This document shows positions 1 to 64,000 of a DNA stretch of 64,000 bases, one piece after another. Positions within the stretch are counted from its first letter, which is position 1, and each line of letters opens with the position of its first letter. The translations under genes were made by a program, and so were the position numbers. Source of the DNA: Geosiphon pyriformis uo1 (lineage: Eukaryota; Fungi; Glomeromycota); the NCBI GenBank assembly GCA_016748015.1, contig JAAOMT010000134.1, forward strand, positions 936,757 to 1,000,756, read 5' to 3'. A model generated the notes under the pieces. It ran no database searches. It saw only the letters and a program-made list of their open reading frames with translations, and was not told the origin of the DNA.

Positions 1-319
1 TTGGATCTATTGCTTGATAAGTTATGATTTTTATTACTTGATTGTCTTTTCCCAATATTAAAGCTATTGTATATATACATGTTTGTAGTTCTATGAGAAA
101 ACATATTGTAATATTTTCTTTTTGATATTTCAATCTGGTGTTTGCTGCTATCATCAGTTGGTGTTGGCTGCTATTGTGAACTGGTGCTTACCACTATTGC
201 GAGATGGTGTTTGCTACTATGTTAATTATTATCTTTCTAAGATTATTACTGTGCTATATTATGATTGAATAGTTTGTATTATTTTTATGATTCTTTTGTT
301 AAATTCTTAAACCATAATA
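1..319 (-). repeat. 3' LTR of element C (partial)
   Basis: Near-identical to 3966-4284; + strand end CCATAATA (decayed TAACA); adjacent purine tract GAAAGAAAGGGATAA on - strand. Confidence 0.9.
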
Positions 320-332
320 TTATCCCTTTCTT

Positions 333-1001
333 TCAAGATTAAGCTCCATCGAAATTGAAGTTAAATTTTTCATTAAATTCTAAGTTACTATAGTGGTTCA
401 ATACTGTGTTATTAATTTGTTGTTGTAATTCTTGAAATTACGAGTTGATAAGTTGTTCAATACTGTTGGTTGTTATTATGTTCATGGTTGGGTCCAATAA
501 TAGTTTGTAACAGTTTTCAAATGCTTTGAAAATTCTGTAAACTGTTTTTGAATGGAATGTAGTATTGGTTTTTCCAATGAAAGATTTTAATAATTGGATA
601 GTTGTTTTGTCAAACACTCTAGTTGAGTCTTTTGAGTATAATGTTTGTATATTCAAGTGCTTTCCTAGTTAATAATAACAGTAGTTAATTGGAAATTTCA
701 TTTTCAAGTTGCTAAATGTGTTTGGTGTTAATTTACTTATTTCTATTTCTTCTATTATTAATGTATTGCCCAATGCTATCTCTAATTTTTCAATAACTTT
801 GCTGATAAATTTGTTGTTATGTTTAGTAATATTATATAATTCAAAATTATGTTTTTTTTTTGTTTTTGGATTTTCTATTGTTCTTTTTATGTATGTTATT
901 TTAGAGCTATTAACTGTAATTTCCAGATCAGATTTCAATTGTTGTAAGCTTTCAACTAATTGTTGAGTTATATTGTTAATGTTTTTTGAAATAAGTATTA
1001 T
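333..1001 (-). pseudogene. ORF3 (orphan 3' ORF) of element C
   Basis: ORFs 669-938 and 438-656 share one frame running 1001 to 333 (223 codons); N-terminus xILISKNINNITQQLVESL resembles ORF3 of A and B; ends FDGA*S*. Confidence 0.7.
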
Positions 1002-1085
1002 TGTTTTAATTTTGACTGCTATTTTGGAATTTTTTGCATGCGTTTTTATGGTTGTTAAATTATTTTTGCTGTGATCTAAGATTAA

Positions 1086-1795
1086 TTATCTTTTTAAATA
1101 ATGTTTAATTAAAACTATTGGTTCTAAATCTTGTGGAATTTGTTTTGATAGAATTAAAAGTAATTGTGTTCCAATTCTGGGTGTCTTTGTTGTTATTACT
1201 GGTTTACTGTAATAGAATTTCAGCCGGTTACCATGTGCTGTTTTTCTTAATATTTTATCATCTAGTCTTAGCTTGTATGCTCCATTTTCAAGTATTTCAT
1301 GAATATAAAATGGTCCATCCCACTTGTGATCAAATTTTCCACTCCATTGTTTTTCTATTTTTGTATGATGCAACAATACTTTATCTCCAATTTTGTAGCT
1401 AATTATATTATTTGGTAACTGGTTATCATGTCTCACTTTTTGTTGTTCTTGTGATTGTTCAATATTTTGTGCTGCTTTTCTTCTTTTGTTTTCTAAAGTT
1501 CCCATTAATTCGTATGTTCTTCTAAGTAGTGTTTCCTAGAATGTTGCTTCCATAATAGTGTCACTTGGATAAGTTGGGATAGTAAGTTCAACTGGTAATG
1601 TGGCTTTTTTTCTATAAACTAGTTCAAATAGTGTGAATTGTGTAGTATCTTGTTTTACTGTTCTATATGCTAGTAGTACTGCTGGTATGAACAAATCCTA
1701 TTCTTTTTCATATTCATTACTAATTTTTGCCAGTGATTCGCATAATATGCAATTAAATCTTTCAACTAATCCATTTGTTTGAAAGTAGTATGGTA
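1086..1795 (-). pseudogene. Integrase C-terminal half, element C
   Basis: QTNGLVERFN, WSGKFDHKWDGPFYI (GPF motif), AHGNRLKFY, LEPIVLI. Confidence 0.9.
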
Positions 1796-3322
1796 TGTAT
1801 TTTTTCTTGGATCTAGGATGAGGTAACTTTCTATTTTCTTAGAGAGTTCCTTTTCTAATTGTGTTATTCTTTTCTTTAATGTTTCTGTCTTATTTTTCTC
1901 TATTATCATGTTAACTATTTAACTATGGTTAGCTTTTTTCTAAGCCGATTCAAGGGCTCTGGCAAGTGTAATGGCTTCTGGTAAGGAATTAGGGTGGGCA
2001 AAGCATACTCTTCCTAAAATACTGCTTTTTAATCCTCTAATAAACTGATTTAAAACCCGAGGATCAGTGTAGTATTCTTGTTCAATCACTTTAATCTGAT
2101 GGCGAATTCAATTGAATCGAGCAAGGTATTGGGTGACAGTTTCACCAGTATTTTGCTTGATAGTATTGAATTTATTCTGTAGTTGGATTATGGCATTTGG
2201 GTCACTAAAATACTCCAGGAGTGCATTTTTAAATTCGGTGAAGCTTGTGGGTTTTGTTTTCAGGCTTTGATACCATAAGTTGGCTGTGCCTTTCAGGAAG
2301 AAAAATAATGTTTAAATTGCTCTTTGGTCATTCCAGTTATTTGCCTGGATGGCTTTTTGTGCTTCTCTAAGCCATGTGTGCACGTCCATTTCTTCTTCCT
2401 CTCCTGAGAAATCTGTTAGTCTTGCAATGTATGGTGTGGCTATTTCGTTGCCATTTTCTGCTGGTGGGCTTATTGGTCTAAAAGGAGGTGGGATAATATT
2501 TCCTTGAGCGTTCCTAAAGATGGCTTCTCTTATATCCAATTCTTCTTCTTGATCATGAGTTTCTTGGTTTCTGGACTGGCTGCTTATTCCAGTGACTGGT
2601 CTTGTAATTGTTTTTTTACTGGTCTCTTTTTCGGATTCTGATTCAGATTTTTTTTCACAGTTTTCAAACCCCATTCCAAATTTTGGCTGAAAAAGAGGGT
2701 TTTGAAATAGTGATGAATATCCTCCTGTAATTGGTATGTCTCTCCAGTTATGTTGTTTAATTTTATTAGTATAACTAGAAATTTTTGGCATTTGTGGAGT
2801 TGATGTTGATGATGATACAGCTTCTAATGGAATTTGTATCTTATTTTCTGGTAAAAAATGGTATGATTTATCTTCTGGTGAATAAATATGTTGTTTTTTT
2901 ATTAATTGAGTGACAGTTTTCTTTGGTGTTTGAGCAAGTGTTCCTAGTTTTTGCTGGTTACTTTTCTGATTAGTTTCTAAATTTTCTTTGGTTTTGTTGG
3001 CATGTTCCCTAGTGTTTCCTGTAAATATTGAAAAATTTTCATTGGCGTATTGCTCAATTTCTCAATGGATTTTGACAATAGTTGCAGCTATTACTGCTAC
3101 TTCTTTTGTAGTATATTGTGATAATTCTCTATACAATCCAAGTTTTGTATTGTGTAATTTTTCTTCCTTTCCTATATGATAATTTATTCTGGCATTAATA
3201 TAATAAGTGAGAGCAGATTTTGCTGGACAACACTCTTCTGGTAATCCAAGATCACTTTGATTTTATGTGTAAATAGCATGGCAGAATTCAAGAACAGTAA
3301 AATTAGGGGTTTTTGTCACCAC
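1796..3322 (-). pseudogene. gag with N-terminal extension, element C
   Basis: ATPYIARLTDFSGEEEEMDVHTWLREAQKAIQANNWNDQRAI matches capsid N-termini of A and B; AAAAGTG at 3322. Confidence 0.85.
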
Positions 3323-3385
3323 TTTTGTCTCTTTCTTTTTAGCAATGAATTATTGCTAATTATTATTTTCTTTTTGATTTTTTTT

Positions 3386-3402
3386 CCTTGTAGGGTTCAC
3401 TA
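3386..3402 (-). promoter_or_regulatory. Primer-binding site, element C
   Basis: LTR end CA + TT + TAGTGAACCCTACAAGG (decayed TGGTGAACCC...), complementary to a tRNA 3' end ...GGGUUCACCA. Confidence 0.6.
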
Positions 3403-3404
3403 AA

Positions 3405-4284
3405 TGTTACAGGATAGTCTTCTTGTTATATTTAATTGCCGATATCCCATTTTAATTGCAATCAGTCTTTCGTGAGTTTCTCAATTCTATTTGTGTGATA
3501 ATATTACTGTTATACTAAAGGCTTTCTTTTTAATGTTGCAATGTAAGTTATTCTTCAATTCCTGATTGTTGTATGTGTTTATGTACTTCTTTTCAGAGGC
3601 TGAACTGAAATCTACCTGCTGTCTGGGGTCTTCTCTGAGGCTATCCTTGCAATTGCCTGATGTGTTTCTCTAATCTAGAAACACAGAATGTTAATGGCCT
3701 TTAGTGCTTTTCCTAATTCTTACAATAAAGCTTTTATCAATTAGTAACAACGTGAATAATCTTGATCAAGGATTATTCTTCCAAGAGATTCAGCTGATAA
3801 ATGATAGTTTCATTCAATAAATAATACAAGTAAGTTTCTTATTACTTTGGAGTTGTAATAATTCAGTTTTAAATATTCTTTTCCATTTCTTTTTTTTTTG
3901 ATTTAAAAATTTCTTGAAATATTTAATTTGAAAGTATGATTTAAAGTGGAGCTTGTTGAATAAAATTGGATCTATTGCTTGATAAGTTATGATTTTTATT
4001 ACTTGATTGTCTTTTCCCAATATTAAAGCTACTGTATATATACATGTTTGTAGTTCTACGAGAAAACACATTGTAATACTTTCTTTTTGATATTTCAACC
4101 TGGTGTTTGCTGCTATCACCAGTTGGTGTTGGCTGCTATTGTGAACTGGTGCTTGCCACTATCACGAAATAGTGTTTGCTACTATGTTAATCATTACCTT
4201 TCTAAGATTATTACTGCGCTATATTATGATTGAATAGTTTGTATTATTTTTATACTTTTTTTGCTAAATTCTTAAACCATAACA
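3405..4284 (-). repeat. 5' LTR of element C
   Basis: TGTTAC at 3405, ATAACA ending 4284; right part duplicated at 1-319. Confidence 0.9.
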
Positions 4285-5030
4285 ATGAATAAAAAAATCA
4301 AACTTCTTCTATCTTTTCTCAGTCTTTTTTTGGACAGAAAATAAATTGACTTTAAGATTACCAAAACTCAAATAGAAGTACTCATCAAAAAATTCTTCAC
4401 TTTTGACATTAATCTTTTAGCTGTAAAAAACAAGTTAATAATGGCAAAGACTCAAATAATCAGAAAACTATTTTTAATAATCAATGGTTTTGAAAAGATT
4501 ACTACTTCTTCAAAATTTGAAAAGATTATTTGATTAATGTTTATATCTAATAAAAGTTTAAAAAAAACCACATTATTGGCTGAAAATAAAGAGATTATTA
4601 TAAACAACAATGTTAAAAGACAAAAAATTTATTCAAATTAGACTGTTGTTATTAAGGAGATTTTTATAAATACACTAAAAAAAATAATCATTGCAGCTTT
4701 TTTTAAGTTTGGTCAAGTGGTATTAATCTGATTACTATTAATTGAGATGTGGCAAAAGACTATAATAAAATTCACCAAATTAAGTCAAACTGATTAATTG
4801 GTGGTAAAGTAGTTATTTATTATTAGAAAAAATTCAGTATATATAGTAAAGGCTGTAAGAAATTGTAAAATTTGGATATTAAGAGATCAGTTTAAAGCAT
4901 TTTTGTTTACTTTGTTTGTAAAAACAACTGCCTATAATTTTGGTGTTCTATTAGAAAAAGCTGGTAAGAAAATTTGCATTATAAACTGTTTATTTGATAC
5001 TAGTAATAGAATTTGTTATATAATAATTGG

Positions 5031-5862
5031 TGTTATAGATAATTATTTGGGGTCTCAAGTCAAATAACAAATCTGTAACTTGGTGCTGATTTGGTATTCT
5101 GGTGTTGATATCTAAAGGTTTGTTGCAGAGTTCTTTGTATAATAGACAGAAATTTACTATGGTTGGTTTAAGTTGTTTTCCCAATTTCTGTCTTCAGCAT
5201 GGTGGCCAGTTTAATCTGGCAGTCATGTCTTTCTGGTAAGCTGTCCATTAATATATATAATTTTACCCTTATTCCTGGGTTTTTTACCAGGCTATTTGTA
5301 ACGTCAATAACTCAGCGCTTTAATTCTCTTAATCAATTTAGTACACAACAATAAAATCAAAGAAAAGAAAATAAAGAAAATAAAGAAAAATAAAGAAATA
5401 AGCCAATGCAATTGCAAGTTAGTATCTTGTCAATAGCTGTAATCAAAAGCTATTGTTTCAATATGATTAAGTATCAATTGCTATCAACATGAAGTGTTGA
5501 TAGTGGAGAGTGGATTAAGATAACAAATAATTATTTATTGATATTTGTGAATGGAAAGATTGCTTAGATTAAATCTAAACTGGGAGGTCTGTCTTTTCTA
5601 TTTCTAATGCTATCACTATATATACATAATTTGGATTCTACAAGATCACTCACATTTTCAAGTGATATGTTATAATTTCTCAAGCAATGTTCATATTGCT
5701 GAGCAATATGCCATATTTTCTTGATATTGTTCCACATTGCTGAGTAATGTGCTGTAATTTCTGACATTGCTCTACATTGCTAAGCAATGTGTTCATGTGC
5801 TAACTACTACTTTCTTATTGGCCTACTATTTTTCTATATCTGTTTTTTTTTTATGAGTAATA
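5031..5862 (-). repeat. 3' LTR of B1
   Basis: TGTTAT...GTAATA; homologous to 25000-25821; PPT AAAAGGAGGAGATAA on - strand at 5863-5877. Confidence 0.93.
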
Positions 5863-5875
5863 TTATCTCCTCCTT

Positions 5876-6511
5876 TTAATATTAAGCTCCATCAAAATCT
5901 TCATTTTGAATTAATTCTAGTACTTCTTTTTCAAGTATTGTTTATTTGACTCTGTTTCTCACATTTTCTACTTGTGTATTGTTCATTCTTCCCCATTGGT
6001 TAATGGTTATGGTTTCCATGTCAAAGTATAACAGTATTTCTGGATAGTTTTAAAATATGTTGTGTAGTCAGTACATTGTTTTAACATATAGTGTTAAATT
6101 TGTTTTTTTTCCAATAAATTCTTCAATTTGCTATATTATGTCTTGGTTGAATATTCTCTTGGATTTGTTGATATACAACTCCTAAATATTCAACTTTTGA
6201 TCTAATTGGTAGTAGCAATATGATATTGAAAGTTATTCTGTCCATTGCTTCCAATTTTCTTTTGTAAGCTCTTCTATTAGTGCCATAATAGGTATTTTCT
6301 CAAAAGTGTTCTTCACTTTTTCTATTAAATTATCTGTCCAGTTTTTATCATTCCTTGGTGGCTGCTAATATGATGTATTCTTTGTCTTTTTTTGGGTGTT
6401 TTGATAGCAAATTATTTGGTTGTTAATAACAATTTCCATGTCTAACTGTTGTTGACTTAAAGCCTAGAACAATTGTTGAGCTATAGTGTAAATATGATCT
6501 GGTATTTCCAT
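5876..6511 (-). pseudogene. ORF3 (orphan 3' ORF) of B1
   Basis: ATG at 6511, MEIPDHIYTIAQQLF*ALSQQQLDMEIVINN...; 212-codon span ending EDFDGA*Y* at the PPT. Confidence 0.7.
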
Positions 6512-6565
6512 TTTTCTTGGTTGCTTTTGTCATGTGTACTGTGTTTTTATATACTTTTTGGTTGT

Positions 6566-7948
6566 TCAATTTGATATATTTGGTTCAATAACTATGATTG
6601 ATTCCAGATCTTGTGGAATCTTATCTGGTTGAACTAGTATTTTTTGTACTTCCAGTTGTGGAATATTATTGGTAGATGATGATACTATCTGGTAATATGG
6701 TTTCAGTCGATCACCATGTGCTGCTTTGGCTAAGATTTTGTTGTCCCATCTTAATTTATAAGCTTCATTTCTTAGAATTTCTTCTATGTAAAATGATCTA
6801 TCCTATTTGAGGTCAAATTTTTCACTTCATTGTTTTTCTGCTTTGGTACAATGTAATAGTACTTTGTCTTCAATCTTGAATTCAACTGGTTTATTTGGTA
6901 GTTGATTATTGTGTTATTCTTTTTGTTTTTCTTGTGACTTTTGGATGTTATCAGCTGCTTTTCGCCATCTGTTTTCTAGTGTTTCTATTAAGTCATATGT
7001 TTTTCTCAACAGTGTTTCTTGGAAATTATCTTCTGTTATTGGTTCAGTTGGATATGTATTGACCTCTATCTCAACTGGTAATGTTGCTGTTTTACCATAT
7101 ACCAATTTAAATAGTGTTGCTTGTGTGATATCTTGCTTCATTGTCCGATAAGCAAATAATACTAATGGTATAAACAAATCCCATTTGTCCTGGTTTTTTT
7201 GGCTAATTTTGGCTATTGCTTCACACAGTGTTCTGTTGAACTTTTCAACTAACCCATTTGTTTGTGGATGGTATGGTAATAATAGTGGTCTTTTTATTCC
7301 AAATCTTTGGCTTAATTCTGCTAATGTTCTATTCACAAAGTGAGTTTCTTAATCTGATAATAATTTTTTTGGACATCCATATTGACAGATCAGATTTTAA
7401 TAAACAAATTCAGCAATGAATTCAGCATCTGCTCTTTGAATGGCTTTTGCTTCTGGCCATTTAGTAAGATAGTCTATGGCTACTGCAATATATCTGTTGT
7501 CTCTGTTGGTGATTGTTATTGGTCTGACTAAGTCAATTCCAATGTAATCAAATGGTTGTCTCACTTTGATTGGTCTTAATGGTTCACTGGATTTTGTTTT
7601 TCCTCTTCTCTGACAAGCATCACAATTTTGAACATATTGGATAATGTCTGAATACATTGATGGCCAATAGTATCTTTTTCTAGTTTTTTCTATGGTTGCT
7701 TCTTTATAAAAATGTTCTGCTATTGAATCTGAGTGCATGTTGAACAATATTGTCTCTTTTTCCAGTTCTGTAATTACTCTTGTTGACTGGTCTGGAGTTC
7801 TTCTGTTTTTCCAGTAAAGTATATTTTGATGATTGATAAAATATTTTGATTGTTGTTTTATGTTGTTTTGTTCTTTTTGAAATAATTTCTCCTTAAACAG
7901 TTGAGTATTTATATAATGTTGAAGTTGTTGGTATTTTTGTATATTCAT
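6566..7948 (-). pseudogene. Stand-alone integrase ORF of B1
   Basis: Own ATG (MNIQKYQQLQHY); HHCC (MHSDSIAEHF...CDACQ); GIDLV; PYHPQTNGLVEKFNRTL; 461-codon span. Confidence 0.92.
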
Positions 7949-8008
7949 TTTTTGTTATATTTTTGGGTTTGAAGTGTTTTTAGATTTGTCTCATTTGCAA
8001 CAAATCAT

Positions 8009-8873
8009 TGTTACTCATAAAAAAAAAAACAGATATAGAACAATAGTAGGCCAATAAAAAAGCAGTAATTAGCATGTGAGCACATTGCTCAGCAATGTGG
8101 AGCAATGTCAAAAATCATGGCACATTGTTTAGCAATGTGGAGCAATGTCAAAAAAATATGGCACATTGCTTAGCAATGTGAGCATTGTTTGAGAAATTAT
8201 AGCACATTACTCAAGAATGTGAGCGATCTTATAGAACCCAAATTATGTATATATAATAGTAGTATTAGAAGTAGAAAAGCCAGACCTCCCAGTTTAGATT
8301 TAATTCAAGCAACTTTTTTATTCACAAATATCAATAAATAATTATTCACTATCTTAAATCTACTCTTCACGATTAACACTTTATGTTGATAGCAATTGAT
8401 ACTTAACCACACTAGAACAATAGCTCTTAATTACAGCTATTGACGAGATACTAACTTGCAATTATATTGGCTTATTTTTTCATTTTTTTTCATTTTTTTT
8501 ATTTTATTTTCTTTGCTTTTATTGTTATGTATTAAATTAATTAAGAGGATTAAAGTGCTAAGTTATTGACGTCACAAATAGTCTGGTAAAAAACCCAGAA
8601 ATAAGAATAGAATTATATATATTAATGGACAGCTTACTAGAAGAGCATGACTGTCAGATTAAACTGGCCACCATGCTGAAAACAGAAATTGGGAAAACAA
8701 CTTGAGGAAAACAACTTAAACCAACTATAGTGAATCTTTGTTTATTATACAAAGAACTCTGCAACAAACTTTTAGATTCACCAAACCTTCAAATATCAAC
8801 ACCAGAATACCAAACCAGCACCAAGTTATGGATTTGTTATTTGACTTGAGATTCCAAATAATCATCTGTAATA
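8009..8873 (+). repeat. Solo LTR of family B, inverted, inserted at the end of B1 RNase H
   Basis: Reverse complement of the B1 LTRs; TGTTAC...GTAATA; flanks TCAT/CTGT fit a deaminated CCGT TSD. Confidence 0.9.
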
Positions 8874-10684
8874 CTGTTGGCATTTCTATTGTCGTTTTCT
8901 TTTTTATAATGTACTGTATAATTGAATAGTGAAAGTTCTATTTTTTATCTAATATGGTAATTGTCTCCAAATTTTTGCTTCTGGATTGAAGTCAATCCTT
9001 TGTGATTCGTGTATATTTCAAACTTTTGGCTCAAGTATTTTTTCCATTTCATGACTGCCCAATAGATTGCTAAGTGTTTTAATGCTGGTGTTTCATAATT
9101 CTTTTCAGCTGGACTTAAGCTTTTACTGGTGTAAGCTACTGGATGTTTTCTTCCATCTGGTTCTTTTTGTGATAGTACTGTTCCCAATGCCTGGCCTGAT
9201 GCATTGGTAGTGATGATGAATGGTTTGTTGTGATCTGGATACATTAACACTGAAGCTTGAATAAGCTTTCTTCTTAGTGTGTCAAATGCTTTTTGTTGAG
9301 CTTCTGTTCATTCATACTTCACATTCTTAGTTTGTAAATGATGGAGTGGTTAGGCCAGTTTAGAAAAGTCTTTAATAAAGCAGTAATAGTACTCTGCAAA
9401 TTCCAAAAATGCTCTTAGCTCTATGAGATTGTTTGGTACTGGAAAGTTCTTAACAGCTTCAATCTTGTCTGGATCTGTTTTGATGCTATCTTTACTTACA
9501 ACATGTCCCAAGAATTTTAGTTCTGTTTTTCCAAAGAAGCATTTGTTGGCATTTAGTTTCAATTCTGCTTGTCTGAGTCTTTCAAATACTTGTTGGAGAT
9601 GGTGCAGATGATCATCAAATGTTTTTGAGAACACATTTGTGTTATCTAAGTAAATAACTACTGATTTCCATAGTAATCCAGCATAAACAATTTCCATGAG
9701 CCATTGGAATGTTGTTGGAGCATTTATCAAGCCAAATGACATGACTTCAAACTCAAAATTTCCCTCTCTTGTGGTAAATGCTGTTTTCTCTTTGTCGGCT
9801 GGATTCATGGCTACTTGTTAGTAACCACTATTTAAATCTAGTATTAAGAACTATTTATTTCTTCCAAAAGTGTCAAATAGTTCTTGGATCTTTAGAGTTA
9901 GATAGCTGTCTTTTTTGGTGACTCTATTTAGTTTCTAGTAATCCACACAAAAGCGGATTTTCTTATTTTTCTTTTGGACTAGTACTACTGATAACAACTA
10001 TGGACTCATTGATGGCTAAATTAGTCTATTGTCAAGCATCCAATTGATTTCTTGATGAATGATCTCATGACTAGCTGGTGGTACTCTGTATGCTCTTTGC
10101 TTAATTGGCATTACATCTCCAGTCTTAATCTGATGTTGAATGATGTTGGTACAGCCAAATTCATTTTTGCTAGCAAAAATGACATTAAAATTGCTAAGTA
10201 ACATCCTTAGTTGCATCTGTTAGAATGGGTCTAGATTTTCCATGTTTATCTGTTCTAATTGTTCTGGTTAGAGCAGATAACATTCACTTCACCTATAGAT
10301 GGTTTGTGATGTGATGTCCACATATTCACAAAGCTGTGGAAAATCTAGAATATGGTTTGGTGGTTGATCCTCAACTTCAGTAGTTAAATATCCAATGATG
10401 GTTCCCTTTGGTATTTTAATGATATTTCCTGTTGTGTTGTAGATAAGAATTTTGATGTTTTTAGGGCTTTTGGCTAATATGTAAAGATTAGTGAATCCAA
10501 TCTCTCCTGATTCACAAATGGTGGCTTCTGCTTCAAACAACTGAGCTTGATTCTTTACTTCTCTTTTTATGGCTAACATATACTGACCATATGGTGGAAT
10601 GGAAATTGAATAATGGGTTGAGATAATTTCTTCTTTGTTAATAATCTCTTCCTCTGCTATATTAACTAATACATCTATTCTATC

Positions 10685-11077
10685 CATTGATCCAAATCTC
10701 TGTATCCCTCTTGCTGTTATCTCTAATTCTTCTCTGCTTTTTACTAACACTAACTGAGCTATTTTCACTAGAGGTAGAAATATTGTTTATGCTATCTTTT
10801 CATTTGGCTCTATGGTATAGACCTTTTCTGAGTTATTTTGTAGCATAGCAATGATATTTTCTACATATCCTGCATCAATTATTTCTTCTCTGATGTTAAT
10901 TCCCTTTTTTGCTAAACTACTCTTAAATGCTAATTGAACCATGGTGGTTGCTGAAATTTCCAGTGCTATTTTAAGATCAATACAGATGTGCAAATGTGGT
11001 TCTAATTTGATGGGATTTTTTCCTGGATATCTCAGATCAAATCCTGCATCTGTATCATGTGTGCATTTTGGCATAAT
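10685..11077 (-). pseudogene. dUTPase domain in B1 pol
   Basis: Motifs DAGFDL, AFKSSLA, IIDAGYVE, EKIA*, RGIQRFGS (trimeric dUTPase motifs I-V). Confidence 0.9.
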
Positions 11078-14000
11078 ACCTTCATCAATATCACTGAACC
11101 ATTTAAGTTTCTGTTTCTTGGTGAAATCAGAAAGTGCGATAAATGTTTCAGGGTTTGAATTGGAGTTTGAATCATCATAATTTTTGTTGCTATTTGAAGC
11201 AGAGCTGAAACCATTGTTTTTATTGTCATTGTTATTGGAGTTTGAATCGGGATTGAAATTTGATTCCAATTCTGATGCACAGCTGCTAATTGGTTTTTTC
11301 TTCTCTGAGATTGTATAGATTATGTGAATTGGTGAATTGTAAATGAAGTCACACTTATTACAATATTGAAAGTTACAGGAAATTAAACAATAGTCACATA
11401 ATTGAGTGTTGATTTTTTCCAACTGTTGTTCTTGTTTCTCTCTAGTGAGTGCTAATTCCTGATAGTGTTTGTAGAATTTTTCTAAATCTAGTAGATTTAT
11501 GACTGGTTCTGGATCCCAGTCAAGTTCTATGGGTTTAGATGAGTTATTTTTAATTGTTTTTATTTCTTCTAATGACACTCCTTTGATTTTGGCGAGTGCT
11601 ATTTGCCAGATTTTGTCATCATTGTGTGGACATCTATCCAATCATTTGACTGCATGTCTCTAGGCGGCATCTATGGGTGTTCTTTTTCTCATCCAGTCAT
11701 TTATAAGAATTATGTATTGACATGATTTGTCGCATGTTCCTCCCCTTTCAGGAATGTCATTCCACATTCCTTCATCAAGAAGAGTTTTCTCACAAGCCAA
11801 GCACAGCTCATTATCCCATTTTTCCACTTGTTTTGGTCTTCTGAAACATTCTATGATACATAAGTGACAGTAAAACTTGGTTGCTGTCTGGTATTCCTCA
11901 TCATCACCACAGTAGGTGTTCATTAATGACAATTTCTTGCTGCAATTGACACATACCACTTTTGGGCAGCAATAAACAGATTGCTGTGGTATAGTATAGG
12001 AATTATAAGTGGTAGTGCTGGTGAATATTAATCTTTTTTCCTTTTTCTTTTGTCTTTTTTTCCCATTCTTAATTTATTAGCTTTTCCTGGTTGTCATTGG
12101 TTCTCCAGACTTGATTAGAATTCCAGGTAGGTTTTTCTCTTTTCTTTTTTTTTCTGTTGTTGTTCCACAAGAGTACTAATGGTAACTCATTGTGGTTTTC
12201 ATCAGCCCACAAGACTTGGTACACTTCCCAGGTAGGTTTCTTTTCTTTTTCCTTGAACTCAATAAAAGATGCTGGCATGTTGGTAGTCTTAAAATAACCA
12301 CATGTGGCTGGTACACAAGTGTGTTGATTATTCTGACTAAGTTGAAGCTCTTGCATGTTCCAGTCTAGCATGGCATTTGTTTTGACTAGTCAGTCATTAC
12401 CAATTAGTGCTTGGTACTGTGTTGCTTCCATCACTAGGACTTTAATGGATACTATAATGCCATTGATTTCAATAAGCAGATTGTCAATCTCACCAATTGG
12501 AGTTTTAGTCACTTCATTAGCTGTTATAATTCTAGCACTGACAGCTTGATCAACTCGATAACCTAATTGATCCATGAGTTGTTTTGTAATGATGCTGCCA
12601 GCTGATCTACTGTCTAGAATTAGTTTGATGGGATGGCCATCAACTTTGGCATCAGTGTACATAGCCATAATAGGTTTTTCCTCAAGGACAGCTCTACTAA
12701 ACAATGGTGTGGCTAACAGTTCCTCAAGTTTGAATGGGAAGATGGCATCCAGTAATTCGTTTTCAGTGATGGTAGCTGGTAGAATGTTGCTGGTAAGTGT
12801 TAGTTGTTGGTTGGTTTCCAGATTATTGGGTTGGGCATCTTTTGGGGTAATCAGTAAACTTAAATAGAGTTGGGAATTCGGATTTTGGGTGTACCTAGTG
12901 CCCAAATTCCATTGTCGAGATTCTGATGGCTGGTTTGAGGAACTGGGAATCAGTTGATGAACTACCATCAATGATCTCCAGCTTTGTTGTGTCAGTCTTG
13001 GTCTTTAGGTTTTGTTTTAAGGTAAGTACTGGGGCAGTGTTTAATTTTGTTTGGGCTGATAAATTACCTGAGGCTATGGCTAATAAATGAGTTGGGACTG
13101 TGGTTGATAAATTGATCCTGGAGACTGATAGACTGGAGGTAAGTATAATTGCTGTATCATTGGAGTTTGATACAATGACTGTGTTATTAGTAGATAATTT
13201 GGTTGATATAGAGCTGGGTTTGATTGATGATTCAGAATTTGAATCTGGCGATTGGGATTTCAATATTGATTTCTCAATCATTGGTTATTTAAACATTGGT
13301 GGCAATCAATTTGCAAGTGGCTTTGTTTACTACAATAGTGACAAGTGTGTGTTTTCTGTTGTCACTGTTGATTAGTCGTGGAAGATGCTGAATGTGACTA
13401 ATTTTGGAATCAATTTCCATTTCCCTGATTGTTGCATCATTGGGGAGGTTGATAAATGGCTTAATTGTTGTTAGCTAAGTACTTTTCTAATTTCTGATTG
13501 AGTAAGTCATTTAATTGCTTCAGTTTGGAATTCAAGTCAGATGATTTGTTCATTACTAAGTTTACAGTTTGGACATAGTTAGCTTCGAGTTCAGCTGCTT
13601 CAAAATCTCTGGTGTTTGTAACTGTGGCTTGAAAGTCTGCTGAATGCATTGGGTGTATACATTGAAAGATGCTGCTGTATAAGTTTCTAATAAATTGATT
13701 CAAAATTTGTGGTGCTGTGAAATAATCAGCCTGTATGGCCTGAATTTGGTGCAGATTTCTGTAGAAGCATCTTAAGTAAGTAGTGACTGCTTTATTTTCT
13801 CTTTGCTTGATGATGGTAAAAGTGTTTGCCAATTGGTTAATGCTATTATTATTACTGAAGTATCTCAAGAATGCGATTTTAAATTCCTGGAATGTTTAGA
13901 GTTTGGTGACTAAGCTTTGATATCATGAGTTAGCAGTATTCTATAAGAAATAGAGGATGGCTTGGAGTGCTCTTTGGTCATTCCATCCATTGGCTGCAAT

Positions 14001-14760
14001 GGCTTTTTTAATGTCATTAAGCCATATTTGGGTGTCATCTTTTTTGCCAGTGAATTTCTTAAGTTTTGCTATTGGAACATAGGCCATTAGATCCAAGTTT
14101 GGTTGTTGAAGTTGTTGTTGTGGCTGTTGAAATGGCTGTTGTGGTTGTTGTAATAGTATTTGTTGTAATTGGATCAGTTCAATTGGTGGCTAATCAATAA
14201 CAATTATTGGAGGTAAGTTTTGCTGATTAATTAACTCAGAGTTTGGATTGTTTTAATTCAGTGATGTTTAAATATTTGAAGTTCCGATTTCCAGATTTTC
14301 CAAGTTTAAATTTTGCTGAGTTTGTAGGTTTGGGGTTTCAATTTCCAGGTTTTCTGGAATCAGGTTCTGGTAAGTAAATTCTTGATCTTCAGATTCTTTT
14401 TTCTGTTCTCCTTCCAATTCCATTATTTCTCAAGGACTTATAGTTCTGAAATTGGATTGGGGTAGCAGAGATCGAAGTTCTAATGTCATTGGCAATCATG
14501 ACTTGAATCCTTTAAAATACGTGCCATATAATCTTAGAAGATCTTCTTTCTTTTGTTTACTCTGAAATGGGAATCATCCAAATGTTGATGTCATAGTTGA
14601 TATGAATATGCCTGTTGATATAATGTTAATGGCACTTCCAGGTGTATAGTGGTATGATGGATTTGCTGGTAATTCAACTCTGGTTTTCTTCCAAGTGGGT
14701 GGTTGTATTTGTTTTGGTGTTACTGCTGTTTGCAATCTTCTTTTGCCTTTGTCTGTGTAG

Positions 14761-15740
14761 TGTTACCAGAGGTTTTTGGTCTCTTTTCTTAAATGTTGTC
14801 AATGCTTGTTTGCTGTGAATTCACGTTTTCTGGATGTGGTTGAACCTCCAATAACTGAATTTATCTTCAAATTATCTCCTATAATTTGAATTGCTGGGCT
14901 TATAAGTAGAATGGCCAATTCCATGCCAGTTACTTTATGTAGTTACATTGTAGTAAATGTCAACTCTTTTCCAGGAATTGCTTGTCTGGAAGCTCACTAA
15001 AATGTATAATCACTTTGCTGTAAAAGTCAACTCTTCTTCAGAAATCTTGTCTGTAGACTACCCTAATGATTATAGTAAAAAAATAAAAAAGAAAATGAAA
15101 AGATGTAAAAGAAATGGAATTCTGTCAAGAGAAACGTTTTCAATCCAGGCCTGAAGTCACTAACAAATTATTGAAATTGGTAGCTAATCAATTTCAAAAC
15201 GTTAGTTGGGTTTTGGGAATTTTCCAAGTGCAATAATTAAAGAATTTGGTTTTTCGAATTATTTGATATTTATTTCTTTTTATATGTATAGGAATGGTTC
15301 TAAGTGATAAATCTAAAGTAAGATACATTTTCTCAAAGAGAGAAGCTCTTCTTTTATACAACTTGTCATAACACTATTCTATGAACTTGAACTTTGCTAT
15401 TTTCTACAATTTTGCTAAACTAAAGATACATTTCGGCGAACTACAAGTTATTTCTGCGAACTATTAGATATTTCGGTGAACTATCAATTATTTCAGCGAA
15501 TTTCTATAAATTTCAGCGAACTTTTGAATGTTACATAGTTTGGGGTATTGCATTATTGATCATCGTAATTAGGTTACATTTGTGTTGTGTACAATTTGGG
15601 TTATTAATTAAATGATAATTTCGGACATTTTTTTGCTAATGTAATAAGTGATAATTTGAACTGATAATATATGCTAATTAATGATAGAAATTATAAGATA
15701 GTTTCATGCTAAATAATATCTCTAATTTTGTTTGGTAACA
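14761..15740 (-). repeat. 3' LTR of A1
   Basis: TGTTACCA...TGGTAACA terminal inverted repeats; PPT GAGGAGGAGG on - strand at 15744-15753. Confidence 0.95.
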
Positions 15741-16428
15741 TAACCTCCTCCTCAAGATTGAGCTCCATCGAAGTCCAAGTACTGTTTGTTATTTCCAGAT
15801 AATAATCCAAAATTATTAAAGAAATTTGGTTTGAAAATTGTTGAAATTTCAGTTCTGTAAGCTTTCTAATGTATTGAATTTTCAAAGGTTGAAAAATTGG
15901 GTTTTGTAGTACGTTTTCACAGATGTGGAATAGGTCATAAAGTCTAAGAGCAGCTCTGAGCCTGTAGCGACTGTTTGTTGATCCAGCTGTTGTCTTGAAT
16001 TTGTTGTAGAGTTGTTTCTGAATAGCTTCTTTTGTGAGGTTTGCTGTTGTAAGTTCCAGTTTCCATTCATAGAGTGTTTTTCTAATGTGGAAATATCTAT
16101 AGATTGGAGGATATTCAGTGTTTTTCTCATTAAGACACAGTTGAAGTCTTTGTTGAATTGTAGCATTTAGTGGAATACTAATCGAAGTGAGCATTAAATT
16201 TTCTTTTAAAGCAAGCTTTAAAAGTTCTGGTAGGTGAATTCCAGTATAACTTCTTGTGTTCTTTTTATACAGGTGATATTTTTGTGAATTTGGGGCTAAA
16301 TTTGTAACTACTTCTGTTTAGATATAATTAATGTGGTTTCCAGTAACAATAATAGATAATTCAGGTATTGTTTTTAAAGTTAACATTAGTTTTTGGGATA
16401 ATTGTTGAATGTTTTGAGGAATAGTCAT
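15709..16428 (-). pseudogene. ORF3 (orphan 3' ORF) of A1, 240 codons, one internal stop
   Basis: MTIPQNIQQLSQKL...YRYFHIRKTLYEW...RAALRLYDLF...; reads through the PPT into the LTR; conserved in A2. Confidence 0.8.
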
Positions 16429-16549
16429 TATAAGCAATTTGAAATAAAAGAAAATTATTTTTGGTACATGGGTTTTTATGTTATTTTTGTTTTGTTTTTG
16501 TGAGATTGTTTCTAAATTATAAGAAAATAACTATAATAATAAATTTAAA

Positions 16550-17935
16550 TTAAGTGTTCAAGTTGGGAGGCTGTTCAATGACAACTATTGGTTCTAAATT
16601 TCAGGAAATATCTTCGGGATTGATTAAAGATGAATGTGTATCAATTTGTGAAATTAATGGTTCAGGATTGTTTCTGAAATTATAGTGTTTCAAATGATCT
16701 TCATGTGCAACTTTTGCTAGAATTTTGTCATCAAGTCTTAGCTTGTATAATCTGTTGCCTAAAACTTCATGGATAAAGAATGGTCCATCTCATTTATTTT
16801 CAAATTTCCTACTCCATTGTTTTTCAGCTTTAGTTCTGTGTAAGAGAACTTTGTTTCCGATTTTAAATTTATTGGTGACTGGAGGCAATTTGTCATCATG
16901 CCGTTCTTTTTGTCGAGCTTGGGAGTTTTCAATATAAGTGGCTGCTATTCGTCGTTTTCCTTTCAACATGCTAAGCAGAGTGTAAGCTCTTCATTAAAGT
17001 GTTTCCTGAAAATCATTTTTATTGATTAGTTGTGCTGGGTATGTTTCTACTGTGAACTTAATTGGTAGTGTTGCTGTCCTTCTGTAAGTTAAATCAAATG
17101 GTTTGTGTTTTGTGGTATCTTGTTTTAGTGTTCTATATGCTAATAACACTGATGGAATAAAGATATCTTATTCTTGCTCAAAATCAGTTAAAACTTTGGC
17201 TAATGACTCACACAATGTTCTGTTAAAACGTTCCATAAGTTTGTTTGTTTGTGGATGGTAAGGCGAAGACAGAGGTCTTTTGACATTGAATTGTTCGCAA
17301 ATTTCTTGTATTAGGTTGTTCACAAAATGTGTCCCTTAATTAGATAAAAGTTCAATTAGACATCTGTGTCTACAAATAATGTCTTCGTAGATAAAATTTG
17401 CTACTGATTTCACATCTACTTGTTGAATGGCTCTGGCTTCGGGCCATTTAGTAAGATAGTCTACAGCTACTGCAATATAACGGTTTCCTTGAGTGGTGAT
17501 AGATAATGGTCTGACTAAATCGATACCAACTCGGTCAAAAGGTTGTCCAACTTTAATTAGATTTAATGATTCAGTAGGGCGTGTTTCTCCTCTTCTTTGA
17601 CAACTATTACAAGATTCGACATATTCATGAATGTCTTTCCTCATTTGAGGCCAAAAGTAGTATTCTAGTGTTCTTTGGGTGGTGCTATCTTTTCTGAAGT
17701 GTACTGATAAAGGATCTGAGTGCATGTTGTATAATATGGTCTCTTTTTCTTGTTCTTGTATTAATCTAAGTGGTTTGTCTGGGTTTTTGAAATTTCAATG
17801 ATAAATAATGTTGTTGTATAGAAAATATTGTTTGGCTTGTTGTTGTAGTCAATGTTTTTCATCTGGAGACTAATCTGTTGGGATTGTTAATGTTTCCAAA
17901 TATTGTTTAAAATTGTTGTAGTTTTCTGAATTCAT
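16550..17935 (-). pseudogene. Stand-alone integrase ORF of A1
   Basis: ATG at 17935 (MNSENYNNFKQYL); HHCC, DDE core, DGPF; 462-codon span. Confidence 0.93.
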
Positions 17936-17984
17936 TGTTTGTTGGCTCTTTTGGTTAGTTAAGTTGAGTGTTGGTTTTTGTTTT

Positions 17985-20900
17985 CTAATCTTGTCTCATT
18001 CTGGAAAGACAGTCAACATTGGTGTGGAGTTTTCCTGGTTTGTGATGTACTATGTATCAATAGTTTGCTAGAAATCCTGTCCATCGGGTTTGTTTTGCAT
18101 TCAGCTGAGTATTTTTGTTTTGAAGCCATTTGAGTCCAATATTATCAGTGATAATATCAAATTCTTTAGGCCTGAGATAAAGGTTGAAGTGATATAGGGC
18201 CCAAATTACGGCTGCTGTTTCTAGTTCTATGGCAGGGTAGTTTTTCTCAGCTGGTTTTAATGTTCTGCTAGCATAAGCAATTACTCGCTTATTTCCGTTG
18301 TCATCTAGTTGTAATAAGATGGCACCAAAGGCAGTATGTGAAGCATCTGTAGCTAGTCGAAATTGGTTGCTGAAATCTGGGTAGGCGAGAATTGGAGCTG
18401 TTGTCAGTTTTTCCTTGAGAATTTCAAAAGCTTTTTGGTGTTCGGTAGTCCATTTGTATTCAACATTTTTGGTGGTGAGCTGGTTGAGGGGTTTTGCAAT
18501 TTCCGAGAATCCTTTGATAAACTTCCGATAGTAGGATGCTAATCCTATGAATTCTCTTAGTTCTGTAGTATTTTGTGGAACTTTGAAGTTCTTAACAGCA
18601 CTGATTTTTTCTGGATCTGGTTTGACTCCTTCTTCACTAACTATGTGACCAAAAAAGGCCAAACTTGTTTTTCCAAAATGGCATTTCTTAATGTTTAGTT
18701 TTAATCCTGCTTTATGTAATCATTGAAAAACTTCTTACAGGTGAAATAAATGAAGTTCGAAAGATGGGGAATAAACATCAGTGTCATCAAGATAGACAAC
18801 TACTGATTTCCAAAGGAGTCCAGCATATACAACATCCATGAGTCTTTGGAATGTTGCTGGCGCATTGTATAATCCAAAGAGCATTACATTGAATTCGTAG
18901 TTTCCTTCTTGTGTTGTGAATGCTGTTTTGGGGTGGTCCTTGGGATTCATGGCAACTTGCCAGTATCCGCTTTCTAGGTCTAATGTTGAATAGTATTTAG
19001 ATTTTCCAAGGGCATCTAACATGTCATCAATTTGTGGAAGAGGGTAAGCATCTCCAATGGTGATACTGTTGAGTTGTCAATATTCAACACAAAATCATAT
19101 CTTTCTATTCTTCTTTTTAACTAGGACTACTGGTGAGGCCCATAGACTCATTAATGGTTGGATAAGCCCATTGTTAAACATCTGTTGTACTTCTTCTTGG
19201 ATAAATTGGTGGCTTTCTGGAGCAACTCGGTAGGCTTGTTGTCACCTTGGTTTGGCATCTCCTGTATAGATTTGGTGTTGCATCAAATCGGTTCTTCCTA
19301 AGTCATTGTTGTTTTCAGCAAAGATATCAGCAAAATCTGCAATTAGTTTCTTGAGCTGGTTTTGTTGTTGTAGTTCAAGTTGTCCCATGTTGATTTGAGA
19401 TAGTTTTTCCATAACAATATGGTAGTTTTTGGAGCTGGAGTTTGGGTTGATTTTTGGTAGTGAATGTCCAATAATTTCAGAAAAATTGGGGACTGTTTGG
19501 GGTAATTCTTGTTGAAAGATGTTACTGTGAATGATTCCAATTTCTAAGTTATTTAATAAAACTATGGGATAATTGTTGGGATTGTAAAAAGTAATTTGGA
19601 CTTTCTTTGTTCCTTCTGGAATATAAATGTTTGGGATCAAGATATTATGTTTCAAGCAGATTTGTTTATTTGATTCAAAAATTTGTTGTGTGGTTGTTGG
19701 CTTTTCACAAATGTAAATTTCAGGGTATTCTCCAAAGGGTGAAATGGTAATTGGTTGTGGAAGTTGTAAAATCTGGTGAGATTTTTTCTGTTCATTAAGA
19801 GCTATGTTTACTGGAACTGTGAAACGTTCAGTTGAACCAAAACCTTGTGTTTCTCTTTCACTTTTTCCCAACTGTTTTCTTTGATTAACTAATTGTAAAC
19901 CCGAAATGTTGATTAAGGGTAAATAGATAGCTTAAGCAATTTTTTCAGCATATCCAATTTTGAAAGGTTTATCAGTTTCATTTTGTAACATGACTGTGAT
20001 GTCTCCTGTGTATTCAGCATTGATGATTCCTCCTCTAACATTGATTCCTTTGCTTGCCAAGGATGATTAGAAAGCAATTTGAACCATTGCTCCTGGTGGG
20101 ATTTCGAGGGCAATTTTAAGGTTGATTTTTGTAAGAAATTTGGGTTTGAGAGTAAGAGTATCTTTTCCTGGATATCTTAGATCATATCCAGCATCAATCT
20201 TGTGGGCTTTTTTTGGTTTTATTCCTTGTCCATTGTTGTTGAAATATTTGAGTTGTAAAGCAGGCTGATTTTTGATGAAATAGGTGGGTGTTGTCTCAAT
20301 TTCTTCTGTCACTTCAAGTTTTCTAAATTCAATTTTGTATTCATCATTTTTGCTGGACAAGGGAATGCTAAGAGCGTAGCATTCAGGACACCACTGTTCA
20401 TCACAAAGCATAATGCATTCTTCACATAGCCTAATGTTCATTTGCTCTAATCATTGAATTTGAGCTTCTTGGATTGGATAGGTGTGACTTGCAATTTGGT
20501 GGTAGACTTCTACTTTGTCTTCATAATCAAATTCAGCTAATTCCATGGTGTATTCAATGTATTCTGCTTCCTTCATTTGATGAACATCTTTTTTGGTAGC
20601 TCCATTAATTAATGCCATTGCTAGGTCAAAAATTATTTTGGCATTATGGGGGTAGTGATAAAGTTTGTTGAGAGCACTATTGTATACTGCATTAAAGAGT
20701 GTTCCTCTTTTTACTTTTTCTGAAATTAATAAAGCATATTGGCAGGTCTGATCGCAGACTCCTCCTCTCATGACTACATCAATCCAATTGCATTCTTTTG
20801 GTAGCATATCTCCACAAGTCAAACAAGAGGTGTTGTCCTATTTTTCACTCCTTTTTATTAGATGGTCCCATCATTCTCTGTGGCAAGTCTTGCAGTAATA

Positions 20901-23606
20901 ACAAGTATGATTTTCATATTCTTCTTTAGGTGAAATGCAGGCTCCCATTGATGATAGTTTCTTGTGGCAGTCCTTACATTTAAGGTGAATATAGGGGTGT
21001 TGTTTCCTTGGTTCAGGTTTTGAGTAAGAGATATTCCATCCAGAGGTTTTGGGTTCAGATTGTGGAGTAAAATGTTCTTGTTCTGTTTCATTGGCCTAGT
21101 TGGATGTTGATCCAAGAGCCATGAATGTTTCAATGAGAGGTTTTTCCTCTTCTGGTTCGAATTCAAAAGCTGGGGCTTTTTCAAAGCGTTTGTTAAATGT
21201 ACCACAAGTGGCAGGTACCCAGGCATATTGTTCTTGATAGAAGATTGTTAACTCTTGTGTTTCTCAATTCAGATTAGCATTGGCTTTTTGAAGCCAATCA
21301 TTTCTGACAAAAGCTTGGTACTGGGGTGCATCCATTACAAGAACTTTGACTGGAATGGTGATTCCATCAAGAGTGAATGGAAAATTGTTAATTTCTCCTA
21401 CTGAGGTCTTTTTCATGCCATCGGCAGTGACAATTACTGTTTGAGCTGGTCGGTCAACATTTCTTTTCAACTGTTGCATTAACTGGTAGGTAATAATGCT
21501 TCTGGTGGATCCACTGTCTAGGATCAAGCAAATTGTCTTTCCTTCGACTTCGGCTTTAGTATACATGGCTGTGATTGCTTTTTGTTCATTGGCAGCTGCA
21601 TTGCTAAGCAGAAATGGTGACTCATTTGCTTCGAACTCAAAAGGGAATATATCTGAAAGGTTAGTGTTTTTAGCAATTCTGGCTGGTGGAATTGTGGTGG
21701 GAGTATAGGAAGGATTTTGTTGTTGTTGTGCTGCAGCTCTACCTTCCAAGAGTGCAGTATGGTGAAAATTCTGTTCTTCCAGCATTGTTAAATAACTGGG
21801 TTGAGTGTGGTAGTGGTTGGATCTTGGTTGAGTGGTATTTTAGGGAACCAATTGGTTGTTCAAACTGATTCTATTGTTGTTTACTTGGTATTAGTTTTGT
21901 GGTGTGAATTGATTTTGTGTAAGCAGTCTTCGAGCAGGTACTTGATAATGTTGTGTGAGCAGTTGTTGATATTGCTGTGGGATTGGCTGTGAGGTGGACT
22001 GATAATAGTTATTTTGGTATTGGGGTTTTGGTGGATAGTAAGCTGGTGGTGGCGGTTGATAATAAAATTGCTGTGGTTGAGGGTAACGTTGATTACTCCT
22101 ATTTTGTTGGTCTCATTGTAGCTTTTTGCAATCTCTTTTCCAGTGGCCAGAGATTCTACAGTAATGGCAACTCTGAGGCTGGTTATTGGAAAGTGGTGCA
22201 AAGTTATTTTGATTTCGTCTTTGGGGTGGTTGATATCTTTGGGGTTGCTGTTGTTGTTGATTGGTGAAATAGTTTTCAACCTTCTTTGTGAATTGGTCAA
22301 TTTTTTCTTCAGCTGCTGAGCTGGTTTCTCCAATTGCCAAATTTACAAGTTTTGTGCGATTGGCCTCTTCTATGGCCATTTCGTATCTTTTTGCATACTG
22401 TATGGCAGAGTTTAAATCTTCTGGCACATGTGAGCAAACTTTTTTAATTAGTTTATCTTTTAGACCAGTGATAAATTGATCCAAGATTTGAGCATCAGAA
22501 TAATAATCGTTTGTTTTGAGTTGGCGAATTTGTCTAAGAAGTTTGTTGAATTTTTCAATATAAGTTATAACAGATTCGGAGAGTTCTTGTTTGATATTTC
22601 GAAAACAATTATGAAGGGTGATAGAGATATTATTGTTAGTGAACTGTTCAAGAAAGGCTGCTTTGAAAGCATTCCAATCATTGAATGGAGTGGCCAAGTT
22701 TTCAAACCATTCTCCTGCTGTTCTTTTGAGAAAGTAGGGAATTGTTTTTAACATTCTTTCAGCATTCCATCCATTTGCATCTCCAGCTTTAGTAACTTGG
22801 TCGAGCCATTCTTGGGAACTGGTTTCAATATCTTCTCCATTGAATTCAGGGATTTTTGTGATGTATGTTGTCATTTTGTCTTCTTCCTTTTCACTGTCTA
22901 TTGATTCTTCTTCAGTTATTTCAGAGTTGTTTTCTTCATTTGCTGTTGTCTCAGAGTGTTTACTTTAATTTTCAGCTAGAAAATCAAGGAGATTAGAACT
23001 AGTTTAAAGGAGTTCTTGTTGTCTGATGGAACTTCTGAGTGCTGTAAAATCTTCTGGTCTTGCAAATTGATTCAAGGGTGAATTAGGTGTTTGTGCTTAT
23101 GCAAGTAAAGCTGGAAAAGGTGTGATAGTAAGTGGAAGTTTTGAACTGGTTCCTTGTTCAGGTGTTTGTAAATGGTTGGCAGTTGTTTTTGGTAGTATTG
23201 GAGTATTTGGGGTGGTTCTTGAGTATTGCTTCAATTTGTTTTTGCCTTTGTTGTTTGTTTCTGTTTCCAATTCAAAATCAATAGTGTATTGAGACTGCAC
23301 TGGATATGTTTCTTCACAGTATTTGATAATGTTAAAATTAAGTTCGTGAAAGTAAGTGGCAAGTGTTTTACTGTTAAGGTCTTCAGTTCCCAACTGTGAA
23401 TAGTGTGCTAAATTATTGTAAAAGTTGCTTCTAACTTCTGAGATATTGTAATTTCCAAAAAGATAATTGTTGATGCGGTTTTCAATGTATTGGTATACTG
23501 ATTTCTTGACAACTTCAATTCCATCTGGAATGTTGAATTTTTGCTTGCAGTGGGTGTAAATTGACTGGTAATACTTTAGAGTTGTTGTGTCTGGTGTGGT
23601 CATCAC
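17985..23606 (-). pseudogene. Single-frame gag-pol of A1 (extension, capsid, CCHC, PR, Cys-rich, dUTPase, RT, RNase H)
   Basis: 5622 nt = 1874 codons from GTG at 23606 to TAG; CHYCRISGHWKRDC; LILDSGS; YLDD; LATDASH; ends DCLSRMRQD*. Confidence 0.93.
19830..20225 (-). pseudogene. dUTPase domain in A1 pol
   Basis: DAGYDLRY, SSLASKG, GIINAEYTGD, EKIA, RETQGFGST. Confidence 0.92.
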
Positions 23607-23637
23607 TTTGAAGTTGTTTTTGCTGTGTTGTTTTTGT

Positions 23638-23649
23638 GGGAGAGCACCA
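23638..23649 (-). promoter_or_regulatory. Primer-binding site, A1
   Basis: LTR end + TT + TGGTGCTCTCCC; A2 has TGGTGCTCTCTC at 37552-37563. Confidence 0.75.
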
Positions 23650-23651
23650 AA

Positions 23652-24631
23652 TATTACCAGAGGTTTTTGGTCTCTTTTCTTAAATGTTGTCAATGCTTGT
23701 TTGCTGTGAATTCACGTTTTCTGGATGTGGTTGAACCTCCAATAACTGAATTTATCTTCAAATTATCTCCTATAATTTGAATTGCTGGGCTTATAAGTGG
23801 AATGGCCAATTCTGTGCCAGTTATTTTATGTAGTTATGTTGTAGTAAATGTCAACTCTTTCCCAGGAATTGCTTGTCTGGAAGCTCACTAAAATGTATAG
23901 TTACTTTGCTGTGAAAGTCAAATCTTCTTCAGAAATCTTGTCTGTAGGCTACCCTAATAATTATAATAAGAAAATAAAAAAGAAAATGAAAAGATGTAAA
24001 AGAAATAGAATTCTGTCAAGGGAAACGTTTTCAATCTAGGTCTGGAGTCACTAACAAATTATTGAAATTGGTAGCTAATCAATTTCAAAATGTTAGTTGG
24101 ATTTTGGGGATTTTCTAAGTACAATAATTAAAGAATTTGGTTTTTCAAATTATTTGATATTTATTTTTTTTTGTGTGTGTAGGAATGGTTCTAAGTGATA
24201 AATCTAAAGTAAGATACATTTTCTCGAAAAGAGAAGCTCTTCTTTTATACAACTTGTCATAACACTATTTTATGAACTTAAACTTTGCTATTTTCTACAA
24301 TTTTGCTGAACTAAAGATACATTTCGGCAAACTACAAGTTATTTCTGTAAACTATTAGATATTTCAGTAAACTATCAATTATTTCGGCAAATTTCTATAA
24401 ATTTCAGTGAACTTTTGAATGTTACATAGTTCAGGATATTGCATGATTGATCATCGCAATTAGGTTACATTTGTGTTGTGTACAATTTGGGTTATTAATT
24501 AAATGATAATTTTGGACATTTTTTTGCTAATGTAATAAGTAATAATTTGAACCAATAATATATGCTAATTAATGATAGGAATTATAAGATAGTTTCATGC
24601 TAAATAATATCTCTAATTTCGCCTGGTAACA
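23652..24631 (-). repeat. 5' LTR of A1
   Basis: Pairs with 14761-15740; ends TGGTAACA. Confidence 0.95.
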
Positions 24632-24937
24632 GTAGGTAATAGGGAATTATTGTTGCATATACCTTTCAATGGTTTGATTGATTTCCCTAATGATTGTAAA
24701 ACTGTAGTTTCTTGATAAACTGGTATGTTGAAATAATTCTGTATAGAAGTTTTCTCTTGCAGATTCAATGTTAATTGTTCCTTCTAAGCAGTCTGTGATT
24801 TTATCATTGACATAGAAATTAAAGACTGATTCCACTGGGAAATAATTATTGTTTAATCCTAATTGTTGGCTGTACTGTTGAAACAAGAATTTGGCAAATT
24901 CTAAATGGTTTGTCCCTATGATTTCTGATTCTGCCAC
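24632..24937 (-). pseudogene. 5' end of B1 gag (N-terminal extension)
   Basis: AAAAGTGGCA start, (V)AESEIIGTNHL...; continues at 14760 across the A1 TSD. Confidence 0.8.
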
Positions 24938-24980
24938 TTTTGGATGATTGCTGTTGGTGCTGGTTCTCTGTAGAATTATA

Positions 24981-24997
24981 CCTCACAAGAAGCATCA
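24981..24997 (-). promoter_or_regulatory. Primer-binding site, B1
   Basis: LTR CA + TT + TGATGCTTCTTGTGAGG (decayed TGGTGC...), complementary to a tRNA end CCUCACAAGAAGCACCA. Confidence 0.7.
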
Positions 24998-24999
24998 AA

Positions 25000-25821
25000 T
25001 GTTACAGATAATTATTTGGGATCTCAAGTCAAATAAAAAATCCATAACTTGGTGCTGGTTTGGTATTCTGGTGTTGATATCTGAAGGTTTGGTAAATCTA
25101 AAGGTTTGTTGTAGAGTTTTTTGTATAATAGACAGAAATTTACTATGGTTGATTTAAGTTGTTTTCCTCAAGTTGTTTTCCCAATTTCTGTCTTCAGCAT
25201 AGTGGCCAATTTAATCTAGTAGTCGTGCTCTTCTGATAAGCTGTCCATTAATATATATAATTCTACTCTTATTCCTGTGTCTTTTACCAGGCTATTTGTG
25301 ACATCAATAACTCAGCGCTTTAATTCTCTTAATTAATTTAGTACACAACAATAAAATCAAAGAAAAAAAAATAAAAAAAATAAAAAAAATGAAGAAATGA
25401 GCCAATACAATTACAAGTTAGTATTCTGTCAATAGCTGTGATCAAAAGCTATTGTTCTAGTATAGTTAAGTATCAATTGCTATCAACATAAAGTGTTAAT
25501 AGTGGAAAGTGGATTAAGATAACAAATAATTATTTATTGATATTTGTGAATGGAAAGGTTGCTTAGATTAAATTTAAACTGGGAGGTCTGTCTTTTTTAC
25601 TTCTAATGCTATCATTATATATACATAATTTGGGTTCTATGAAATTGCTCACATTCTCGAGTGATGTGCTATAATTTCTCAAGCAATACTTACATTGCTA
25701 AGCAATATGTTATATTTTCTTGACATTGCTCCATATTGCTGAGCAATGTGCTTACATGCTAATTACTACTTTCTTATTGGCCTACTATTTTTCTATATTT
25801 GTTTTCTTTTTATGAATAACA
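25000..25821 (-). repeat. 5' LTR of B1
   Basis: TGTTACAG...ATAACA followed by TSD TTGG. Confidence 0.94.
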
Positions 25822-26189
25822 TTGGCTTTGAATCAAAAGAAAAATTAAAATTAGCTTTTAATATAAAGCCTATTTTAGATAACATCAAACTTTTTTGAAC
25901 TAAAATAGATCTGGTTTGTTGTAAGAGATGTGAATATTTCAGACATTTAGCTTTGAAGTATAATGCATTAGATATTTGTGTCTTGTTTTTTAAGAAAACA
26001 TATAAAAAAATTGTTTTAGAAAAGAATTATTTTCAGCTGGCTAAGTTGTACATTAAAAAAAATGTTTATATTTTCTATTCTGCTGTCTTTGGTGACAGAT
26101 TTTGGGCACAGATGGTTTTATTGACTGTCTTATTTTATAATATTTGTTCTGGTTCTGGCTTTGGATCTTTTATTTCTGACATATTATAT

Positions 26190-27021
26190 TATTATAGATA
26201 ATTATTTAGAGTATTAAAATAAATAACAAACCTGTAACTTGGTACTCAATAGCTATTAATGTTAATAACTTTTGAAGATTTTTATTGAGTTTTTTGTATA
26301 ATAGAAAGAGATTCAATTAATGGTTTTTTTTGTGAATTTTTTTCTTTAGCATAATGCCAGTTTATTCTAACAGTTATGTTTTTTTAGTAAGCTATTTTAA
26401 AATTTCTTTACTCTTGTTCTTGGGTCTTTTACCAAACTATTTTTAACATTAATAATTTAATGCTTAATTTTTTTAATCAATTAGTAAACAACAATGAAAA
26501 CAAAACAAAACAAAAAAAAATAACAAACAAATAACAGAAAATAAGAAAAAAAATAAAAAAATAGTATTTCATTAATAACTATAATTAAGAACTATTGGTT
26601 CAATATAGTTAAGTATTAAATTCTATCAATACTTTATGTTAATAGTGTAAAATTGATTATTATTTCTTAATTAAATGATGATAATATAGATTAGATGATA
26701 ATAAATAATTTTATTAATATTAGTATAATTCTATTTTAAGTTATAAAAACTATTTTTTAAAGGAAGAAATATTGTTGTTCTGAATTAATCTGTTTTTTTT
26801 TGCTTTTAATACTCTTATTATATATATATAATTCTTGTTATACAAAATTTCACATATTTTTAACCAATATGTTATGATTTTTTTAACAATATACTTATTG
26901 CTAAATAATATGCTTTAATTTTTTGACAATATAGTTACTTATTAAGTATTATTCTTCTATTGGCTTATTTTTATTATTTGTTTTCTCTGTTTCTTTTTTG
27001 TACTCTTTTCTATAAGTAACA
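26190..27021 (-). repeat. Solo LTR, family D (related to B)
   Basis: TATTAT...GTAACA with ATAT on both sides; colinear similarity to B LTR; interrupts LINE ORF1. Confidence 0.85.
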
Positions 27022-28678
27022 ATATATAAAAGAAAGTTTTGTAATTATCTAAAATAATTTGTTTATTGGTGCTTGCTTAACTTTTTTGGAATGCTTTTTG
27101 GAGTTTTTAACTAATTAAGTATCAGATATTATCTGTAAATTAAGCATAATAAATCTAATACTCCTAATACTTATTTTTTAATTTTAATTTCTATTTTTTG
27201 TGGTGTTTGTTCCTTCAAATTTAAAATTAGATGTGGATATGATTTTGGATAACACACTTGTGTTATCTATTCTTTCTTTTATAATTATAAATAATATGGT
27301 TTTAGATTTGAATTTGAGTATGTTAAAAGTTTTAATCATTAAGATATATAAGTTAAAATCTAAAATAGTGATACTTAAAGTTTCTGTTAATTCAGTTTTG
27401 GTAAAATTAGATTAGTTGTATACTGACTTAGATTTTCTGATGTTTTTTTTGTTTTAATGAATAATTTGGTTTGAAAATTTGCTATATATAATATTTAAGG
27501 TATTAATGTTTCTGCCAAGCAAAAAGACATTGTTTATTGACATATAGAATTGGAAAATATAGTTTTGATTATCATGAAAATAAAATTGAAATTTAATATT
27601 AAATTATAGATTATAAATAAGTTTAATAAAGTTAAGATTTTTACTTCTGGTTTGAATATAAGTTTTTTATGGTATTAGTATAACTGTAATTATGAACAAT
27701 TCTTTGGCTTAGCATATTTCAAAGATAAATAATATTTTGAATTGTTTAATTTCAATATGTTTTTTGTTTAAAGACAAGTTTTTGGTTATTATTTTGAGTT
27801 TATATGCTAATATGTCTACTAATACACAATTTGATTAAGCTTTTAATATCAACTTTATTATTTTTAAAGCTGTCAATTCTAATTTTTTTGTGGTTCTGAA
27901 CAGTAATTTCAATAAAAATAATTCTAAAAAAAATACAAACTTTAGGAAATACTCGGAAATAAGTCTGATTAATTTACTTAAAGAATACTTTTTGGTAAAA
28001 ATTTTTATTTAGAACAATTTTAAACAAGCCAAAAAAGTTATTAATTATATTTTTGTTAGTAAAAATTTGTTATTGACAATTATAATATATAAAATTAGTA
28101 GTATTTCTGAATTTTTTGTTACAAATTATAAAGCAATAGTGGTTTTAGTTGGCTTAAAAGATTTTTTGAATACATATTTATAAGCAAGCAAACAAAAATT
28201 GTTGAAAGTTTAATGTTAAAAATGTAGATAGTGTCAAATAAACTTGTTTTAAGGAATGTGTTTCAGCTAAATTATTATTAGTAGTAAATAAGTTTGCAAA
28301 TGTAAAAGCTTTTAATAAGTTAGATAATATGTGAAAAAGTTTAAAAGAAGTAATAATAGATTTAGCAAATGCTACTTTTTTTAAACTTTGGCACAGTAAG
28401 TTTAAATGTCTAAAAAATAAACAATTATTAAAATTTCTTGAATTGAAATTATTGATTGCTAGAATTATAAAAAAATTAAATGCAGACAACAAGTCTGAAT
28501 TTGACTTTTTTCTTATAAAATAATTAACAATTAATAATATTATTACTTATTATTACTTATAAAAAAAGTACAAGAAAAAAAAGTAAGAAAAACAAATAAA
28601 AAATAAACCAATAAGAGAATAGTACTTAGCAAATAAGCACATTTTCAGAAAATTATAACACATTGTTTAGCAATGTGC

Positions 28679-29658
28679 TGTTACCGGAGGTTTTTGGTCT
28701 CTTTTCTGTAATGTTATTGATACTTATTTGCTGTGAATTCACGTTTTCTGGATGTGGTTGAACCTTCAGTAACTGAATTTATCTTCAAATTATCTTCTAT
28801 AATTTGAACTGCTGGGCTTATAAGTAGAATAGCCAATTCCTTGTCAGTTATTTTATGTAGTTACATTGTAGTAAACGTCAACTCTTTCCCAGGAATTGCT
28901 CGTCTGGAAGCTCACTAAAATGTATAGTTACTTTGCTGTGAAAGTCAACTCTTCTACAGGAATCTTGTCTGTTGGCTACCCTAATGATTGTAATAAGAAA
29001 ATAAAAGAAAAATAAAAGAAATGTAAAAAAAATAGGATCTTATCAAGGGAAACGTTTTCTATTCAGACCTGGAGTCACTAACAGTTTACTGAAATTGGTA
29101 GCTAATCAATTTCGAAATGTTAGTTGAGTTTTGGGGATTTTCCAAGTACAATAATTTAGAGAATTTGGTTTTTCGAATTATTTGATATTTATTTCTTTTT
29201 GTGTGTATAAAAATGGTTTGTAAAAGATAAATCTAAAGTAAGATACATTTTTTTGAAGAGAGAAGCTTTTCTTTTATACAACTTGTCATAACACTATTCT
29301 ATGAACTTGAACTTTGCTATTTTCTAAAATTTTGCTGAACTAAAGATACATTTCAGCAAATTACAAGTTATTTCAGTGAACTATTAGATATTTCGGTGAA
29401 CTATCAATTATTTCGGCGAATTTCTACAAATTTCAGCGAACTTCTGAATGTTACATAGTTTGGGGTATTGCATGATTGATCATCGCAATTAGGTTACATT
29501 TGTGTTGTGTACAATTTGGGTTATTAATTAAATGATAATTTCAGACATTTTTGCTAATGTAATAAGTGATCATTTGAAATGATAATATATGCTAATTAAT
29601 GATAGGAATTATAAGATAATTTCATGCTAAATAATATTTCTAATTTTGTCTGATAACA
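28679..29658 (-). repeat. 3' LTR of A2
   Basis: TGTTACCG...TGATAACA; PPT GAGGAGGAGG adjacent on - strand. Confidence 0.95.
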
Positions 29659-30347
29659 TAACCTCCTCCTCAAGACTGAGCTCCGTCGAAGTCCAAGTAC
29701 TGTCTGTTATTTCCAGATAATAATCCAAAATTATTGAAGAAATTTGGTTTGAAAATTGTTGAAATTTCAGTTCTGTGAGCTTTCCAATGTATTGAATCTT
29801 CAAAGATTAAAAAATTGGGTTTTGTAGTATGTTTTCACAGGTGTGAAATAGGTCATAAAGTCTAAGGGCAGCTCTAAGCCTGTAGCAACTGTTTGTTAAT
29901 CCAGTTGTTGTTTTGAATTTGTTGTGGAGTTGTTTTTGAATAGCCTCTTTTGTGAGGTTTGCTGTTGTAAGTTCCAGTTTCCATTCGTAGAGTGTTTTTC
30001 CTATGTGAAAATATCTATAGATTGGAGGATATTCAGTGTTTTCCTCATTGAGACACAGTTGAAGTTTTTGTTGAATTGTAGCATTTGGTGGAATACTAAT
30101 CAGAATGGGCATTAGGTTTTCTCTTAAAACAAGCTTTAAAAGTTCTGGTAGGTGAATTCTAGTATAACTTCTTGTGTTCTTTTTATACAGGTGATATTTT
30201 TGTGAATTTGGGGCTAAATTTGTAACTACTTCTGTTTGGGTATAATTAATGTAGTTTCCAGTAACAGTAATGGATAATTTGGGTATTTGTTTTTAAAGCT
30301 AACATTAGTTTTTGGGATAATTGTTGAATGTTTTAAGGAATAGTCAT
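29627..30347 (-). pseudogene. ORF3 of A2
   Basis: Homologue of 15709-16428 with a 1-nt frameshift and stops. Confidence 0.8.
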
Positions 30348-30465
30348 TATAAGCAATTTGAAATAAAAGAAAATTATTTTTTGGTGTATGGGTTTTTATG
30401 TTATTTTTTGTTTTGTTTTTGTGAGATTGTTTCTAAATTATAAGAAAATAACTAGTAAAATTAAA

Positions 30466-31851
30466 TTAAGTGTTCAGGTTAAAAGGTTGTTCAATGACAA
30501 CTATTGGTTCTAAGTTTTGGAGAATGTCTTCGGGACTGACCAAAGGGGAATGTGTACTGATTTGTGAAATTAATGGTTCAGGATTGTTTCTGAAATGATA
30601 GTGTTTCAAACGATCTCCATGTGCAACTTTTGCTAGGATTTTGTTATCAAGTCTTAGCTTGTATGATCCATTGCCTAGGACTTCATGGATAAAGAATGGT
30701 CCATCCTATTTATTTTCAAATTTTCCACTCCATTGTTTTTTAGCTTTAGTTCTGTGTAAGAGAACTTTGTTTCCAATTTTGAATTTATTGGTAACTGAAG
30801 GCAATTTGTCATCATGCTATTCTTTTTGTTGAGCTTGGGAGTGTTCAATATGGGTGACTGTTATTCATTGTTTTCTTTCCAATGTGCTAAGCAGAGTGTA
30901 GGCTCTTTGCTGAAGCATTTTTTGGAAATTGTTTTTATTGATCAGTTGTGCTGGGTATGTTTCCACTGTGAAACTAATTGGTAACGTTGCCGTCCTTCCA
31001 TAAGTTAAATCAAATGGTGTGTGTTTTGTGGTATCTTGTTTTAATGTCCTATATGCTAGTAACACTGATGGGATAAAGAGATCCCATTCTTGCTCAAAAT
31101 TAGTTGAGACTTTGGCTAATGACTCACACAATGTTCTGTTAAACCGTTCCACAAGTCCATTTGTTTGTGGATGGTAGGGCAAAGACAGAGGTCTTTTGAC
31201 ATTGAATCGTTCACAAATTTCTTGTATCAGGTTGTTCACAAAGTGTGTTCCCTGATCGGATAAAAGTTCAATTGGATATCCATGTCTACAAATAATGTCT
31301 TCGTAGATAAAATTTGCTACTGATTTTGCATCTGCTCGTTGAATGGCTCTGGCTTCAGGCCATTTAGTAAAATAGTCTACAGCTACTGCAATATAACAGT
31401 TTCCTTGAGTGGTAATAGATAGTGGTCCGACTAAATCGATACCAACTCTGTCAAAAGGCTGTCCAACTTTGATTGGATTTAAAGGTTCTGTAGGGTGAGT
31501 TCCTTCTCTTCTTTGACAAATATCACAAGATTCAACATATTTGTGAATGTCTTTTCTCATTTGAGGCCAAAAGTAGTATTCTATTGTTCTTTGGGTGGTG
31601 CTATCTTTTCCGAAGTGTGCTGATGAAAGATCTGAGTGCATATTGTATAAAATGGTCTCTTTTTCCTGTTCTTGTATTAATCTGAGTGGTTTGGTTGGGT
31701 TTTTGAAATTTTGATGATAGATAATATTGTTGTGTAGAAAATATTGTTTGGCTTGTTATTGTAACTAATGTTTTTTGTCTGGGGACCAATCTGTTGGGAT
31801 TGTTAATGTCTCCAAATATTGTTTGAGATTATTGTAGTTTTTGGGGTTCAT
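30466..31851 (-). pseudogene. Stand-alone integrase ORF of A2
   Basis: ATG at 31851 (MNPKNYNNLKQYL); MHSDLSSAHF..CDICQ; GIDLVGP; SDQGTHF; NGLVERFN; 462-codon span. Confidence 0.94.
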
Positions 31852-31899
31852 TGTTTGTTGTTTTGATGCTGTTAATTCAAATGGGTGTTGGTTTTGTTT

Positions 31900-34800
31900 C
31901 TAATCTTGCCTCATCCTTGAGAGACAATCAACGTTGGTGTGAAGTTTTCCTGGTTTGTGGTGTACGATGTATTGGTAATTAGCTAAAAATCCTGTCCATC
32001 AGGTTTGTTTTGCGTTCAGCTGGGTGTTTTTGTTTTGAAGCCATTTAAGTCCAATATTATCAGTGATAATATCAAATTCTTTGGGTCTGAGGTAAAGGTT
32101 GAAGTGATGTAGGGCCCAGATTACTGCTACAGTTTCTAATTCTGTTGTGGGGTAGTTCTTTTCAGCTGGCTTTAATGTTCTACTAGTATAAGCAATTACT
32201 CGCTCATTTCCATTGTCATCTAACTGTGATAGGATAGCACCAAAGGCAGTATAAGAAGCGTCAGTTGCTAACCAGAATCGGTTGCTGAAGTCTGAGTAGA
32301 TGAGGATTGGGGCTGTTGTGAGTTTTTCCTTGAGTATCTCAAAGGCATTTTGGTGTTCTTTTGTCCATTTGTATTCGACATTTTTCGTAGTGAGCTGGTT
32401 GAGGGTTTTTGCAATTTCTGAGAATTCTTTGATGAATTTTTGGTAATAGGATGCTAATCCAATAAATCCTCTTAATTCTGTGGTATTTCGTGGAGTCTTG
32501 AAGTTTTTGACAGTACTGATTTTTCCAGGGTCTGGTTTAATTCCATCTTTGCTAACAATGTGACCAAGAAAAGCTAAACTTGTCTTTCCAAAGTAGCATT
32601 TTTCAATGTTCAGTTTCAATCCTGCTTTCCGTAATCGTTGAAAAACTTCTCACAGGTGAATTAAATGTAGCTCAAAAGATGGTGAATAAACATCAGTGTC
32701 ATCAAGATAAACTACTACTGATTTCCAAAGGAGGCCTTTGTAAACAACATCCATGAGTCTTTGGAATGTTGCTGGTGCATTGCATAATCCGAAAGGCATT
32801 ACATTGAACTCGTAATTTTCTTTTTGAGTGGTGAATGCTGTTTTGGGGCAGTCTTTGAGATCCATAGCAACTTGCCAGTATTCACTCTCTAAATTTAATA
32901 TTGAAAAGTATTTGGACTTTTCAAGGGCATCCAACATGTCATCAATTTGGAGAAGAGGGTAGGCATCCCCAATGGTGACACTGTTGAGTTGTCAGTAATC
33001 AACACAAAAGCATATCTTTCCATTTTTTTTTTAACTAGAACCACAGGTGAGGCCCATGGGCTCATTGATGGTTGAATAAGCCTATTGTTAAGCATCCATT
33101 GTACTTCTTCTCGAATAAATTGGTGACTTTCTGGAGCAACTCGGTAGGCTTGTTGTCACCTGGGTTTGGCATCTCTTGTATAGATTTGGTGTTGAACCAA
33201 ATCAGTTCTTCCTAAGTCATTGTTGTTTTTGGCGAAGATATCAGCAAATTCTGCAATTAGTTCTTTGAGCTGGGTCTGTTGTTGTAGTTCAAGTTGTCCC
33301 ATGTTGATTCGAGATAGTTTTTTCATGACAACATGGTAGTTTTCAGAGCTAGGATTTGGGTTGATTTTCAGTAGTGAATGTCCAATAATTTCAGAGAAAT
33401 CGGAGACTGTTTGGGGTAATTTTTGTTGAAATATATTATTGTGAATAACTCCAATTTCTAAATTATTTAATAAAATTATGGGGTAATTATTGGGGTTGTA
33501 AAAAGTAACTCGGACTTTCTTTGTTCCTTCTGGAATATAAATGTTTGGGATCAAAATATTATGTTTCAAGCAGACTTGTTCATTGAACTCAAAAATTTGT
33601 TGTGTGGTTGTTGGCTTTGTGCAAGTGTAAATTTCTGGATGTTCTCCAAAGGGTGAGATGGTAATCGGTTGTGGAAGTCTGAGAATCTGGTGGGATTCGT
33701 TCTGTGTGTTAAGAGCTATATTAACTGGAACTGTGAATTGTCCAGTTGAACCAAAACCTTGGGTTTCTCTATCGCTTTTTCCTAATTGTTCTCTTTGATT
33801 GACTAGTTGCAAACCCGAAATGTTGATTAAGGGTAGGTAAATAGCTTGGGCAATTTTTTCAGCATGTTCAATCTTGAATGGTTTGTCAGTTTCATTTTAA
33901 AGCATTACTGTTATGTCTCCAGTATATCTAGCATCGATTATTCCTCCTCTGACATTGATTCCTTTGCTTGCCAGAGAGGACTGAGAGACGATTTGAACCA
34001 TTGCTCCTGGTGGGATTTCGAGTGCAATTTTGAGGTTGATTTTTGTGAGAGATTTGGGTTTGAGAACAAGAGTATCTTTGCCTGGATATCTTAGGTCATA
34101 TCCAGCATCAATTTCGTGTGCTTTTTCAGGTTTTATTCCTTGTCCATTGTTGTTGAAATATTTAAGTTGTAAGGCAGGCTAATTTTTGATAAGGTAGATG
34201 GGTGTTGTTTCAATTTCTTCTGTTTCTTCAGGTTCTCCAAATTCAATTTCATTCTCATCATTTTCGCTGGGCAAGGGGATACTAAGAGCATAGCATTCGG
34301 AACACCATTGTTCATTGCAAGGCATAATGCATTCTTCACATAGCCTAATGTTCATTTGCTCTAATCATTGAATTTGAGCTTCTTGGGTCGAGTAGGTGTG
34401 ACTTGCAATTTGGTGATAGACTTTTACTTCATCTTCGTAATCGAATCCAGCTAATTCCATAGTGTATTCAATGTATTCTGCTTCCTTCATTTGATGAACA
34501 TCTTCTTTGGTAGCTTCATTAATTAATGCCATTGCTAAGTCGAAAATCATCTCGGCATCATGAGGGTAGTGATAAAGTTTGTTGAAAGCACTGTTGTATG
34601 CTGCATTAAAGGGTGTTCCTCTTTTTACTTTTTCTGAAATTGATAAGGCATATTGGCAGGTCTGATCGCAGACGCCTTTTCTCATTGCTACATTAATTCA
34701 ATTGCATTCTTCTGGTAGCATATCTTCACAAGTCAAACAAGCAGTGTTGTCCCATTTTCTGCTTCTTTTTATTAGATGGCCCCATTACTCTCTGTGGCAA

Positions 34801-37520
34801 GCCTTGCAGTAATAACAAGTGTGATTCTCATATTCTTCTTCAGGTGAAATGCAGGCTCCCATTGATGATAGTTTCTTGTGGCAGTCCTTACATTTAAGGG
34901 GAATATAGGGGCGTTGTTTTCTTGGTTCAGATTTTGAGTAAAGTATATTCCATCCAGAGGTTTCAGGTTTAATGTGTATGGTAAAATGTTCTTGTTTTGT
35001 TTCATCAGCCCAGTTGGACGTTGATCCAAGAGCCATGAATGTTTCGATTATTGGTTTTTCTTCTTCTGGTTCAAATTCAAAAGCCGGGGCTTTTTCAGAG
35101 TGTTTGTTGAATGTACCACAAATGGCAGGTACCCGGGCGTGTTGTCCTTGGTAGGAGATTGTTAACTCTTGTGTTTCACAGTTCAGATTAGCATTGGCTT
35201 TTTGAAGCCAATCATTTCCGACAAGAGCTTGGTACTGGGGTGCATCCATTACAAGAACTTTGACTGGAATGGTGATTCCATCAAAAGTGAATGGAAAATT
35301 GTCAATTTCTCCTACTGGTGTCTTTTTCATGCCATCAGCAGTAACAATTACTGTTTGAGCCAGTCGGTCGATATTTCTTTTCAACTGTTGCATTAACTGG
35401 TAGGTAATAATGCTTCCAGCAGATCCACTGTCTAGGATCAAGCGAATTGGCTTTCCTTTTACTTCAGCTTCTGTGTACATTGTAGTGATGACTTTTTGCT
35501 TATTAGCCGCTGCATTGCTAAGCAAGAATGGTGATTCATTTGCTTCAAATTCAAAAGGAAAGATATCAGAAAAATTGGCGTTTTTAGCAATTTGGGCTGG
35601 TGAAATAGTAGTGTGATTATGAGAAGGGTTTTGTTGTTGTTGTGCTGCAGCTCTACCTTCCGAAAGTGCAGTATGGTGAAAATTCTGTTCTTCTGGCATT
35701 GTTAAATAACTGGGTTGAGTGTGGTAGTGGTTGGGTCTTGGTTGAGTGGAATTTTGGAGAACCAATTGGTTGTTTGGACTGATTCTATTGTTGTTTACTT
35801 GGTATTGGTTTTGTGGTGTGAATTGATTTTGTGTAATCAGTCTTCGAGTAGGTACTTGATAATGTTGTGTGGGTGGTTGTTGGTATTGCTGTTGGATTGG
35901 TTGTAGGGCAGGCTGATAATAGTTATTTTGGTATTGGGATCTTGGTGGATAGTAAGCTGGTGGTGATGGTTGATAATAAGATTGCTGTGGTGGAGAGTAA
36001 CATTGATTACCCCTGTTTTGTTGGTCTCGCTGTAGCTTTCTGCAATCTCTTTTCCAGTGGCCAGAGATTCCACAGTAATGGCAATTCTGGGGCTGGTTAT
36101 TTGAAAGTGGTGCAAAGTTATTTTGATTTTGTCTTTGGGGTGGTTGATATCTTTGAGGTTGTTGTTGTTGTTGGTTGGTAAAATAGTTTTCGACCTTCTT
36201 TGTGAGTTGGTCAATTTTTTTCTCAGCTGCTGAGCTGGTTTCTCCAATTGCCAAATTTACAAGTTTTGTACGATTAGCCTCTTCCATGGCCATTTCATAT
36301 CTTTTCACATGCTGGATGGCAGAGTTTAAATCTTCTGGCGTGTGTGGGCGAACCTTTTTAATTAGTTTATCTTTTAGACCAGCAATAAATTGATCCAAGA
36401 TTTGAGCATCAGAATAATAATTGTTTGTTTCGAGTTGGCGAATCCGTCTGAGAAGTTTGTTGAATTTCCCAATATAAGTCATAACGGATTCGAAAAGTTC
36501 TTGTTTGATATTTCGAAAACGATTGCAAAGAGTGATAGAGGTATTATTGTCGATGAACTGTTCAAGGAAGACTGCTTTGAAAGCATTTCAATCATTGAAT
36601 GGGGCGGCAAGGTTTTCAAACCATTCTTCTGCTGTGCCTTTGAGAAAGTAGGGAATTGTTCTTAACATTCTGGCAGTGTTCCATCCATTTGCATCTCCAG
36701 CTTTAGTAACTTGGTCGAGCCATTTTTGGGGACTGGTCTCAATATTTTCTCCATTGAATTCAGGGATTTTTGCAATGTATGTTGTCATTTTGTTTTCTTC
36801 ATTTTCACTGTCTATTGATTCTTCTTCAGTTATTTCAAAGTTGTTTTCTTCGTTTGCTGCTGTCTCAGAGTGTTCACTTTGATTTTCAGCTAGAAAATCA
36901 AGGAGATTGGAACTAGTTTGAAGGGGTTCTTGTTGTCTGGTGGGACTTCTGAGTGATGTAAAATCTTCTGGTCTTGCAAATCAATTCAAGAGTGAATTAG
37001 GTGTTTGTGCTTGTACAAGTGAGACTAAAAAAGGTGTGATAGTAAGTGGAAGTTTTGAACTGGTTCCTTGTTCAGGTGTTTGTAAATGTTTAGCAGTTGT
37101 TTTCGGTAGTGTTGGAGTATTTGGGGTGGTTCTTGAATATTGCTTTAATTTGTTTTTGCCTTTGTTGCTTGTTTCTGTTTCCAATTCAAAATCAATAGTG
37201 TATTGAGACTGCACTGGATATGTTTCTTCACAGTATTTAATAATGTTATAATTAAGTTCATGAAAGTAAGTGGCAAGTGTTTTACTATTAAGGTCTTTAG
37301 TTCCCAACTGTGAATAGTGTGCTAAATTATTGTAAAGGTTGCTTCTAACTTCTGAGATATTGTAATTTCCAAAAAGATAATTGTTGATGCGGTTTTCAAT
37401 GTATTAGTATACTGATTTCTTGACAATTTCAATTCCGTCTGGAATGTTGAATCTTTGCTTGCAGTGGGTGTAAATTAATTGGTAATACTCTAGAGTTGTT
37501 GTATCTGGTGTGGTCGCCAC
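31900..37520 (-). pseudogene. gag-pol of A2
   Basis: 565-aa open stretch joins capsid, CCHC and protease in frame; dUTPase, RT (YLDD), RNase H; one 1-nt deletion in a poly-A run at ~33025. Confidence 0.94.
33741..34140 (-). pseudogene. dUTPase domain in A2 pol
   Basis: AHEIDAGYDLRY, SQSSLASKG, GGIIDARYTGD, EKIAQAI, RETQGFGSTG. Confidence 0.94.
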
Positions 37521-37565
37521 TTTGAAGTTGTTTTTGCTGTGTTGTTTCTGTGAGAGAGCACCAAA

Positions 37566-38306
37566 TGTTACCGGAGGTTTTTGGTCTCTTTTCTGTAATG
37601 TTGTTGATACTTATTTGCTGTGAATTCACGTTTTCTGGATGTGGTTGAACCTCCAGTAACTGAATTTATCTTCAAATTATCTCCTATAATTTGAACTGCT
37701 GGGCTTATAAGTGGAATGGCCAATTCCTTGCCAGTTACTTTATGTAGTTACGTTGTAGTAAACGTCAACTCTTTCCCAGGAATTGCTTGTCTGGAAGCTC
37801 ACTAAAATGTATAGTTACTTTGCTGTGAAAGTCAANNNNNNNNNNNNNNNNNNNNNNNNNNNNNNNNNNNNNNNNNNNNNNNNNNNNNNNNNNNNNNNNN
37901 NNNNNNNNNNNNNNNNNNNNNNNNNNNNNNNNNNNNNNNNNNNNNNNNNNCATCTTGAACTTTGCTATTTTCTAAAATTTTGCTGAACTAAAGATACATT
38001 TCGGCAAATTACAAGTTATTTTGGCGAACTATTAGATATTTCGGTGAACTATCAATTATTTCAGCGAATTTCTACAAATTTCGGCGAACTTCTGAATGTT
38101 ACATAGTTCGGGGTATTGCATGATTGATCATCGCAATTAGGTTACATTTGTGTTGTGTACAATTTGGGTTATTAATTAAATGATAATTTCGGACATTTTT
38201 GCTAATGTAATAAGTGATCATTTAAAATGATAATATATGCTAATTAATGATAGAAATTATAAGATAATTTCATGTTAAATAATATTTCTAATTTTGTCTG
38301 GTAACA
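37566..38306 (-). repeat. 5' LTR of A2 (contains N gap 37836-37950)
   Basis: TGTTACCG...TGGTAACA; pairs with 28679-29658. Confidence 0.93.
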
Positions 38307-41300
38307 GTGCATATTGTTAGTAAATTATAACATACTGTTTAACAATAAACATATTGTCAGAAAAAATAGGACACATTGTTTAAAAAAATATGAGATCTTG
38401 TATAACAAAAATTATATATATATAGTAAAAGTATTAAAAACAAAAAAAACAGAATCAATACAGACAAAATTAGTAAAACTTATTAATTATCCAATACCCC
38501 TCTTTTCAAAAAATAATTTTCTACAACTTAATGTAAAATTAACTCACATATTAATAAAATATTAATTAATATTTGAAATTCATGTTACTATTACTTAATT
38601 AAGAAATATTAATTAATTCTATACTATCAATACTCAATATTAATAGAATTCAATACTTAATTATACTGGACCAATAATTTTTAATTATGGCTATTAACAA
38701 AATACTAATTTTTTATTTTATTTTTTTTATTTTATTTTATTTTTTTTATTTTGTTTTCTTTGTTGTTTACTAATTAATTAAAAAAATTAAGCACTAAATA
38801 ATTAACATTAAGAATAGCCTGGTAAAAAATCCAGAAACAAAAATAGAAAACTTAAAAATAGTTTATTAGAAGAACATAACTATTAGAATAAACTGGCTAT
38901 CATGCTAAAGAAAAAAATTTATGAAAGAAAACCATTAATTTAATTTTTGTTTATTATACAAAAAACTCAACCAAAATCTTCAGACTCTAAAATTTTCAGA
39001 AACTACTATTATCAACAGTTATTAAGTACTAAGTTATAGATTTGTTATTTTTTTTAATATTTCAAATAATTACTTATAACAATATTAAAGTTTTCAAAGT
39101 TGTATCTATAATTTGGAATAATACAAATTCAGCAAATACTATTAAATAATTGTTATTGGTCAGAAAAAAATATAAAATATTAAAGTATTATAAATTAAAA
39201 GTTGTTAAGAATACAATTATCAAAAAAACAATTAAAAAGTAAATAGAAAACTTTAGTTTTAACAAAGAAAGCATAATTAGAAGTGTTCTAAATCAGTCTT
39301 TTTATAAGGTAGTTTTGGATTATTTGGTGATTGGAAAGAAATTAATTCTGGAACCAGAAAAAATAAAACTTAAAATTGATAAAATTATAGTAGATTAAAT
39401 AAGAGAACACAAAGTGTTTTCAGTATTGCTTATTATTTAGTCTAAACAATACACATCATTGAATTATGTAAAAAAAGATACTTTTTTTAAGGTTATAAGC
39501 AAAATTAATATACATAAGCTAGTTATAATAATTGATAGCTTGTCTAATAACAAAGTAGCTAATTTATTAAACATATTAAATAAACTTTAAAAGCATTGTA
39601 ATAATAAAATATTAAACTGCTTGTTAAGTTTATTTAATTTTACCTGGTGATTAGTAAAATTTTAACATCTTAAAAAAAAGCATGAATTTTTATAATTCCC
39701 AAACCATATAATTGGGAAGGCATCTTAACAAACACATAGTCTATTGTATTTATTGAAACAGCTAAGAAAAATTATCTAAGATTCTGTCAAACCACATCTT
39801 ATTTATTTGTACTAGGCATAATGTTTTTTGTAATAATAACTTCTTAGTTTTAAAAGGTATTTTAACTTAATTTTTTGTGTTTGTAGTTAAATTAATAGTA
39901 AAAAATATTTTGGAAAAGAGTTGAAAAGTTTGGCTGATTTTGTAAGACATATATAAAATCTATGATCTTATTAGATAATAGCACTTAAAAGCTAATTTAA
40001 AATAAATAAAAATATATAATAGGTTCATTAAGTTTTTTGAGAATATATATTTAAATAAAATCAACAATATAATAATTAATTTTGGTCTTTTAAATAAGTA
40101 TAAAGTGCTAAATAGACTGAATTAGAGTAAAGTTTTCTCACCACTCTTGTGAAAAAATTTTTATAACCCTTTGCTATGCAAAGTTAAAAAGCAAAAACAT
40201 TTATGTAGATACAGAATTAATACAAATTTTATAGCAAAAACAGGCAAAATAAAGGTAAGTAAAGACAAATCTTTATTTTTTGTAATAGATACATTCATAA
40301 ATAATATAATTTAGATAAAAAATGATTAGATTTCAACACAGTATATTTTGAATATTGTTAGTAAATTCTTTAAGATTAATAACATTTCTATTAACAATGA
40401 CAAAACTGTAATAATCTTTATTAATTAAAAGATCATGAATGCTTTTTTGTACATTAGTGATTGGCCAATTTTTATAGTTAAATAAAGCAAATCTTACAGA
40501 TATTTGGATATCTTTTTGTCAACAAAGAGCTTGTTTAAATCCAGTTTTGTCAAAACATATTTAGATATTAAGTTTTTTTTTAACTTAGTTTTTAAAAAGA
40601 CATTGTTTAATAAACAATTTTTTTATTTGGTTTTAGTGATCTTACAACTTATTATTAACTATCAAATACAGTTTAGTTTTGTATCTAAGAGTATATATTA
40701 AAAATAAAATATTATGTTGAAAAAAATTTAAAGTTTAAGGCTAATCTGCCAAGAGATTTTTTTAATAAAACTTTGCATTACTTTTTCTTTTATAAACTAA
40801 AAACATTTAAACAAATACAAGTGAAAGACAAAATTACTTTTATAATTGGGTTTTTTAATGTGTTTAAAATTTTTAGCCAATTGTTTGACCATCATTTTTT
40901 AAATTTGCAAGTTCTGAAATAGGCTTTAATAAATCCTTTGCAATACTTTATTAGACTGAAAGTTAGTCTTGTAAATAATTTTTTGGCAAGTATTGTTAAA
41001 ATTTTGTTGGATAACAAGATTTTCTTAGCCAACAATTTGTCCAGTGCATTTTGCAATATGGGTCACTTTTTTATGTTTAAAATTTTGGATAACTTTTTGT
41101 ATTATAGAGTGGTTTTTTTTTTGAAATGCTCTGATATTGTTTTTGATAATAGATTATTAGATAAACATAATTTAATTGTAAGTTAAAAGACTTTTTGTTA
41201 TTGGAAAAAATTAAGTTCTAAGGATTCAGTATCTTTGTAATTTGAGAAAGCTTTAATTTATATGAATAATCATCTAATTAAAATTGGTAAAATTGCTTTT

Positions 41301-43069
41301 GTTTTTAAGTATTTGGATATTATTTATTCAGATAATTTTTAAATATTTAAGAATACTTATATAGACTATAAACTGATGCTTTTAATGTTTATACAAATAG
41401 ATTTTAAAGTTATTGAATACTGTAGAAGTTGCTGATAAAGTAATAACTTATTTTTGTGATATTAGAATGGGTGTGGATGTTAAAATACATAAATTGTTAT
41501 TCTTTATATTGATAAAACTTTAGACAATTGCTTTGGTATTGGAATATATATTTTTATTTTGTTAGTTGTTATGTATACAAACAATTAAATGACTTTGAAT
41601 ACATATGTTTTAGTATTTAAACTGCATTTGCCAAATTTTTAAAACAAATATTGAGTGGAGAGATGTTATATAACTAATTTAGTTAAAACCAAAAATATTT
41701 TGGTTAAATAAATAAAAATCAAAAATTATTTAAGAAATACTGGTAATAACAGAGCTGATGTTTTTACATGTAATACAACATGTTTGGGTTTTGTTTTTTT
41801 TACAAGAATTCATAAAAAGTATATTGTGACTAATAACCAAATAGTATCAAGAAATGCCTATTACTTTATTTAAAATATTTATTAGACTATTTATTATGCT
41901 TAATAAGAGGCTGATCCAAACACTAAAGTCATGAATAAGACAATGATTAGTGATATTGATTAGGCTAGTATTGCTAAAGTTTGGCATTCAGACTTATATA
42001 TGCTTTTTGAATTTATAAGCAAGACTTTGGCTGTTCTGTGTACATATTTAATAAAAACAGTCCACAGAAAACTGCTTATTGCTGTTAAAAAAAGACTTTA
42101 TAACAGAAATTATCTTGAAGTTTTGTGCTTAATATATAATAATGTTAAACTATTTGACCATATTTTTACTTATTTAAAGAAAGCTAAAGCATACTTTGAA
42201 ATTTTATTAGGCCATATTAATTTGTGAAAGTATTTGACAGTTGGGTGTTTTTTATTATTATTTTTAATGTTATATACTTTTTTTTTTGAAATATTAGATG
42301 TTAATATTTATGTGGCTTTGTGTAAAAATTTTGTTTTTAAAAATTGGACAAATAAAGTAATTTCAATTTTTGGTAACAAAAAAAAAGCTATATTAATAAT
42401 AATCAACTTTACTTAATGTTTGACTAAGAAGCATTAAAATAAATTATGGTTATTAAAAACAAAATTCAGAATAAATATGGAAAAATATGACTTAATTAGT
42501 AATATAAAGATGATTTCTGCTTTTTTTTGTATTGTGTTTAATGGTCTATTAGTGAGAATTATTTGTTTACTTGGTATTGTTGAGTTTTTTGCTGTAAGTT
42601 TTGGTTTACATAAAGTTTGTTATTTTTTTTTAGATATTTGTGATAATATAAAAGTATATATAAATGTGTAATATTGTCTTAATTAACTTGAATAACTAGT
42701 CATATATAGTAAATACATAAGCCATATTTGGTTAGATTTATTTAGTTTGTTTCTATATATTAGATAATAATTAGACTATATTTATTAAATAAAAAAAATA
42801 AAAATTTAATATTATATAATTAATTATTATATTTTTAAATAATATTGTTAATTTAAATATTGATTTAATTGATAATTTTATTATTATTTAATTATTAATT
42901 TGATTATTAATTTTTTTTAAAAACTATATAATAATAAAATTTTTAATTGTAAAAAAACATAAAATTTAAGAATTAAATACAATTTGTTATTGTATTTTAT
43001 AATTTATTAATTTATATTATTTTATAATTTAATTTTATTACAAATTATTTAGTATTATTATTAATTATT

Positions 43070-43185
43070 ATATATTATTTTATATTATTTTATATTATTT
43101 TGTATTATTATATATTAATTTGTATTATTACATATTATTTTATATTATTATGTATTATTTTATATTAATTATATGTTAATTATGT
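43070..43185. repeat. Degenerate 10-bp tandem repeat (TATATTATTT)n
   Basis: About 11 consecutive units visible. Confidence 0.8.
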
Positions 43186-44496
43186 TTTTTATGATTGATT
43201 GGCTTTTTTATTTAAGTAATAGTACGAAAAGTTATAATATTCTATTTAAATAAATTATTTATAACAATATTTTTTTAAAATTATTGATTAAAAACATTTT
43301 TTAATAATTTGCATTTTTTTTTATTAAGTTTTTTTTTAATTATTGACAAATTAATATCCAAAATATGAAATTTTTAAACAATAAATTTTCAATTTTTTTT
43401 TAATAATAATAAAAGCAAATTAGCTTAATTTAAACAAAAAATAAAACCATTTTTTTATTTTTAATATTATAACAAATTATACTTTAAAAGTATTGGTTTA
43501 AAGTTCAAAGAAGTTTTATTTTTATTACTAATATTAAAATCAATATTAATTATTATAAATTTTTTTATTATATGTTTAAAATTAGTTTTTATACAATTAT
43601 AAATACAAAAACTTATTTAAAAAGAAAATTATTTTATTTTCAAAGTTTTTTTAAACAAATGAGTTTATATTTTGTAAAATAATAAATAATAAAACAAAAA
43701 TTTTTTCTCAAAAATTTTTTTTTTGGAGAATTTTGAATATAGAAGAAACAAAAGTTTTTTTAATTTTATTAAAAACTTTTTTATTTAAACATTTAATAAA
43801 ATTTTTATTAATTTTATAAAAATTTTTTACAATTTTTTTAACCAGTTTTTAATTGATTATAAACAATTTTAAAATAATAATTTTTAATTAAATTTTTTAA
43901 TTTGCTTTATTATTAATTAATAAAAACATTTTATATTTGAATGCAAATTAAAAAAGTTATTGTAATACATTATAATATAATTGTACATTTAAATTTAAAA
44001 TGATATATTTAATATTAATAATTTAATATAAAATATATATTTGTGTTATGGATAAAAAAAACCTAAATTAAAACATAAAAGAAATTTCATTCTGAAAATA
44101 AAATTAAATTAAAAACTAAAAAGAAATATAATATATGTAATTATAATAACAGTGGCAGTATTTTCAAGCCAATTATATTGAAGTCTAATACGTTGCATAT
44201 CATATTTTTATGATAATTTAAGAGATCTCAATAAATTTTATTGTAAATTATTATTATAAAAAAATATCGAATTTAGTTAATTAAATATTTTTCTAATCCC
44301 AATTTATTATAGGCATATTTGATCCGAAATTATTAAAGTAACAGAGTTACCGGCAAAAAATAACCTCCGAGCTAGTCGAGAAAATTCCCGGTCAATCACT
44401 AAGCATCATTGTGTCATTAGGTGACGTATTGATAAAAAAATTGTATAAATTTTATGTATTTTTTCGTCTGAACCCCGAACATTACAATAAAATAAA

Positions 44497-46888
<2,392 letters not shown>

Positions 46889-46989
46889 TGTTTTATAAAG
46901 CTCCTAAGTAAACCGTAGCAATAATCAAAGTTCCAGCCAAGCAGATCCCAAATTGAAGATAAGGATTCACGAACTTGAGCCCTTTGTAA

Positions 46990-47535
46990 TTAAAGTATCG
47001 TTTTATCGGGCCTTCTAATTATATGAGTCAGATTTACCCCGAGCTTCACGAAATTTGCTCTGATCACACGAGGATCTACACTGAATCTTTTTTGCAAATC
47101 AGACATCACCGTTGGGTTACTGTCAAAGTGCATTAACCAATGGCTAGAGAAGAAACAGTAAATTAGAACAGATTAAACCATTTTGAAAATAAATCTTATT
47201 TATACTTACTGTCCGTCAGTGTAATATTCTTGATGCGAGCGCATTCTTTTTGGTAAGGGAATTACTCCCCAATTATCAAACCCTCTAACTACTCCACCAC
47301 GTAAGAGAACATGTTTGGCGGAGGAGCGAACTAGGTCTTTCAAGCTGCCCTAGATAATAAAACAAAAAATGAATATTCAAACTTAGTTAAATATTAAATT
47401 CTGAATAATATCCTTATTACCTCAATTAAGTTCGGCCGGGCTATAACCAATAATTCATATAGCTAGATAAAGTTTATAGTAAAATACAGTTTCATCAAGT
47501 AATTTTATTAAAAAACCAATATCTCTTACCACCAT
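46990..47535 (-). CDS. MRP17: Mitochondrial ribosomal protein bS6m (Mrp17/MRPS6), 4 exons, 113 aa
   Basis: Exons 47530-47535, 47421-47462, 47210-47349, 46990-47143 splice in frame (GT-AG) to MVLYELLVIARP...GGVVRGFDNWG...LPKRMRSHQ...HWLMHFDS...DPRVIR. Confidence 0.9.
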
Positions 47536-47957
47536 AGTCGTGTGTATAACCAATAACTGGTTAGTAATGCTATACAAGATGAGTTTATCTTTGTAACAAT
47601 TGAAAGCATATGACATAAACACCACTTCATTTATATTCCCGGCAACAGATCTTAATTTTTCATTTTTCTATAAGAGGCTATTTTTGTCGGGCACATTTAT
47701 TGGAGAATCAATTATCGTATCAAAATCCAATTTTTGACAGTACATCTATCTTTTTATGAATTGGGAAAATTATTAAATTATCAGCTATGATTATGATAAT
47801 ATATTACATTAATATATTCCTTCAGATTTCTCCGCGTTATAAGCTCAAAATAAGAAGAGAATTCGTCGAAATTGCCATAGTTCATCAAATTGTTTATATT
47901 TTGATTTGCTTGCACATATAATAGATTAGGGTATTGGAAAACCAAAGGCAAAAAACC

Positions 47958-49784
47958 TCATGCCCCTCCCAAGATTATCCTTCGATTCACACTCTTAGCT
48001 TCCAAATTAGATCGGGTATCAACAACATTTTCCATACTGGTCACGGCGATAACTTTTGCTTCATCAGATCGAACTATCGAATTCAAATATTCCACTTGTA
48101 AGCATCTCTCGGCCAATCTCTGAGTGGTCGAAGATACTGGTTTGAAATGCTTGGAATTTGCACCAGTAAAATCAACCAGGAGGCTATATATCTGATGCTG
48201 TTTGTATCGTAGCCTACAAAGCTGGGTATTTTTTAGTAAAGGATGCAGGACCCTGAGATAGGTATGCCGAATCTGTTTTAACAATACCACACAAATTGTT
48301 AAATAAGATATTATCAGAAAAACTAGGCAACCCATTAATAATAAAAAAGATAAAGCTGACCGCTTCGCTCTCTTCAGGCAAATTATATAGCTCTCTAATA
48401 AATACATCGACCAAGACCATCAAATCATTTGTGTAGAAATATTCAAAAGTCTCTGGACTCGTGAAAATTTGAAAGAGCAGTTTGAGTGTGAGCATCTGTA
48501 TATGTGGTTCAACTTGAATCGTAAAAAATTGGTTTAAATTTAAGTTAGCAATGGTGAAGAGAACGATGAAATGACGAAATATCCTCAATTAATTTGATAC
48601 CGCATCGATTTAACATAAAGATCACATTTTCTCCAAAAGTTTTGCTAGAGCCGATACGAGCCCCAAGAACATTTAGCACACTATTAGTAATATAGTTGTC
48701 GTCATTTTCAACACCAGTTCCAGATTGGTTTTTGAGTTGAGACTTATTAGCTAACATAAATTGTTCGTTGAATGATAGCTAGTTTGAAAAGAAACAAAGT
48801 GAATTAATATTCTAGATAGTTCCTAATTAGTATGCAATATTATATTAAAAATAAACCCACTAAAAGTTTGATTATCGAATAATTATATGTCTCATCTTGT
48901 TCATCTCTAGTTTTCTCAACCAAATCGAGCAAATAATTAATAAGTGGCTCATCAATCATGCCTGAAGATTATTGGAATAAAATTTGAATATTGAATAAGA
49001 TCAATCGGTTGAATAAAGTTCGTAAGTTTCATGAGATAGCCAAAATTAACTTGACATACATAAATCGCATTCTGAGAGCTTTTGTATACAACAAATTTCA
49101 AAGAGTAGCTTTATGGAAATTCGCTGTACTTTATTTCCTAATATATAATAAATAGAAATCCCCTGAAATTTAATGCATCTAAATATAGGATGAAATAATC
49201 GAATCGAATGACGAATACCTTCTAGTTCCCAAATATGCTGGATCAATTTCCCAAATAATTCATGTTTTTTTCTGCTGATCATCAACTTGAATATTTTGAG
49301 GTTTTCTTTACCAGCTAAAAGGAGCATATGGTATGTTACCCATAATTCTGGCAAATCCTCTCGTCTAGCAGCTCGGTCTATTAAACGTTCCAGTATGGTT
49401 TCTGAATATTCTTCGTACATGTGAGAGTCCAGTAGCTTATAACAGCAAGTAGCTAACTCAGATTCTGTTTCAAAATATTCATCTGCAATGAAAGGAACTT
49501 TAGCTAGCCCTGATAAATTATGAACCTAACATTAGATTACAATAATTTGTATTCACCTTGAAATTTAGTTAGAAACCCTACATAAACGTCCAAAGAAGCC
49601 TTTGCAGCTTCCTTATTTAGTTCCCCTCGAACGAGAATATCTTCAAGTTCTGGGAAAGAGAAACACAGGTTTGAAAAGATGAAGATTGGGTTTTCCACTG
49701 GTTAAACGTATGTTTTCGAAAAACAAACATACCGGCCCAAAATTGTTGTGAGTTTTCAAGGTGATAAATTATCAGGTCGTCCAT
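47958..49784 (-). CDS. LDB17: SPIN90/Ldb17/Dip1-family Arp2/3 activator, multi-exon
   Basis: [17 protein letters not shown] start; LSFNEQFM; [13 protein letters not shown]; [17 protein letters not shown]; [12 protein letters not shown]. Confidence 0.9.
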
Positions 49785-49937
49785 ATTGTCAAGAAATTAT
49801 GACGAAGGTAAAAGATATGATGCCAGCAGTTCACCAATATGAGATAATCCACTAATCTAGTTTAGTGGGCTCTGTATGTGTCAAATTCACGACCTAAATT
49901 AGGCCAACATGTGCGTCNNNNNNNNNNNNNNNNNNNN

Positions 49938-51848
49938 TTAGATCGGGTATCAACAACATTTTCCATACTGGTCACGGCGATAACTTTTGCTTCATCAGAT
50001 CGAACTATCGAATTCAAATATTCCACTTGTAAGCATCTCTCGGCCAATCTCTGAGTGGTCGAAGATACTGGTTTGAAATGCTTGGAATTTGCACCAGTAA
50101 AATCAACCAGGAGGCTATATATCTGATGCTGTTTGTATCGTAGCCTACAAAGCTGGGTATTTTTTAGTAAAGGATGCAGGACCCTGAGATAGGTATGCCG
50201 AATCTGTTTTAACAATACCACACAAATTGTTAAATAAGATATTATCAGAAAAACTAGGCAACCCATTAATAATAAAAAAGATAAAGCTGACCGCTTCGCT
50301 CTCTTCAGGCAAATTATATAGCTCTCTAATAAATACATCGACCAAGACCATCAAATCATTTGTGTAGAAATATTCAAAAGTCTCTGGACTCGTGAAAATT
50401 TGAAAGAGCAGTTTGAGTGTGAGCATCTGTATATGTGGTTCAACTTGAATCGTAAAAAATTGGTTTAAATTTAAGTTAGCAATGGTGAAGAGAACGATGA
50501 AATGACGAAATATCCTCAATTAATTTGATACCGCATCGATTTAACATAAAGATCACATTTTCTCCAAAAGTTTTGCTAGAGCCGATACGAGCCCCAAGAA
50601 CATTTAGCACACTATTAGTAATATAGTTGTCGTCATTTTCAACACCAGTTCCAGATTGGTTTTTGAGTTGAGACTTATTAGCTAACATAAATTGTTCGTT
50701 GAATGATAGCTAGTTTGAAAAGAAACAAAGTGAATTAATATTCTAGATAGTTCCTAATTAGTATGCAATATTATATTAAAAATAAACCCACTAAAAGTTT
50801 GATTATCGAATAATTATATGTCTCATCTTGTTCATCTCTAGTTTTCTCAACCAAATCGAGCAAATAATTAATAAGTGGCTCATCAATCATGCCTGAAGAT
50901 TATTGGAATAAAATTTGAATATTGAATAAGATCAATCGGTTGAATAAAGTTCGTAAGTTTCATGAGATAGCCAAAATTAACTTGACATACATAAATCGCA
51001 TTCTGAGAGCTTTTGTATACAACAAATTTCAAAGAGTAGCTTTATGGAAATTCGCTGTACTTTATTTCCTAATATATAATAAATAGAAATCCCCTGAAAT
51101 TTAATGCATCTAAATATAGGATGAAATAATCGAATCGAATGACGAATACCTTCTAGTTCCCAAATATGCTGGATCAATTTCCCAAATAATTCATGTTTTT
51201 TTCTGCTGATCATCAACTTGAATATTTTGAGGTTTTCTTTACCAGCTAAAAGGAGCATATGGTATGTTACCCATAATTCTGGCAAATCCTCTCGTCTAGC
51301 AGCTCGGTCTATTAAACGTTCCAGTATGGTTTCTGAATATTCTTCGTACATGTGAGAGTCCAGTAGCTTATAACAGCAAGTAGCTAACTCAGATTCTGTT
51401 TCAAAATATTCATCTGCAATGAAAGGAACTTTAGCTAGCCCTGATAAATTATGAACCTAACATTAGATTACAATAATTTGTATTCACCTTGAAATTTAGT
51501 TAGAAACCCTACATAAACGTCCAAAGAAGCCTTTGCAGCTTCCTTATTTAGTTCCCCTCGAACGAGAATATCTTCAAGTTCTGGGAAAGAGAAACACAGG
51601 TTTGAAAAGATGAAGATTGGGTTTTCCACTGGTTAAACGTATGTTTTCGAAAAACAAACATACCGGCCCAAAATTGTTGTGAGTTTTCAAGGTGATAAAT
51701 TATCAGGTCGTCCATATTGTCAAGAAATTATGACGAAGGTAAAAGATATGATGCCAGCAGTTCACCAATATGAGATAATCCACTAATCTAGTTTAGTGGG
51801 CTCTGTATGTGTCAAATTCACGACCTAAATTAGGCCAACATGTGCGTC
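49938..51848. other. Duplicate of 48007-49917 (3'-truncated LDB17 copy, ATG at 51715 on -) after a 20-N gap; probable assembly artefact
   Basis: Constant offset of 1931 nt, no differences seen, both copies abut the gap 49918-49937. Confidence 0.9.
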
Positions 51849-53032
51849 GAAAAAAATTACTTGAATATTTATATTTCCAATATAGAAAAAAATCAATGAC
51901 TTTTAACAGTGCACATATATTTATGTTCAAGTTTAAGGAATGTATGTCATTTTATACTTTTTGCAAAATTAAATTATGTAACCTCAATTTTGTAATTAAT
52001 TTTATTGAATGTAAATCTTTTATTATTTATTTATAGTACATATATATGTTCAATAATAAACATAAATCATGTGCTTTTTACATGTAATTAGTCATTTAAA
52101 CTATCAAGATTATTTTATAATTATGTATTTTTCTATTTAATTTATATTATTACACAAATTAAATAAATTTATTAATAATATTTTTTATTATTAATAAATA
52201 ATAATTATAAACTTATTCATAAACAAAACTTTTAATATTTTAATTAAAATATTTATTATACTTTTATTTATTTATTATAATAAAATTTGAGTTATTAATT
52301 TTTTTTTCAATAATTTAAATTGTAATATTTTTATTTTTATAAAATTATTAACAAAAAACTTATTTAAGTTTAAAATAATATGTTTAAATGTTAAAATTTA
52401 ATAAATTTATATTTAAAACCAAAAAAAGCAGTTTTATAATTTAAAACCATAAAAATTATTAAAAAAATATTATTAAATCAAAAATTATTTAAAAAAAATT
52501 AATATAAAAAGTTATAATATTTTTATTTTTTAAAATAATTAGTAGTATTTTTACTAAAAATATATTTACAATTATAAAAATTGCTTAACAATACTTTGTA
52601 AAAATATTCTATTTAAATAAAATAATAATTAATTAGTTTTTTATTAATTTAAAACGTATTTTTTATTTTTAATTAGAAGTTTTTTCTTTTTTAATTAAAA
52701 AAGTTTATTTAAAATAGTCTTAATATAATATTTATTTTATTAAAAAGTTTTAAAGTATTTGATAAGAAACCAATAATTAAGTTGTTTTTTTTGTTTTGTT
52801 TTTTACTGTTGCTTAAATAATTAAAAAAGTTAAAATGGTTAAAAACCAATTTTTTTTATAAAAAACAAATGTTTTAAAATATTAAAAAAAATAAGTAAAA
52901 ACTTCTTTCTTCTTTATATTCTAAATTCCCCAAAAAGCATTTTTTGAAAAAAAGTTTTTTATTTTATTTTTTTGTCTTTATCTTTCTTGTTTTATTATCT
53001 TCAATATTTCTTAAATAAGTCATTTTTTTGTA

Positions 53033-54901
53033 ATGAACTTAATAACTGCTTCTAATAGCAATATGTTAAAAAAAAAGACATTTAAAGAGACTTTTTATGA
53101 ACTTGTTAGAATTTCTTTTTTTCAGAAGAAAAAAGTTCTTATAAGCAACATAAAACACTTTGATAATAAAAAAAATATTTCTTTGATTAAATTTGGTTTT
53201 AATAAAAATATGTATTCAAACATAGATAGTGAATTTGGTAACAGTAATAATAAAAATGTTTCAGCAGATATTGATGGTAATTTTTTTTGGTTCAATAGCA
53301 ACAAACTTCTAAAACAAAAAAAGTTGTTAATAACTTGAAATATGATTTTTTTTTTAGTAAAATTAATTTTAATATGAATAAAAATAGAGAACCTTTTCTC
53401 TTTTCTCTTAATATATCTCTAAAGAAAAAGTGAATAGATTCAAAAATCGTAAAAACTCAAGTAAAAATGGCAGTAAAAAAATCTTTTACATTGAACATTG
53501 ATCTTTTAGTGATAAAAAAAAATCAGCAACAGCAAAGACTTAACTCATTAAAAAAATTTTTTTATCAATTAATAATTTTAGAAAGATTATTATTTTCTCA
53601 AAATTTAAGAAGATCATTAAATTTATGTTTATATTAAGAACAAAACTGTATTATTGGTTAAGAAAAAAGGAATTAAAGTGAATGAAAATCTTAAAAAACA
53701 AGAAATTAAGTCAAATCAGGTTGTAATAATCAAAGAAATTTTCATAAATATACTAAAAAAAATGATTATTACCACAATAACTGAGTTTGGTAAGATAATG
53801 TTAATTCAATTGCAACTAATTGAATTGTAACAGAAGGCTGTAATGGAATTTGTCAAATCAAATTAGACTGAGCAGTTAACAGTTAAATGATTATTTTTAA
53901 TCAGAAAAAATTCAAAATATGTAACTAAAGCTATAGAAGATTGTAAAACTTAAATATTTAAAGATTGTTTTAAAGTATTATTGTTTACCTTACTTGTAGA
54001 AATAACAGTTTATAATTTGGACACTTTATTAGAGGAGACTGATAAGAAAACTTGTATTATTAATTAGTTATTTGAAACTGATAATAAGGTTTATTGTGTT
54101 GTAGTTAGTTTTAATACAGAAAATAATCTGAAATCTGTTTTTTACATAGAGCCAATTTTTGGTGATGTAAAACTTTTTTGGACCAAATTAGGTTTAGTTT
54201 AGTGTAAAAGGTGTGAATGTTTTGAACATTTAGCCTTAGAATATAATATATTAAATACAGATGTTTTGTTTTTACCAAAGACTTATAAAAAAGTTGTTTC
54301 AAAGAAAAATTGTCTTTAGCTAACTAGATTGTATGCTAAAAAAAGTGTTCTTATTTCCTGTCCTGTTGTCTTTAGTGGCAAATTTTGAACACAAATGGTT
54401 TTATTTGCTGTTTTTTCTAATAATACTTACTCTGATTTTGGTTCTGAATCTTTTTTTTTTGGAATATTATGTGTTAAAGAAAGTCTTGTAATTATTCAAA
54501 ATGATTTATTTATTGGTACTTACTTGGCTTTTTTGGAATATTTCTTAAAGTTGTTGGCTAATCAAGTATTGGATATTGTGCAAAAACTAAGCATTATGAA
54601 TCTAGTACCCCAAATGTCTATTTTTTAATCTCTTTTTCCAACTGTATTTGTTTTTTTAAATTCAAAATTGGATTTAAATATAGTTTTAGATAACCCATCT
54701 ATATTATTTATCCCTTCTTTTTCAGTGACAAATAATATGGTTTCAGATTTGGATTTAAGTCAATCAAAAATTCTAACCACCAAAATAAAAGAAATAGAAT
54801 TTAAAATAGTGGCTCTTAAAGTTTCTGTTAGTTTAGTCTTGGCAAAATTGGATTAATTGTATACTAGCTTAAATTTTTTGGTATTTTCTTTATCTCAATG
54901 A
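53033..54901 (+). pseudogene. LINE ORF1 (RRM-like region, CCHC knuckle)
   Basis: VIIKEI...EFGKI...QKAVMEF; CKRCECFEHLALE at ~54200; ends LSQ*. Confidence 0.75.
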
Positions 54902-57900
54902 ATGATTTGGTCTGAAAAATTGCTATATATAATGTTCAAGATATTAATGTTTCTGTTAAGCAAAAAAATAGTGTTTTTTAACATATGAAATCAGGGAATA
55001 TGGTTTTAATTATCACAAAAACAAAGTTAAAATCTAGTATTAAGTCATAAATCATGAATAAGTTTAATAGTGTAAGAATTTTTACATTTAGTCTAAACAA
55101 AAGTTTTCTTGATACTAAAGTGGCTATTATTATAGACAGTTTTCTGGCTTGTCATGTTTCAAAAATAAAAAAAGTTTTTGATCAGATTATTTTAGTGTAT
55201 TTTTTGTTTAAAAGCAAATTATCAATTATAATTTTGGGTTTGTATGCTGATGCTTTTGCTAAAATTAAGTTTGGCCAAACTTTGAAAATCAATTTTTTTA
55301 TTGCTAAAGCAGCTAATTCTAATACTTTTGTGGTTTTGGATGGGGATTTCAATAAAAATAATTTGAAAAAGAGTGTAAGTTTCAAGTTTTGTGTGAATTT
55401 GGGTTTGATCAACTTATTTAATGGATATCTATTGAACAAAACTCATACTTAAAGCAATTCTAAGAGTATTATAAAGATTATAGATTTCATATTTGTAAAT
55501 TAAAATTTGGTATTTGTGGTTACTAATCATAAAATTAACACTGTATCTGAGTTTTTTAATACCAATCACAAAAAAGTTTTTATTGCAGTTGGTTTAAATG
55601 GTTTCTTGAATGCTTAATAGTGATTATAAGCAGACTAATAATGATAAGTAAAAGTTCAGAATTAAAAATGTTGATATTAATAAGTAATTATAGTTTAAGG
55701 AGTATTTGTTAAACAAATTTTCAAAAAAAAAGGCTAGATTTAATAGTACAAGAGGTTGTAATAACTTGAATACTATGTAGAAAATTTTAAAAGAAATAGT
55801 AATTAGCTTTGCTGATAAAATGTTTTTTAAATTTTGGTTTAATAAGTTTAAATGTTTAAAAAATAAGTAATTATTGAAGTTTTTCAAACTAGAATTGTTA
55901 ATAACCAAAATCATAAAGAGTTTAGATTTAAAAACTAATTGTTTTTTTAATATCTGGTTTATTATTAATAATAAAAAAGTTTTTAGAACATATATTATGA
56001 TTAATAATAGTAAAAGTTTGAAAAAAATTCTATGTTATTTGTTAAAAATTTAAGTATTATAAATTCAGAACTGTCAAAGATAATTTCATCAAGAAAATTA
56101 TAGATAAAAATATAGAAAACTTCTGTTTTAATAAGAAAAAGATGATTAAAAGTGTTTTGGATCAATTATTTCAAAAAATAGTACTTAACTATTTAGTAGT
56201 TGATAATAAATTGATTCTGAAGCTATATAAAGTTAAGTTTATAGTCAATAAAATTATAGAAAAATAGACAAAAGAGTATGTAATGTCCAGTGCTTAATTT
56301 AATTATTGGTTTAATTAATATGCTCTTCTAAATTATGTTAATAATAATGCTTTTATAAAAGTAATAAGTAATATTAAATTTAATAAGTTTTTTCAAATTG
56401 TTAAAAATCTGCCTAATAGAAAAGCTGCTGGTTTCTCTAATATCTCTAATAAGCTCTGGAAACATAATAATAACCAGATATTAGTTGGTTTATTGGATAT
56501 TTTCAATGTGTATTTAGTGTTAGGTGTAGTTTTTATACAGTAAAAACAAGTCTGGATTTCTATAATACCAAAACCATATAACTAGAAAGAAATTTTTATT
56601 AATATCAGACCAATAATTTTAATTAAAACAGTCTGAAAAGTCTTATCTAAGATTTTTTCAAATAAAATCTCTTTAGTTTGTAATAGATTTGATGTCTTAT
56701 ATAAGAATAACTTTTTAGTTCTTAAAGGCATATCTATTTAGACTTCAATTTTTGCTATTGGTTCAATAATTAAGAACACACTAAAAAAAACAAAAAGCTG
56801 TGATTGGTTTTTTAAGATATGTAAAAAACATATGACTTTGTTGGCTGGTTTTATTTGCAAAACAGTTTAACTAAGATCAAGATATGCTCCTATTTTATTA
56901 AGTTTTTTGGAAGTATACATAATAATCAAGTCAATTGAGTAATAACAAATTTTAGACTTATGAATAGATATACTGTTCATAATAGTTTGGATTAGAAAAA
57001 AGTTTTTTTACTGCTGTTGTAGAAAATTTTTTATGATTTTTTGCTCTGTAAAATCAAAAGACATAAAGATTTATATAATTACAAATTAAATTCAAAGTTT
57101 TTTATAAAAACTGACAAACAGAATCCTAAAAGTAACAAAATATTTTTTCTGACAACTGAAACATTTGTGAAATATTATTTGAATTGGAAATAGCATATCT
57201 GTTACTTAATGTATTTTGAATATAGCTAGTAAATTTTTTTAAATCAATAATATTTTAATTAACATAGAAAAAATGATTGCCATACTCATTAATTAGAAAG
57301 TAAAAGTTTCTCAGTTGTTGATTAGTAAGTCAAACATTTTAATAGCAAAAAAAGATGAATTTCACAAATACTTAAACATTTTTTTGCTCACAAATAGTTT
57401 TTCTAAATCAAGTTTCATCAAAGCTTACTTAGATATTAAGTTTTTTACAAACATAGTTTTAAAAAAGACTGTTTTAAACAAGCAATTCTTATATCTGGTC
57501 TTTGCAGTTTTTTAGCTCATTATTAGTTATAAAATGCAATTAAGTTATGTTTTACCAAGTGTGTGCAAAAAATAGGACAAAATATTAAGAAGAAAGTTAA
57601 AGTTTAAGACCAATCTATTCTAAAACTTTCCCAATAAAACTATTTTCCATTTTAAATTGTATGGTTTCAAGTTATTTGGGCAAATACAAACTGAAAATTT
57701 GTTCACTAATTTGGTTAACTTTATCAATTTAAAAAGTGTTTTTAGCAAGTTGTTTGAATACAGAACTATAAATCTACAAGTTGTTAATTAGATGCTCTAA
57801 CAATTTTTTAGTTTTCTAATTATACTGTTAATCAATCTCACAAATTATTTTCTGATTGGTGTAATTAATATGCTAATATTATGTGATTTGTATTTGGTTA

Positions 57901-59537
57901 ATAATATATTTAATGTTTTTTAGACTGGTTATAATGTTGCTATTGTGAATGTTTTGGATATAGAATATTATTTGGGCATAGTAGACTTATTGAAAAAGTT
58001 TGATATTGTTTTTATGAACCAACTTCTGGATTGTTGTAATATGTATTTTATGTAAAATATGTTTTGCAAATAAAAGAAATTGAATTCTAAGAGTCTTATT
58101 TTTGATTGGTTTAATTTATTGATTTTATTTATTAAGAATAACAGTTTAATTAGTAGTGGTTCTTTGATTTAACATCTCATTCTTAGTAATTGTTTATGTA
58201 ATTTTGGCTTTGTTAATAAGTATTTTGTAAAAAATGAGTTTAATACTATAGTTGTTTATACAAATGAATTGGTCAAAAGTTTAAAATCTGTAAATACTTA
58301 TGATAATACTACTGTTTACTTTTTGAATATTGATTTAAGTATTGGAGTTAGGATCTATGGCTTGTTTTCTTCAACTTTAGTGAAACTATAGACCATTGTT
58401 CTTGTTTTGAATTATATTTCTATGTTTAGCTTAGTAATACTGTTTACAAATAATCAGGTATTATTAGATATATGTTTTTTAATAAATAAGTTTGTTAATT
58501 CTAATTTTTGTAATAAATACTAAGTTGAAAAAAAACATATTTATTTGACTATTGTATCTAAAAATTTGTTAGTTAATTGGAACAAAGTTAAAAGTTATTC
58601 TGAATTGTTGACAATAAGCATGCTAACTTTTTTGCTAATACTGTCATCATGTTTAAATTTGTGTTGCCTACTGGAGTGCTGTATTATTTTCTTGCTATTA
58701 AGAATAAACCTGTCTCTGAAAATATCTGTTATTTCATAAAACATTTTTTTGAAGCTGTTAATTTTGTTGATTGGAAATCTAAATACACAAATAATACTGT
58801 AAATATAAATTTTTGCAAATTGTTTAATATGTGTTAGACTTTTAGTATTTAGTATTTTAATAATAAAATTCATTCTGGCTTTACTAGTTCCATTTTTATA
58901 GTGTTTTGATTTTATTTTATAAAAGTTTTATATTATTAATTATCTATGACCAAAAAAAAATTATATAAGTTAAGCTATTCTAATATATTATGTATTTAAT
59001 ATGATATAATTAAAGATTTTAATCATATATTTTGTATATTTAAGACATTTGCACTAAGAAAGATTTAATTTCAATCACCATTAGGACTTAAATTGATTTA
59101 TTAAATATCTATATTATTAACTTTATAGTGGTTTAATCTTTGTATAAAGTGAAGTTTTTTGGTTGTTTATATATGATATTAATTAAAAATTTTGTGATAA
59201 AAAAGTAAGTGACTAACACAGTGAGTTTATTAAATGCTGGGTCTAATAAAAGTTTGTTGGTTATCAATTTGGTCTGAAGTTTTGTTGAAGGTCATAAATC
59301 TGCTATATAATTATCAATCACCAAATTAAGAGCACATTATGAAAAATATGATCTTTTGTCACATAATGATTCAGTAGTTCTAGTCATTTCTGGTTTGGTT
59401 TTATTATAATTTTCTAAGATAATTTGTAATTTTAGCATCAGATTGGATATTTATATTTGTTTTGGTTTGTATTCTTGTCTGATCAGTATACATTTTAGTT
59501 TTTTGTAAGATTTCCCTATGGTAAATAGTTTAGATGT
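54898..59537 (+). pseudogene. LINE ORF2 (APE endonuclease-RT-RNase H-CCHC)
   Basis: MNDLV*KIAIYNVQ; LDGDFNK; IIDFIF; IPKPYN; RPI; RNase H remnants VYTNELVK, SSTLVKL, WNKVKSYS. Confidence 0.82.
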
Positions 59538-60508
59538 TGTTATTGGAGATTTTTGGTCTCTTTTTTTGAATGTTATTCATGTCTGTTTGTTGTAAATTAC
59601 CATTTTCTGGAAGTAGTTGAATCTTTAATAACTGAATTTATCTTCAAATTATCTTTTATAATTTGAACTACTGGGCTTATAAATAGAATGGCCAATTTTA
59701 TGCCAGTTACTTTATGTAATTACATTGTAGTAATGTCAACTCTTTTCGAAGAATTGCTTATCTGGAAGCTCACTAAAAATGTGTAGTTACTTTGCTGTGA
59801 AAGTTAACTTTTCTACAAAAATCTTATCTGTAGGCTACCCTAATAATTATAATAAGAAAAAAAAAGAAAAAATAAAGAAATGTAAAAAAAATAGAGTTTT
59901 AACAAGGGAAACGTTTTCTATTCAGACCTGAAATGACTAACAAATTACTGAAATTAATAGCTAATCAATTTCAAAATGTTAATTGTATTAAGAGAATTTC
60001 AAGTGTAATAATTTAAAGAATTTGGTTTTTGAATATTTAATTTTTATTTAAGATGTGTAAAAGTAATTTGTTCTAATTAAGATATCTAAAATAAAATACT
60101 ATGATAAGATATTATAAGAAGATATATTTTCTTGAAGAGAGAAGCTTTTTTTTTATACAACTTGTTGTAATACTAGTTTTTGAACTTGCACTTTTCTCTT
60201 TGCTCTAATTTTGGTGAACTAAAGATACATTTTGGTGAACTACAAGTTATTTCTACAAACTATTGATTATTTCGGCCAATTTTCATCAATTTCGGCGAAT
60301 TTTGACTATATTAAATAGTTCAAAGTATTGTGTAATTTGATCATCTTAATTTCTATGATACAAATTGGTTTATTAATTGAGTAATGATATTTGATAATTT
60401 GATTAAATAATAAGTAATAATCGAAATGATAATAATATATACTAATTAATAATAAGAATTATAAGGATAATTTCATGCTATTTAATAGCTAAAATTCTAT
60501 TGATAACA
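59538..60508 (-). repeat. Solo LTR, family A (older subfamily), at the LINE 3' end
   Basis: TGTTATTG...TGATAACA; colinear with A LTRs; flanks ATGT/GTAT fit a deaminated GTGT TSD. Confidence 0.9.
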
Positions 60509-62972
60509 GTATATAGTGCTATTTTGATTAGTCTGAGTGGCTGGTTATATATAAAAAAAACATGAGTTATACTTAATGTAAAATCTTATTTGATTATATA
60601 ATTTTAAATAGTGGTTAAGCTGTACTTATTAAAATATTAATAATAATAAAAATAGTTTAGCAAAAATATATATTATAAGTATAAAATTAACTTATTAAAG
60701 TTTAATAATTTATTAAAAAAGTAAAAACCATTAAAATAAATCTGTTAAAAAAATAAAAAAAATAAACAAAAACTTATTAAATTATTATTATTCAATTTTT
60801 GTTTTTATATAAAAAATTTAATCAAAAATTTTTATATATAATATTTATATAATAATACCAAATTATGAAAATTTATTTAAAAAAAATATTTAAATAATAT
60901 TTAAAAATTAGAGATTTAATTCTAAAATCCTTAATAAATTTAATTAACAATTTTGTAAGAAATTTTAAACTTAGTTTAAAAAAAAGTTTTATTATTATTT
61001 ATTAAAGTTTTTATTTATTAATGTTTTAAAATTATAATAAATTTATAATTGAAATTTTATTTAGCAAACTTTATATATTTGTTAAATTACTTAAAAACTT
61101 AATTGCTTTAAAAAATTTAAATATATCTAACATAAAATTTAAAATATAGTTATTAAATTTGGTTTAATTTTTGTTATTAATTTGTTAATTTTGTATTTTT
61201 AATATTTTTGTTAATCTGTTTATGTTTTTTATTTATATAAAATCTAATAAATTATTTAATTTAATATTTACTAAAAATTATTTAATAATTTATATTAAAA
61301 AAAATCTTAATTTTATAATTAAATTTATTAAATATTATATTTAAAAATTTTTTACCAATAAAAATATAATTAATTATTTTAAAAATGTTTTAAATATATT
61401 GTATATATCTAACTTAAAATTTTTTCAAATTTAATATTATTTTTATTATTTTTATTAAAATTATTTTCTATTATTACAAAAGTATTTTTATTTTTATAAA
61501 ATATTAATTAATAATAATAATTGTATTGTTTTTTTTGTTAAATATTTTAACATTTTAATTATTAAAATTAATAAATTGTTTTTAATAATAACTTAATTAT
61601 TAATAATTTATTTATAATATCTATAATTTTATAATATTTTTATTAATTATTATTATAATATTAAAGCTTAAAAATTCAAAGTTTTTTTCAAAAACAAAAA
61701 TTTTAATATTTTTAAATTTATTTATAATTTAAAATTTAACTTATTTAACTTAATTTTTATTATTAAAATAATATTACTATTTTTTTATTTTATAGAATTG
61801 TTTATATTTTTAATATTATATATAATAAAATTTTAAACCAAATTGTTTATAAAAAAATAAAATTTAACTAATTTACTTAAACACTTAAAAAAATATTTAC
61901 TTTTGTAAAATTCAGAATTACAACCAAAAACTTGACAAATTTTATTTTAAACTAATTAAATTTATATTATACTTAATATTTATTACAATATCAACTTAAC
62001 ATTTTTTTTAAATAAATATTAAATTAAGATTTAACTTAAAAAATAATAAAATACTGCTAATTATAACATATTAAATAGAATTATTTTTATAAAAAAAATT
62101 TATAAAAAACATCAAAAAATTAACTTAATTTATTAATAATTTAAAATATTACTTAATTTTAAGTTTAAATTATTAAAAGTTAAAAAAACCAAATTTAATA
62201 AAAAAATATTAAAATTAATAAAACATTTTTTTATTTTAATATTTATTATATAAGCTTAAATTTTGTTATTAAATACAATAAAATAACCAATTAAAACATA
62301 AATATAAACAAAAAAATTAAATTAAAAAAATAAACTTTTTAATAAAATTATATTTTAAAACAATATAATTAAAATAATTACAAATTATAAATTTAAATAA
62401 GTTGAATTTTGTTTATATTAAAACAAATATTAAAATTAAAGCTTTTATCTAAAATGGTTTTTAACTTAAAACAAACTATAATATATTAATTTTTTATATA
62501 TATAAAAAGATATTTATTAATAATACAAATTTTTTATTTATAAAAACTAAATATTTTTAAAGTATATAATACATATTTTTTTAATCAAAATTTTTTTATT
62601 TATATTAGTTTTTATAATATATACAGTTTTTTTTAATTAAAATAATAAAAAAAACTGTTTTATATTTATTATATTATTTATTTTACCAAAGTTAAATTTT
62701 TTAAAAAAAGTTATTAATATGTTTTTAATACAATTGGTTTTAAACATTAAAATATTTAAAATATTTAAAAATTTAATATTACTTTTAGTTTTAATGCTAA
62801 AATTATTATTATTATTTTTGGATTAATTTTAACTATTTTATTCCTATTTACAATACTGTATTTATTATCTAAAATTGTAAACTTTTTTAAAAAAGCATTG
62901 TTATTATTGTTAAAACTAAGAATTTTAATTTATTATAATAATAATAAAATTTTTAAAGTTGCAATTTTTTAA

Positions 62973-63253
62973 GAGAATTGCTAAATCGACCCACCCGCAA
63001 CACGTGATATTAATATATATAGAATTTTAATATTTATTTATTAGTAATTCTAATAAATATTAGTTTAATTAAAATAAAAAATAATATAGATTATATATTT
63101 TAATTTTTTATTATGCCTTAAGTAATTTATAGTGTTTTATAATTAAAAAACACTTTGTTGTGGACAACCATAATATTCGTTATATATAGTTGAATACGAA
63201 ACTATGACGTAAATGATATCACGTGTTGCGAGTGGGTCGATTTAGCAATTTCC
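62973..63253. mobile_element. MITE-like element with ~38-bp terminal inverted repeats
   Basis: AATTGCTAAATCGACCCACCCGCAACACGTGATAT at 62976-63010 and its reverse complement (1 mismatch) at 63216-63250; flanks TTTTTTAA / TTTTTCAA. Confidence 0.8.
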
Positions 63254-63305
63254 TTTTTCAATAGTATTTATTTTTATTTTTATTTTTCTAAAAGTTTGCT
63301 CCATT

Positions 63306-64000
63306 ATGACAGAAACAATTAAAGGTGATCCATTCTTTAAATTTTCTTTCAAATTTTATGTTTTTTAATAGCTTTTTGTTTTGCAGAACTTCACTTGAGA
63401 CGATTTTATATTGGTGGTTTGTCTAAAGATGTCACTGAGAAAGACCTTTATGAAAGATTTACTTCTTTTGGCGAGGTCGCTCGAGTAGACATTGTTCGAC
63501 ATCCAGACACAGGTAAACCTCAAGAAATCAAACAATTAGTGGATAAATTACATTCATTTGGAATTGAGTGATATTATTTCAGCAAGAAATTGTTTATTAT
63601 CATTTCTATTGATTATACATCAGGAGAATGTCGTGGTTTCGCCTATATTAGCGTTAATACAACTGATAGTGGCTGGCAAAGATGTAGGTTATTTTTTTTA
63701 TTCACTTTCTTGATGAGCCAAAGATTGTATTCTTGATTAGATTTTATTATCATTCTTATGTAAAATTGGACGCAACCCAAAATTTTTTAATAAAAATCAA
63801 TCGTACATACAAAAAATCAGGCATCAAAATATTTAATGGGGCAAAATGGAAGGGAATGACATTAAAAATCCAGGATGCAAAGCCTGATTACAGACAAAGG
63901 TCTGTTTCCCATATGGCTTACCTCTGAAATCTTATTTATATCTTAATACTTTCACTTTTGTTCAAATGAAAGATTAAAAGATGAGTGGGAACTTCAAAAG
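63306..64000 (+). CDS. NOL8: Nucleolar RRM protein NOL8/Nop8, 5' part, multi-exon, runs off window
   Basis: RFYIGGL...DLYERFTSFGEV; RGFAYISV; CIKIFNGAKWKGMTLKIQDAKPDYRQRLKDE; GT-AG introns. Confidence 0.85.

Follow-up and report, generated by a model that had tools for sequence, protein, structure and literature searches.

The locus analysed here raises the question of what an additional open reading frame (ORF3), lying after pol in several retrotransposons of the glomeromycotan fungus Geosiphon pyriformis, encodes, and how it would be expressed. The window, i.e., the whole stretch of 64,000 nucleotides studied (contig JAAOMT010000134.1, positions 936,757 to 1,000,756), holds four such ORFs, for which an original prediction made from the DNA letters had proposed an accessory protein with a promoter of its own, possibly a transactivator or anti-silencing factor.

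Host elements and ORF3 copies in the window

The DNA of the window, eukaryotic and rich in AT (GC 12-39% in 2-kb bins), is crowded with LTR retrotransposons that have decayed and lie on the minus strand; Rfam and tRNA scans of the window gave no matches. In element A1, a pair of LTRs is spaced by 8891 nt (Table 1). In A1 and A2, the pieces of pol show the Pfam order Retrotrans_gag and zf-CCHC; Asp_protease; dUTPase (PF00692, E 1e-22); RT_RNaseH; and Integrase_H2C2, rve and a Tf2-1-type SH3 domain. With this LTR pair, domain order and polypurine tract (PPT), the host elements are dUTPase-carrying Ty3/Gypsy (Metaviridae) retrotransposons. They lack the chromodomain at the integrase C-terminus by which chromoviruses are recognized, SH3_Tf2-1 alone being found (Pfam, E<=0.001) in the integrase C-terminal regions of A1, A2, B1, C and a metagenomic relative (L001, see below). 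B1 retains integrase and ORF3 only, and element C is an internal-deletion derivative with gag fused to the integrase end.

A tblastn search with 13 family proteins found ORF3 copies in the window in A1, A2, B1 and C alone, directly preceded by the integrase C-terminus in all four. Every one of these copies is broken (Table 1). ORF3 of A1 uses another frame than pol; along its whole length it shares 92% identity with P0002, an intact protein of 239 aa. An alternative genetic code was considered for the in-frame stops by comparing the ORF listings under tables 6 and 1, and was rejected; the stops reflect decay and not recoding, since under the standard code the gag-PR frame stays open over 600 codons, and those database proteins that are intact have Gln at the position of the A1 TAA.

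Table 1. Positions in the window of the ORF3 copies, of the motifs upstream of them and of the surrounding element features
Feature	Position	Strand	Remarks
3' LTR of A1	14760..15740	-	begins TGTTACC at 15740; LTR ~980 bp
20-bp tandem repeats, A1 3' LTR	15430-15522	-	
Polypurine tract GAGGAGGAGG	15744..15753	-	within A1 ORF3; 3 nt before the LTR start TGTTACC
ORF3 of A1	16428-15712	-	239 codons; ATG 16428-16426; one in-frame TAA at codon 37; stop codon 15711-15709
pol-ORF3 spacer, A1	16429..16549	-	~120 nt; pol stop TAA at 16552-16550
CATAAAAAC motif, A1	16472..16480	-	43 nt before the ORF3 ATG; short upstream ATG directly after
Integrase of A1	16558..17794	-	H2C2 zinc finger, rve core, Tf2-1-type SH3; stop-interrupted
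5' LTR of A1	23651..24631	-	start at 24631
TGG... primer-binding-site candidate, A1	starts 23649	-	after the 5' LTR
TATAAAAG in A1 5' LTR	24249-24242	-	canonical
20-bp repeats, A1 5' LTR	24321-24413	-	
ORF3 of A2	30347-29630	-	stop at codon 5; one-base frameshift at ~codon 20; stop at ~codon 179
CATAAAAAC motif, A2	30392..30400	-	upstream of ORF3
gag (CCHC), protease, dUTPase, RT/RNase H and integrase of A2	30400..36587	-	fragmented
ORF3 of B1	6511-5879	-	9 in-frame stops; intact form P0178 (211 aa)
TATAAAAAC motif, B1	6543..6551	-	31 nt before the ORF3 ATG; 14 nt after the pol stop
ORF3 of C	1001-342	-	ATA in place of the start codon; 2-3 in-frame stops; intact form, P0122 residues 1-215
CATAAAAAC motif, C	1042..1050	-	upstream of ORF3

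The ORF3 protein family

With the A1 ORF as query (X in place of the stop), 161 proteins were retrieved (E<=0.01), the best 120 of which are all Geosiphon pyriformis hypothetical proteins designated G9A89_...; among the matches listed, at least 23 are intact and exactly 239 aa long, with 81-91% identity to P0002. The C-type ORF as query gave 8 additional Geosiphon proteins, and an intact B-type protein also exists (P0178). The profile of the A family aligns with the joint C/B profile over 200 columns (hhalign probability 97.7%, E 2.4e-12).

A profile search against 1.84 billion representatives gave 54 matches (E<=0.001), of which 20 were looked up (17 Geosiphon, 3 metagenome proteins), and a second profile search gave 16 (10 Geosiphon, 6 environmental). 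Among the matches looked up from both profile searches no named organism other than Geosiphon was present, and scans of viral contigs with P0155 and P0179 as queries yielded no relatives. One metagenome contig, L001, was located with the single protein P0158 as query. It has the layout RT-RNaseH-IN, a 316-nt spacer, and an ORF3 of 230 aa extending through GAGGAGAAG into an LTR-like start TGTTACC; its pol has two in-frame stops, whereas its ORF3 is intact.

Between the four lineages (A, B, C and L001) identity is 23-33% in ORF3 and 53-67% in integrase, A and L001 ranking first in integrase and among the more similar pairs in ORF3. This pattern of identities fits an ORF3 that would have been inherited with the element while changing faster. 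For A1 and A2—two decayed copies with ~47 substitutions—dN/dS, the measure proposed in the original prediction, is 0.48 in ORF3 vs 0.26 and 0.47 in off-frame controls, and 0.09-0.25 in the pol pieces; given the control values, this comparison lends no support to selection on ORF3.

On this comparative sequence evidence, ORF3 is a genuine conserved third gene of these Gypsy elements, and a functional one, judging by its deep homology, its intact paralogs and its intact copy in a second organism. It is well supported that it represents a new protein family, although of a known kind, the extra ORFs found after pol in LTR retrotransposons. In the literature searched, no description of the family or of a Geosiphon ORF3 was found.

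Overlap of the ORF3 tail with the polypurine tract and U3

The four ORFs are on the minus strand where the original prediction had put them, but its placement of all four between integrase and PPT fails for A1 and A2. In these two copies and in L001, ORF3 crosses the PPT and stops 29 nt into the 3' LTR (U3 of A1 containing the final 10 ORF3 codons), while in B1 and C it ends just before the PPT. All five copies (A1, A2, B1, C and L001) have in common a nucleotide block at the PPT, approximately TTYGAYGGAGCTYAATMTTG-AGGAGGAG-TWATRTTA, which spans just the last ~40 nt of ORF3 and is translated as ...ELNLEEEVMLP... in A1, A2 and L001 and, in another frame, as ...FDGAQ(Y/S) in B1 and C. Given this difference in frame, the ORF3 tail is overprinted on a cis-acting sequence, and is conserved as DNA and not as protein.

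Protein features and predicted structure

The N-terminal pattern IPxxIxxxxQxLxxxL, first remarked in the window copies, recurs in A, B and C as well as in the metagenome relative P0155. The original view of an accessory protein that is not env-like is borne out by the cross-lineage conservation, the many intact paralogs, the confident fold obtained with a family alignment and the lack of a transmembrane (TM) segment. The maximal 19-residue Kyte-Doolittle mean is 0.4-1.3 in five lineage proteins, a signal-like stretch is likewise absent, and the window ORFs and family members gave no env Pfam matches. More generally, Pfam gave no consistent match for the four window ORFs and 24 family members, the family profile had 0 matches among PDB sequences at E<=10, and the best ESM Atlas score (0.90) is below the recognition level. 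Nor does ORF3 look like a duplicate of gag or capsid, given the comparison of the ORF3 profile with the element's own gag-PR (hhalign probability 0.08%).

AlphaFold gave a pLDDT of 50 with a shallow alignment (model 1) and of 75 with 24 sequences from all lineages (model 2), residues 81-210 of the latter reaching 82-94. Model 2 consists of a helix (5-18) that is predicted to be amphipathic and bears the IPxxIxxxxQxLxxxL pattern, a beta-hairpin (24-37), a disordered basic stretch (39-60), a further helix (63-76), a helical bundle (from ~89 to ~170-188) and a long C-terminal helix of 38 residues (192-229). Fold searches, of the type that the original prediction had called for, found no convincing known fold, nor a convincing match to viral fusion glycoproteins, capsid proteins or chaperone proteins, the N-terminal part being barely covered by them: for model 2, the best E was 0.23 with Foldseek against the PDB and 0.035 against BFVD, while VIA wide gave a best Z of 5.8 (model 1) and 5.9 (model 2) and a second look with VIA a Z of 5.8 (model 2), all scores being within the noise expected for helical proteins. 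The residues that all lineages conserve are hydrophobic or aromatic, apart from a single Asn within a G-x-T-N turn; as they include no catalytic-looking set, we infer that the role of the protein is probably non-enzymatic.

A PY-NLS-like motif, i.e., [RKH]x2-5PY followed by a basic cluster at residues 41-56, is present in five of seven lineage representatives, against a mean of 1.05 in shuffles (2/2000 reached 5). It is located in a segment predicted to be disordered (pLDDT 34, residues 41-60) and flanked by K/R clusters. Known PY-NLSs have R/H/K-X2-5-PY as their C-terminal motif and also require disorder and basic character (PMC2408616). In having R/K/H-x2-5-PY within a segment predicted to be disordered and basic, ORF3 resembles the Kap-beta2/Kap104 cargoes described there. 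It differs from such cargoes in that most of its basic residues follow the PY, which is not the textbook order, and in that its Pro is variable within the A family, where 25 of the 59 proteins of 221-245 aa have PY; P0179 and P0065 lack the motif. Nuclear import of ORF3 via the PY motif is therefore a prediction.

Sequences upstream of ORF3

YATAAAAAC, in which the original prediction had seen a TATA-like promoter motif, occurs upstream of ORF3 in A1, A2, B1 and C exactly at the four places indicated (Table 1). It is, however, a common word in this AT-rich DNA, as the window contains 13 matches vs 7.0 +/- 2.8 in shuffles. Within 130 nt before the start, ATAAAAAC is the sole 8-mer common to A1, B1 and C (at -51, -39 and -48, respectively); among 5000 dinucleotide shuffles 11.6% share some 8-mer and 0.38% share one within a 12-nt register, the latter being a post hoc figure for a motif already picked. 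Some constraint is likely, since the pol-ORF3 spacers of the lineages otherwise fail to align. Canonical TATAAAAA is found in B1 only, A1, A2 and C having CATAAAAA, which is not TATA. The region upstream of the L001 ORF3 is without the 8-mer and has TATAAATA at ~120 nt and CTTATAAT at -27.

In A1, B1 and C there is one upstream ATG, 2-11 nt after the motif. Because it follows so closely, the ORF3 ATG would be the first AUG of a transcript starting 25-30 nt past the motif, and the leader of such a transcript would measure ~10-20 nt. These sequence features make an internal promoter for ORF3 plausible.

LTR-retrotransposon ORF3s are typically expressed via spliced messages (PMC5408684); this counts against an internal promoter, as do the restriction of canonical TATAAAAA to B1 and the lack of the 8-mer in L001. 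Internal promoter and splicing are about equally probable.

Expression and role of ORF3

The explanation preferred here, whose probability falls a little short of even, is that ORF3 is the third gene of a dUTPase-carrying Ty3/Gypsy clade, likely expressed from a subgenomic transcript that would start within the short spacer between pol and ORF3, at the TATA-like element there. The product is predicted to enter the nucleus, where it would help the element non-enzymatically, either by controlling the element's own transcription or silencing or by assisting the pre-integration complex. A role as transactivator or anti-silencing factor, as first suggested, is plausible, the sole hint of it being the PY-NLS-like motif and the nuclear location that this predicts. 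A more far-reaching version, according to which these would be 'complex' Gypsy elements of early-diverging fungi, having a separately promoted nuclear regulator with a novel fold that activates its own LTR (perhaps through the U3 repeats) or blocks silencing, appears unlikely.

The same accessory gene could also be expressed from a spliced subgenomic mRNA made from the LTR promoter, like retroviral or errantiviral env, a rather doubtful but by no means negligible possibility in which the 8-mer would not be a TATA box and might belong to a splice-acceptor or branch region, or to the context of a short upstream ORF. In agreement with this, the LTR carries its own canonical TATAAAAG; 85 nt ahead of the A1 start there is a run of mostly pyrimidines that terminates in TTTAG; in B1 and C the motif has AG dinucleotides after it; and L001 is without the motif. 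However, the four lineages share no candidate acceptor at a conserved position, inspection of the A1 leader by eye revealed no good donor, and with a leader joined upstream of the motif the message in A1, B1 and C would include the upstream ATG ahead of ORF3. As to the role of the protein, the modelled C-terminal helix and the basic disordered linker would also suit a cytoplasmic, particle-associated or RNA-binding helper that self-associates via this helix, similar to the coiled-coil ORF3s of rotifers or to non-LTR ORF1p; coiled-coil ('CC') types are among the rotifer LTR-element ORF3s listed in PMC5408684. The end of the long helix is, however, encoded by the PPT block, which is read in a different frame in B and C, and is thus not conserved as protein; moreover, the PY-basic motif is conserved in position and no capsid or chaperone fold was matched (best Z 5.9), so that a helper of this type is improbable.

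That ORF3 might be nonfunctional altogether, either a chance frame in A-rich sequence maintained by cis-acting nucleotide constraint or the decayed remnant of an env, is suggested by the broken state of all four window copies, by the overlap of its 3' end with a strongly conserved nucleotide block, and by an A1-A2 dN/dS that is the same as in the off-frame controls. Yet the conserved block comprises the last ~40 nt only, while protein homology (23-33% identity) persists between lineages with spacers that can no longer be aligned as DNA, at least 23 intact 239-aa paralogs are found among the matches listed, and in the other organism ORF3 is intact where pol is broken. The dependence of the confident AlphaFold core on the family alignment and the absence of a TM segment or signal-like stretch also speak against a nonfunctional ORF3, which is very improbable.

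Comparison with known systems

The dUTPase-carrying LTR elements of bdelloid rotifers have ORF3s of GDSL, DEDDy, coiled-coil, TM and env types (PMC5408684), and an 'add. ORF ... with unknown function' is drawn for fungal Gypsy elements in PMC2864245. Like the non-env rotifer ORF3s described in PMC5408684 and the additional fungal ORF depicted in PMC2864245, the Geosiphon ORF3 is a family-specific ORF that follows pol and lies ahead of the 3' LTR or extends into it, and its host elements share with the rotifer elements of that description (PMC5408684) a dUTPase domain and an ORF lacking env features. In contrast, for the GDSL, DEDDy, TM and env types no relation to the Geosiphon ORF3 in sequence or fold was found; the latter matches no Pfam model, and its occurrences so far are confined to Geosiphon and a few environmental sequences. 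For now, ORF3 stands as a well-supported new protein family and does not amount to a new type of system.

Additional genes carried by LTR retrotransposons illustrate how retroelements gain functions toward virus-like complexity, and most of them lack an explanation. The Geosiphon ORF3 offers a workable case, with more than 100 paralogs in one genome, conservation across diverged lineages, presence in at least one other organism, no known fold, a testable nuclear-import motif and a candidate internal promoter. If it does have a regulatory or anti-silencing role, this would bear on the proliferation of transposons in the large, repeat-rich genomes of Glomeromycota.

In complex retroviruses accessory genes overlap the 3' LTR, and in foamy viruses an internal promoter drives tas/bet. 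Similarly, the Geosiphon ORF3 is a small non-structural ORF located 3' of the structural genes, overlapping PPT and U3 and accompanied by short tandem repeats in U3, and a separate promoter or transcript, as in foamy viruses, is possible for it. It differs from both in that it is not homologous to them, its host is fungal, env is absent, and internal promoter and transactivation are here putative. The VANC proteins are anti-silencing proteins of the Arabidopsis VANDAL transposons, which are DNA transposons. ORF3, although it belongs to an LTR retrotransposon and is likened to VANC by description of role only, is likewise a lineage-specific, fast-evolving and probably non-enzymatic accessory protein encoded by a transposon, and the original prediction had suggested a role of this sort for it. 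Were the regulator reading true, ORF3 would play in fungi the part that Tas plays in foamy viruses or VANC in plants, and would do so with an as yet unseen fold.

Divergence and decay of the A copies

Comparison of A1 and A2, two decayed Ty3/Gypsy copies (window 14700-24700 versus 28620-38400, N columns set aside), shows that their differences are mostly transitions (870, versus 178 transversions), 126 of them at CpG, with only 110 CpG left in A2. This pattern is consistent with heavy deamination of CpG sites in methylated repeats, and at many of the in-frame stop positions intact relatives carry Gln. Synonymous divergence between A1 and A2 is much lower in ORF3, the extra gene following integrase (0.12; window 15712-16428), than in the pol pieces (0.28-0.76; 30865-36587), a hint that the copies have a mosaic or recombinant past or that their 3' ends are under additional constraint at the nucleotide level.

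The 3' end and the pol-ORF3 spacer

Around the polypurine tract (PPT), about 40 nt are conserved as DNA across every lineage, the related metagenome copy L001 included. This block comprises the sequence immediately before the tract, the tract and the first LTR bases, and it is read in two different frames depending on the ORF3 lineage. Within U3 of the LTR, short tandem repeats differ by lineage, A, B and C each having its own type (those of A can also be read, across a longer stretch, with a 40-bp period); these are candidate enhancer or factor-binding repeats.

Upstream of ORF3, a CATG lies 2-11 nt after the TATA-like 8-mer shared by A1, B1 and C. In A1 and C it starts an upstream ORF of 4 or 6 codons; the one in B1 is overlapping and out of frame. 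A2 has ATA at this site.

Features of the window and of L001
Feature	Coordinates	Strand	Detail
Conserved PPT block	window 15700-15790, 29610-29710, 5830-5930, 290-390; L001 3060-3160
Lineage A U3 repeats	window 15430-15522, 24321-24413, 29368-29420, 37998-38068		20 bp x 2.7-3.5
Lineage B U3 repeats	window 5665-5791, 8079-8221		40-41 bp x 2.4-3.5
Lineage C U3 repeats	window 130-220		23 bp x 2.2-2.4
CATG after shared 8-mer	window 16465-16468, 6528-6531, 1036-1039 (approximate)		A1, B1, C
dUTPase domain	window 33156-34364	-	PF00692, E 1e-22; A2 pol
Element C	window 1016-3061	-	internal-deletion derivative
N run	window 37836-37950		115 bases; inside A2 5' LTR
N run	window 49918-49937		20 bases
Paired open frames	window 49001-49552, 50932-51483	-	identical length, 1931 nt apart

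Other features of the window

The LTR spacing of A2 is only apparently shorter, because of the longer N run. The paired open frames point to tandem duplication or to a further repeat family. GC content is 12-21% in window 38000-44000, 52000-54000 and 60000-64000, and far higher, 30-39%, in the retrotransposon bodies.

Element structure and pol content

In element C, a gag piece (2108-3061) adjoins the final part of integrase (1016-1949); RT is absent, yet ORF3 is kept. In L001, ORF3 is intact, while the pol upstream of it (1-2139) runs in a single continuous frame broken by two in-frame stops (774/775 and 1566/1567). The dUTPase domain of A2 lies between protease and RT, and a protease-dUTPase-RT order in pol has been reported in some fungal Gypsy families and in rotifer elements.

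Follow-up and report, generated by a model that had tools for sequence, protein, structure and literature searches.

A Gypsy lineage with integrase outside Pol and a third open reading frame in Geosiphon pyriformis

Elements present in the window

The window, that is the whole stretch of 64,000 nt analyzed here from Geosiphon pyriformis uo1 (contig JAAOMT010000134.1), contains elements that all lie on the minus strand, as do the genes described below. Of these, A2 (28679-38306) is a decayed Ty3/Gypsy copy. Its 5' LTR (37566..38306) is shortened by an assembly N gap (37836-37950) and its 3' LTR (28679..29658) is 980 bp. The pair is 96.6% alike, has the ends TGTTAC...GTAACA, and is flanked by a 4-bp target duplication, GTGC. 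A primer-binding site beginning TGGTGC (37548..37563) and a polypurine tract (29662..29671) are present. A search for the tRNA gene that could be the primer source found none within the window. Features of Ty3/Gypsy elements are in place: TG...CA LTRs, a primer-binding site, a polypurine tract, a short target duplication, and the order Gag, protease, RT, RNase H, and integrase.

The A2 Gag-Pol ORF (31900..37520) is decayed and ends with a TAG stop. It begins with an N-terminal Gag extension of about 245 aa that has a putative GTG start. The capsid Met (36788), CCHC knuckle (~36083), protease (~35432), Cys-rich region, dUTPase (~34106), RT with YLDD (32709), and RNase H follow. In the Pfam search the domain matches ran in the order capsid, CCHC knuckle, protease, dUTPase, RT, RNase H, integrase H2C2, and rve. 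Gag-Pol is a single frame, broken only by decay stops and by one slip within a poly-A run (~33024-33033), and terminates as MRQD-TAG (stop at 31902-31900). A spacer of 48 nt (31852..31899), A/C-rich, unstructured, in frame, and open, separates this stop from a stand-alone integrase ORF (30466..31851; ATG at 31851) of 461 codons with five internal decay stops. It has a YPYY-type N-terminus, H2C2, an rve core, and a C-terminal domain. An AT-rich spacer (30348..30465) follows, and its TATAAT near 30440 is a candidate internal promoter, weak in this copy. ORF3 (29627..30347; ATG at 30347) encodes 239 aa, mostly helical, and passes through the polypurine tract into the LTR. The A2 copy of ORF3 is broken by stops and a frameshift.

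A second copy of the same family, A1 (14761..24631), is 89% identical, has the target duplication GTAG, and is nested in the Gag extension of B1. Its Pol stop matches that of A2. The spacer to the integrase ATG is 49 nt rather than 48, so the integrase is in a different frame from that of A2. Its ORF3 (15709-16428) contains one stop. Since A1 and A2 belong to one family and share at least seven internal decay stops, the stop after RNase H that they have in common proves nothing alone. The proof that this stop is part of the layout comes from B1 and from loci outside the window. B1 (5030..25823) is a divergent family (52% identity to A2 in RT-RNase H and 58% in integrase) with the same layout. 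Two insertions interrupt it: A1, and an inverted solo LTR (8011-8874) within the RNase H tail. Once the solo LTR is skipped, Pol ends as MRQI-TAA (7982-7980) and a 31-nt spacer leads to the integrase ATG (7948). The ORF3 ATG is at 6511, with the TATA motif TATATAAA 42 nt upstream.

The three-ORF layout that had been predicted for A1, A2, and B1 can be read in each of them as Gag-Pol, stop, ATG-integrase, stop, and ATG-ORF3. For C (1..4285), a third family that is internally deleted and whose LTR is cut by the window edge, the claim covered the surviving parts. It retains Gag, the integrase tail, ORF3 (342-1085), and the polypurine tract. Its RT and RNase H are lost, so it cannot show the Pol-integrase junction. 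The Gag extension of A2, A1, B1, and C opens with a GTG that lies within AAAGTG, which suggests GTG initiation of Gag. Both this start and the dUTPase were seen only in the families of the window; a dUTPase was sought in relatives that span the region, with no match. The copies have decayed mostly by transitions.

The integrase gene and its junction with Pol

The lineage was found in glomeromycotan fungi and in soil metagenomes; Rhizophagus irregularis has integrase ORFs that are full-length and separate. Among 81 loci, 36 metagenome loci hold both RNase H and integrase and are informative, and the two are split in 30 of these. They are split in all 25 loci with integrase identity of at least 40%. 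The separate integrase ORF of the original prediction is also found outside the window. Spacers between the Pol stop and the integrase ATG occur in all three frames. Integrase starts within three columns of one position in 98 of the 120 best homologues, which were unselected, and is 400-439 aa long in 116 of them. In a hand-picked alignment of 74 integrases, all 74 have the Met at the same column. L007, L013, and L030 are split and yet have long intact ORFs on both sides. The split between RNase H and integrase is not caused by decay. Integrase is fused to Pol in plant-type sequences (L072). P0329, a single protein sequence, has RT, RNase H, integrase, and ORF3 in one ORF and is placed among split elements in trees.

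A total of 31 junctions were measured, and these range from -11 to +727 nt, with 26 at 100 nt or less. The remaining five spacers exceed 100 nt, and the longest (727 nt) contains 12 ATGs. Across all spacers there are 27 ATGs vs 41.5 in shuffled sequence. The frames are distributed 9/10/12, with nine junctions in frame and 22 out of frame; a common readthrough or frameshift is therefore excluded. A purine is at -3 of the integrase ATG in 25 of the 31, and no conserved AG acceptor was found before the ATG in this set. Stop and start overlap as TAATG in L007 and L022 and as ATGA in L029 and L028. Chains of small overlapping ORFs reach into integrase in L017, L034, L043, and L078.

In 17 loci of one subclade, a hairpin of about 45 nt lies directly before the integrase ATG and after the Pol stop. 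Eight of its ten pairs have two-sided changes and 94% of cells are paired, a level that none of 500 shuffles reached. The hairpin had no Rfam match (14 loci), and an exact-pattern search of viral and prokaryote contigs had no match. Within the window there was no convincing match. The stop-start overlaps and the covarying hairpin point to integrase likely being made by translational restart.

ORF3 and its possible promoter

Among 35 split-type loci with sufficient sequence downstream, ORF3 was found in 19. The other 16 have the integrase split without an ORF3 match, so ORF3 is not required for it. The layout had been proposed for the whole lineage; given the dUTPase and ORF3 results, the complete set does not hold clade-wide. 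Tight junctions occur in 2 of 17 loci with ORF3 vs 8 of 12 without, an association that comes down to four independent pairs (sign test p 0.5).

The ORF3 protein is helical and conserved, and purifying selection acts on it. In nine pairs of at least 38% identity, pS is 0.74-0.88 (saturated) vs pN of 0.35-0.47. Between A1 and A2, dN/dS is 0.47 for ORF3, 0.24 for integrase, and 0.12 for RT. Structure models reached pLDDT of 92 and 83. The maximum 19-residue hydropathy is 0.34-1.43 in 26 of 26 proteins, which are often basic. ORF3 thus looks soluble; it is not an env-like membrane protein, in agreement with the non-env accessory gene that had been predicted. Searches of Pfam, PHROGs, and NCBIfam gave no family match, only scattered weak ones. 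There was no match among plasmids, and PDB sequences gave weak TPR matches (E 0.003) that were taken as generic. Foldseek against PDB and viral structures found no fold match, nor did VIA-align (best Z 5.8 and 5.2); these results do not prove a new fold. No DNA-binding fold was recognized in these structure comparisons. No sequence or fold match to TAV was reported, although absence from a list does not exclude homology. A suspected likeness to DUF1016_N was dropped, as it rests on one member at E 0.12. The best match in a protein atlas is a Mucoromycota cluster, with a recognition score below the reliable level. The Geosiphon-type and short-type ORF3 matched in hhalign (83%, E 9e-6), and single-sequence scores overlap those of shuffled controls; the case for homology is moderate.

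The motif TATA[AT]A is found at -60..-25 before ORF3 in 11 of 22 cases vs 2.1 in shuffled sequence (maximum of 5 in 300). Six of the 11 matches fall wholly or partly within the integrase tail, where the coding sequence itself could give rise to the motif. At the same distance from integrase the motif occurs in 5 of 45 (vs 2.2, p 0.09) and is not enriched. The TATA-like motif of the original prediction is strict in B1 (-42); the strict form is absent before ORF3 in A1 and A2, which have only TATAAT about 100 nt upstream. Taken across all cases, the internal promoter that was claimed for ORF3 is likely.

Possible expression and comparison with known systems

The reading that we favor, with slightly better than even confidence, is of a Gypsy lineage with split genes, in which integrase is made by restart after the Pol stop and ORF3 from a short TATA-driven transcript. 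Pol terminates after RNase H, and we infer that ribosomes restart on the genomic RNA to make integrase. An internal TATA promoter would drive the short transcript for ORF3, and free integrase would be packaged through contacts with RNA, Gag, or RT. ORF3 could be a soluble regulator, and as a guess we prefer a TAV-like factor that assists reinitiation; this is the least certain step. Reinitiation after long ORFs usually needs a close stop and start and a cis element, as described in PMC10275272. The junctions of the window, spaced 31-49 nt, unstructured, and without the hairpin, count against restart. The five long spacers, the one-ORF P0329, the moderate ORF3 homology, the TATA matches in the integrase tail, the missing strict motif in A1 and A2, and the split loci with no ORF3 match count against this reading as a whole.

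Integrase could instead have its own subgenomic mRNA, produced by splicing, from an internal promoter that lacks a TATA box, or through cleavage of the RNA or internal entry where the hairpin lies, with ORF3 as a Tas-like activator or a Rev/CERV-like export factor. This, toward which the original prediction leaned, is possible, though rather unlikely. The spacers of up to 727 nt and their depletion of ATGs would suit it, the hairpin sits where an entry or processing element would, and the ORF3 proteins are soluble and in many cases basic. An export protein, CERV, is encoded by one Gypsy element, Cer1 (PMC10309623). However, neither TATA enrichment nor a conserved AG precedes the integrase ATG, such an mRNA would make the overlaps and small-ORF chains needless, and a Tas-like role lacks a recognized DNA-binding fold. 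It is quite improbable that ORF3 is a C-terminal partner split off from integrase, acting in targeting or chromatin tethering and with no role in gene expression. ORF3 does occupy the place of chromodomains in other Gypsy elements, it overlaps or adjoins the integrase stop in L008 and L009, and P0329, nested among split elements, has both in one frame. P0329 is one sequence only, however, and a separate promoter suggests that the levels required of ORF3 and integrase differ.

Production of Pol and integrase as one protein through readthrough or frameshifting appears very improbable. The open, in-frame spacer of A2 and the nine in-frame junctions would allow it, but A1 and B1 are in another frame, as are 22 of the 31 junctions, and the integrase Met holds its column in the hand-picked set and nearly so in most unselected homologues. 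That the stop and separate ORFs represent decay of an ordinary Gypsy pol, with ORF3 as a chance frame, is hardly credible. The copies are decayed by transitions, A1 and A2 share stops, and the dN/dS of ORF3 exceeds those of integrase and RT. Against this, loci with long intact ORFs are split, ORF3 has pS far above pN and confident models, and the split in 30 of 36 loci together with the junction survey refutes decay.

LTR retrotransposons are generally held to deliver integrase within Gag-Pol, and a diverse lineage here breaks this rule. The lineage must otherwise solve how a downstream ORF is translated in a eukaryote and how free integrase is packaged. Its junctions are natural material for studying reinitiation after very long ORFs, and the lineage adds a new RNA element, a protein family with no recognized fold, and a plausible route to Ginger1 DNA transposons. 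A bolder version, which we consider unlikely, would make this a caulimovirus-like polycistronic LTR lineage in which ORF3, transcribed from its own promoter, is a new-fold transactivator for restart and the free YPYY integrase is a missing link between Gypsy and Ginger1. In that case, ORF3 would be the first reinitiation factor of the TAV type to be seen beyond Caulimoviridae. As a practical point, the annotation of G. pyriformis labels ORF3 copies as hypothetical host genes, in 120 of 120 among the matches listed. Its genome is 41% LTR sequence (PMC11952901).

Ty3/Gypsy elements (Metaviridae) make integrase within the Pol polyprotein (PMC3248453). The present lineage is Gypsy by ancestry and is a variant because its integrase lies outside that polyprotein. 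Among solved structures, the integrase profile is closest in sequence to Ty3 Gag-Pol (E 9e-53). The Pfam domain listings of the 120 best integrase homologues contain no chromodomain (PF00385), and chromodomain-bearing sequences branch elsewhere. The RT and integrase trees were quick ones with SH-aLRT support only and without named reference elements. They uphold the predicted distinct clade as a distinct Gypsy lineage, short of strict monophyly of all split elements. We found neither a fused RNase H and integrase with a neutral ORF3 as the general state nor, in the largely open-access literature searched, any earlier description of this layout for a named clade.

The nearest named kin appear to be Athila/Tat and Ginger1. 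Athila/Tat, Cer1, Gypsy-1_RO, and DGLT-A form the Gypsy group with the YPYY motif (Bao et al. 2010, PMC2836005). The present elements resemble this group in TG...CA LTRs, primer-binding site, polypurine tract, the order PR-RT-RH-IN, and a motif in the integrase N-terminus ahead of the zinc finger. Plant Tat-like sequences with an extra RNase H are on the same broad branch as the split elements (96-97 support), which in these quick trees fall in a separate sub-branch of it; unlike in the plant-type L072, integrase here is a separate ORF. Ginger1 and GIN1 are alike in having a stand-alone Gypsy-type integrase with Met just before YPYY and a 4-bp target duplication. Ginger1-like sequences neighbor the split elements in trees; P0335, P0399, and P0434 were taken as such from their OTU/Ulp1 tails. 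Ginger1, as outlined in PMC2836005, lacks RT and carries inverted repeats and OTU/Ulp1 tails, whereas LTRs, Gag, and RT are present here. The direct LTRs and RT rule out identity with Ginger1. A dUTPase between protease and RT is shared with the fungal Gypsy elements Tmt1 and PosPlaTy3, in which it is seen as repeated independent captures; the account of these in PMC2864245 describes no split integrase, and the dUTPase here is local to Geosiphon families.

In foamy viruses, Tas is made from an internal promoter, and a spliced RNA gives rise to Pol, which contains integrase. What the two share is an accessory ORF at the 3' side, here with an internal promoter that is likely, but there is no env here and no similarity to Tas was found. 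The analogy with Tas that had been drawn gained no specific support, with no TATA enrichment at integrase and a junction geometry that fits caulimovirus-type reinitiation better. To our knowledge, caulimoviruses are without integrase. SART1, CHV1, HvV190S, and caliciviruses use UAAUG/AUGA termination-reinitiation, for which SART1 needs RNA structure downstream of the stop (PMC10275272). The same overlap types occur at the Pol-integrase junctions of some relatives, and the hairpin of relatives is in a position similar to the SART1 structure. Those systems, however, are non-LTR elements or RNA viruses, and the copies in the window are spaced, not overlapping. In cauliflower mosaic virus (CaMV), ORFs lie close together or overlap, and the spacer ahead of TAV contains a TATA box (PMC5902531). 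The likeness to CaMV P6/TAV is one of working, with ORFs that are closely spaced or overlap on a genomic RNA and the 3'-most accessory ORF behind a TATA spacer.

Integrase encoded apart from Pol

The AT-rich window contains many LTR elements, all on the minus strand. A2, a Ty3/Gypsy element (28679-38306, minus strand), has 980-bp LTRs, a 4-bp target duplication, a primer-binding site and a polypurine tract (PPT). Its Gag-Pol contains capsid, CCHC, protease, Cys-rich region, dUTPase, RT and RNase H, in that order, and stops at 31900. Integrase has its own ATG 48 nt downstream, and a third ORF, ORF3, begins at 30347, 3' of integrase. A1, the second copy of this family (14761-24631), is 89% identical to A2 and has a Pol-integrase spacer of 49 nt. 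In the divergent B1 (5030-25823), RNase H ends as in A1/A2 and the spacer is 31 nt. The predicted layout of a separate ATG integrase with ORF3 can be read directly in these three elements. C (1-4285) still has Gag, the end of integrase and ORF3, but the Pol-integrase junction is absent.

Judged from the window alone, the RNase H stop could be decay. Many stops in the window copies were made by transitions, and at least seven internal stops are common to A1 and A2. The stop is not decay, because loci and proteins outside the window also have RNase H and integrase in separate ORFs (split). An integrase search gave 1375 protein matches of 254-809 aa. Among the best 120 of these, 116 are 400-439 aa and 98 begin within three columns of one shared position; those with a species name belong to Rhizophagus irregularis, R. 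clarus and G. pyriformis. A metagenome scan gave 543 relatives; the best 80, with one viral-collection locus, formed a set of 81, of which 36 have an RNase H end and integrase no more than 800 nt apart. Thirty of the 36 are split and six are fused; six junctions were judged by eye, L075 and L081 were scored fused by translation, and a query made from stand-alone integrases biases the ranking towards split loci. All 25 loci with integrase identity of at least 40% to the reference are split, while fused loci are at 28-39%. In three further loci (L013, L023, and L035) RNase H is prolonged by 280-580 aa and then stops. A search for longer proteins gave six at >40% identity among the 120 of 917 matches listed. 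Five of them are gene models from eukaryotes whose junctions look abnormal, presumably through predicted introns. The sixth, P0329, has RT-RH-integrase-ORF3 in one ORF; it is placed among split elements and keeps Met at both joints. The integrase is separate from Pol, as predicted, and the stop is not mere decay.

All trees were quick trees with no named reference elements among the rows. A1, A2, B1, and L002 form one branch (support 97-100). In the integrase tree, a 54-row branch (96) holds all 43 split rows, four gene models and seven fused rows, some of them plant Tat-like proteins that carry an additional RNase H; Ginger1-like transposases adjoin it. In the concatenated tree, 24 split rows and P0329 make up a core of 25 (support 82), and three split rows fall outside it. 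The RT tree is more poorly resolved than both. On these trees, the split may have arisen once or more than once. According to a passage of Bao et al. (2010, PMC2836005), Athila/Tat, Cer1, Gypsy-1_RO, DGLT-A, and Ginger1 are grouped by a YPYY motif that precedes the zinc finger; the stand-alone integrases begin at this motif.

The lineage is a real variant of Ty3/Gypsy and is apparently undescribed so far. No description of the layout was found in the literature searched; Repbase, GyDB, REXdb, and bioRxiv supplements lay outside its scope, so an existing entry is possible. The layout is unmentioned in the covered portions of two mycorrhizal-transposon surveys (PMC11952901; bioRxiv 2021.03.30.436303) and of PMC3248453, PMC2774666, PMC7175516, PMC4600332, and bioRxiv 2026.05.21.726589.

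Expression of the separate integrase

At 31 junctions, the Pol-integrase spacer is -11 to +727 nt, in all frames (6 at ≤5 nt, 20 at 6-100 nt, and 5 longer). Spacers in all frames rule out a common readthrough or frameshift. No conserved splice acceptor was found before integrase in these junctions, and TATA[AT]A is not significantly enriched upstream of the integrase ATG (5/45 vs 2.2 in shuffles). In several lineages, integrase is reached by TAATG/ATGA overlaps and chained small overlapping ORFs. Stop-start overlaps are a signature of termination-reinitiation (a passage of PMC10275272), and integrase would be made by this route after the Pol stop. For the window copies, whose spacers are unstructured and without a hairpin, reinitiation is presumed from the relatives. 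Stop-start-chained small ORFs lie between RNase H and integrase at L017:571-730, L034:868-1390, L043:360-520, L078:767-910, and L028:3-1237, and an ORF of ~50 aa is conserved between L043 and L078.

One subclade possesses a ~45-nt RNA hairpin directly 5' of the integrase ATG, in 17 loci (L008:296-330, L009, L010, L011, L012, L013, L016, L018, L019, L023, L033, L037, L041, L045, L046, L062, and L068). Its internal loop is large and one-sided, and covariation is strong, with two-sided changes at 8/10 pairs in a model built from 14 of the 17. None of 500 shuffles reached the observed level, but this count cannot be read as a probability, since the loci are related to each other and also supplied the structure. 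The hairpin has no match in Rfam and none was found in the window (A1/A2/B1 spacers). It may act in reinitiation, entry or cleavage, or it may bind a protein. In hairpin-subclade loci, a conserved Cys/His-rich domain prolongs RNase H before the Pol stop (L013:3497-4441, L023:2420-3274, L010, L012, L016, L018, L033, and L046).

Gag-Pol variation and other window features

The Gag extension begins at a putative GTG start (AAAGTG context) in A2, A1, B1, and C, and in A2 it has no in-frame ATG over ~245 codons. The relatives have an ATG near the equivalent place, and their extension contains a conserved His/Cys motif (L001:3157-3780, L007:460-800, L008:2480-3211, L013:6801-7436, L017:4109-4500, and L035:460-900). 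A Met immediately before capsid is present in many elements, A2 and B1 included, hinting at two possible Gag forms. The gag-pol junction differs across the clade: gag and pol share one frame, their frames overlap, or a stop interrupts the frame after protease (L007:3132, L030:2898, L035:3358, and L013:2-4438). The dUTPase placed in the shared layout by the original prediction is present in A2 but was found in none of the 81 loci, including seven that span protease to RT (L007, L013, L023, L024, L025, L030, and L035). Fungal Gypsy elements are known to capture dUTPase (a passage of PMC2864245).

A solo LTR (8011-8874), 84% identical to the B1 LTRs, lies in opposite orientation inside the B1 RNase H tail. 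An older family A solo LTR (76%) is at 59538-60508, and degraded LTR-like copies are at 26186-26932 and 38311-39085. At 48007-51848, a 1911-bp stretch is present twice at 100% identity, flanking a 20-N gap, and is likely an assembly artefact. A weak SPIN90/Ldb17 Pfam match (47958-48419) lies in this stretch.

ORF3 and its possible role

ORF3 is alignable across all three window families. Its 120 listed homologues (60-99% identity) all come from Geosiphon pyriformis, so the host is this species or one closely related to it. Among the 39 loci with 500 nt or more of downstream DNA, 19 have an ORF3 profile match 3' of integrase (split-type 19/35, fused 0/4); most positive loci also built the profile, and leave-one-out scores hold at 35-143 bits. 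Several split lineages have no ORF3 and a PPT immediately 3' of integrase. Geosiphon-type and shorter-type ORF3 are moderately linked (hhalign 83%). Their predicted models (pLDDT 92 and 83) agree in their series of helices, though the alignment for the second model took in the short type too. ORF3 does evolve as a non-neutral gene: in the nine closest pairs, pN is 0.35-0.47 against saturated synonymous sites. Between A1 and A2, dN/dS is 0.47, blurred by decay. No membrane-like segment was found in any ORF3 member examined; thus, ORF3 is not env-like.

TATA[AT]A occurs 25-60 nt upstream of the ORF3 ATG in 11/22 cases (2.1 in shuffles), with start codons set by homology before the motif was spotted. 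Five of the 11 matches are wholly non-coding and six touch the integrase tail. A second cluster is at -150..-106 (8 vs 2.7). Of the window elements predicted to carry this motif, B1 has it, while A1/A2 have only TATAAT near -100. Judging from this motif, ORF3 is likely expressed from an internal TATA promoter, which would give it its own transcript.

Several roles can be considered for ORF3. It is possibly an export factor like CERV, the Cer1 export protein (PMC10309623), or an activator like Tas of foamy viruses. It could also be an integrase partner, and P0329 joins integrase and ORF3 in one ORF. Tight junctions are found in 2/17 elements with ORF3 vs 8/12 without (four independent pairs, p 0.5), which is consistent with a role like that of TAV, the CaMV transactivator. 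The covered part of a review (PMC5902531) knows of no TAV-like factor outside Caulimoviridae. It also describes how the TAV gene of CaMV is expressed from a TATA promoter located in the final spacer, and how TAV enables reinitiation whatever the spacing. The layout of these elements matches that of CaMV, and ORF3 sits where the TAV gene does.

Follow-up and report, generated by a model that had tools for sequence, protein, structure and literature searches.

In the 64-kb window of Geosiphon pyriformis uo1 analysed here (the window being this whole stretch of DNA), three LTR retrotransposon copies of the Ty3/gypsy type, designated A1, A2 and B1, carry their integrase outside the Pol polyprotein, and comparison with related loci suggests, at a probability of roughly one half, that such elements possess a separate integrase cistron behind a Gag-PR-dUTPase-RT-RNase H frame, translated from the full-length RNA by termination-coupled reinitiation. 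Judged from the relatives, the split between RNase H and integrase is ancestral, and the evidence speaks strongly against the Pol stop before the integrase being either a product of decay or a site of readthrough. The three window copies themselves are dead relics of such elements.

Window elements and the Pol-integrase junction

All coordinates of the window copies refer to features on the minus strand of the window. The A2 element is bounded by a 5' LTR (37566..38306), which starts with TGTTAC, ends with GTAACA and is interrupted at 37836-37950 by the N of an assembly gap, and by its partner 3' LTR (28679..29658), the two being 96.6-96.7% identical. A 4-bp target duplication flanks A2 (GCAC) and likewise A1 (CTAC), so that LTRs ending in TG...CA and a short target-site duplication are present as in Ty3/gypsy elements. 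The primer-binding site of A2 is TGG-initiated and lies 2 nt past the 5' LTR, and the polypurine tract GAGGAGGAGG directly precedes the 3' LTR. The Pfam scan of the window element recovered Retrotrans_gag (41.3 bits), an aspartyl protease, dUTPase (78 bits), RVT_1 (99 bits), RT_RNaseH (112 bits), Integrase_H2C2 (66 bits) and rve (51 bits), together with zf-CCHC at 18.8 bits, under its Pfam cut-off. The order Gag, PR, RT, RNase H, integrase is that of Ty3/gypsy elements; an integrase situated at the C-terminus of the Pol polyprotein, which is usual in that group and not strictly defining, is found in none of A2, A1 and B1.

The junction described in the earlier note, in which Pol ends at a stop of shared position in both families and is followed by a fast-diverging, A/C-rich spacer and an integrase of variable phase, was recovered in every part when the three copies were re-read. 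In A2, the decayed Gag-PR-dUTPase-RT-RNase H frame (31900..37400, the upper limit being approximate) closes with LSRMRQD and the TAG at 31902-31900, four codons past the LSR motif, and is followed by a spacer of 48 nt (31852..31899) and the integrase ORF (30466..31851), whose ATG at 31851-31849 comes directly after the spacer and corresponds to a Met conserved across the clade. This ORF encodes an H2C2 zinc finger, an rve core and an SH3-like domain and contains five in-frame stops, attributed to decay; a third, decayed ORF (ORF3, 29659..30347) extends to the polypurine tract beside the 3' LTR. The A1 copy has the same LSRMRQD ending and a TAG (17987-17985) at the same position as in A2, a spacer of 49 nt (17936..17984) and a decayed integrase ORF (16550..17935, ATG at 17935-17933), whereas Pol of B1 ends with LLQMRQI and a TAA (7982-7980), four codons past the LLQ equivalent of LSR, followed by a spacer of 31 nt (7949..7979) and a decayed integrase ORF (6566..7948, ATG at 7948-7946) with 53% identity to that of A2. 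The integrase is in frame with Pol in A2 only and lies in the +1 frame in both A1 and B1.

The spacers end before the ATG in CAAACA (A1 and A2) or CAAAAA (B1), and their compositions are A27 C13 T6 G2 in A2, A29 C14 T4 G2 in A1 and A20 C7 T4 G0 in B1. None of them contains an ATG, and their predicted folds, at 0 to -0.4 kcal/mol, are essentially unstructured. Between A1 and A2 the spacer is 68.5% identical (37/54 alignment columns), as against 87.3% and 89.0% in the 300-nt flanks, and 11 of the 12 gap columns in the 6.5-kb internal alignment fall within it.

The three copies are heavily decayed, which would favour reading the Pol stop, too, as ordinary mutational decay. Many in-frame stops of A1 and A2 are transition-derived, with 746 of the 878 A1/A2 substitutions being transitions and many stops of the kinds CGA>TGA and TGG>TAG/TGA; in addition, a single nucleotide has been deleted from the RT of A2 at 33028, and some 860 bp are inserted in B1 immediately ahead of its Pol stop. 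Copies of the window family in the source genome were sampled through public contigs, where stops private to A2 are sense codons in many family copies, such as 31758 A>G (depth 176,186/181,113) and 32001 A>G (44,844/90,164). Unlike these variable decay stops, the Pol stop has no listed variant: at 31900-31902 no alternative letter reaches 2% of depth among 57 contig pieces, of which only some span the stop, so that the absence is not proof. Spacer-length variants, on the other hand, are present within this high-copy family. The many in-frame stops had also prompted consideration of an alternative genetic code in which TAA and TAG specify Gln, which was ruled out as the stops are copy-specific, derive by transition from CGA, CAA, CAG and TGG and include TGA, while the ORFs of relatives are clean under the standard code.

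Conservation of the split among related loci

The comparison covered 80 soil-metagenome loci chosen by similarity to stand-alone integrases, which therefore sample the split clade and not all relatives. Where 300 nt or more of upstream sequence is present (61 loci), an upstream ORF of at least 80 codons stops before the integrase in 59, and none is fused; wherever the junction is readable the upstream ORF terminates before the integrase (59/59). These upstream ORFs have at least 400 codons in 28 of the 59 cases and at least 1000 codons in 6, and the four long ones scanned with Pfam contain PR, RT and RNase H throughout and a zinc knuckle in two. The stop lies 1-22 codons past an ADALSR-type motif in 36 loci. 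Downstream, the integrase ORF reaches at least 380 aa in 58/80 loci, and an ATG stands at the aligned first integrase residue in all 65 loci where this residue was matched, being the first ATG after an in-frame stop in 61 of them. Among 13 stand-alone integrase proteins, 12 begin at the alignment column of the window ATG, and the thirteenth (P0063) has a Met at this column preceded by a 33-aa extension.

Different junction geometries were observed among the relatives. In the 47 loci with an integrase of at least 380 aa, spacer length modulo 3 is distributed 13/17/17, a pattern of no fixed phase such as a programmed event would require, and the stop codons are TAA in 28, TAG in 11 and TGA in 8. 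Many spacers measure 60-160 nt, while the gap between Pol stop and integrase ATG is 2 nt in L027 and stop and start overlap as ATGA in L025, L059, L060 and L079 and as TAATG in L046.

Stop-codon readthrough or ribosomal frameshifting that restores an RNase H-integrase fusion is very improbable in the light of these data. The A2 copy, with its TAG in frame with the integrase and a spacer free of further stops, would permit readthrough, but neither A1 nor B1 has its integrase in frame with Pol, in-frame junctions (13/47) are no commoner among the relatives than chance, and an integrase-frame stop precedes the ATG in 63/65 loci at a median distance of 18 nt. The spacers, moreover, freely gain and lose bases, and a conserved Met would be superfluous for a fusion protein. 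The contention of the earlier note that decay and simple readthrough are both unlikely is borne out by the stop present in every readable locus, the conserved Met at the integrase start, the long integrase ORFs and the use of all three phases and all three stop codons.

It is extremely improbable that the stop represents ordinary decay, or that a splice joins RNase H to integrase as in plant Ogre elements. Decay is opposed by the stop recurring in every readable locus, many of which have intact ORFs on either side. A splice is suggested by some fungal gene models (P0122 and P0004) in which predicted introns connect RNase H with integrase, but these models leave out the ADALSR end that RNase H otherwise conserves, an apparent annotation artefact, and spacers of 2 nt and overlaps are too small for an intron; judged from the DNA, these gaps and the conserved integrase Met do not fit an Ogre-like intron. 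As general explanations, decay and splicing are refuted by the junction stops of the related loci.

Spacer signals and the expression of integrase and ORF3

The spacers of the relatives are strongly depleted of ATG. In 32 spacers of 10-150 nt (2203 nt in total) 5 ATG were observed, as against 31.3 +/- 5.2 in shuffled sequences, and 0/5000 shuffles were as low, whereas length-matched control stretches downstream of the integrase stop contain 29 ATG against 30.5 expected. Within the final 390 nt of the Pol ORF, ATG occurs at 1.7-4.5 per 100 nt, which indicates that the purge starts at the stop codon. The integrase AUG itself is in good context, with A at -3 in 33/47 loci and G at +4 in 38/47.

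Under the favoured reading, a fraction of 40S subunits would remain on the RNA after termination at the Pol stop, scan the AUG-free, unstructured spacer and restart at the integrase AUG, so that the yield of integrase would be lower than that of Gag-RT and integrase, not being carried in a Gag-Pol fusion, would need another way into the particle or to the cDNA. A separate integrase gene implies that integrase would be packaged untethered to Gag-Pol.

Several observations run counter to reinitiation. The upstream ORF has at least 1300 codons, and according to one review (PMC5972666) eukaryotic ribosomes very rarely reinitiate once they have translated a long ORF, special signals being required. 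The 60-160 nt spacers exceed the classic stop-restart cases; the calicivirus-type UGGGA motif, which is complementary to 18S rRNA, is present as TGGGA in the 100 nt preceding the Pol stop in 3/36 loci, which is no enrichment, and was not found in the corresponding 100 nt of A2. A start codon overlapping the stop or within a few nucleotides of it, as in TURBS systems, is present only in some relatives and not in the window copies, with their spacers of 48, 49 and 31 nt. Furthermore, two fused RNase H-integrase proteins adjoin split rows in the tree, namely P0002, which is an uninterrupted ORF from a metagenome, and P0123, which comes from a gene model of Rhizophagus irregularis. An ATG-free spacer would, finally, be equally expected of the leader of a subgenomic or spliced mRNA beginning at the Pol stop.

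Expression of integrase from its own subgenomic mRNA, through an internal promoter or a 5' leader spliced to an acceptor near the Pol stop, with the spacer as leader, is the main rival possibility, with the odds against it. Retroviruses and errantiviruses express env from a spliced mRNA, and the element must express ORF3 too. Both the lack of ATG in the spacers and the good AUG context suit a 5' leader equally well, and conserved spacer elements in some subclades may be promoter, splice or binding signals: in one subclade a hairpin 4-35 nt upstream of the integrase AUG shows compensatory changes in 8/13 pairs, and a spacer segment just before the ATG is moderately conserved in one subclade, in an alignment without clear structure. 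Against this, the 2-nt spacer and the ATGA and TAATG overlaps leave no space for a start site or acceptor past the Pol stop, a start further upstream would add the ATG of the Pol end before the integrase AUG, and the hairpin is limited to its one subclade and absent from the window spacers. Taken together, the ATG-free spacers, the sharp edge at the stop and the overlaps in relatives lean towards reinitiation over a subgenomic RNA, the two modes between which the earlier note left the choice.

Internal ribosome entry at the spacer, through an IRES-like element acting independently of Pol translation, is distinctly improbable. The structured element of the hairpin subclade would suit it, but many spacers, those of the window included, are short and lack structure, the spacer-wide purge of ATG from the stop onward points to linear scanning, and an Rfam scan of ten related loci gave no family match in the spacers, the sole sub-threshold match, to a miRNA family, lying elsewhere in L072.

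A third conserved ORF (ORF3) follows the integrase behind spacers that are again poor in ATG (3 observed against 13.8 +/- 3.4 expected in 1150 nt), giving the order Gag-Pol, integrase, ORF3 with ATG-poor gaps on what is assumed to be one shared RNA. The predicted model of the ORF3 protein is helical (pLDDT 92.8) and had no Foldseek match to PDB or viral structures at E<=0.001. Pfam likewise found nothing at E<=0.01 in ORF3, in the stretches termed 'ORF4' or in a 345-aa C-terminal stretch of the L035 Pol ORF, the only match listed for them being GMT-wHTH at E=0.099. The 'ORF4' stretches, about 1 kb past the integrase in several loci, were rejected as an extra gene and are most likely the Gag N-terminus beyond an assembly-collapsed LTR; the A2 Gag leader holds a similar Cys-x2-x-Tyr-Pro stretch. 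A wider scheme, in which a large clade of fungal and soil elements would be polycistronic, with the Gag-PR-dUTPase-RT-RNase H protein, an integrase joining particle or cDNA untethered and the small helical ORF3 protein made from a single full-length RNA by serial reinitiation behind very long ORFs, and with ORF3 or the subclade spacer hairpin keeping ribosomes on the RNA, is unlikely; if true, it would amount to a caulimovirus-like relay inside an LTR retrotransposon.

Comparison with known systems and significance

The elements share with the Ty3/gypsy group (Metaviridae), such as Ty3 and Tf1, LTRs of the TG...CA type, the 4-bp target duplication, the primer-binding site, the polypurine tract, a Gag with zinc knuckle and the PR-RT-RNase H-integrase order, and Tf1 encodes Gag to RNase H in one frame, as here. 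They differ in that the integrase stands outside the Pol polyprotein with its own ATG past a stop and a non-coding spacer, and in having an extra dUTPase between PR and RT and an extra ORF3 after the integrase. Foamy viruses make Pol independently of Gag, from a spliced mRNA, with integrase still within Pol, and DIRS/Ngaro elements carry a recombinase in its own ORF, which is a tyrosine recombinase and not a DDE integrase; both resemble the window clade in an enzyme untethered from Gag or an integrating enzyme apart from RT. LINE-1 lacks LTRs and employs a different enzyme, and its ORF2 start is not known to need an AUG, whereas the integrase AUG here is strictly conserved. PMC4091050 describes LINE-1 as having a bicistronic RNA (ORF1, spacer, ORF2) with two non-overlapping ORFs and a far less abundant downstream enzyme, an arrangement resembling the one proposed here.

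The Caulimoviridae (plant pararetroviruses), reverse-transcribing relatives of Ty3/gypsy, reinitiate after long ORFs on one RNA according to PMC5902531 and PMC5972666. Their successive ORFs, which short gaps separate or ATGA-type overlaps join, are like those of the present elements, for which a single long RNA is assumed, but they use a viral transactivator and lack integrase and LTRs; no transactivator homologue was found here, ORF3 having neither a Pfam match nor a PDB or viral fold match. Coupled termination-reinitiation after a long ORF is reported, in PMC2699510 and PMC5972666, for the UAAUG of the CHV1 hypovirus (of a fungal host) and for calicivirus and influenza B TURBS. These cases resemble the ATGA or TAATG overlaps of some relatives, unlike the window copies with their 31-49 nt spacers, and UGGGA is, as noted, not enriched. 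A literature search outside subscription journals and Repbase entries did not turn up any account of Ty3/gypsy elements with integrase in a cistron of its own.

In LTR retrotransposons and retroviruses the enzymes are generally held to enter the particle as Gag-Pol fusions, which fixes the ratio of enzyme to capsid, and a large, long-lived clade with RT fused to Gag but a separate integrase would be an exception to this rule, for integrase. It raises the questions of how a fungus translates a cistron that is preceded by an ORF of more than 1300 codons and by which route an untethered integrase reaches the cDNA. The stand-alone integrase genes annotated in the genomes of arbuscular-mycorrhizal fungi are probably parts of such elements, the gene models in which a splice links RNase H with integrase are probably in error, and TE annotation pipelines which expect a fused Pol will mis-score such elements as broken.

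Element structure and the Pol–integrase junction

The split integrase was found on the minus strand of the window, which is eukaryotic and AT-rich; self-comparison revealed two full copies (A1 and A2) of one LTR retrotransposon family with 89.4% identity to each other. The LTRs of A2 occupy 28679–29658 and 37566–38306 and are 96.6–96.7% identical, and those of A1 occupy about 14761–15740 and 23650–24633 (all minus strand). The family LTRs start with TGTTAC and end with GTAACA, 4-bp target duplications (GCAC for A2; CTAC for A1) were observed, and the family has a primer-binding site with a TGG start and the polypurine tract GAGGAGGAGG. An assembly gap of 115 N (37836–37950) inside the A2 5' LTR stands for about 360 nt present in the 3' LTR. 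A single frame encompasses Retrotrans_gag, zinc knuckle, aspartyl protease, dUTPase, RVT_1 and RT_RNaseH, followed by Integrase_H2C2, rve and an SH3-like domain (Pfam). The dUTPase domain of A2 (33741–34130, minus strand; Pfam, 78 bits) lies between the protease and RT, and a cysteine-rich stretch was observed between the protease and the dUTPase. A third copy, B1 (about 6.5–13 kb, minus strand), represents a sister family, with 53% identity between its integrase and that of A2. The elements display the features tested for Ty3/gypsy membership, with the exception of a fused Pol. A fungal Gypsy survey describes one or two ORFs, a dUTPase and additional ORFs (PMC2864245). The window also contains a tandem duplication (47958–50519, minus strand; period about 1.9 kb), which contains a SPIN90/Ldb17-like gene fragment with a leucine-rich domain (Pfam, 67.7 bits).

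The junction described in the earlier note, a Pol stop and an A/C-rich spacer of 48, 49 or 31 nt before the integrase, was confirmed in A2, A1 and B1. Pol ends in LSRMRQD in A2 (TAG 31902–31900, 48-nt spacer, ATG 31851) and in A1 (TAG 17987–17985, 49-nt spacer, ATG 17935), and in LLQMRQI in B1 (TAA 7982–7980, 31-nt spacer, ATG 7948), all on the minus strand. All three spacers are free of ATG and have predicted folding energies of 0 to -0.4 kcal/mol, and that of A2 is composed of 27 A, 13 C, 6 T and 2 G. As the earlier note had stated, the integrase shares the Pol frame only in A2, and the spacer diverges faster than the flanking coding sequence. The integrase frame is +1 in A1 and B1, and the A1/A2 identity is 68.5% in the spacer versus 87–89% in the flanks. 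Of the 12 gap columns in the 6.5 kb A1/A2 internal alignment, 11 fall in the spacer.

Decay of the copies and the Pol stop

Numerous in-frame stops were observed in A1 and A2, and one base is missing from the A2 RT at 33028. Transitions represent 746 of the 878 A1/A2 substitutions (15580–23921 compared with 29500–37835), and the decay stops derive from CGA, CAA, CAG and TGG codons. Eight stop positions are common to both copies, five with different stop codons in the two, which suggests that Arg CGA and Trp TGG codons were hit more than once, as would be expected of cytosine-methylation decay or a RIP-like process. B1 harbors an insertion of about 860 bp (about 8013–8872, minus strand), 30 nt before the Pol stop; the insertion includes a palindromic unit of roughly 20 nt in tandem copies and may be a small non-autonomous element.

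Decay as the source of the Pol stop itself was assessed with contigs of a public DNA run containing this stretch, which were aligned to the A2 integrase/junction region. The A2 family is very high-copy (2875 contig pieces on 701 nt), and by contig depth the private stops of A2 are sense codons in many family copies: A>G was found in 176,186 of 181,113 depth at 31758 and in 44,844 of 90,164 at 32001, and the codon 31767–31765 varies at all three positions among family contigs. At the Pol stop (31900–31902), where an unlisted variant is not proof of absence, all other letters stay below 2% of depth with 57 pieces on the junction; loose contig ends there retain TAG, with TAA in one. These observations agree with the earlier view that the stop is unlikely to be decay; the window copies are dead, yet their Pol stop is not a product of decay. 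Small insertions and deletions in family contigs at 31866–31868 and 31896–31897 indicate that spacer length is variable within the A family.

Distribution of the split integrase

The A2 RT-RNase H-integrase, with in-frame stops read as X, was utilized as the query of a protein search. The best 120 matches were mostly stand-alone proteins of about 400–450 aa with integrase domains only (44–53% identity), including four named from Rhizophagus irregularis and many metagenomic ones; the named relatives are Glomeromycotina. In the alignment, 12 of 13 stand-alone integrases start at the column of the window ATGs, and the thirteenth has a Met there preceded by a 33-aa extension. Metagenome contigs scanned with these 13 proteins yielded 80 loci, 58 of them with an integrase ORF of at least 380 aa. 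The aligned first integrase residue is ATG in all 65 loci where that residue was matched; an in-frame stop lies upstream in 63 (median distance 18 nt), and the conserved ATG is the first after an in-frame stop in 61. An upstream ORF of at least 80 codons, which terminates ahead of the integrase start or slightly overlaps it, was found in 59 of the 61 loci with ≥300 nt of upstream sequence (the exceptions being L022 and L032). None of these 61 has the upstream ORF fused to the integrase. The upstream ORF stops 1–22 codons past the ADALSR-type motif, the conserved RNase H end, in 36 loci and extends 171–344 aa past it in nine; in the remaining loci, the available stretch did not show this motif. 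Four long upstream ORFs that were scanned contain PR, RT and RNase H (Pfam), two also a zinc knuckle, and the longest spans 1311 aa with an open 5' end. The 80 loci, chosen by similarity to stand-alone integrases, document the uniformity of the split clade and not splitting in all relatives.

On a tree of integrases, with 50 rows split and 19 fused, the split/fused state shows three changes versus 16.9 in shuffles, and one group of 49 rows includes 48 of the split rows, with families A and B as sisters inside it (support 100). Of the fused rows, the Rhizophagus irregularis gene model P0123 lies nested next to locus L061, and P0002, an uninterrupted metagenome ORF of 1023 aa, forms a pair with L077, whose upstream ORF has an early stop within RNase H. 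All matches to longer proteins at ≥44% identity are either P0002 or fungal gene models. RNase H is joined to the integrase in the public gene models P0122, P0004 and P0003 (Rhizophagus clarus, Cetraspora pellucida), which are probably annotation artefacts of the split; P0122 and P0004 omit the conserved RNase H end and the integrase N-terminus, and their joins look like a predicted-intron artefact.

A conserved third ORF (ORF3, about 130–230 aa) follows the integrase in at least 15 loci, such as L002:2284–2715, with gaps of -38 to 167 nt. It is decayed in A1 (15745–16428, ATG at 16428) and A2 (29659–30347, ATG at 30347; both minus strand), and its C-terminus in A1, LEEEV, lies over the polypurine tract. 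ORF3 matched no Pfam family; its predicted model is of high confidence and all-helical (pLDDT 92.8), with no Foldseek match in PDB or viral structures.

Junction phase, spacer signature and integrase translation

Phase, stop type and start context were counted in 47 loci with integrases of at least 380 aa. Spacer length modulo 3, a tabulation proposed in the earlier note, is distributed 13/17/17, and the Pol stops are TAA (28), TAG (11) and TGA (8). Spacers of 2–365 nt separate 39 junctions and eight overlap, with ATGA in L025, L059, L060 and L079 and TAATG in L046; the gap in L027 is 2 nt. The free phase together with the overlaps and the 2-nt gap rules out a fixed-phase recoding event and, as a general explanation, an intron, including the splice joining RNase H to the integrase that the earlier note had considered.

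In one subclade (14 loci aligned), a conserved spacer element lies 4–35 nt upstream of the integrase AUG (for example L023:3936–4006 and L033:1105–1175, with 12 further loci in alignment A3). This element is a predicted hairpin of 13 pairs, 8 of which show compensatory changes, with an invariant purine-rich stretch on its 5' side; it matched no Rfam family and is absent from the window spacers. The Pol ORF continues 171–344 aa past ADALSR in L023, L031, L033, L035, L039, L050, L068 and L071 of this hairpin-bearing group, and the one extension scanned (L035) matched no Pfam family.

The spacers are depleted of ATG: 32 spacers of 10–150 nt (2203 nt) contain 5 versus 31.3 ± 5.2 expected from composition-preserving shuffles, with none of 5000 shuffles as low, and control stretches of equal length directly past the integrase stop contain 29 versus 30.5 expected. 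Within the final 390 nt of the Pol ORF, the density is 1.7–4.5 ATG per 100 nt, indicating that the purge starts at the stop codon. Twelve integrase–ORF3 gaps contain 3 ATG versus 13.8 ± 3.4 expected, a deficit partly due to ORF3 start choice. The integrase start has A at -3 in 33/47 loci and G at +4 in 38/47, the latter of which may be no more than a consequence of the conserved Asp/Glu at the second residue.

If an integrase RNA began within RNase H, many AUGs would precede the integrase AUG, and the 2-nt gaps and overlaps offer no space past the Pol stop for a start site or acceptor. The ATG-poor spacers suggest, at the sequence level, that 40S subunits would move from the Pol stop along the spacer to the integrase AUG. 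A full-text literature search found no paper on a separate integrase cistron in Ty3/gypsy elements, and PMC5972666 stresses how rarely ribosomes reinitiate after a long ORF. Enrichment of the calicivirus UGGGA motif was not observed here (3/36 loci). The proposed stop-restart would resemble that of fungal and animal viruses (PMC2699510, PMC5972666), relay translation in plant pararetroviruses (PMC5902531) and the bicistronic RNA of LINE-1 (PMC4091050).

Follow-up and report, generated by a model that had tools for sequence, protein, structure and literature searches.

The 732 nt ahead of the capsid ATG of a Ty3/gypsy element in the fungus Geosiphon pyriformis are real coding sequence, a conserved N-terminal part of the Gag-Pol frame that opens at a GTG. 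The element lies in a 64,000-nucleotide stretch of one contig, referred to below as the window, and has relatives there in two further families. The earlier note on this DNA had read the segment as a GTG-started, ATG-free extension of Gag; that reading is supported, and it survived tests of GTG conservation and of constraint on the encoded protein. On balance, a long polyprotein is probably started at the GUG, and ribosomes that leak past this codon would scan to the capsid AUG and make a second one.

A broader statement stands, in our judgement, at about even chances. An entire group of fungal Ty3/gypsy elements may have ceased to open its polyprotein with AUG. Instead, a long form carrying a four-helix domain not described before would start at a GUG in perfect context. 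AUG would have been purged from over 1 kb of leader and coding sequence, leaving the remaining ribosomes to start at the capsid. One unspliced RNA would then give both polyproteins, and the start codon would fix their ratio.

Elements and the extended Gag frame

The window contains elements of three families, with two copies of family A (A1 and A2), one of family B (B1), and one of family C (Table 1). Paired long terminal repeats (LTRs) with TG...CA ends and short target-site duplications, as expected of Ty3/gypsy elements (Metaviridae), are present, and the LTR termini of A1 and A2 read TGTTACC...GGTAACA. The Pfam domain order on the minus strand is also that of Ty3/gypsy: capsid and zinc knuckle, protease, RT/RNase H, and integrase. 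Matches in gag were Retrotrans_gag (4.6e-12), Ty3_capsid (9e-8), and zf-CCHC, and those in pol were Asp_protease_2 (5.7e-11), RT_RNaseH_2 (8.1e-35), Integrase_H2C2 (8.7e-19), and rve (7.2e-14). A weak dUTPase-like match lies between the aspartic protease and RT/RNase H of the A2 polyprotein, which in this copy is broken by stops and at least one frame change. The TTTGGTGCT motif, in decayed form, also follows the LTRs of B1 and C. No tRNA gene was found within the window.

Table 1. Positions of the elements and of the parts of their Gag frames within the window
Feature	Position	Strand	Remarks
A1 LTRs	14761-15740 and 23654-24633		target-site duplication CTAC
A2 LTRs	28679-29658 and 37566-38306		target-site duplication GCAC
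A2 5' LTR	37566..38306	-	interrupted by an N run at 37836-37950; TATAAG at 37709-37704; end GGTAACA
A2 primer-binding-site-like TGGTGCTCTCTCAC	37550..37563	-	2 nt past the LTR end
AAAGTGG, proposed GUG start	37517..37523 (GTG 37520-37518)	-	A at -3, G at +4
Long-Gag N-terminal domain, ~104 codons	37209..37520	-	predicted four-helix; conserved in families A, B, and C
Linker, ~140 codons	36789..37208	-	in frame, without Met; acidic tail at the end
Capsid ATG (MTTYIAK...)	36786..36788	-	context ACAAAATGA; first sense-strand ATG past mid-LTR
Remaining A2 polyprotein	30868..36785	-	capsid (Retrotrans_gag/Ty3_capsid), zinc knuckle, aspartic protease, RT/RNase H, integrase
A1 extension	22875..23606	-	GTG 23606; private ATG at codon 2; capsid ATG 22874
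B1 extension, first 102 codons	24632..24937	-	GTG 24937; ends where A1 inserted (target duplication CTAC)
B1 extension, rest	14085..14756	-	same frame past the A1 insertion; capsid ATG 14087-14085
Family C extension, 293 codons	2441..3322	-	GTG 3322; capsid-start codon 2443-2441 is ATA here

The GTG had been placed at 37520 of the minus strand, opening 244 codons (732 nt) in frame with the capsid ATG at 36788, and both the coordinates and the strand are correct. AAAGTGG is found 46, 63, and 83 nt past the LTR ends of A2, B1, and C, respectively, in agreement with the spacing first described, and A1 reads AAAGTGATG at 23606. In each of the three families, the motif lies 9-11 codons ahead of the point where residue conservation sets in, whereas the leaders around it cannot be aligned. 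An in-frame stop occurs 35 (A), 15 (B1), or 9 (C) codons upstream, with no in-frame ATG from that stop to the domain. Downstream of that stop, and ahead of any conserved residue, there is thus a conserved near-cognate codon in good context (purine at -3, G at +4), and no near-cognate other than GTG keeps a constant spacing from the domain across A, B, and C. No hairpin 3' of the GTG was significant over shuffled sequences (z from -0.7 to +1.4 in four copies).

Conservation of the GTG across copies, which the earlier note had made a condition of its reading, holds for all three families in the window and extends to most gene models, where the site encodes Val. Counts were taken from public G. 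pyriformis gene models that read through the site or start at it. In family A, 116 of 135 models have V, 13 have M, and 6 have another residue; an alignment-based count gave V 118, M 5, and I 2 (n=125). Family C has V in 6/7 models and Met in the remaining one, and family B has V in its single model (P0077), as does B1 of the window. We read the 13 family A models with Met as G-to-A decay, enriched by gene finders; they may also represent an ATG-bearing subfamily. Of the gene models examined, many start from CpG-decay ATGs or contain ad hoc introns some 35 nt long.

The ATG at codon 2 of A1 was considered as the true start and rejected. This codon specifies Ala, Val, or Thr in 129 of 129 family A models (A 79, V 40, T 10), and by this comparison the A1 ATG is a decay product.

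The frame of the extension is interrupted only by stops private to single copies, three TAA in A1 and one TAA and one TGA in A2, each of which faces CAA in the other A copy. A ciliate-type code, suggested by the A1 stops being all TAA, was dropped since A2 has TGA too, the stops are copy-private, and the host is a fungus. In B1, the frame runs on across the A1 insertion to the capsid Met. The first ~100 residues, here called the N-domain, are homologous among A, B, and C (BLASTP 5e-6, 5e-7, and 3e-8; 22-26% identity), and AlphaFold2 modelled them confidently as four helices (pLDDT 79.9, pTM 0.73). The A1/A2 dN/dS was 0.36 for the N-domain, 0.50 for the whole extension, and 0.27 for capsid-NC, values that are weak as a selection test because selection before insertion is mixed with neutral decay and only 40 changes are involved. 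Homology in three families, a confident fold, and the N-domain ratio together place the extension under constraint at the protein level, as the earlier reading required. It precedes the first AUG, in frame, and is conserved as protein.

These elements define a new N-terminal domain of Gag. The extension matched no Pfam family, and an ESM Atlas search gave no usable match. In a search for likeness to solved retroviral matrix (MA) domains, Foldseek returned no match to the N-domain fold in PDB or BFVD at E <= 0.001, and a wide VIA-align run reached at most Z 6.6, the partners being generic helical bundles. Neither a hydrophobic segment nor a signal-anchor was found in the extension, where the maximum 19-residue Kyte-Doolittle mean is 0.82 (A1) and 0.93 (A2). 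The ~140-aa acidic linker, rich in Thr, Glu, Ser, Leu, Asn, and Pro, is probably disordered. As a guess, the extension might act as an accessory or matrix-like part when particles are assembled or targeted.

Relatives of the domain were sought more widely. An N-domain profile gave at least 590 protein matches, and all 120 of those listed are G. pyriformis gene models; phmmer gave 91 matches, and the 5 that were looked up are all from G. pyriformis as well. Metagenome scans with the N-domain and capsid profiles returned no confirmed locus.

Scarcity of ATG upstream of the capsid

ATGs are scarcer in the family A extension than chance would allow. Within the 732 nt, counting all frames, A1 has three ATGs and A2 has two; none is common to both copies, and four of the five private ATGs face CG in the other copy, as the earlier note had observed in outline. 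That note had also asked for a comparison with shuffled sequence, and this bears out the deficit: mononucleotide shuffles have a mean of about 9 ATGs, with none free of ATG in 2000. Dinucleotide shuffles of the A2 segment have a mean of 8.5 (zero-ATG in 0/1000), and shuffling its codons gives P(0) = 0.0002. The other trinucleotides made of A, T, and G are shared between A1 and A2 in the extension (AGT 12, TGA 13, TAG 5, GAT 3, and GTA 3) versus no ATG.

The depleted tract is longer than the extension. A1 and A2 have 127 sense-strand ATGs in common over 9.87 kb, and the largest gap between them ends at the capsid ATG, the next largest being 594 nt. The last conserved ATG in an alignment of five LTRs is at 24219, so the ATG-free tract of family A covers about 1,345 nt between the middle of the LTR and the capsid ATG. 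Between 24321 and 22875 of A1 (1,447 nt), there are 5 ATGs versus 16.5 +/- 3.1 in dinucleotide shuffles, none of 1000 being that low. Among 187 gene models, Met occurs in at most 6 copies per extension column, up to the capsid Met (129 of about 150). The desert begins about 420 nt upstream of the conserved TATAAG, a reach that the assumed transcription start leaves unexplained.

The ATG desert is demonstrated for family A only, in which the interval between the proposed start and the next AUG holds no shared AUG in any frame. Family C shows this in part, one in-frame Met being retained in the extension of 5/6 copies, and family B is represented by a single DNA copy. The extensions of B1 and C (one copy each) contain 9 and 8 ATGs, about half of the downstream density.

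Proposed initiation of the long and short forms

The ATG-free tract of family A ends exactly at the capsid ATG. The capsid Met is aligned between A and B, and it is Met in 5/5 other copies of C. An ATG-free tract ending at a capsid Met that is conserved in A, B, and C points to two nested forms of Gag. GUG is usually a weak start in eukaryotes. In the proposed mechanism, the GUG at 37520 (AAA-GUG-G), presumably decoded by initiator tRNA, would start the long Gag-Pol form on an RNA whose 5' end we infer. Most ribosomes would pass this weak codon, scan the ATG-free tract, and start at the capsid AUG at 36788. One RNA would therefore supply a long and a short polyprotein, the long one probably as the minor product, and the element would presumably use both. 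The long form would gain the ~100-aa four-helix domain and the ~140-aa acidic linker ahead of the capsid.

The capsid Met could also be conserved for another reason, for instance as part of a protease cleavage site between linker and capsid, with GUG as the only functional start and the short AUG product incidental. Hydrophobic residues are common at retroviral protease sites, family C tolerates an in-frame Met within the extension, and conservation of the N-domain in all three families indicates that the long form matters. However, a sole start needs no removal of ATGs in three frames, yet none is shared in 732 nt. A weak start would also let most ribosomes reach the in-frame capsid AUG, which heads an otherwise complete capsid-to-integrase frame. 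We regard a single functional GUG as unlikely.

Another possibility is that the start is made by splicing. AAAG/TGG could be a 3' splice site, as AAG is the acceptor in 2/4 nearby host introns (host donors GTAATT, GTAAGT, and GTATCA). An LTR exon ending in A would then be joined to give an A/TG-GCG start, so that spliced RNA, without the primer-binding site, would encode the long form and unspliced RNA the short form from the capsid AUG. Donor-like sites of the A/GTAA kind are present in the LTRs of family A (AAA/GTAACT twice, and TTA/GTGAGC), in both LTRs of B (ATA/GTAAAT), and in C (ACA/GTAATA). The ATG desert is compatible with splicing too, and its reach deep into the LTR permits an upstream transcription start. 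Nevertheless, one AGTAA per LTR tail is close to chance (we estimate about 0.6 per 250 nt), and every good A/GTA donor of family A is upstream of the conserved TATAAG, with only A/GTTACT downstream. The 20-25 nt ahead of AAAG are A/C-rich with one or two T, whereas the four host introns end T-rich, and TTAAC occurs in 3/4 of them, yet neither A nor B has it ahead of AAAG, and C has CTAAA only. Near the site, the introns of the gene models differ between copies, their effect being to bring in ATGs that arose by decay. Moreover, AAA is invariant in three families, a conservation that splicing leaves unexplained because AAA is no longer start context once spliced. Taken together, a spliced start appears distinctly unlikely.

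The LTR frame 'MELAIPLISPA...', at which gene finders start, was tried as a first exon or uORF and rejected. Its ATG is not ancestral, since the codon is ACA, ATG, AAG, AAG, and ATA in five LTR copies; it also overlaps the TATAAG box and is in a different frame.

Ribosomes might enter the long frame by still other means: through an internal ribosome entry site, at some near-cognate codon other than GUG, or by programmed frameshifting out of an AUG-started ORF upstream. The conserved AUG-less extension of yeast YPL034W was found to depend on a +1 frameshift (PMC12719033). Family A has an in-frame ATT after its upstream TGA, and ATA and ATT occur in the B1 leader. Against this, the family A ATT has T at -3 and C at +4, and of the near-cognates only GTG recurs in A, B, and C at a constant spacing from the domain. 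Over about 610 nt ahead of the GTG, family A lacks ATG in all frames, which leaves no AUG-started ORF from which a frameshift could begin. Entry by any of these routes is very improbable.

Finally, it is scarcely credible that nothing is unusual and that active elements use an ATG at the site or the next codon, the window copies being merely decayed: A1 does have ATG at codon 2 and Met is found at the site in 13/135 A and 1/7 C models, but all three families have V there, as do 86% of the A models, codon 2 is Ala/Val/Thr in 129/129, 42 of 46 A1/A2 differences are transitions with most private ATGs facing CG, and decay from C to T and from G to A makes ATG from GTG or ACG, not the reverse.

Comparison with known systems

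No account of Gag starting at a non-AUG codon in an LTR retrotransposon came up in our literature search, which covered mainly open-access articles. The nearest parallels are rice tungro bacilliform virus (RTBV), PEG10, and MLV glyco-Gag. RTBV, a reverse-transcribing relative of Ty3/gypsy elements, has an AUU start used by about 10% of ribosomes, followed by about 900 nt of AUG-free coding sequence to the next start (PMC5902531). The likeness lies in the non-AUG first start, proposed for the elements here, and the AUG-free tract; in RTBV, however, the downstream starts open separate ORFs and ribosomes shunt (PMC5902531), whereas here the second start is in the same frame and the products would be nested. 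A further difference is that the present case concerns a putative GUG start in a fungal host.

Murine leukaemia virus (MLV) glyco-Gag is initiated at an upstream near-cognate codon in frame with Gag, which gives an extended Gag beside the AUG-started one. Its extension is shorter than 100 residues and carries a signal-anchor that directs the protein to the membrane. The elements described here resemble it only in the proposed manner of initiation. Their extension has 244 residues with a soluble-looking four-helix domain and no signal-anchor, and it is conserved across families with an N-domain identity of 22-26%. In Ty1, a short Gag made from an internally initiated transcript restricts transposition. 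The truncated Ty1 forms p22/p18 (PMC5408680) likewise create two nested kinds of Gag that differ at the N-terminus, but here both forms would come from one RNA via start-codon choice.

PEG10, a domesticated Ty3/gypsy gag-pol, uses both an in-frame upstream non-AUG codon and an AUG, with no in-frame AUG upstream (PMC2800197). It differs in that the codon is CUG, only 34 residues are added, and PEG10 is a host gene rather than a mobile element; a long AUG-free tract is not described in the available part of the source (PMC2800197). Fungal N-terminal extensions can begin at near-cognate codons that are conserved and have A at -3 and G at +4; that of cpc-1 is under purifying selection, with initiation shown in Neurospora extracts and cells (PMC5487733). 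The cpc-1 case is alike in the fungal mRNA, the near-cognate codon, and the A -3/G +4 context. It differs as a host transcription-factor gene with regulatory uORFs (PMC5487733), whereas the retrotransposons described here have zero AUG uORFs.

Annotation is affected as well. Gene finders bound to ATG mis-annotate elements of the types found here, and Gag searches that assume an ATG start clip or miss such N-domains. If the proposed mechanism is true, choice of start codon joins frameshifting, readthrough, and splicing as a means of setting the ratio between two Gag-Pol isoforms in LTR retrotransposons, and selection can hold more than 1 kb free of AUG for the sake of that ratio. The elements would offer a clean natural system, in a lineage of fungi that diverged early, in which to study scanning over long distances and initiation at near-cognate codons. 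If the whole group does start at GUG, it would have no precedent among LTR retrotransposons and would parallel RTBV and glyco-Gag independently.

Retrotransposons of the window

The window has the base composition of AT-rich eukaryotic DNA. The LTR retrotransposons in it are nested and decayed, and every one lies on the minus strand (see table). Their Pfam domains (Retrotrans_gag/Ty3_capsid, zinc knuckle, aspartic protease, RT/RNase H, and integrase) follow the Ty3/gypsy order. The two family-A copies, A1 and A2, have the LTR termini TGTTACC...GGTAACA and target duplications of CTAC and GCAC, respectively. A1 lies inside B1 (family B), an older element whose Gag extension it interrupts. The B1 frame stays in register across the insertion (...FPITY/TDKGK...) and reaches the B1 capsid Met at 14087. 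In element C (family C), the LTR copies are 3,965 bp apart and the 3' LTR extends beyond the window. The Gag and RT of A1 share a frame, as do the RT and integrase of A2, which suggests an ancestral element with a single Gag-Pol frame.

Features of the window and their coordinates
Feature	Position	Strand	Remarks
Copy A1	14761-24633	minus	LTRs ~980 bp each
Copy A2	28679-38308	minus	LTRs ~980 bp; N run 37836-37950 within 5' LTR
Extension of A2	37520-36789	minus	244 codons opened by GTG at 37520; capsid ATG (MTTYIAK...) next, at 36788
Element B1 (5152-25864)	LTRs near 5152-5864 and 25152-25864	minus	host element of A1 insertion
Element C	1-4265	minus	left end of window; internally deleted; Gag and part of integrase kept
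dUTPase-like match in A2	33159-33896	minus	between protease and RT
'MELAIPLISPA...' start of gene models	37735-37566	minus	in LTR; equivalents in other LTR copies
LTR resembling A	59525-60508	minus	77% identical to A LTR
Degenerate repeats	27182-27930 and 54623-55370		12-23% GC; 71-75% identity
26S-proteasome AAA-ATPase gene (Rpt-like)	45280-46180	plus	short introns, ~70-110 nt
Direct repeat	48007-48306 and 49938-50237		100% identical; 1,931 bp spacing; 20-N gap at 49918-49937
RNA-recognition-motif-like open frame	63341-63571	plus	...FYIGGLSKDVTEKDLYERFTSFGEVARVDIV...

Several further features were observed. The dUTPase match in A2 is weak (PF00692, E 1.5e-4, right at the cut-off), and several G. 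pyriformis gene models of the family-A element carry a precomputed assignment to this domain family, suggesting a dUTPase-bearing Ty3/gypsy lineage. Divergence between A1 and A2 is uneven (22116-23606 versus 36030-37520), with a dS of 0.096 in the extension as opposed to 0.25 in capsid-NC, and the 5' part is 96% identical compared with 89% over the full length; A1 and A2 may have arisen by recombination between different subfamilies. The LTR resembling A has no internal sequence behind it and represents either a solo LTR or what is left of an older relative. The very AT-rich sequences with degenerate repeats in common probably derive from older repeats, now heavily decayed, that lie between the elements. 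Whole ORFs are duplicated around the direct repeat adjoining the N gap (47958-48419 = 49862-50350 and so on). The arrangement is due either to faulty assembly or to a segment of a host gene having been duplicated in tandem very recently. The RNA-recognition-motif-like frame is probably a host gene exon.

The Gag extension and its ATG content

Judged from sequence, the extension upstream of the family-A capsid is old coding sequence. Its first ~100 residues after GTG (the N-domain) are homologous among families A, B, and C (22-26% identity), with BLASTP E-values of 5e-6 (A-B), 5e-7 (A-C), and 3e-8 (B-C). For the first 122 residues, an AlphaFold2 model based on a 17-row alignment predicts four helices (7-24, 31-50, 55-69, and 79-100; mean pLDDT 79.9, pTM 0.73). 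The model is without a clear structural relative: Foldseek returned no match in PDB or BFVD at E <= 0.001, ESM Atlas gave none, and the best VIA-align Z was 6.6, to generic helical bundles. Pfam has no family for the extension. The remaining ~140 residues form a linker rich in Thr, Glu, Ser, Leu, Asn, and Pro with an acidic tail at its end, and no hydrophobic segment was found in the extension. The A1/A2 dN/dS is 0.36 (N-domain), 0.64 (linker), and 0.27 (capsid-NC); the test is weak, because neutral decay following insertion accounts for some of the divergence.

The earlier note described a GTG-opened stretch of 244 codons with no ATG common to both A copies and read it as the start of the longer of two nested Gag/Gag-Pol forms. 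The observation was confirmed. A1 and A2 align over the extension without indels and differ at 46 of 732 positions, 42 of them by transitions. There are three ATGs in A1 and two in A2, none common to both, and opposite four of the five the other copy has CG. The frame is interrupted by three TAA in A1 and by one TAA and one TGA in A2, each opposite CAA in the other copy. The mononucleotide expectation is ~9 ATGs (0/2000 shuffles ATG-free), dinucleotide shuffles give 8.5 (0/1000), and codon shuffles of A2 give 6.6 (P(0) = 0.0002). Other A/T/G trinucleotides are common to A1 and A2 3 to 13 times each, versus none for ATG.

The scarcity extends into the LTR. The full-length alignment has 127 sense-strand ATGs in common over 9.87 kb. 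The widest interval between them separates 24322 from the capsid ATG at 22874 (A1); the second widest is 594 nt. As the A2 5' LTR is incomplete, five LTR copies were checked. All three copies with sequence there have an ATG at 24260 and another at 24219, and none is conserved beyond, so that the tract measures ~1,345 nt, comprising the last ~565 nt of the LTR, a 47-nt leader from the LTR end to the GTG, and the 732-nt extension (GTG codon included). Poisson estimates are 1e-6 for a 1,448-nt gap among 128 gaps and about 4e-6 for 1,345 nt. From 24321 to 22875 (1,447 nt), A1 has 5 ATGs versus 16.5 +/- 3.1 in dinucleotide shuffles, a count as low being reached in 0/1000. Across 187 gene models, Met occurs in at most six copies at every extension column, and the capsid Met in 129 of about 150. 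ATG density in the extension versus downstream is 2.7-4.1 versus 19 per kb in family A, 9.2 versus 19.9 in B1, and 9.1 versus 14.2 in C. Because family C keeps one in-frame Met within the extension in 5/6 copies, a complete ATG desert could be shown in these sequences only for family A. The A and B capsid Met codons align with each other; the family-C capsid start is Met in 5/5 other copies and ATA in the window copy.

The proposed start site and competing explanations

AAAGTGG is present in A2 (GTG-GCG), B1 (GTG-GCA), and C (GTG-GTG), 9-11 codons ahead of the first conserved residues (L-E-Y/F), and the flanking leaders are not alignable. In-frame stops lie 35 (A), 15 (B1), and 9 (C) codons upstream with no ATG in between, and A2 has an additional private TAA 30 codons upstream. 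The N-domain is very abundant in the host genome (91 phmmer matches; 590 in a profile search at E <= 0.01). Geosiphon pyriformis, a glomeromycotinan fungus, is the label of 5/5 gene models looked up and of all 120 matches listed among the 590; over 99% of the N-domain query, A1 and one of the models match at 100% identity.

Conservation of the GTG across copies, on which the earlier note depended, was borne out. The family-A anchor is present in 139 gene models. Of these, 129 continue across the site (V 116, M 7, L 3, I 2, T 1), 6 begin with M there, and 4 begin at codon 2; an alignment-based count (n=125) gave V 118, M 5, and I 2. Family C has V in 6/7 gene models, and the sole other copy of family B also reads K-V-A-E. 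A minority of M is expected, because decay turns GTG and ACG into ATG, and gene finders favour copies with such a decay-made ATG. The A1 ATG at codon 2 was rejected as the ancestral start: codon 2 reads A 79, V 40, and T 10 (n=129), which marks this ATG as a decay product of GCG.

The most likely mechanism is GUG initiation with leaky scanning. The proposal of two nested forms is supported by comparison of the sequences, from whose features we infer that translation starts at GUG, how efficiently it does so, and that both products are used. In family A, scanning ribosomes would encounter no AUG ahead of the capsid. The A at -3 and the G at +4 would help some of them to initiate at GUG, and the product would be a long polyprotein that includes the linker and the four-helix domain; the remainder would continue to the capsid AUG. 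Given a single ancestral Gag-Pol frame, both forms would be whole polyproteins.

Splicing could instead create an A/TG start at AAAG/TGG. AAG ends two of the four introns read in the neighbouring proteasome-ATPase gene, host donors include GTAATT and GTATCA, and A/GTAA donor-like sites occur in LTRs of all three families. However, the family-A sites lie upstream of a TATAAG box that is itself conserved in 5/5 family-A LTR copies of the window. The 20-25 nt ahead of AAAG are A/C-rich, whereas host intron ends are T-rich, and lack the TTAAC seen in 3/4 host introns; the invariant AAA would have no role once spliced. P0170, a gene model of family C, opens with the LTR-derived peptide that is also seen in family A. 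GUG could also be the sole start in use, and the capsid Met could owe its conservation to a role in a protease site, but the removal of ATGs in all frames speaks against this. An upstream ORF with a frameshift, as described for YPL034W in an excerpt of PMC12719033, could operate instead; against this, the ~610 nt upstream of the GTG in family A lack ATGs in all frames, and the 'MELAIPL' start codon of gene models reads ACA, ATG, AAG, AAG, and ATA in five LTR copies. An ancestral ATG since lost is contradicted by the direction of decay, in which ATG arises from GTG/ACG, and by the site counts.

Many public gene models begin at 'MELAIPLISPA...'. This ATG occurs in decayed copies only and overlaps the TATAAG box, and the models join Gag via differing predicted introns (~35 nt where reconstructed). 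They are likely annotation artefacts.

Comparison with known systems

Within the limited literature covered, no description of a non-AUG Gag start was found for an LTR retrotransposon. Murine leukaemia virus (MLV) glyco-Gag offers nested non-AUG/AUG isoforms, and the likeness to the forms proposed here lies in that nesting. In contrast to it, the Geosiphon extension has no signal-anchor and carries a long, conserved domain predicted to fold, and is therefore not a glyco-Gag. The proposed Gag forms are similar to the nested non-AUG/AUG isoforms of PEG10, as far as the excerpted source goes (PMC2800197). Conserved near-cognate starts in the same context as AAA-GTG-G are documented for fungal cpc-1 (excerpt of PMC5487733). 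In RTBV, an AUU start is used by about 10% of ribosomes and is associated with 900 nt without AUG (PMC5902531, in the part available). The way of working proposed for family A would be the same, a weak non-AUG start combined with an AUG-free tract.
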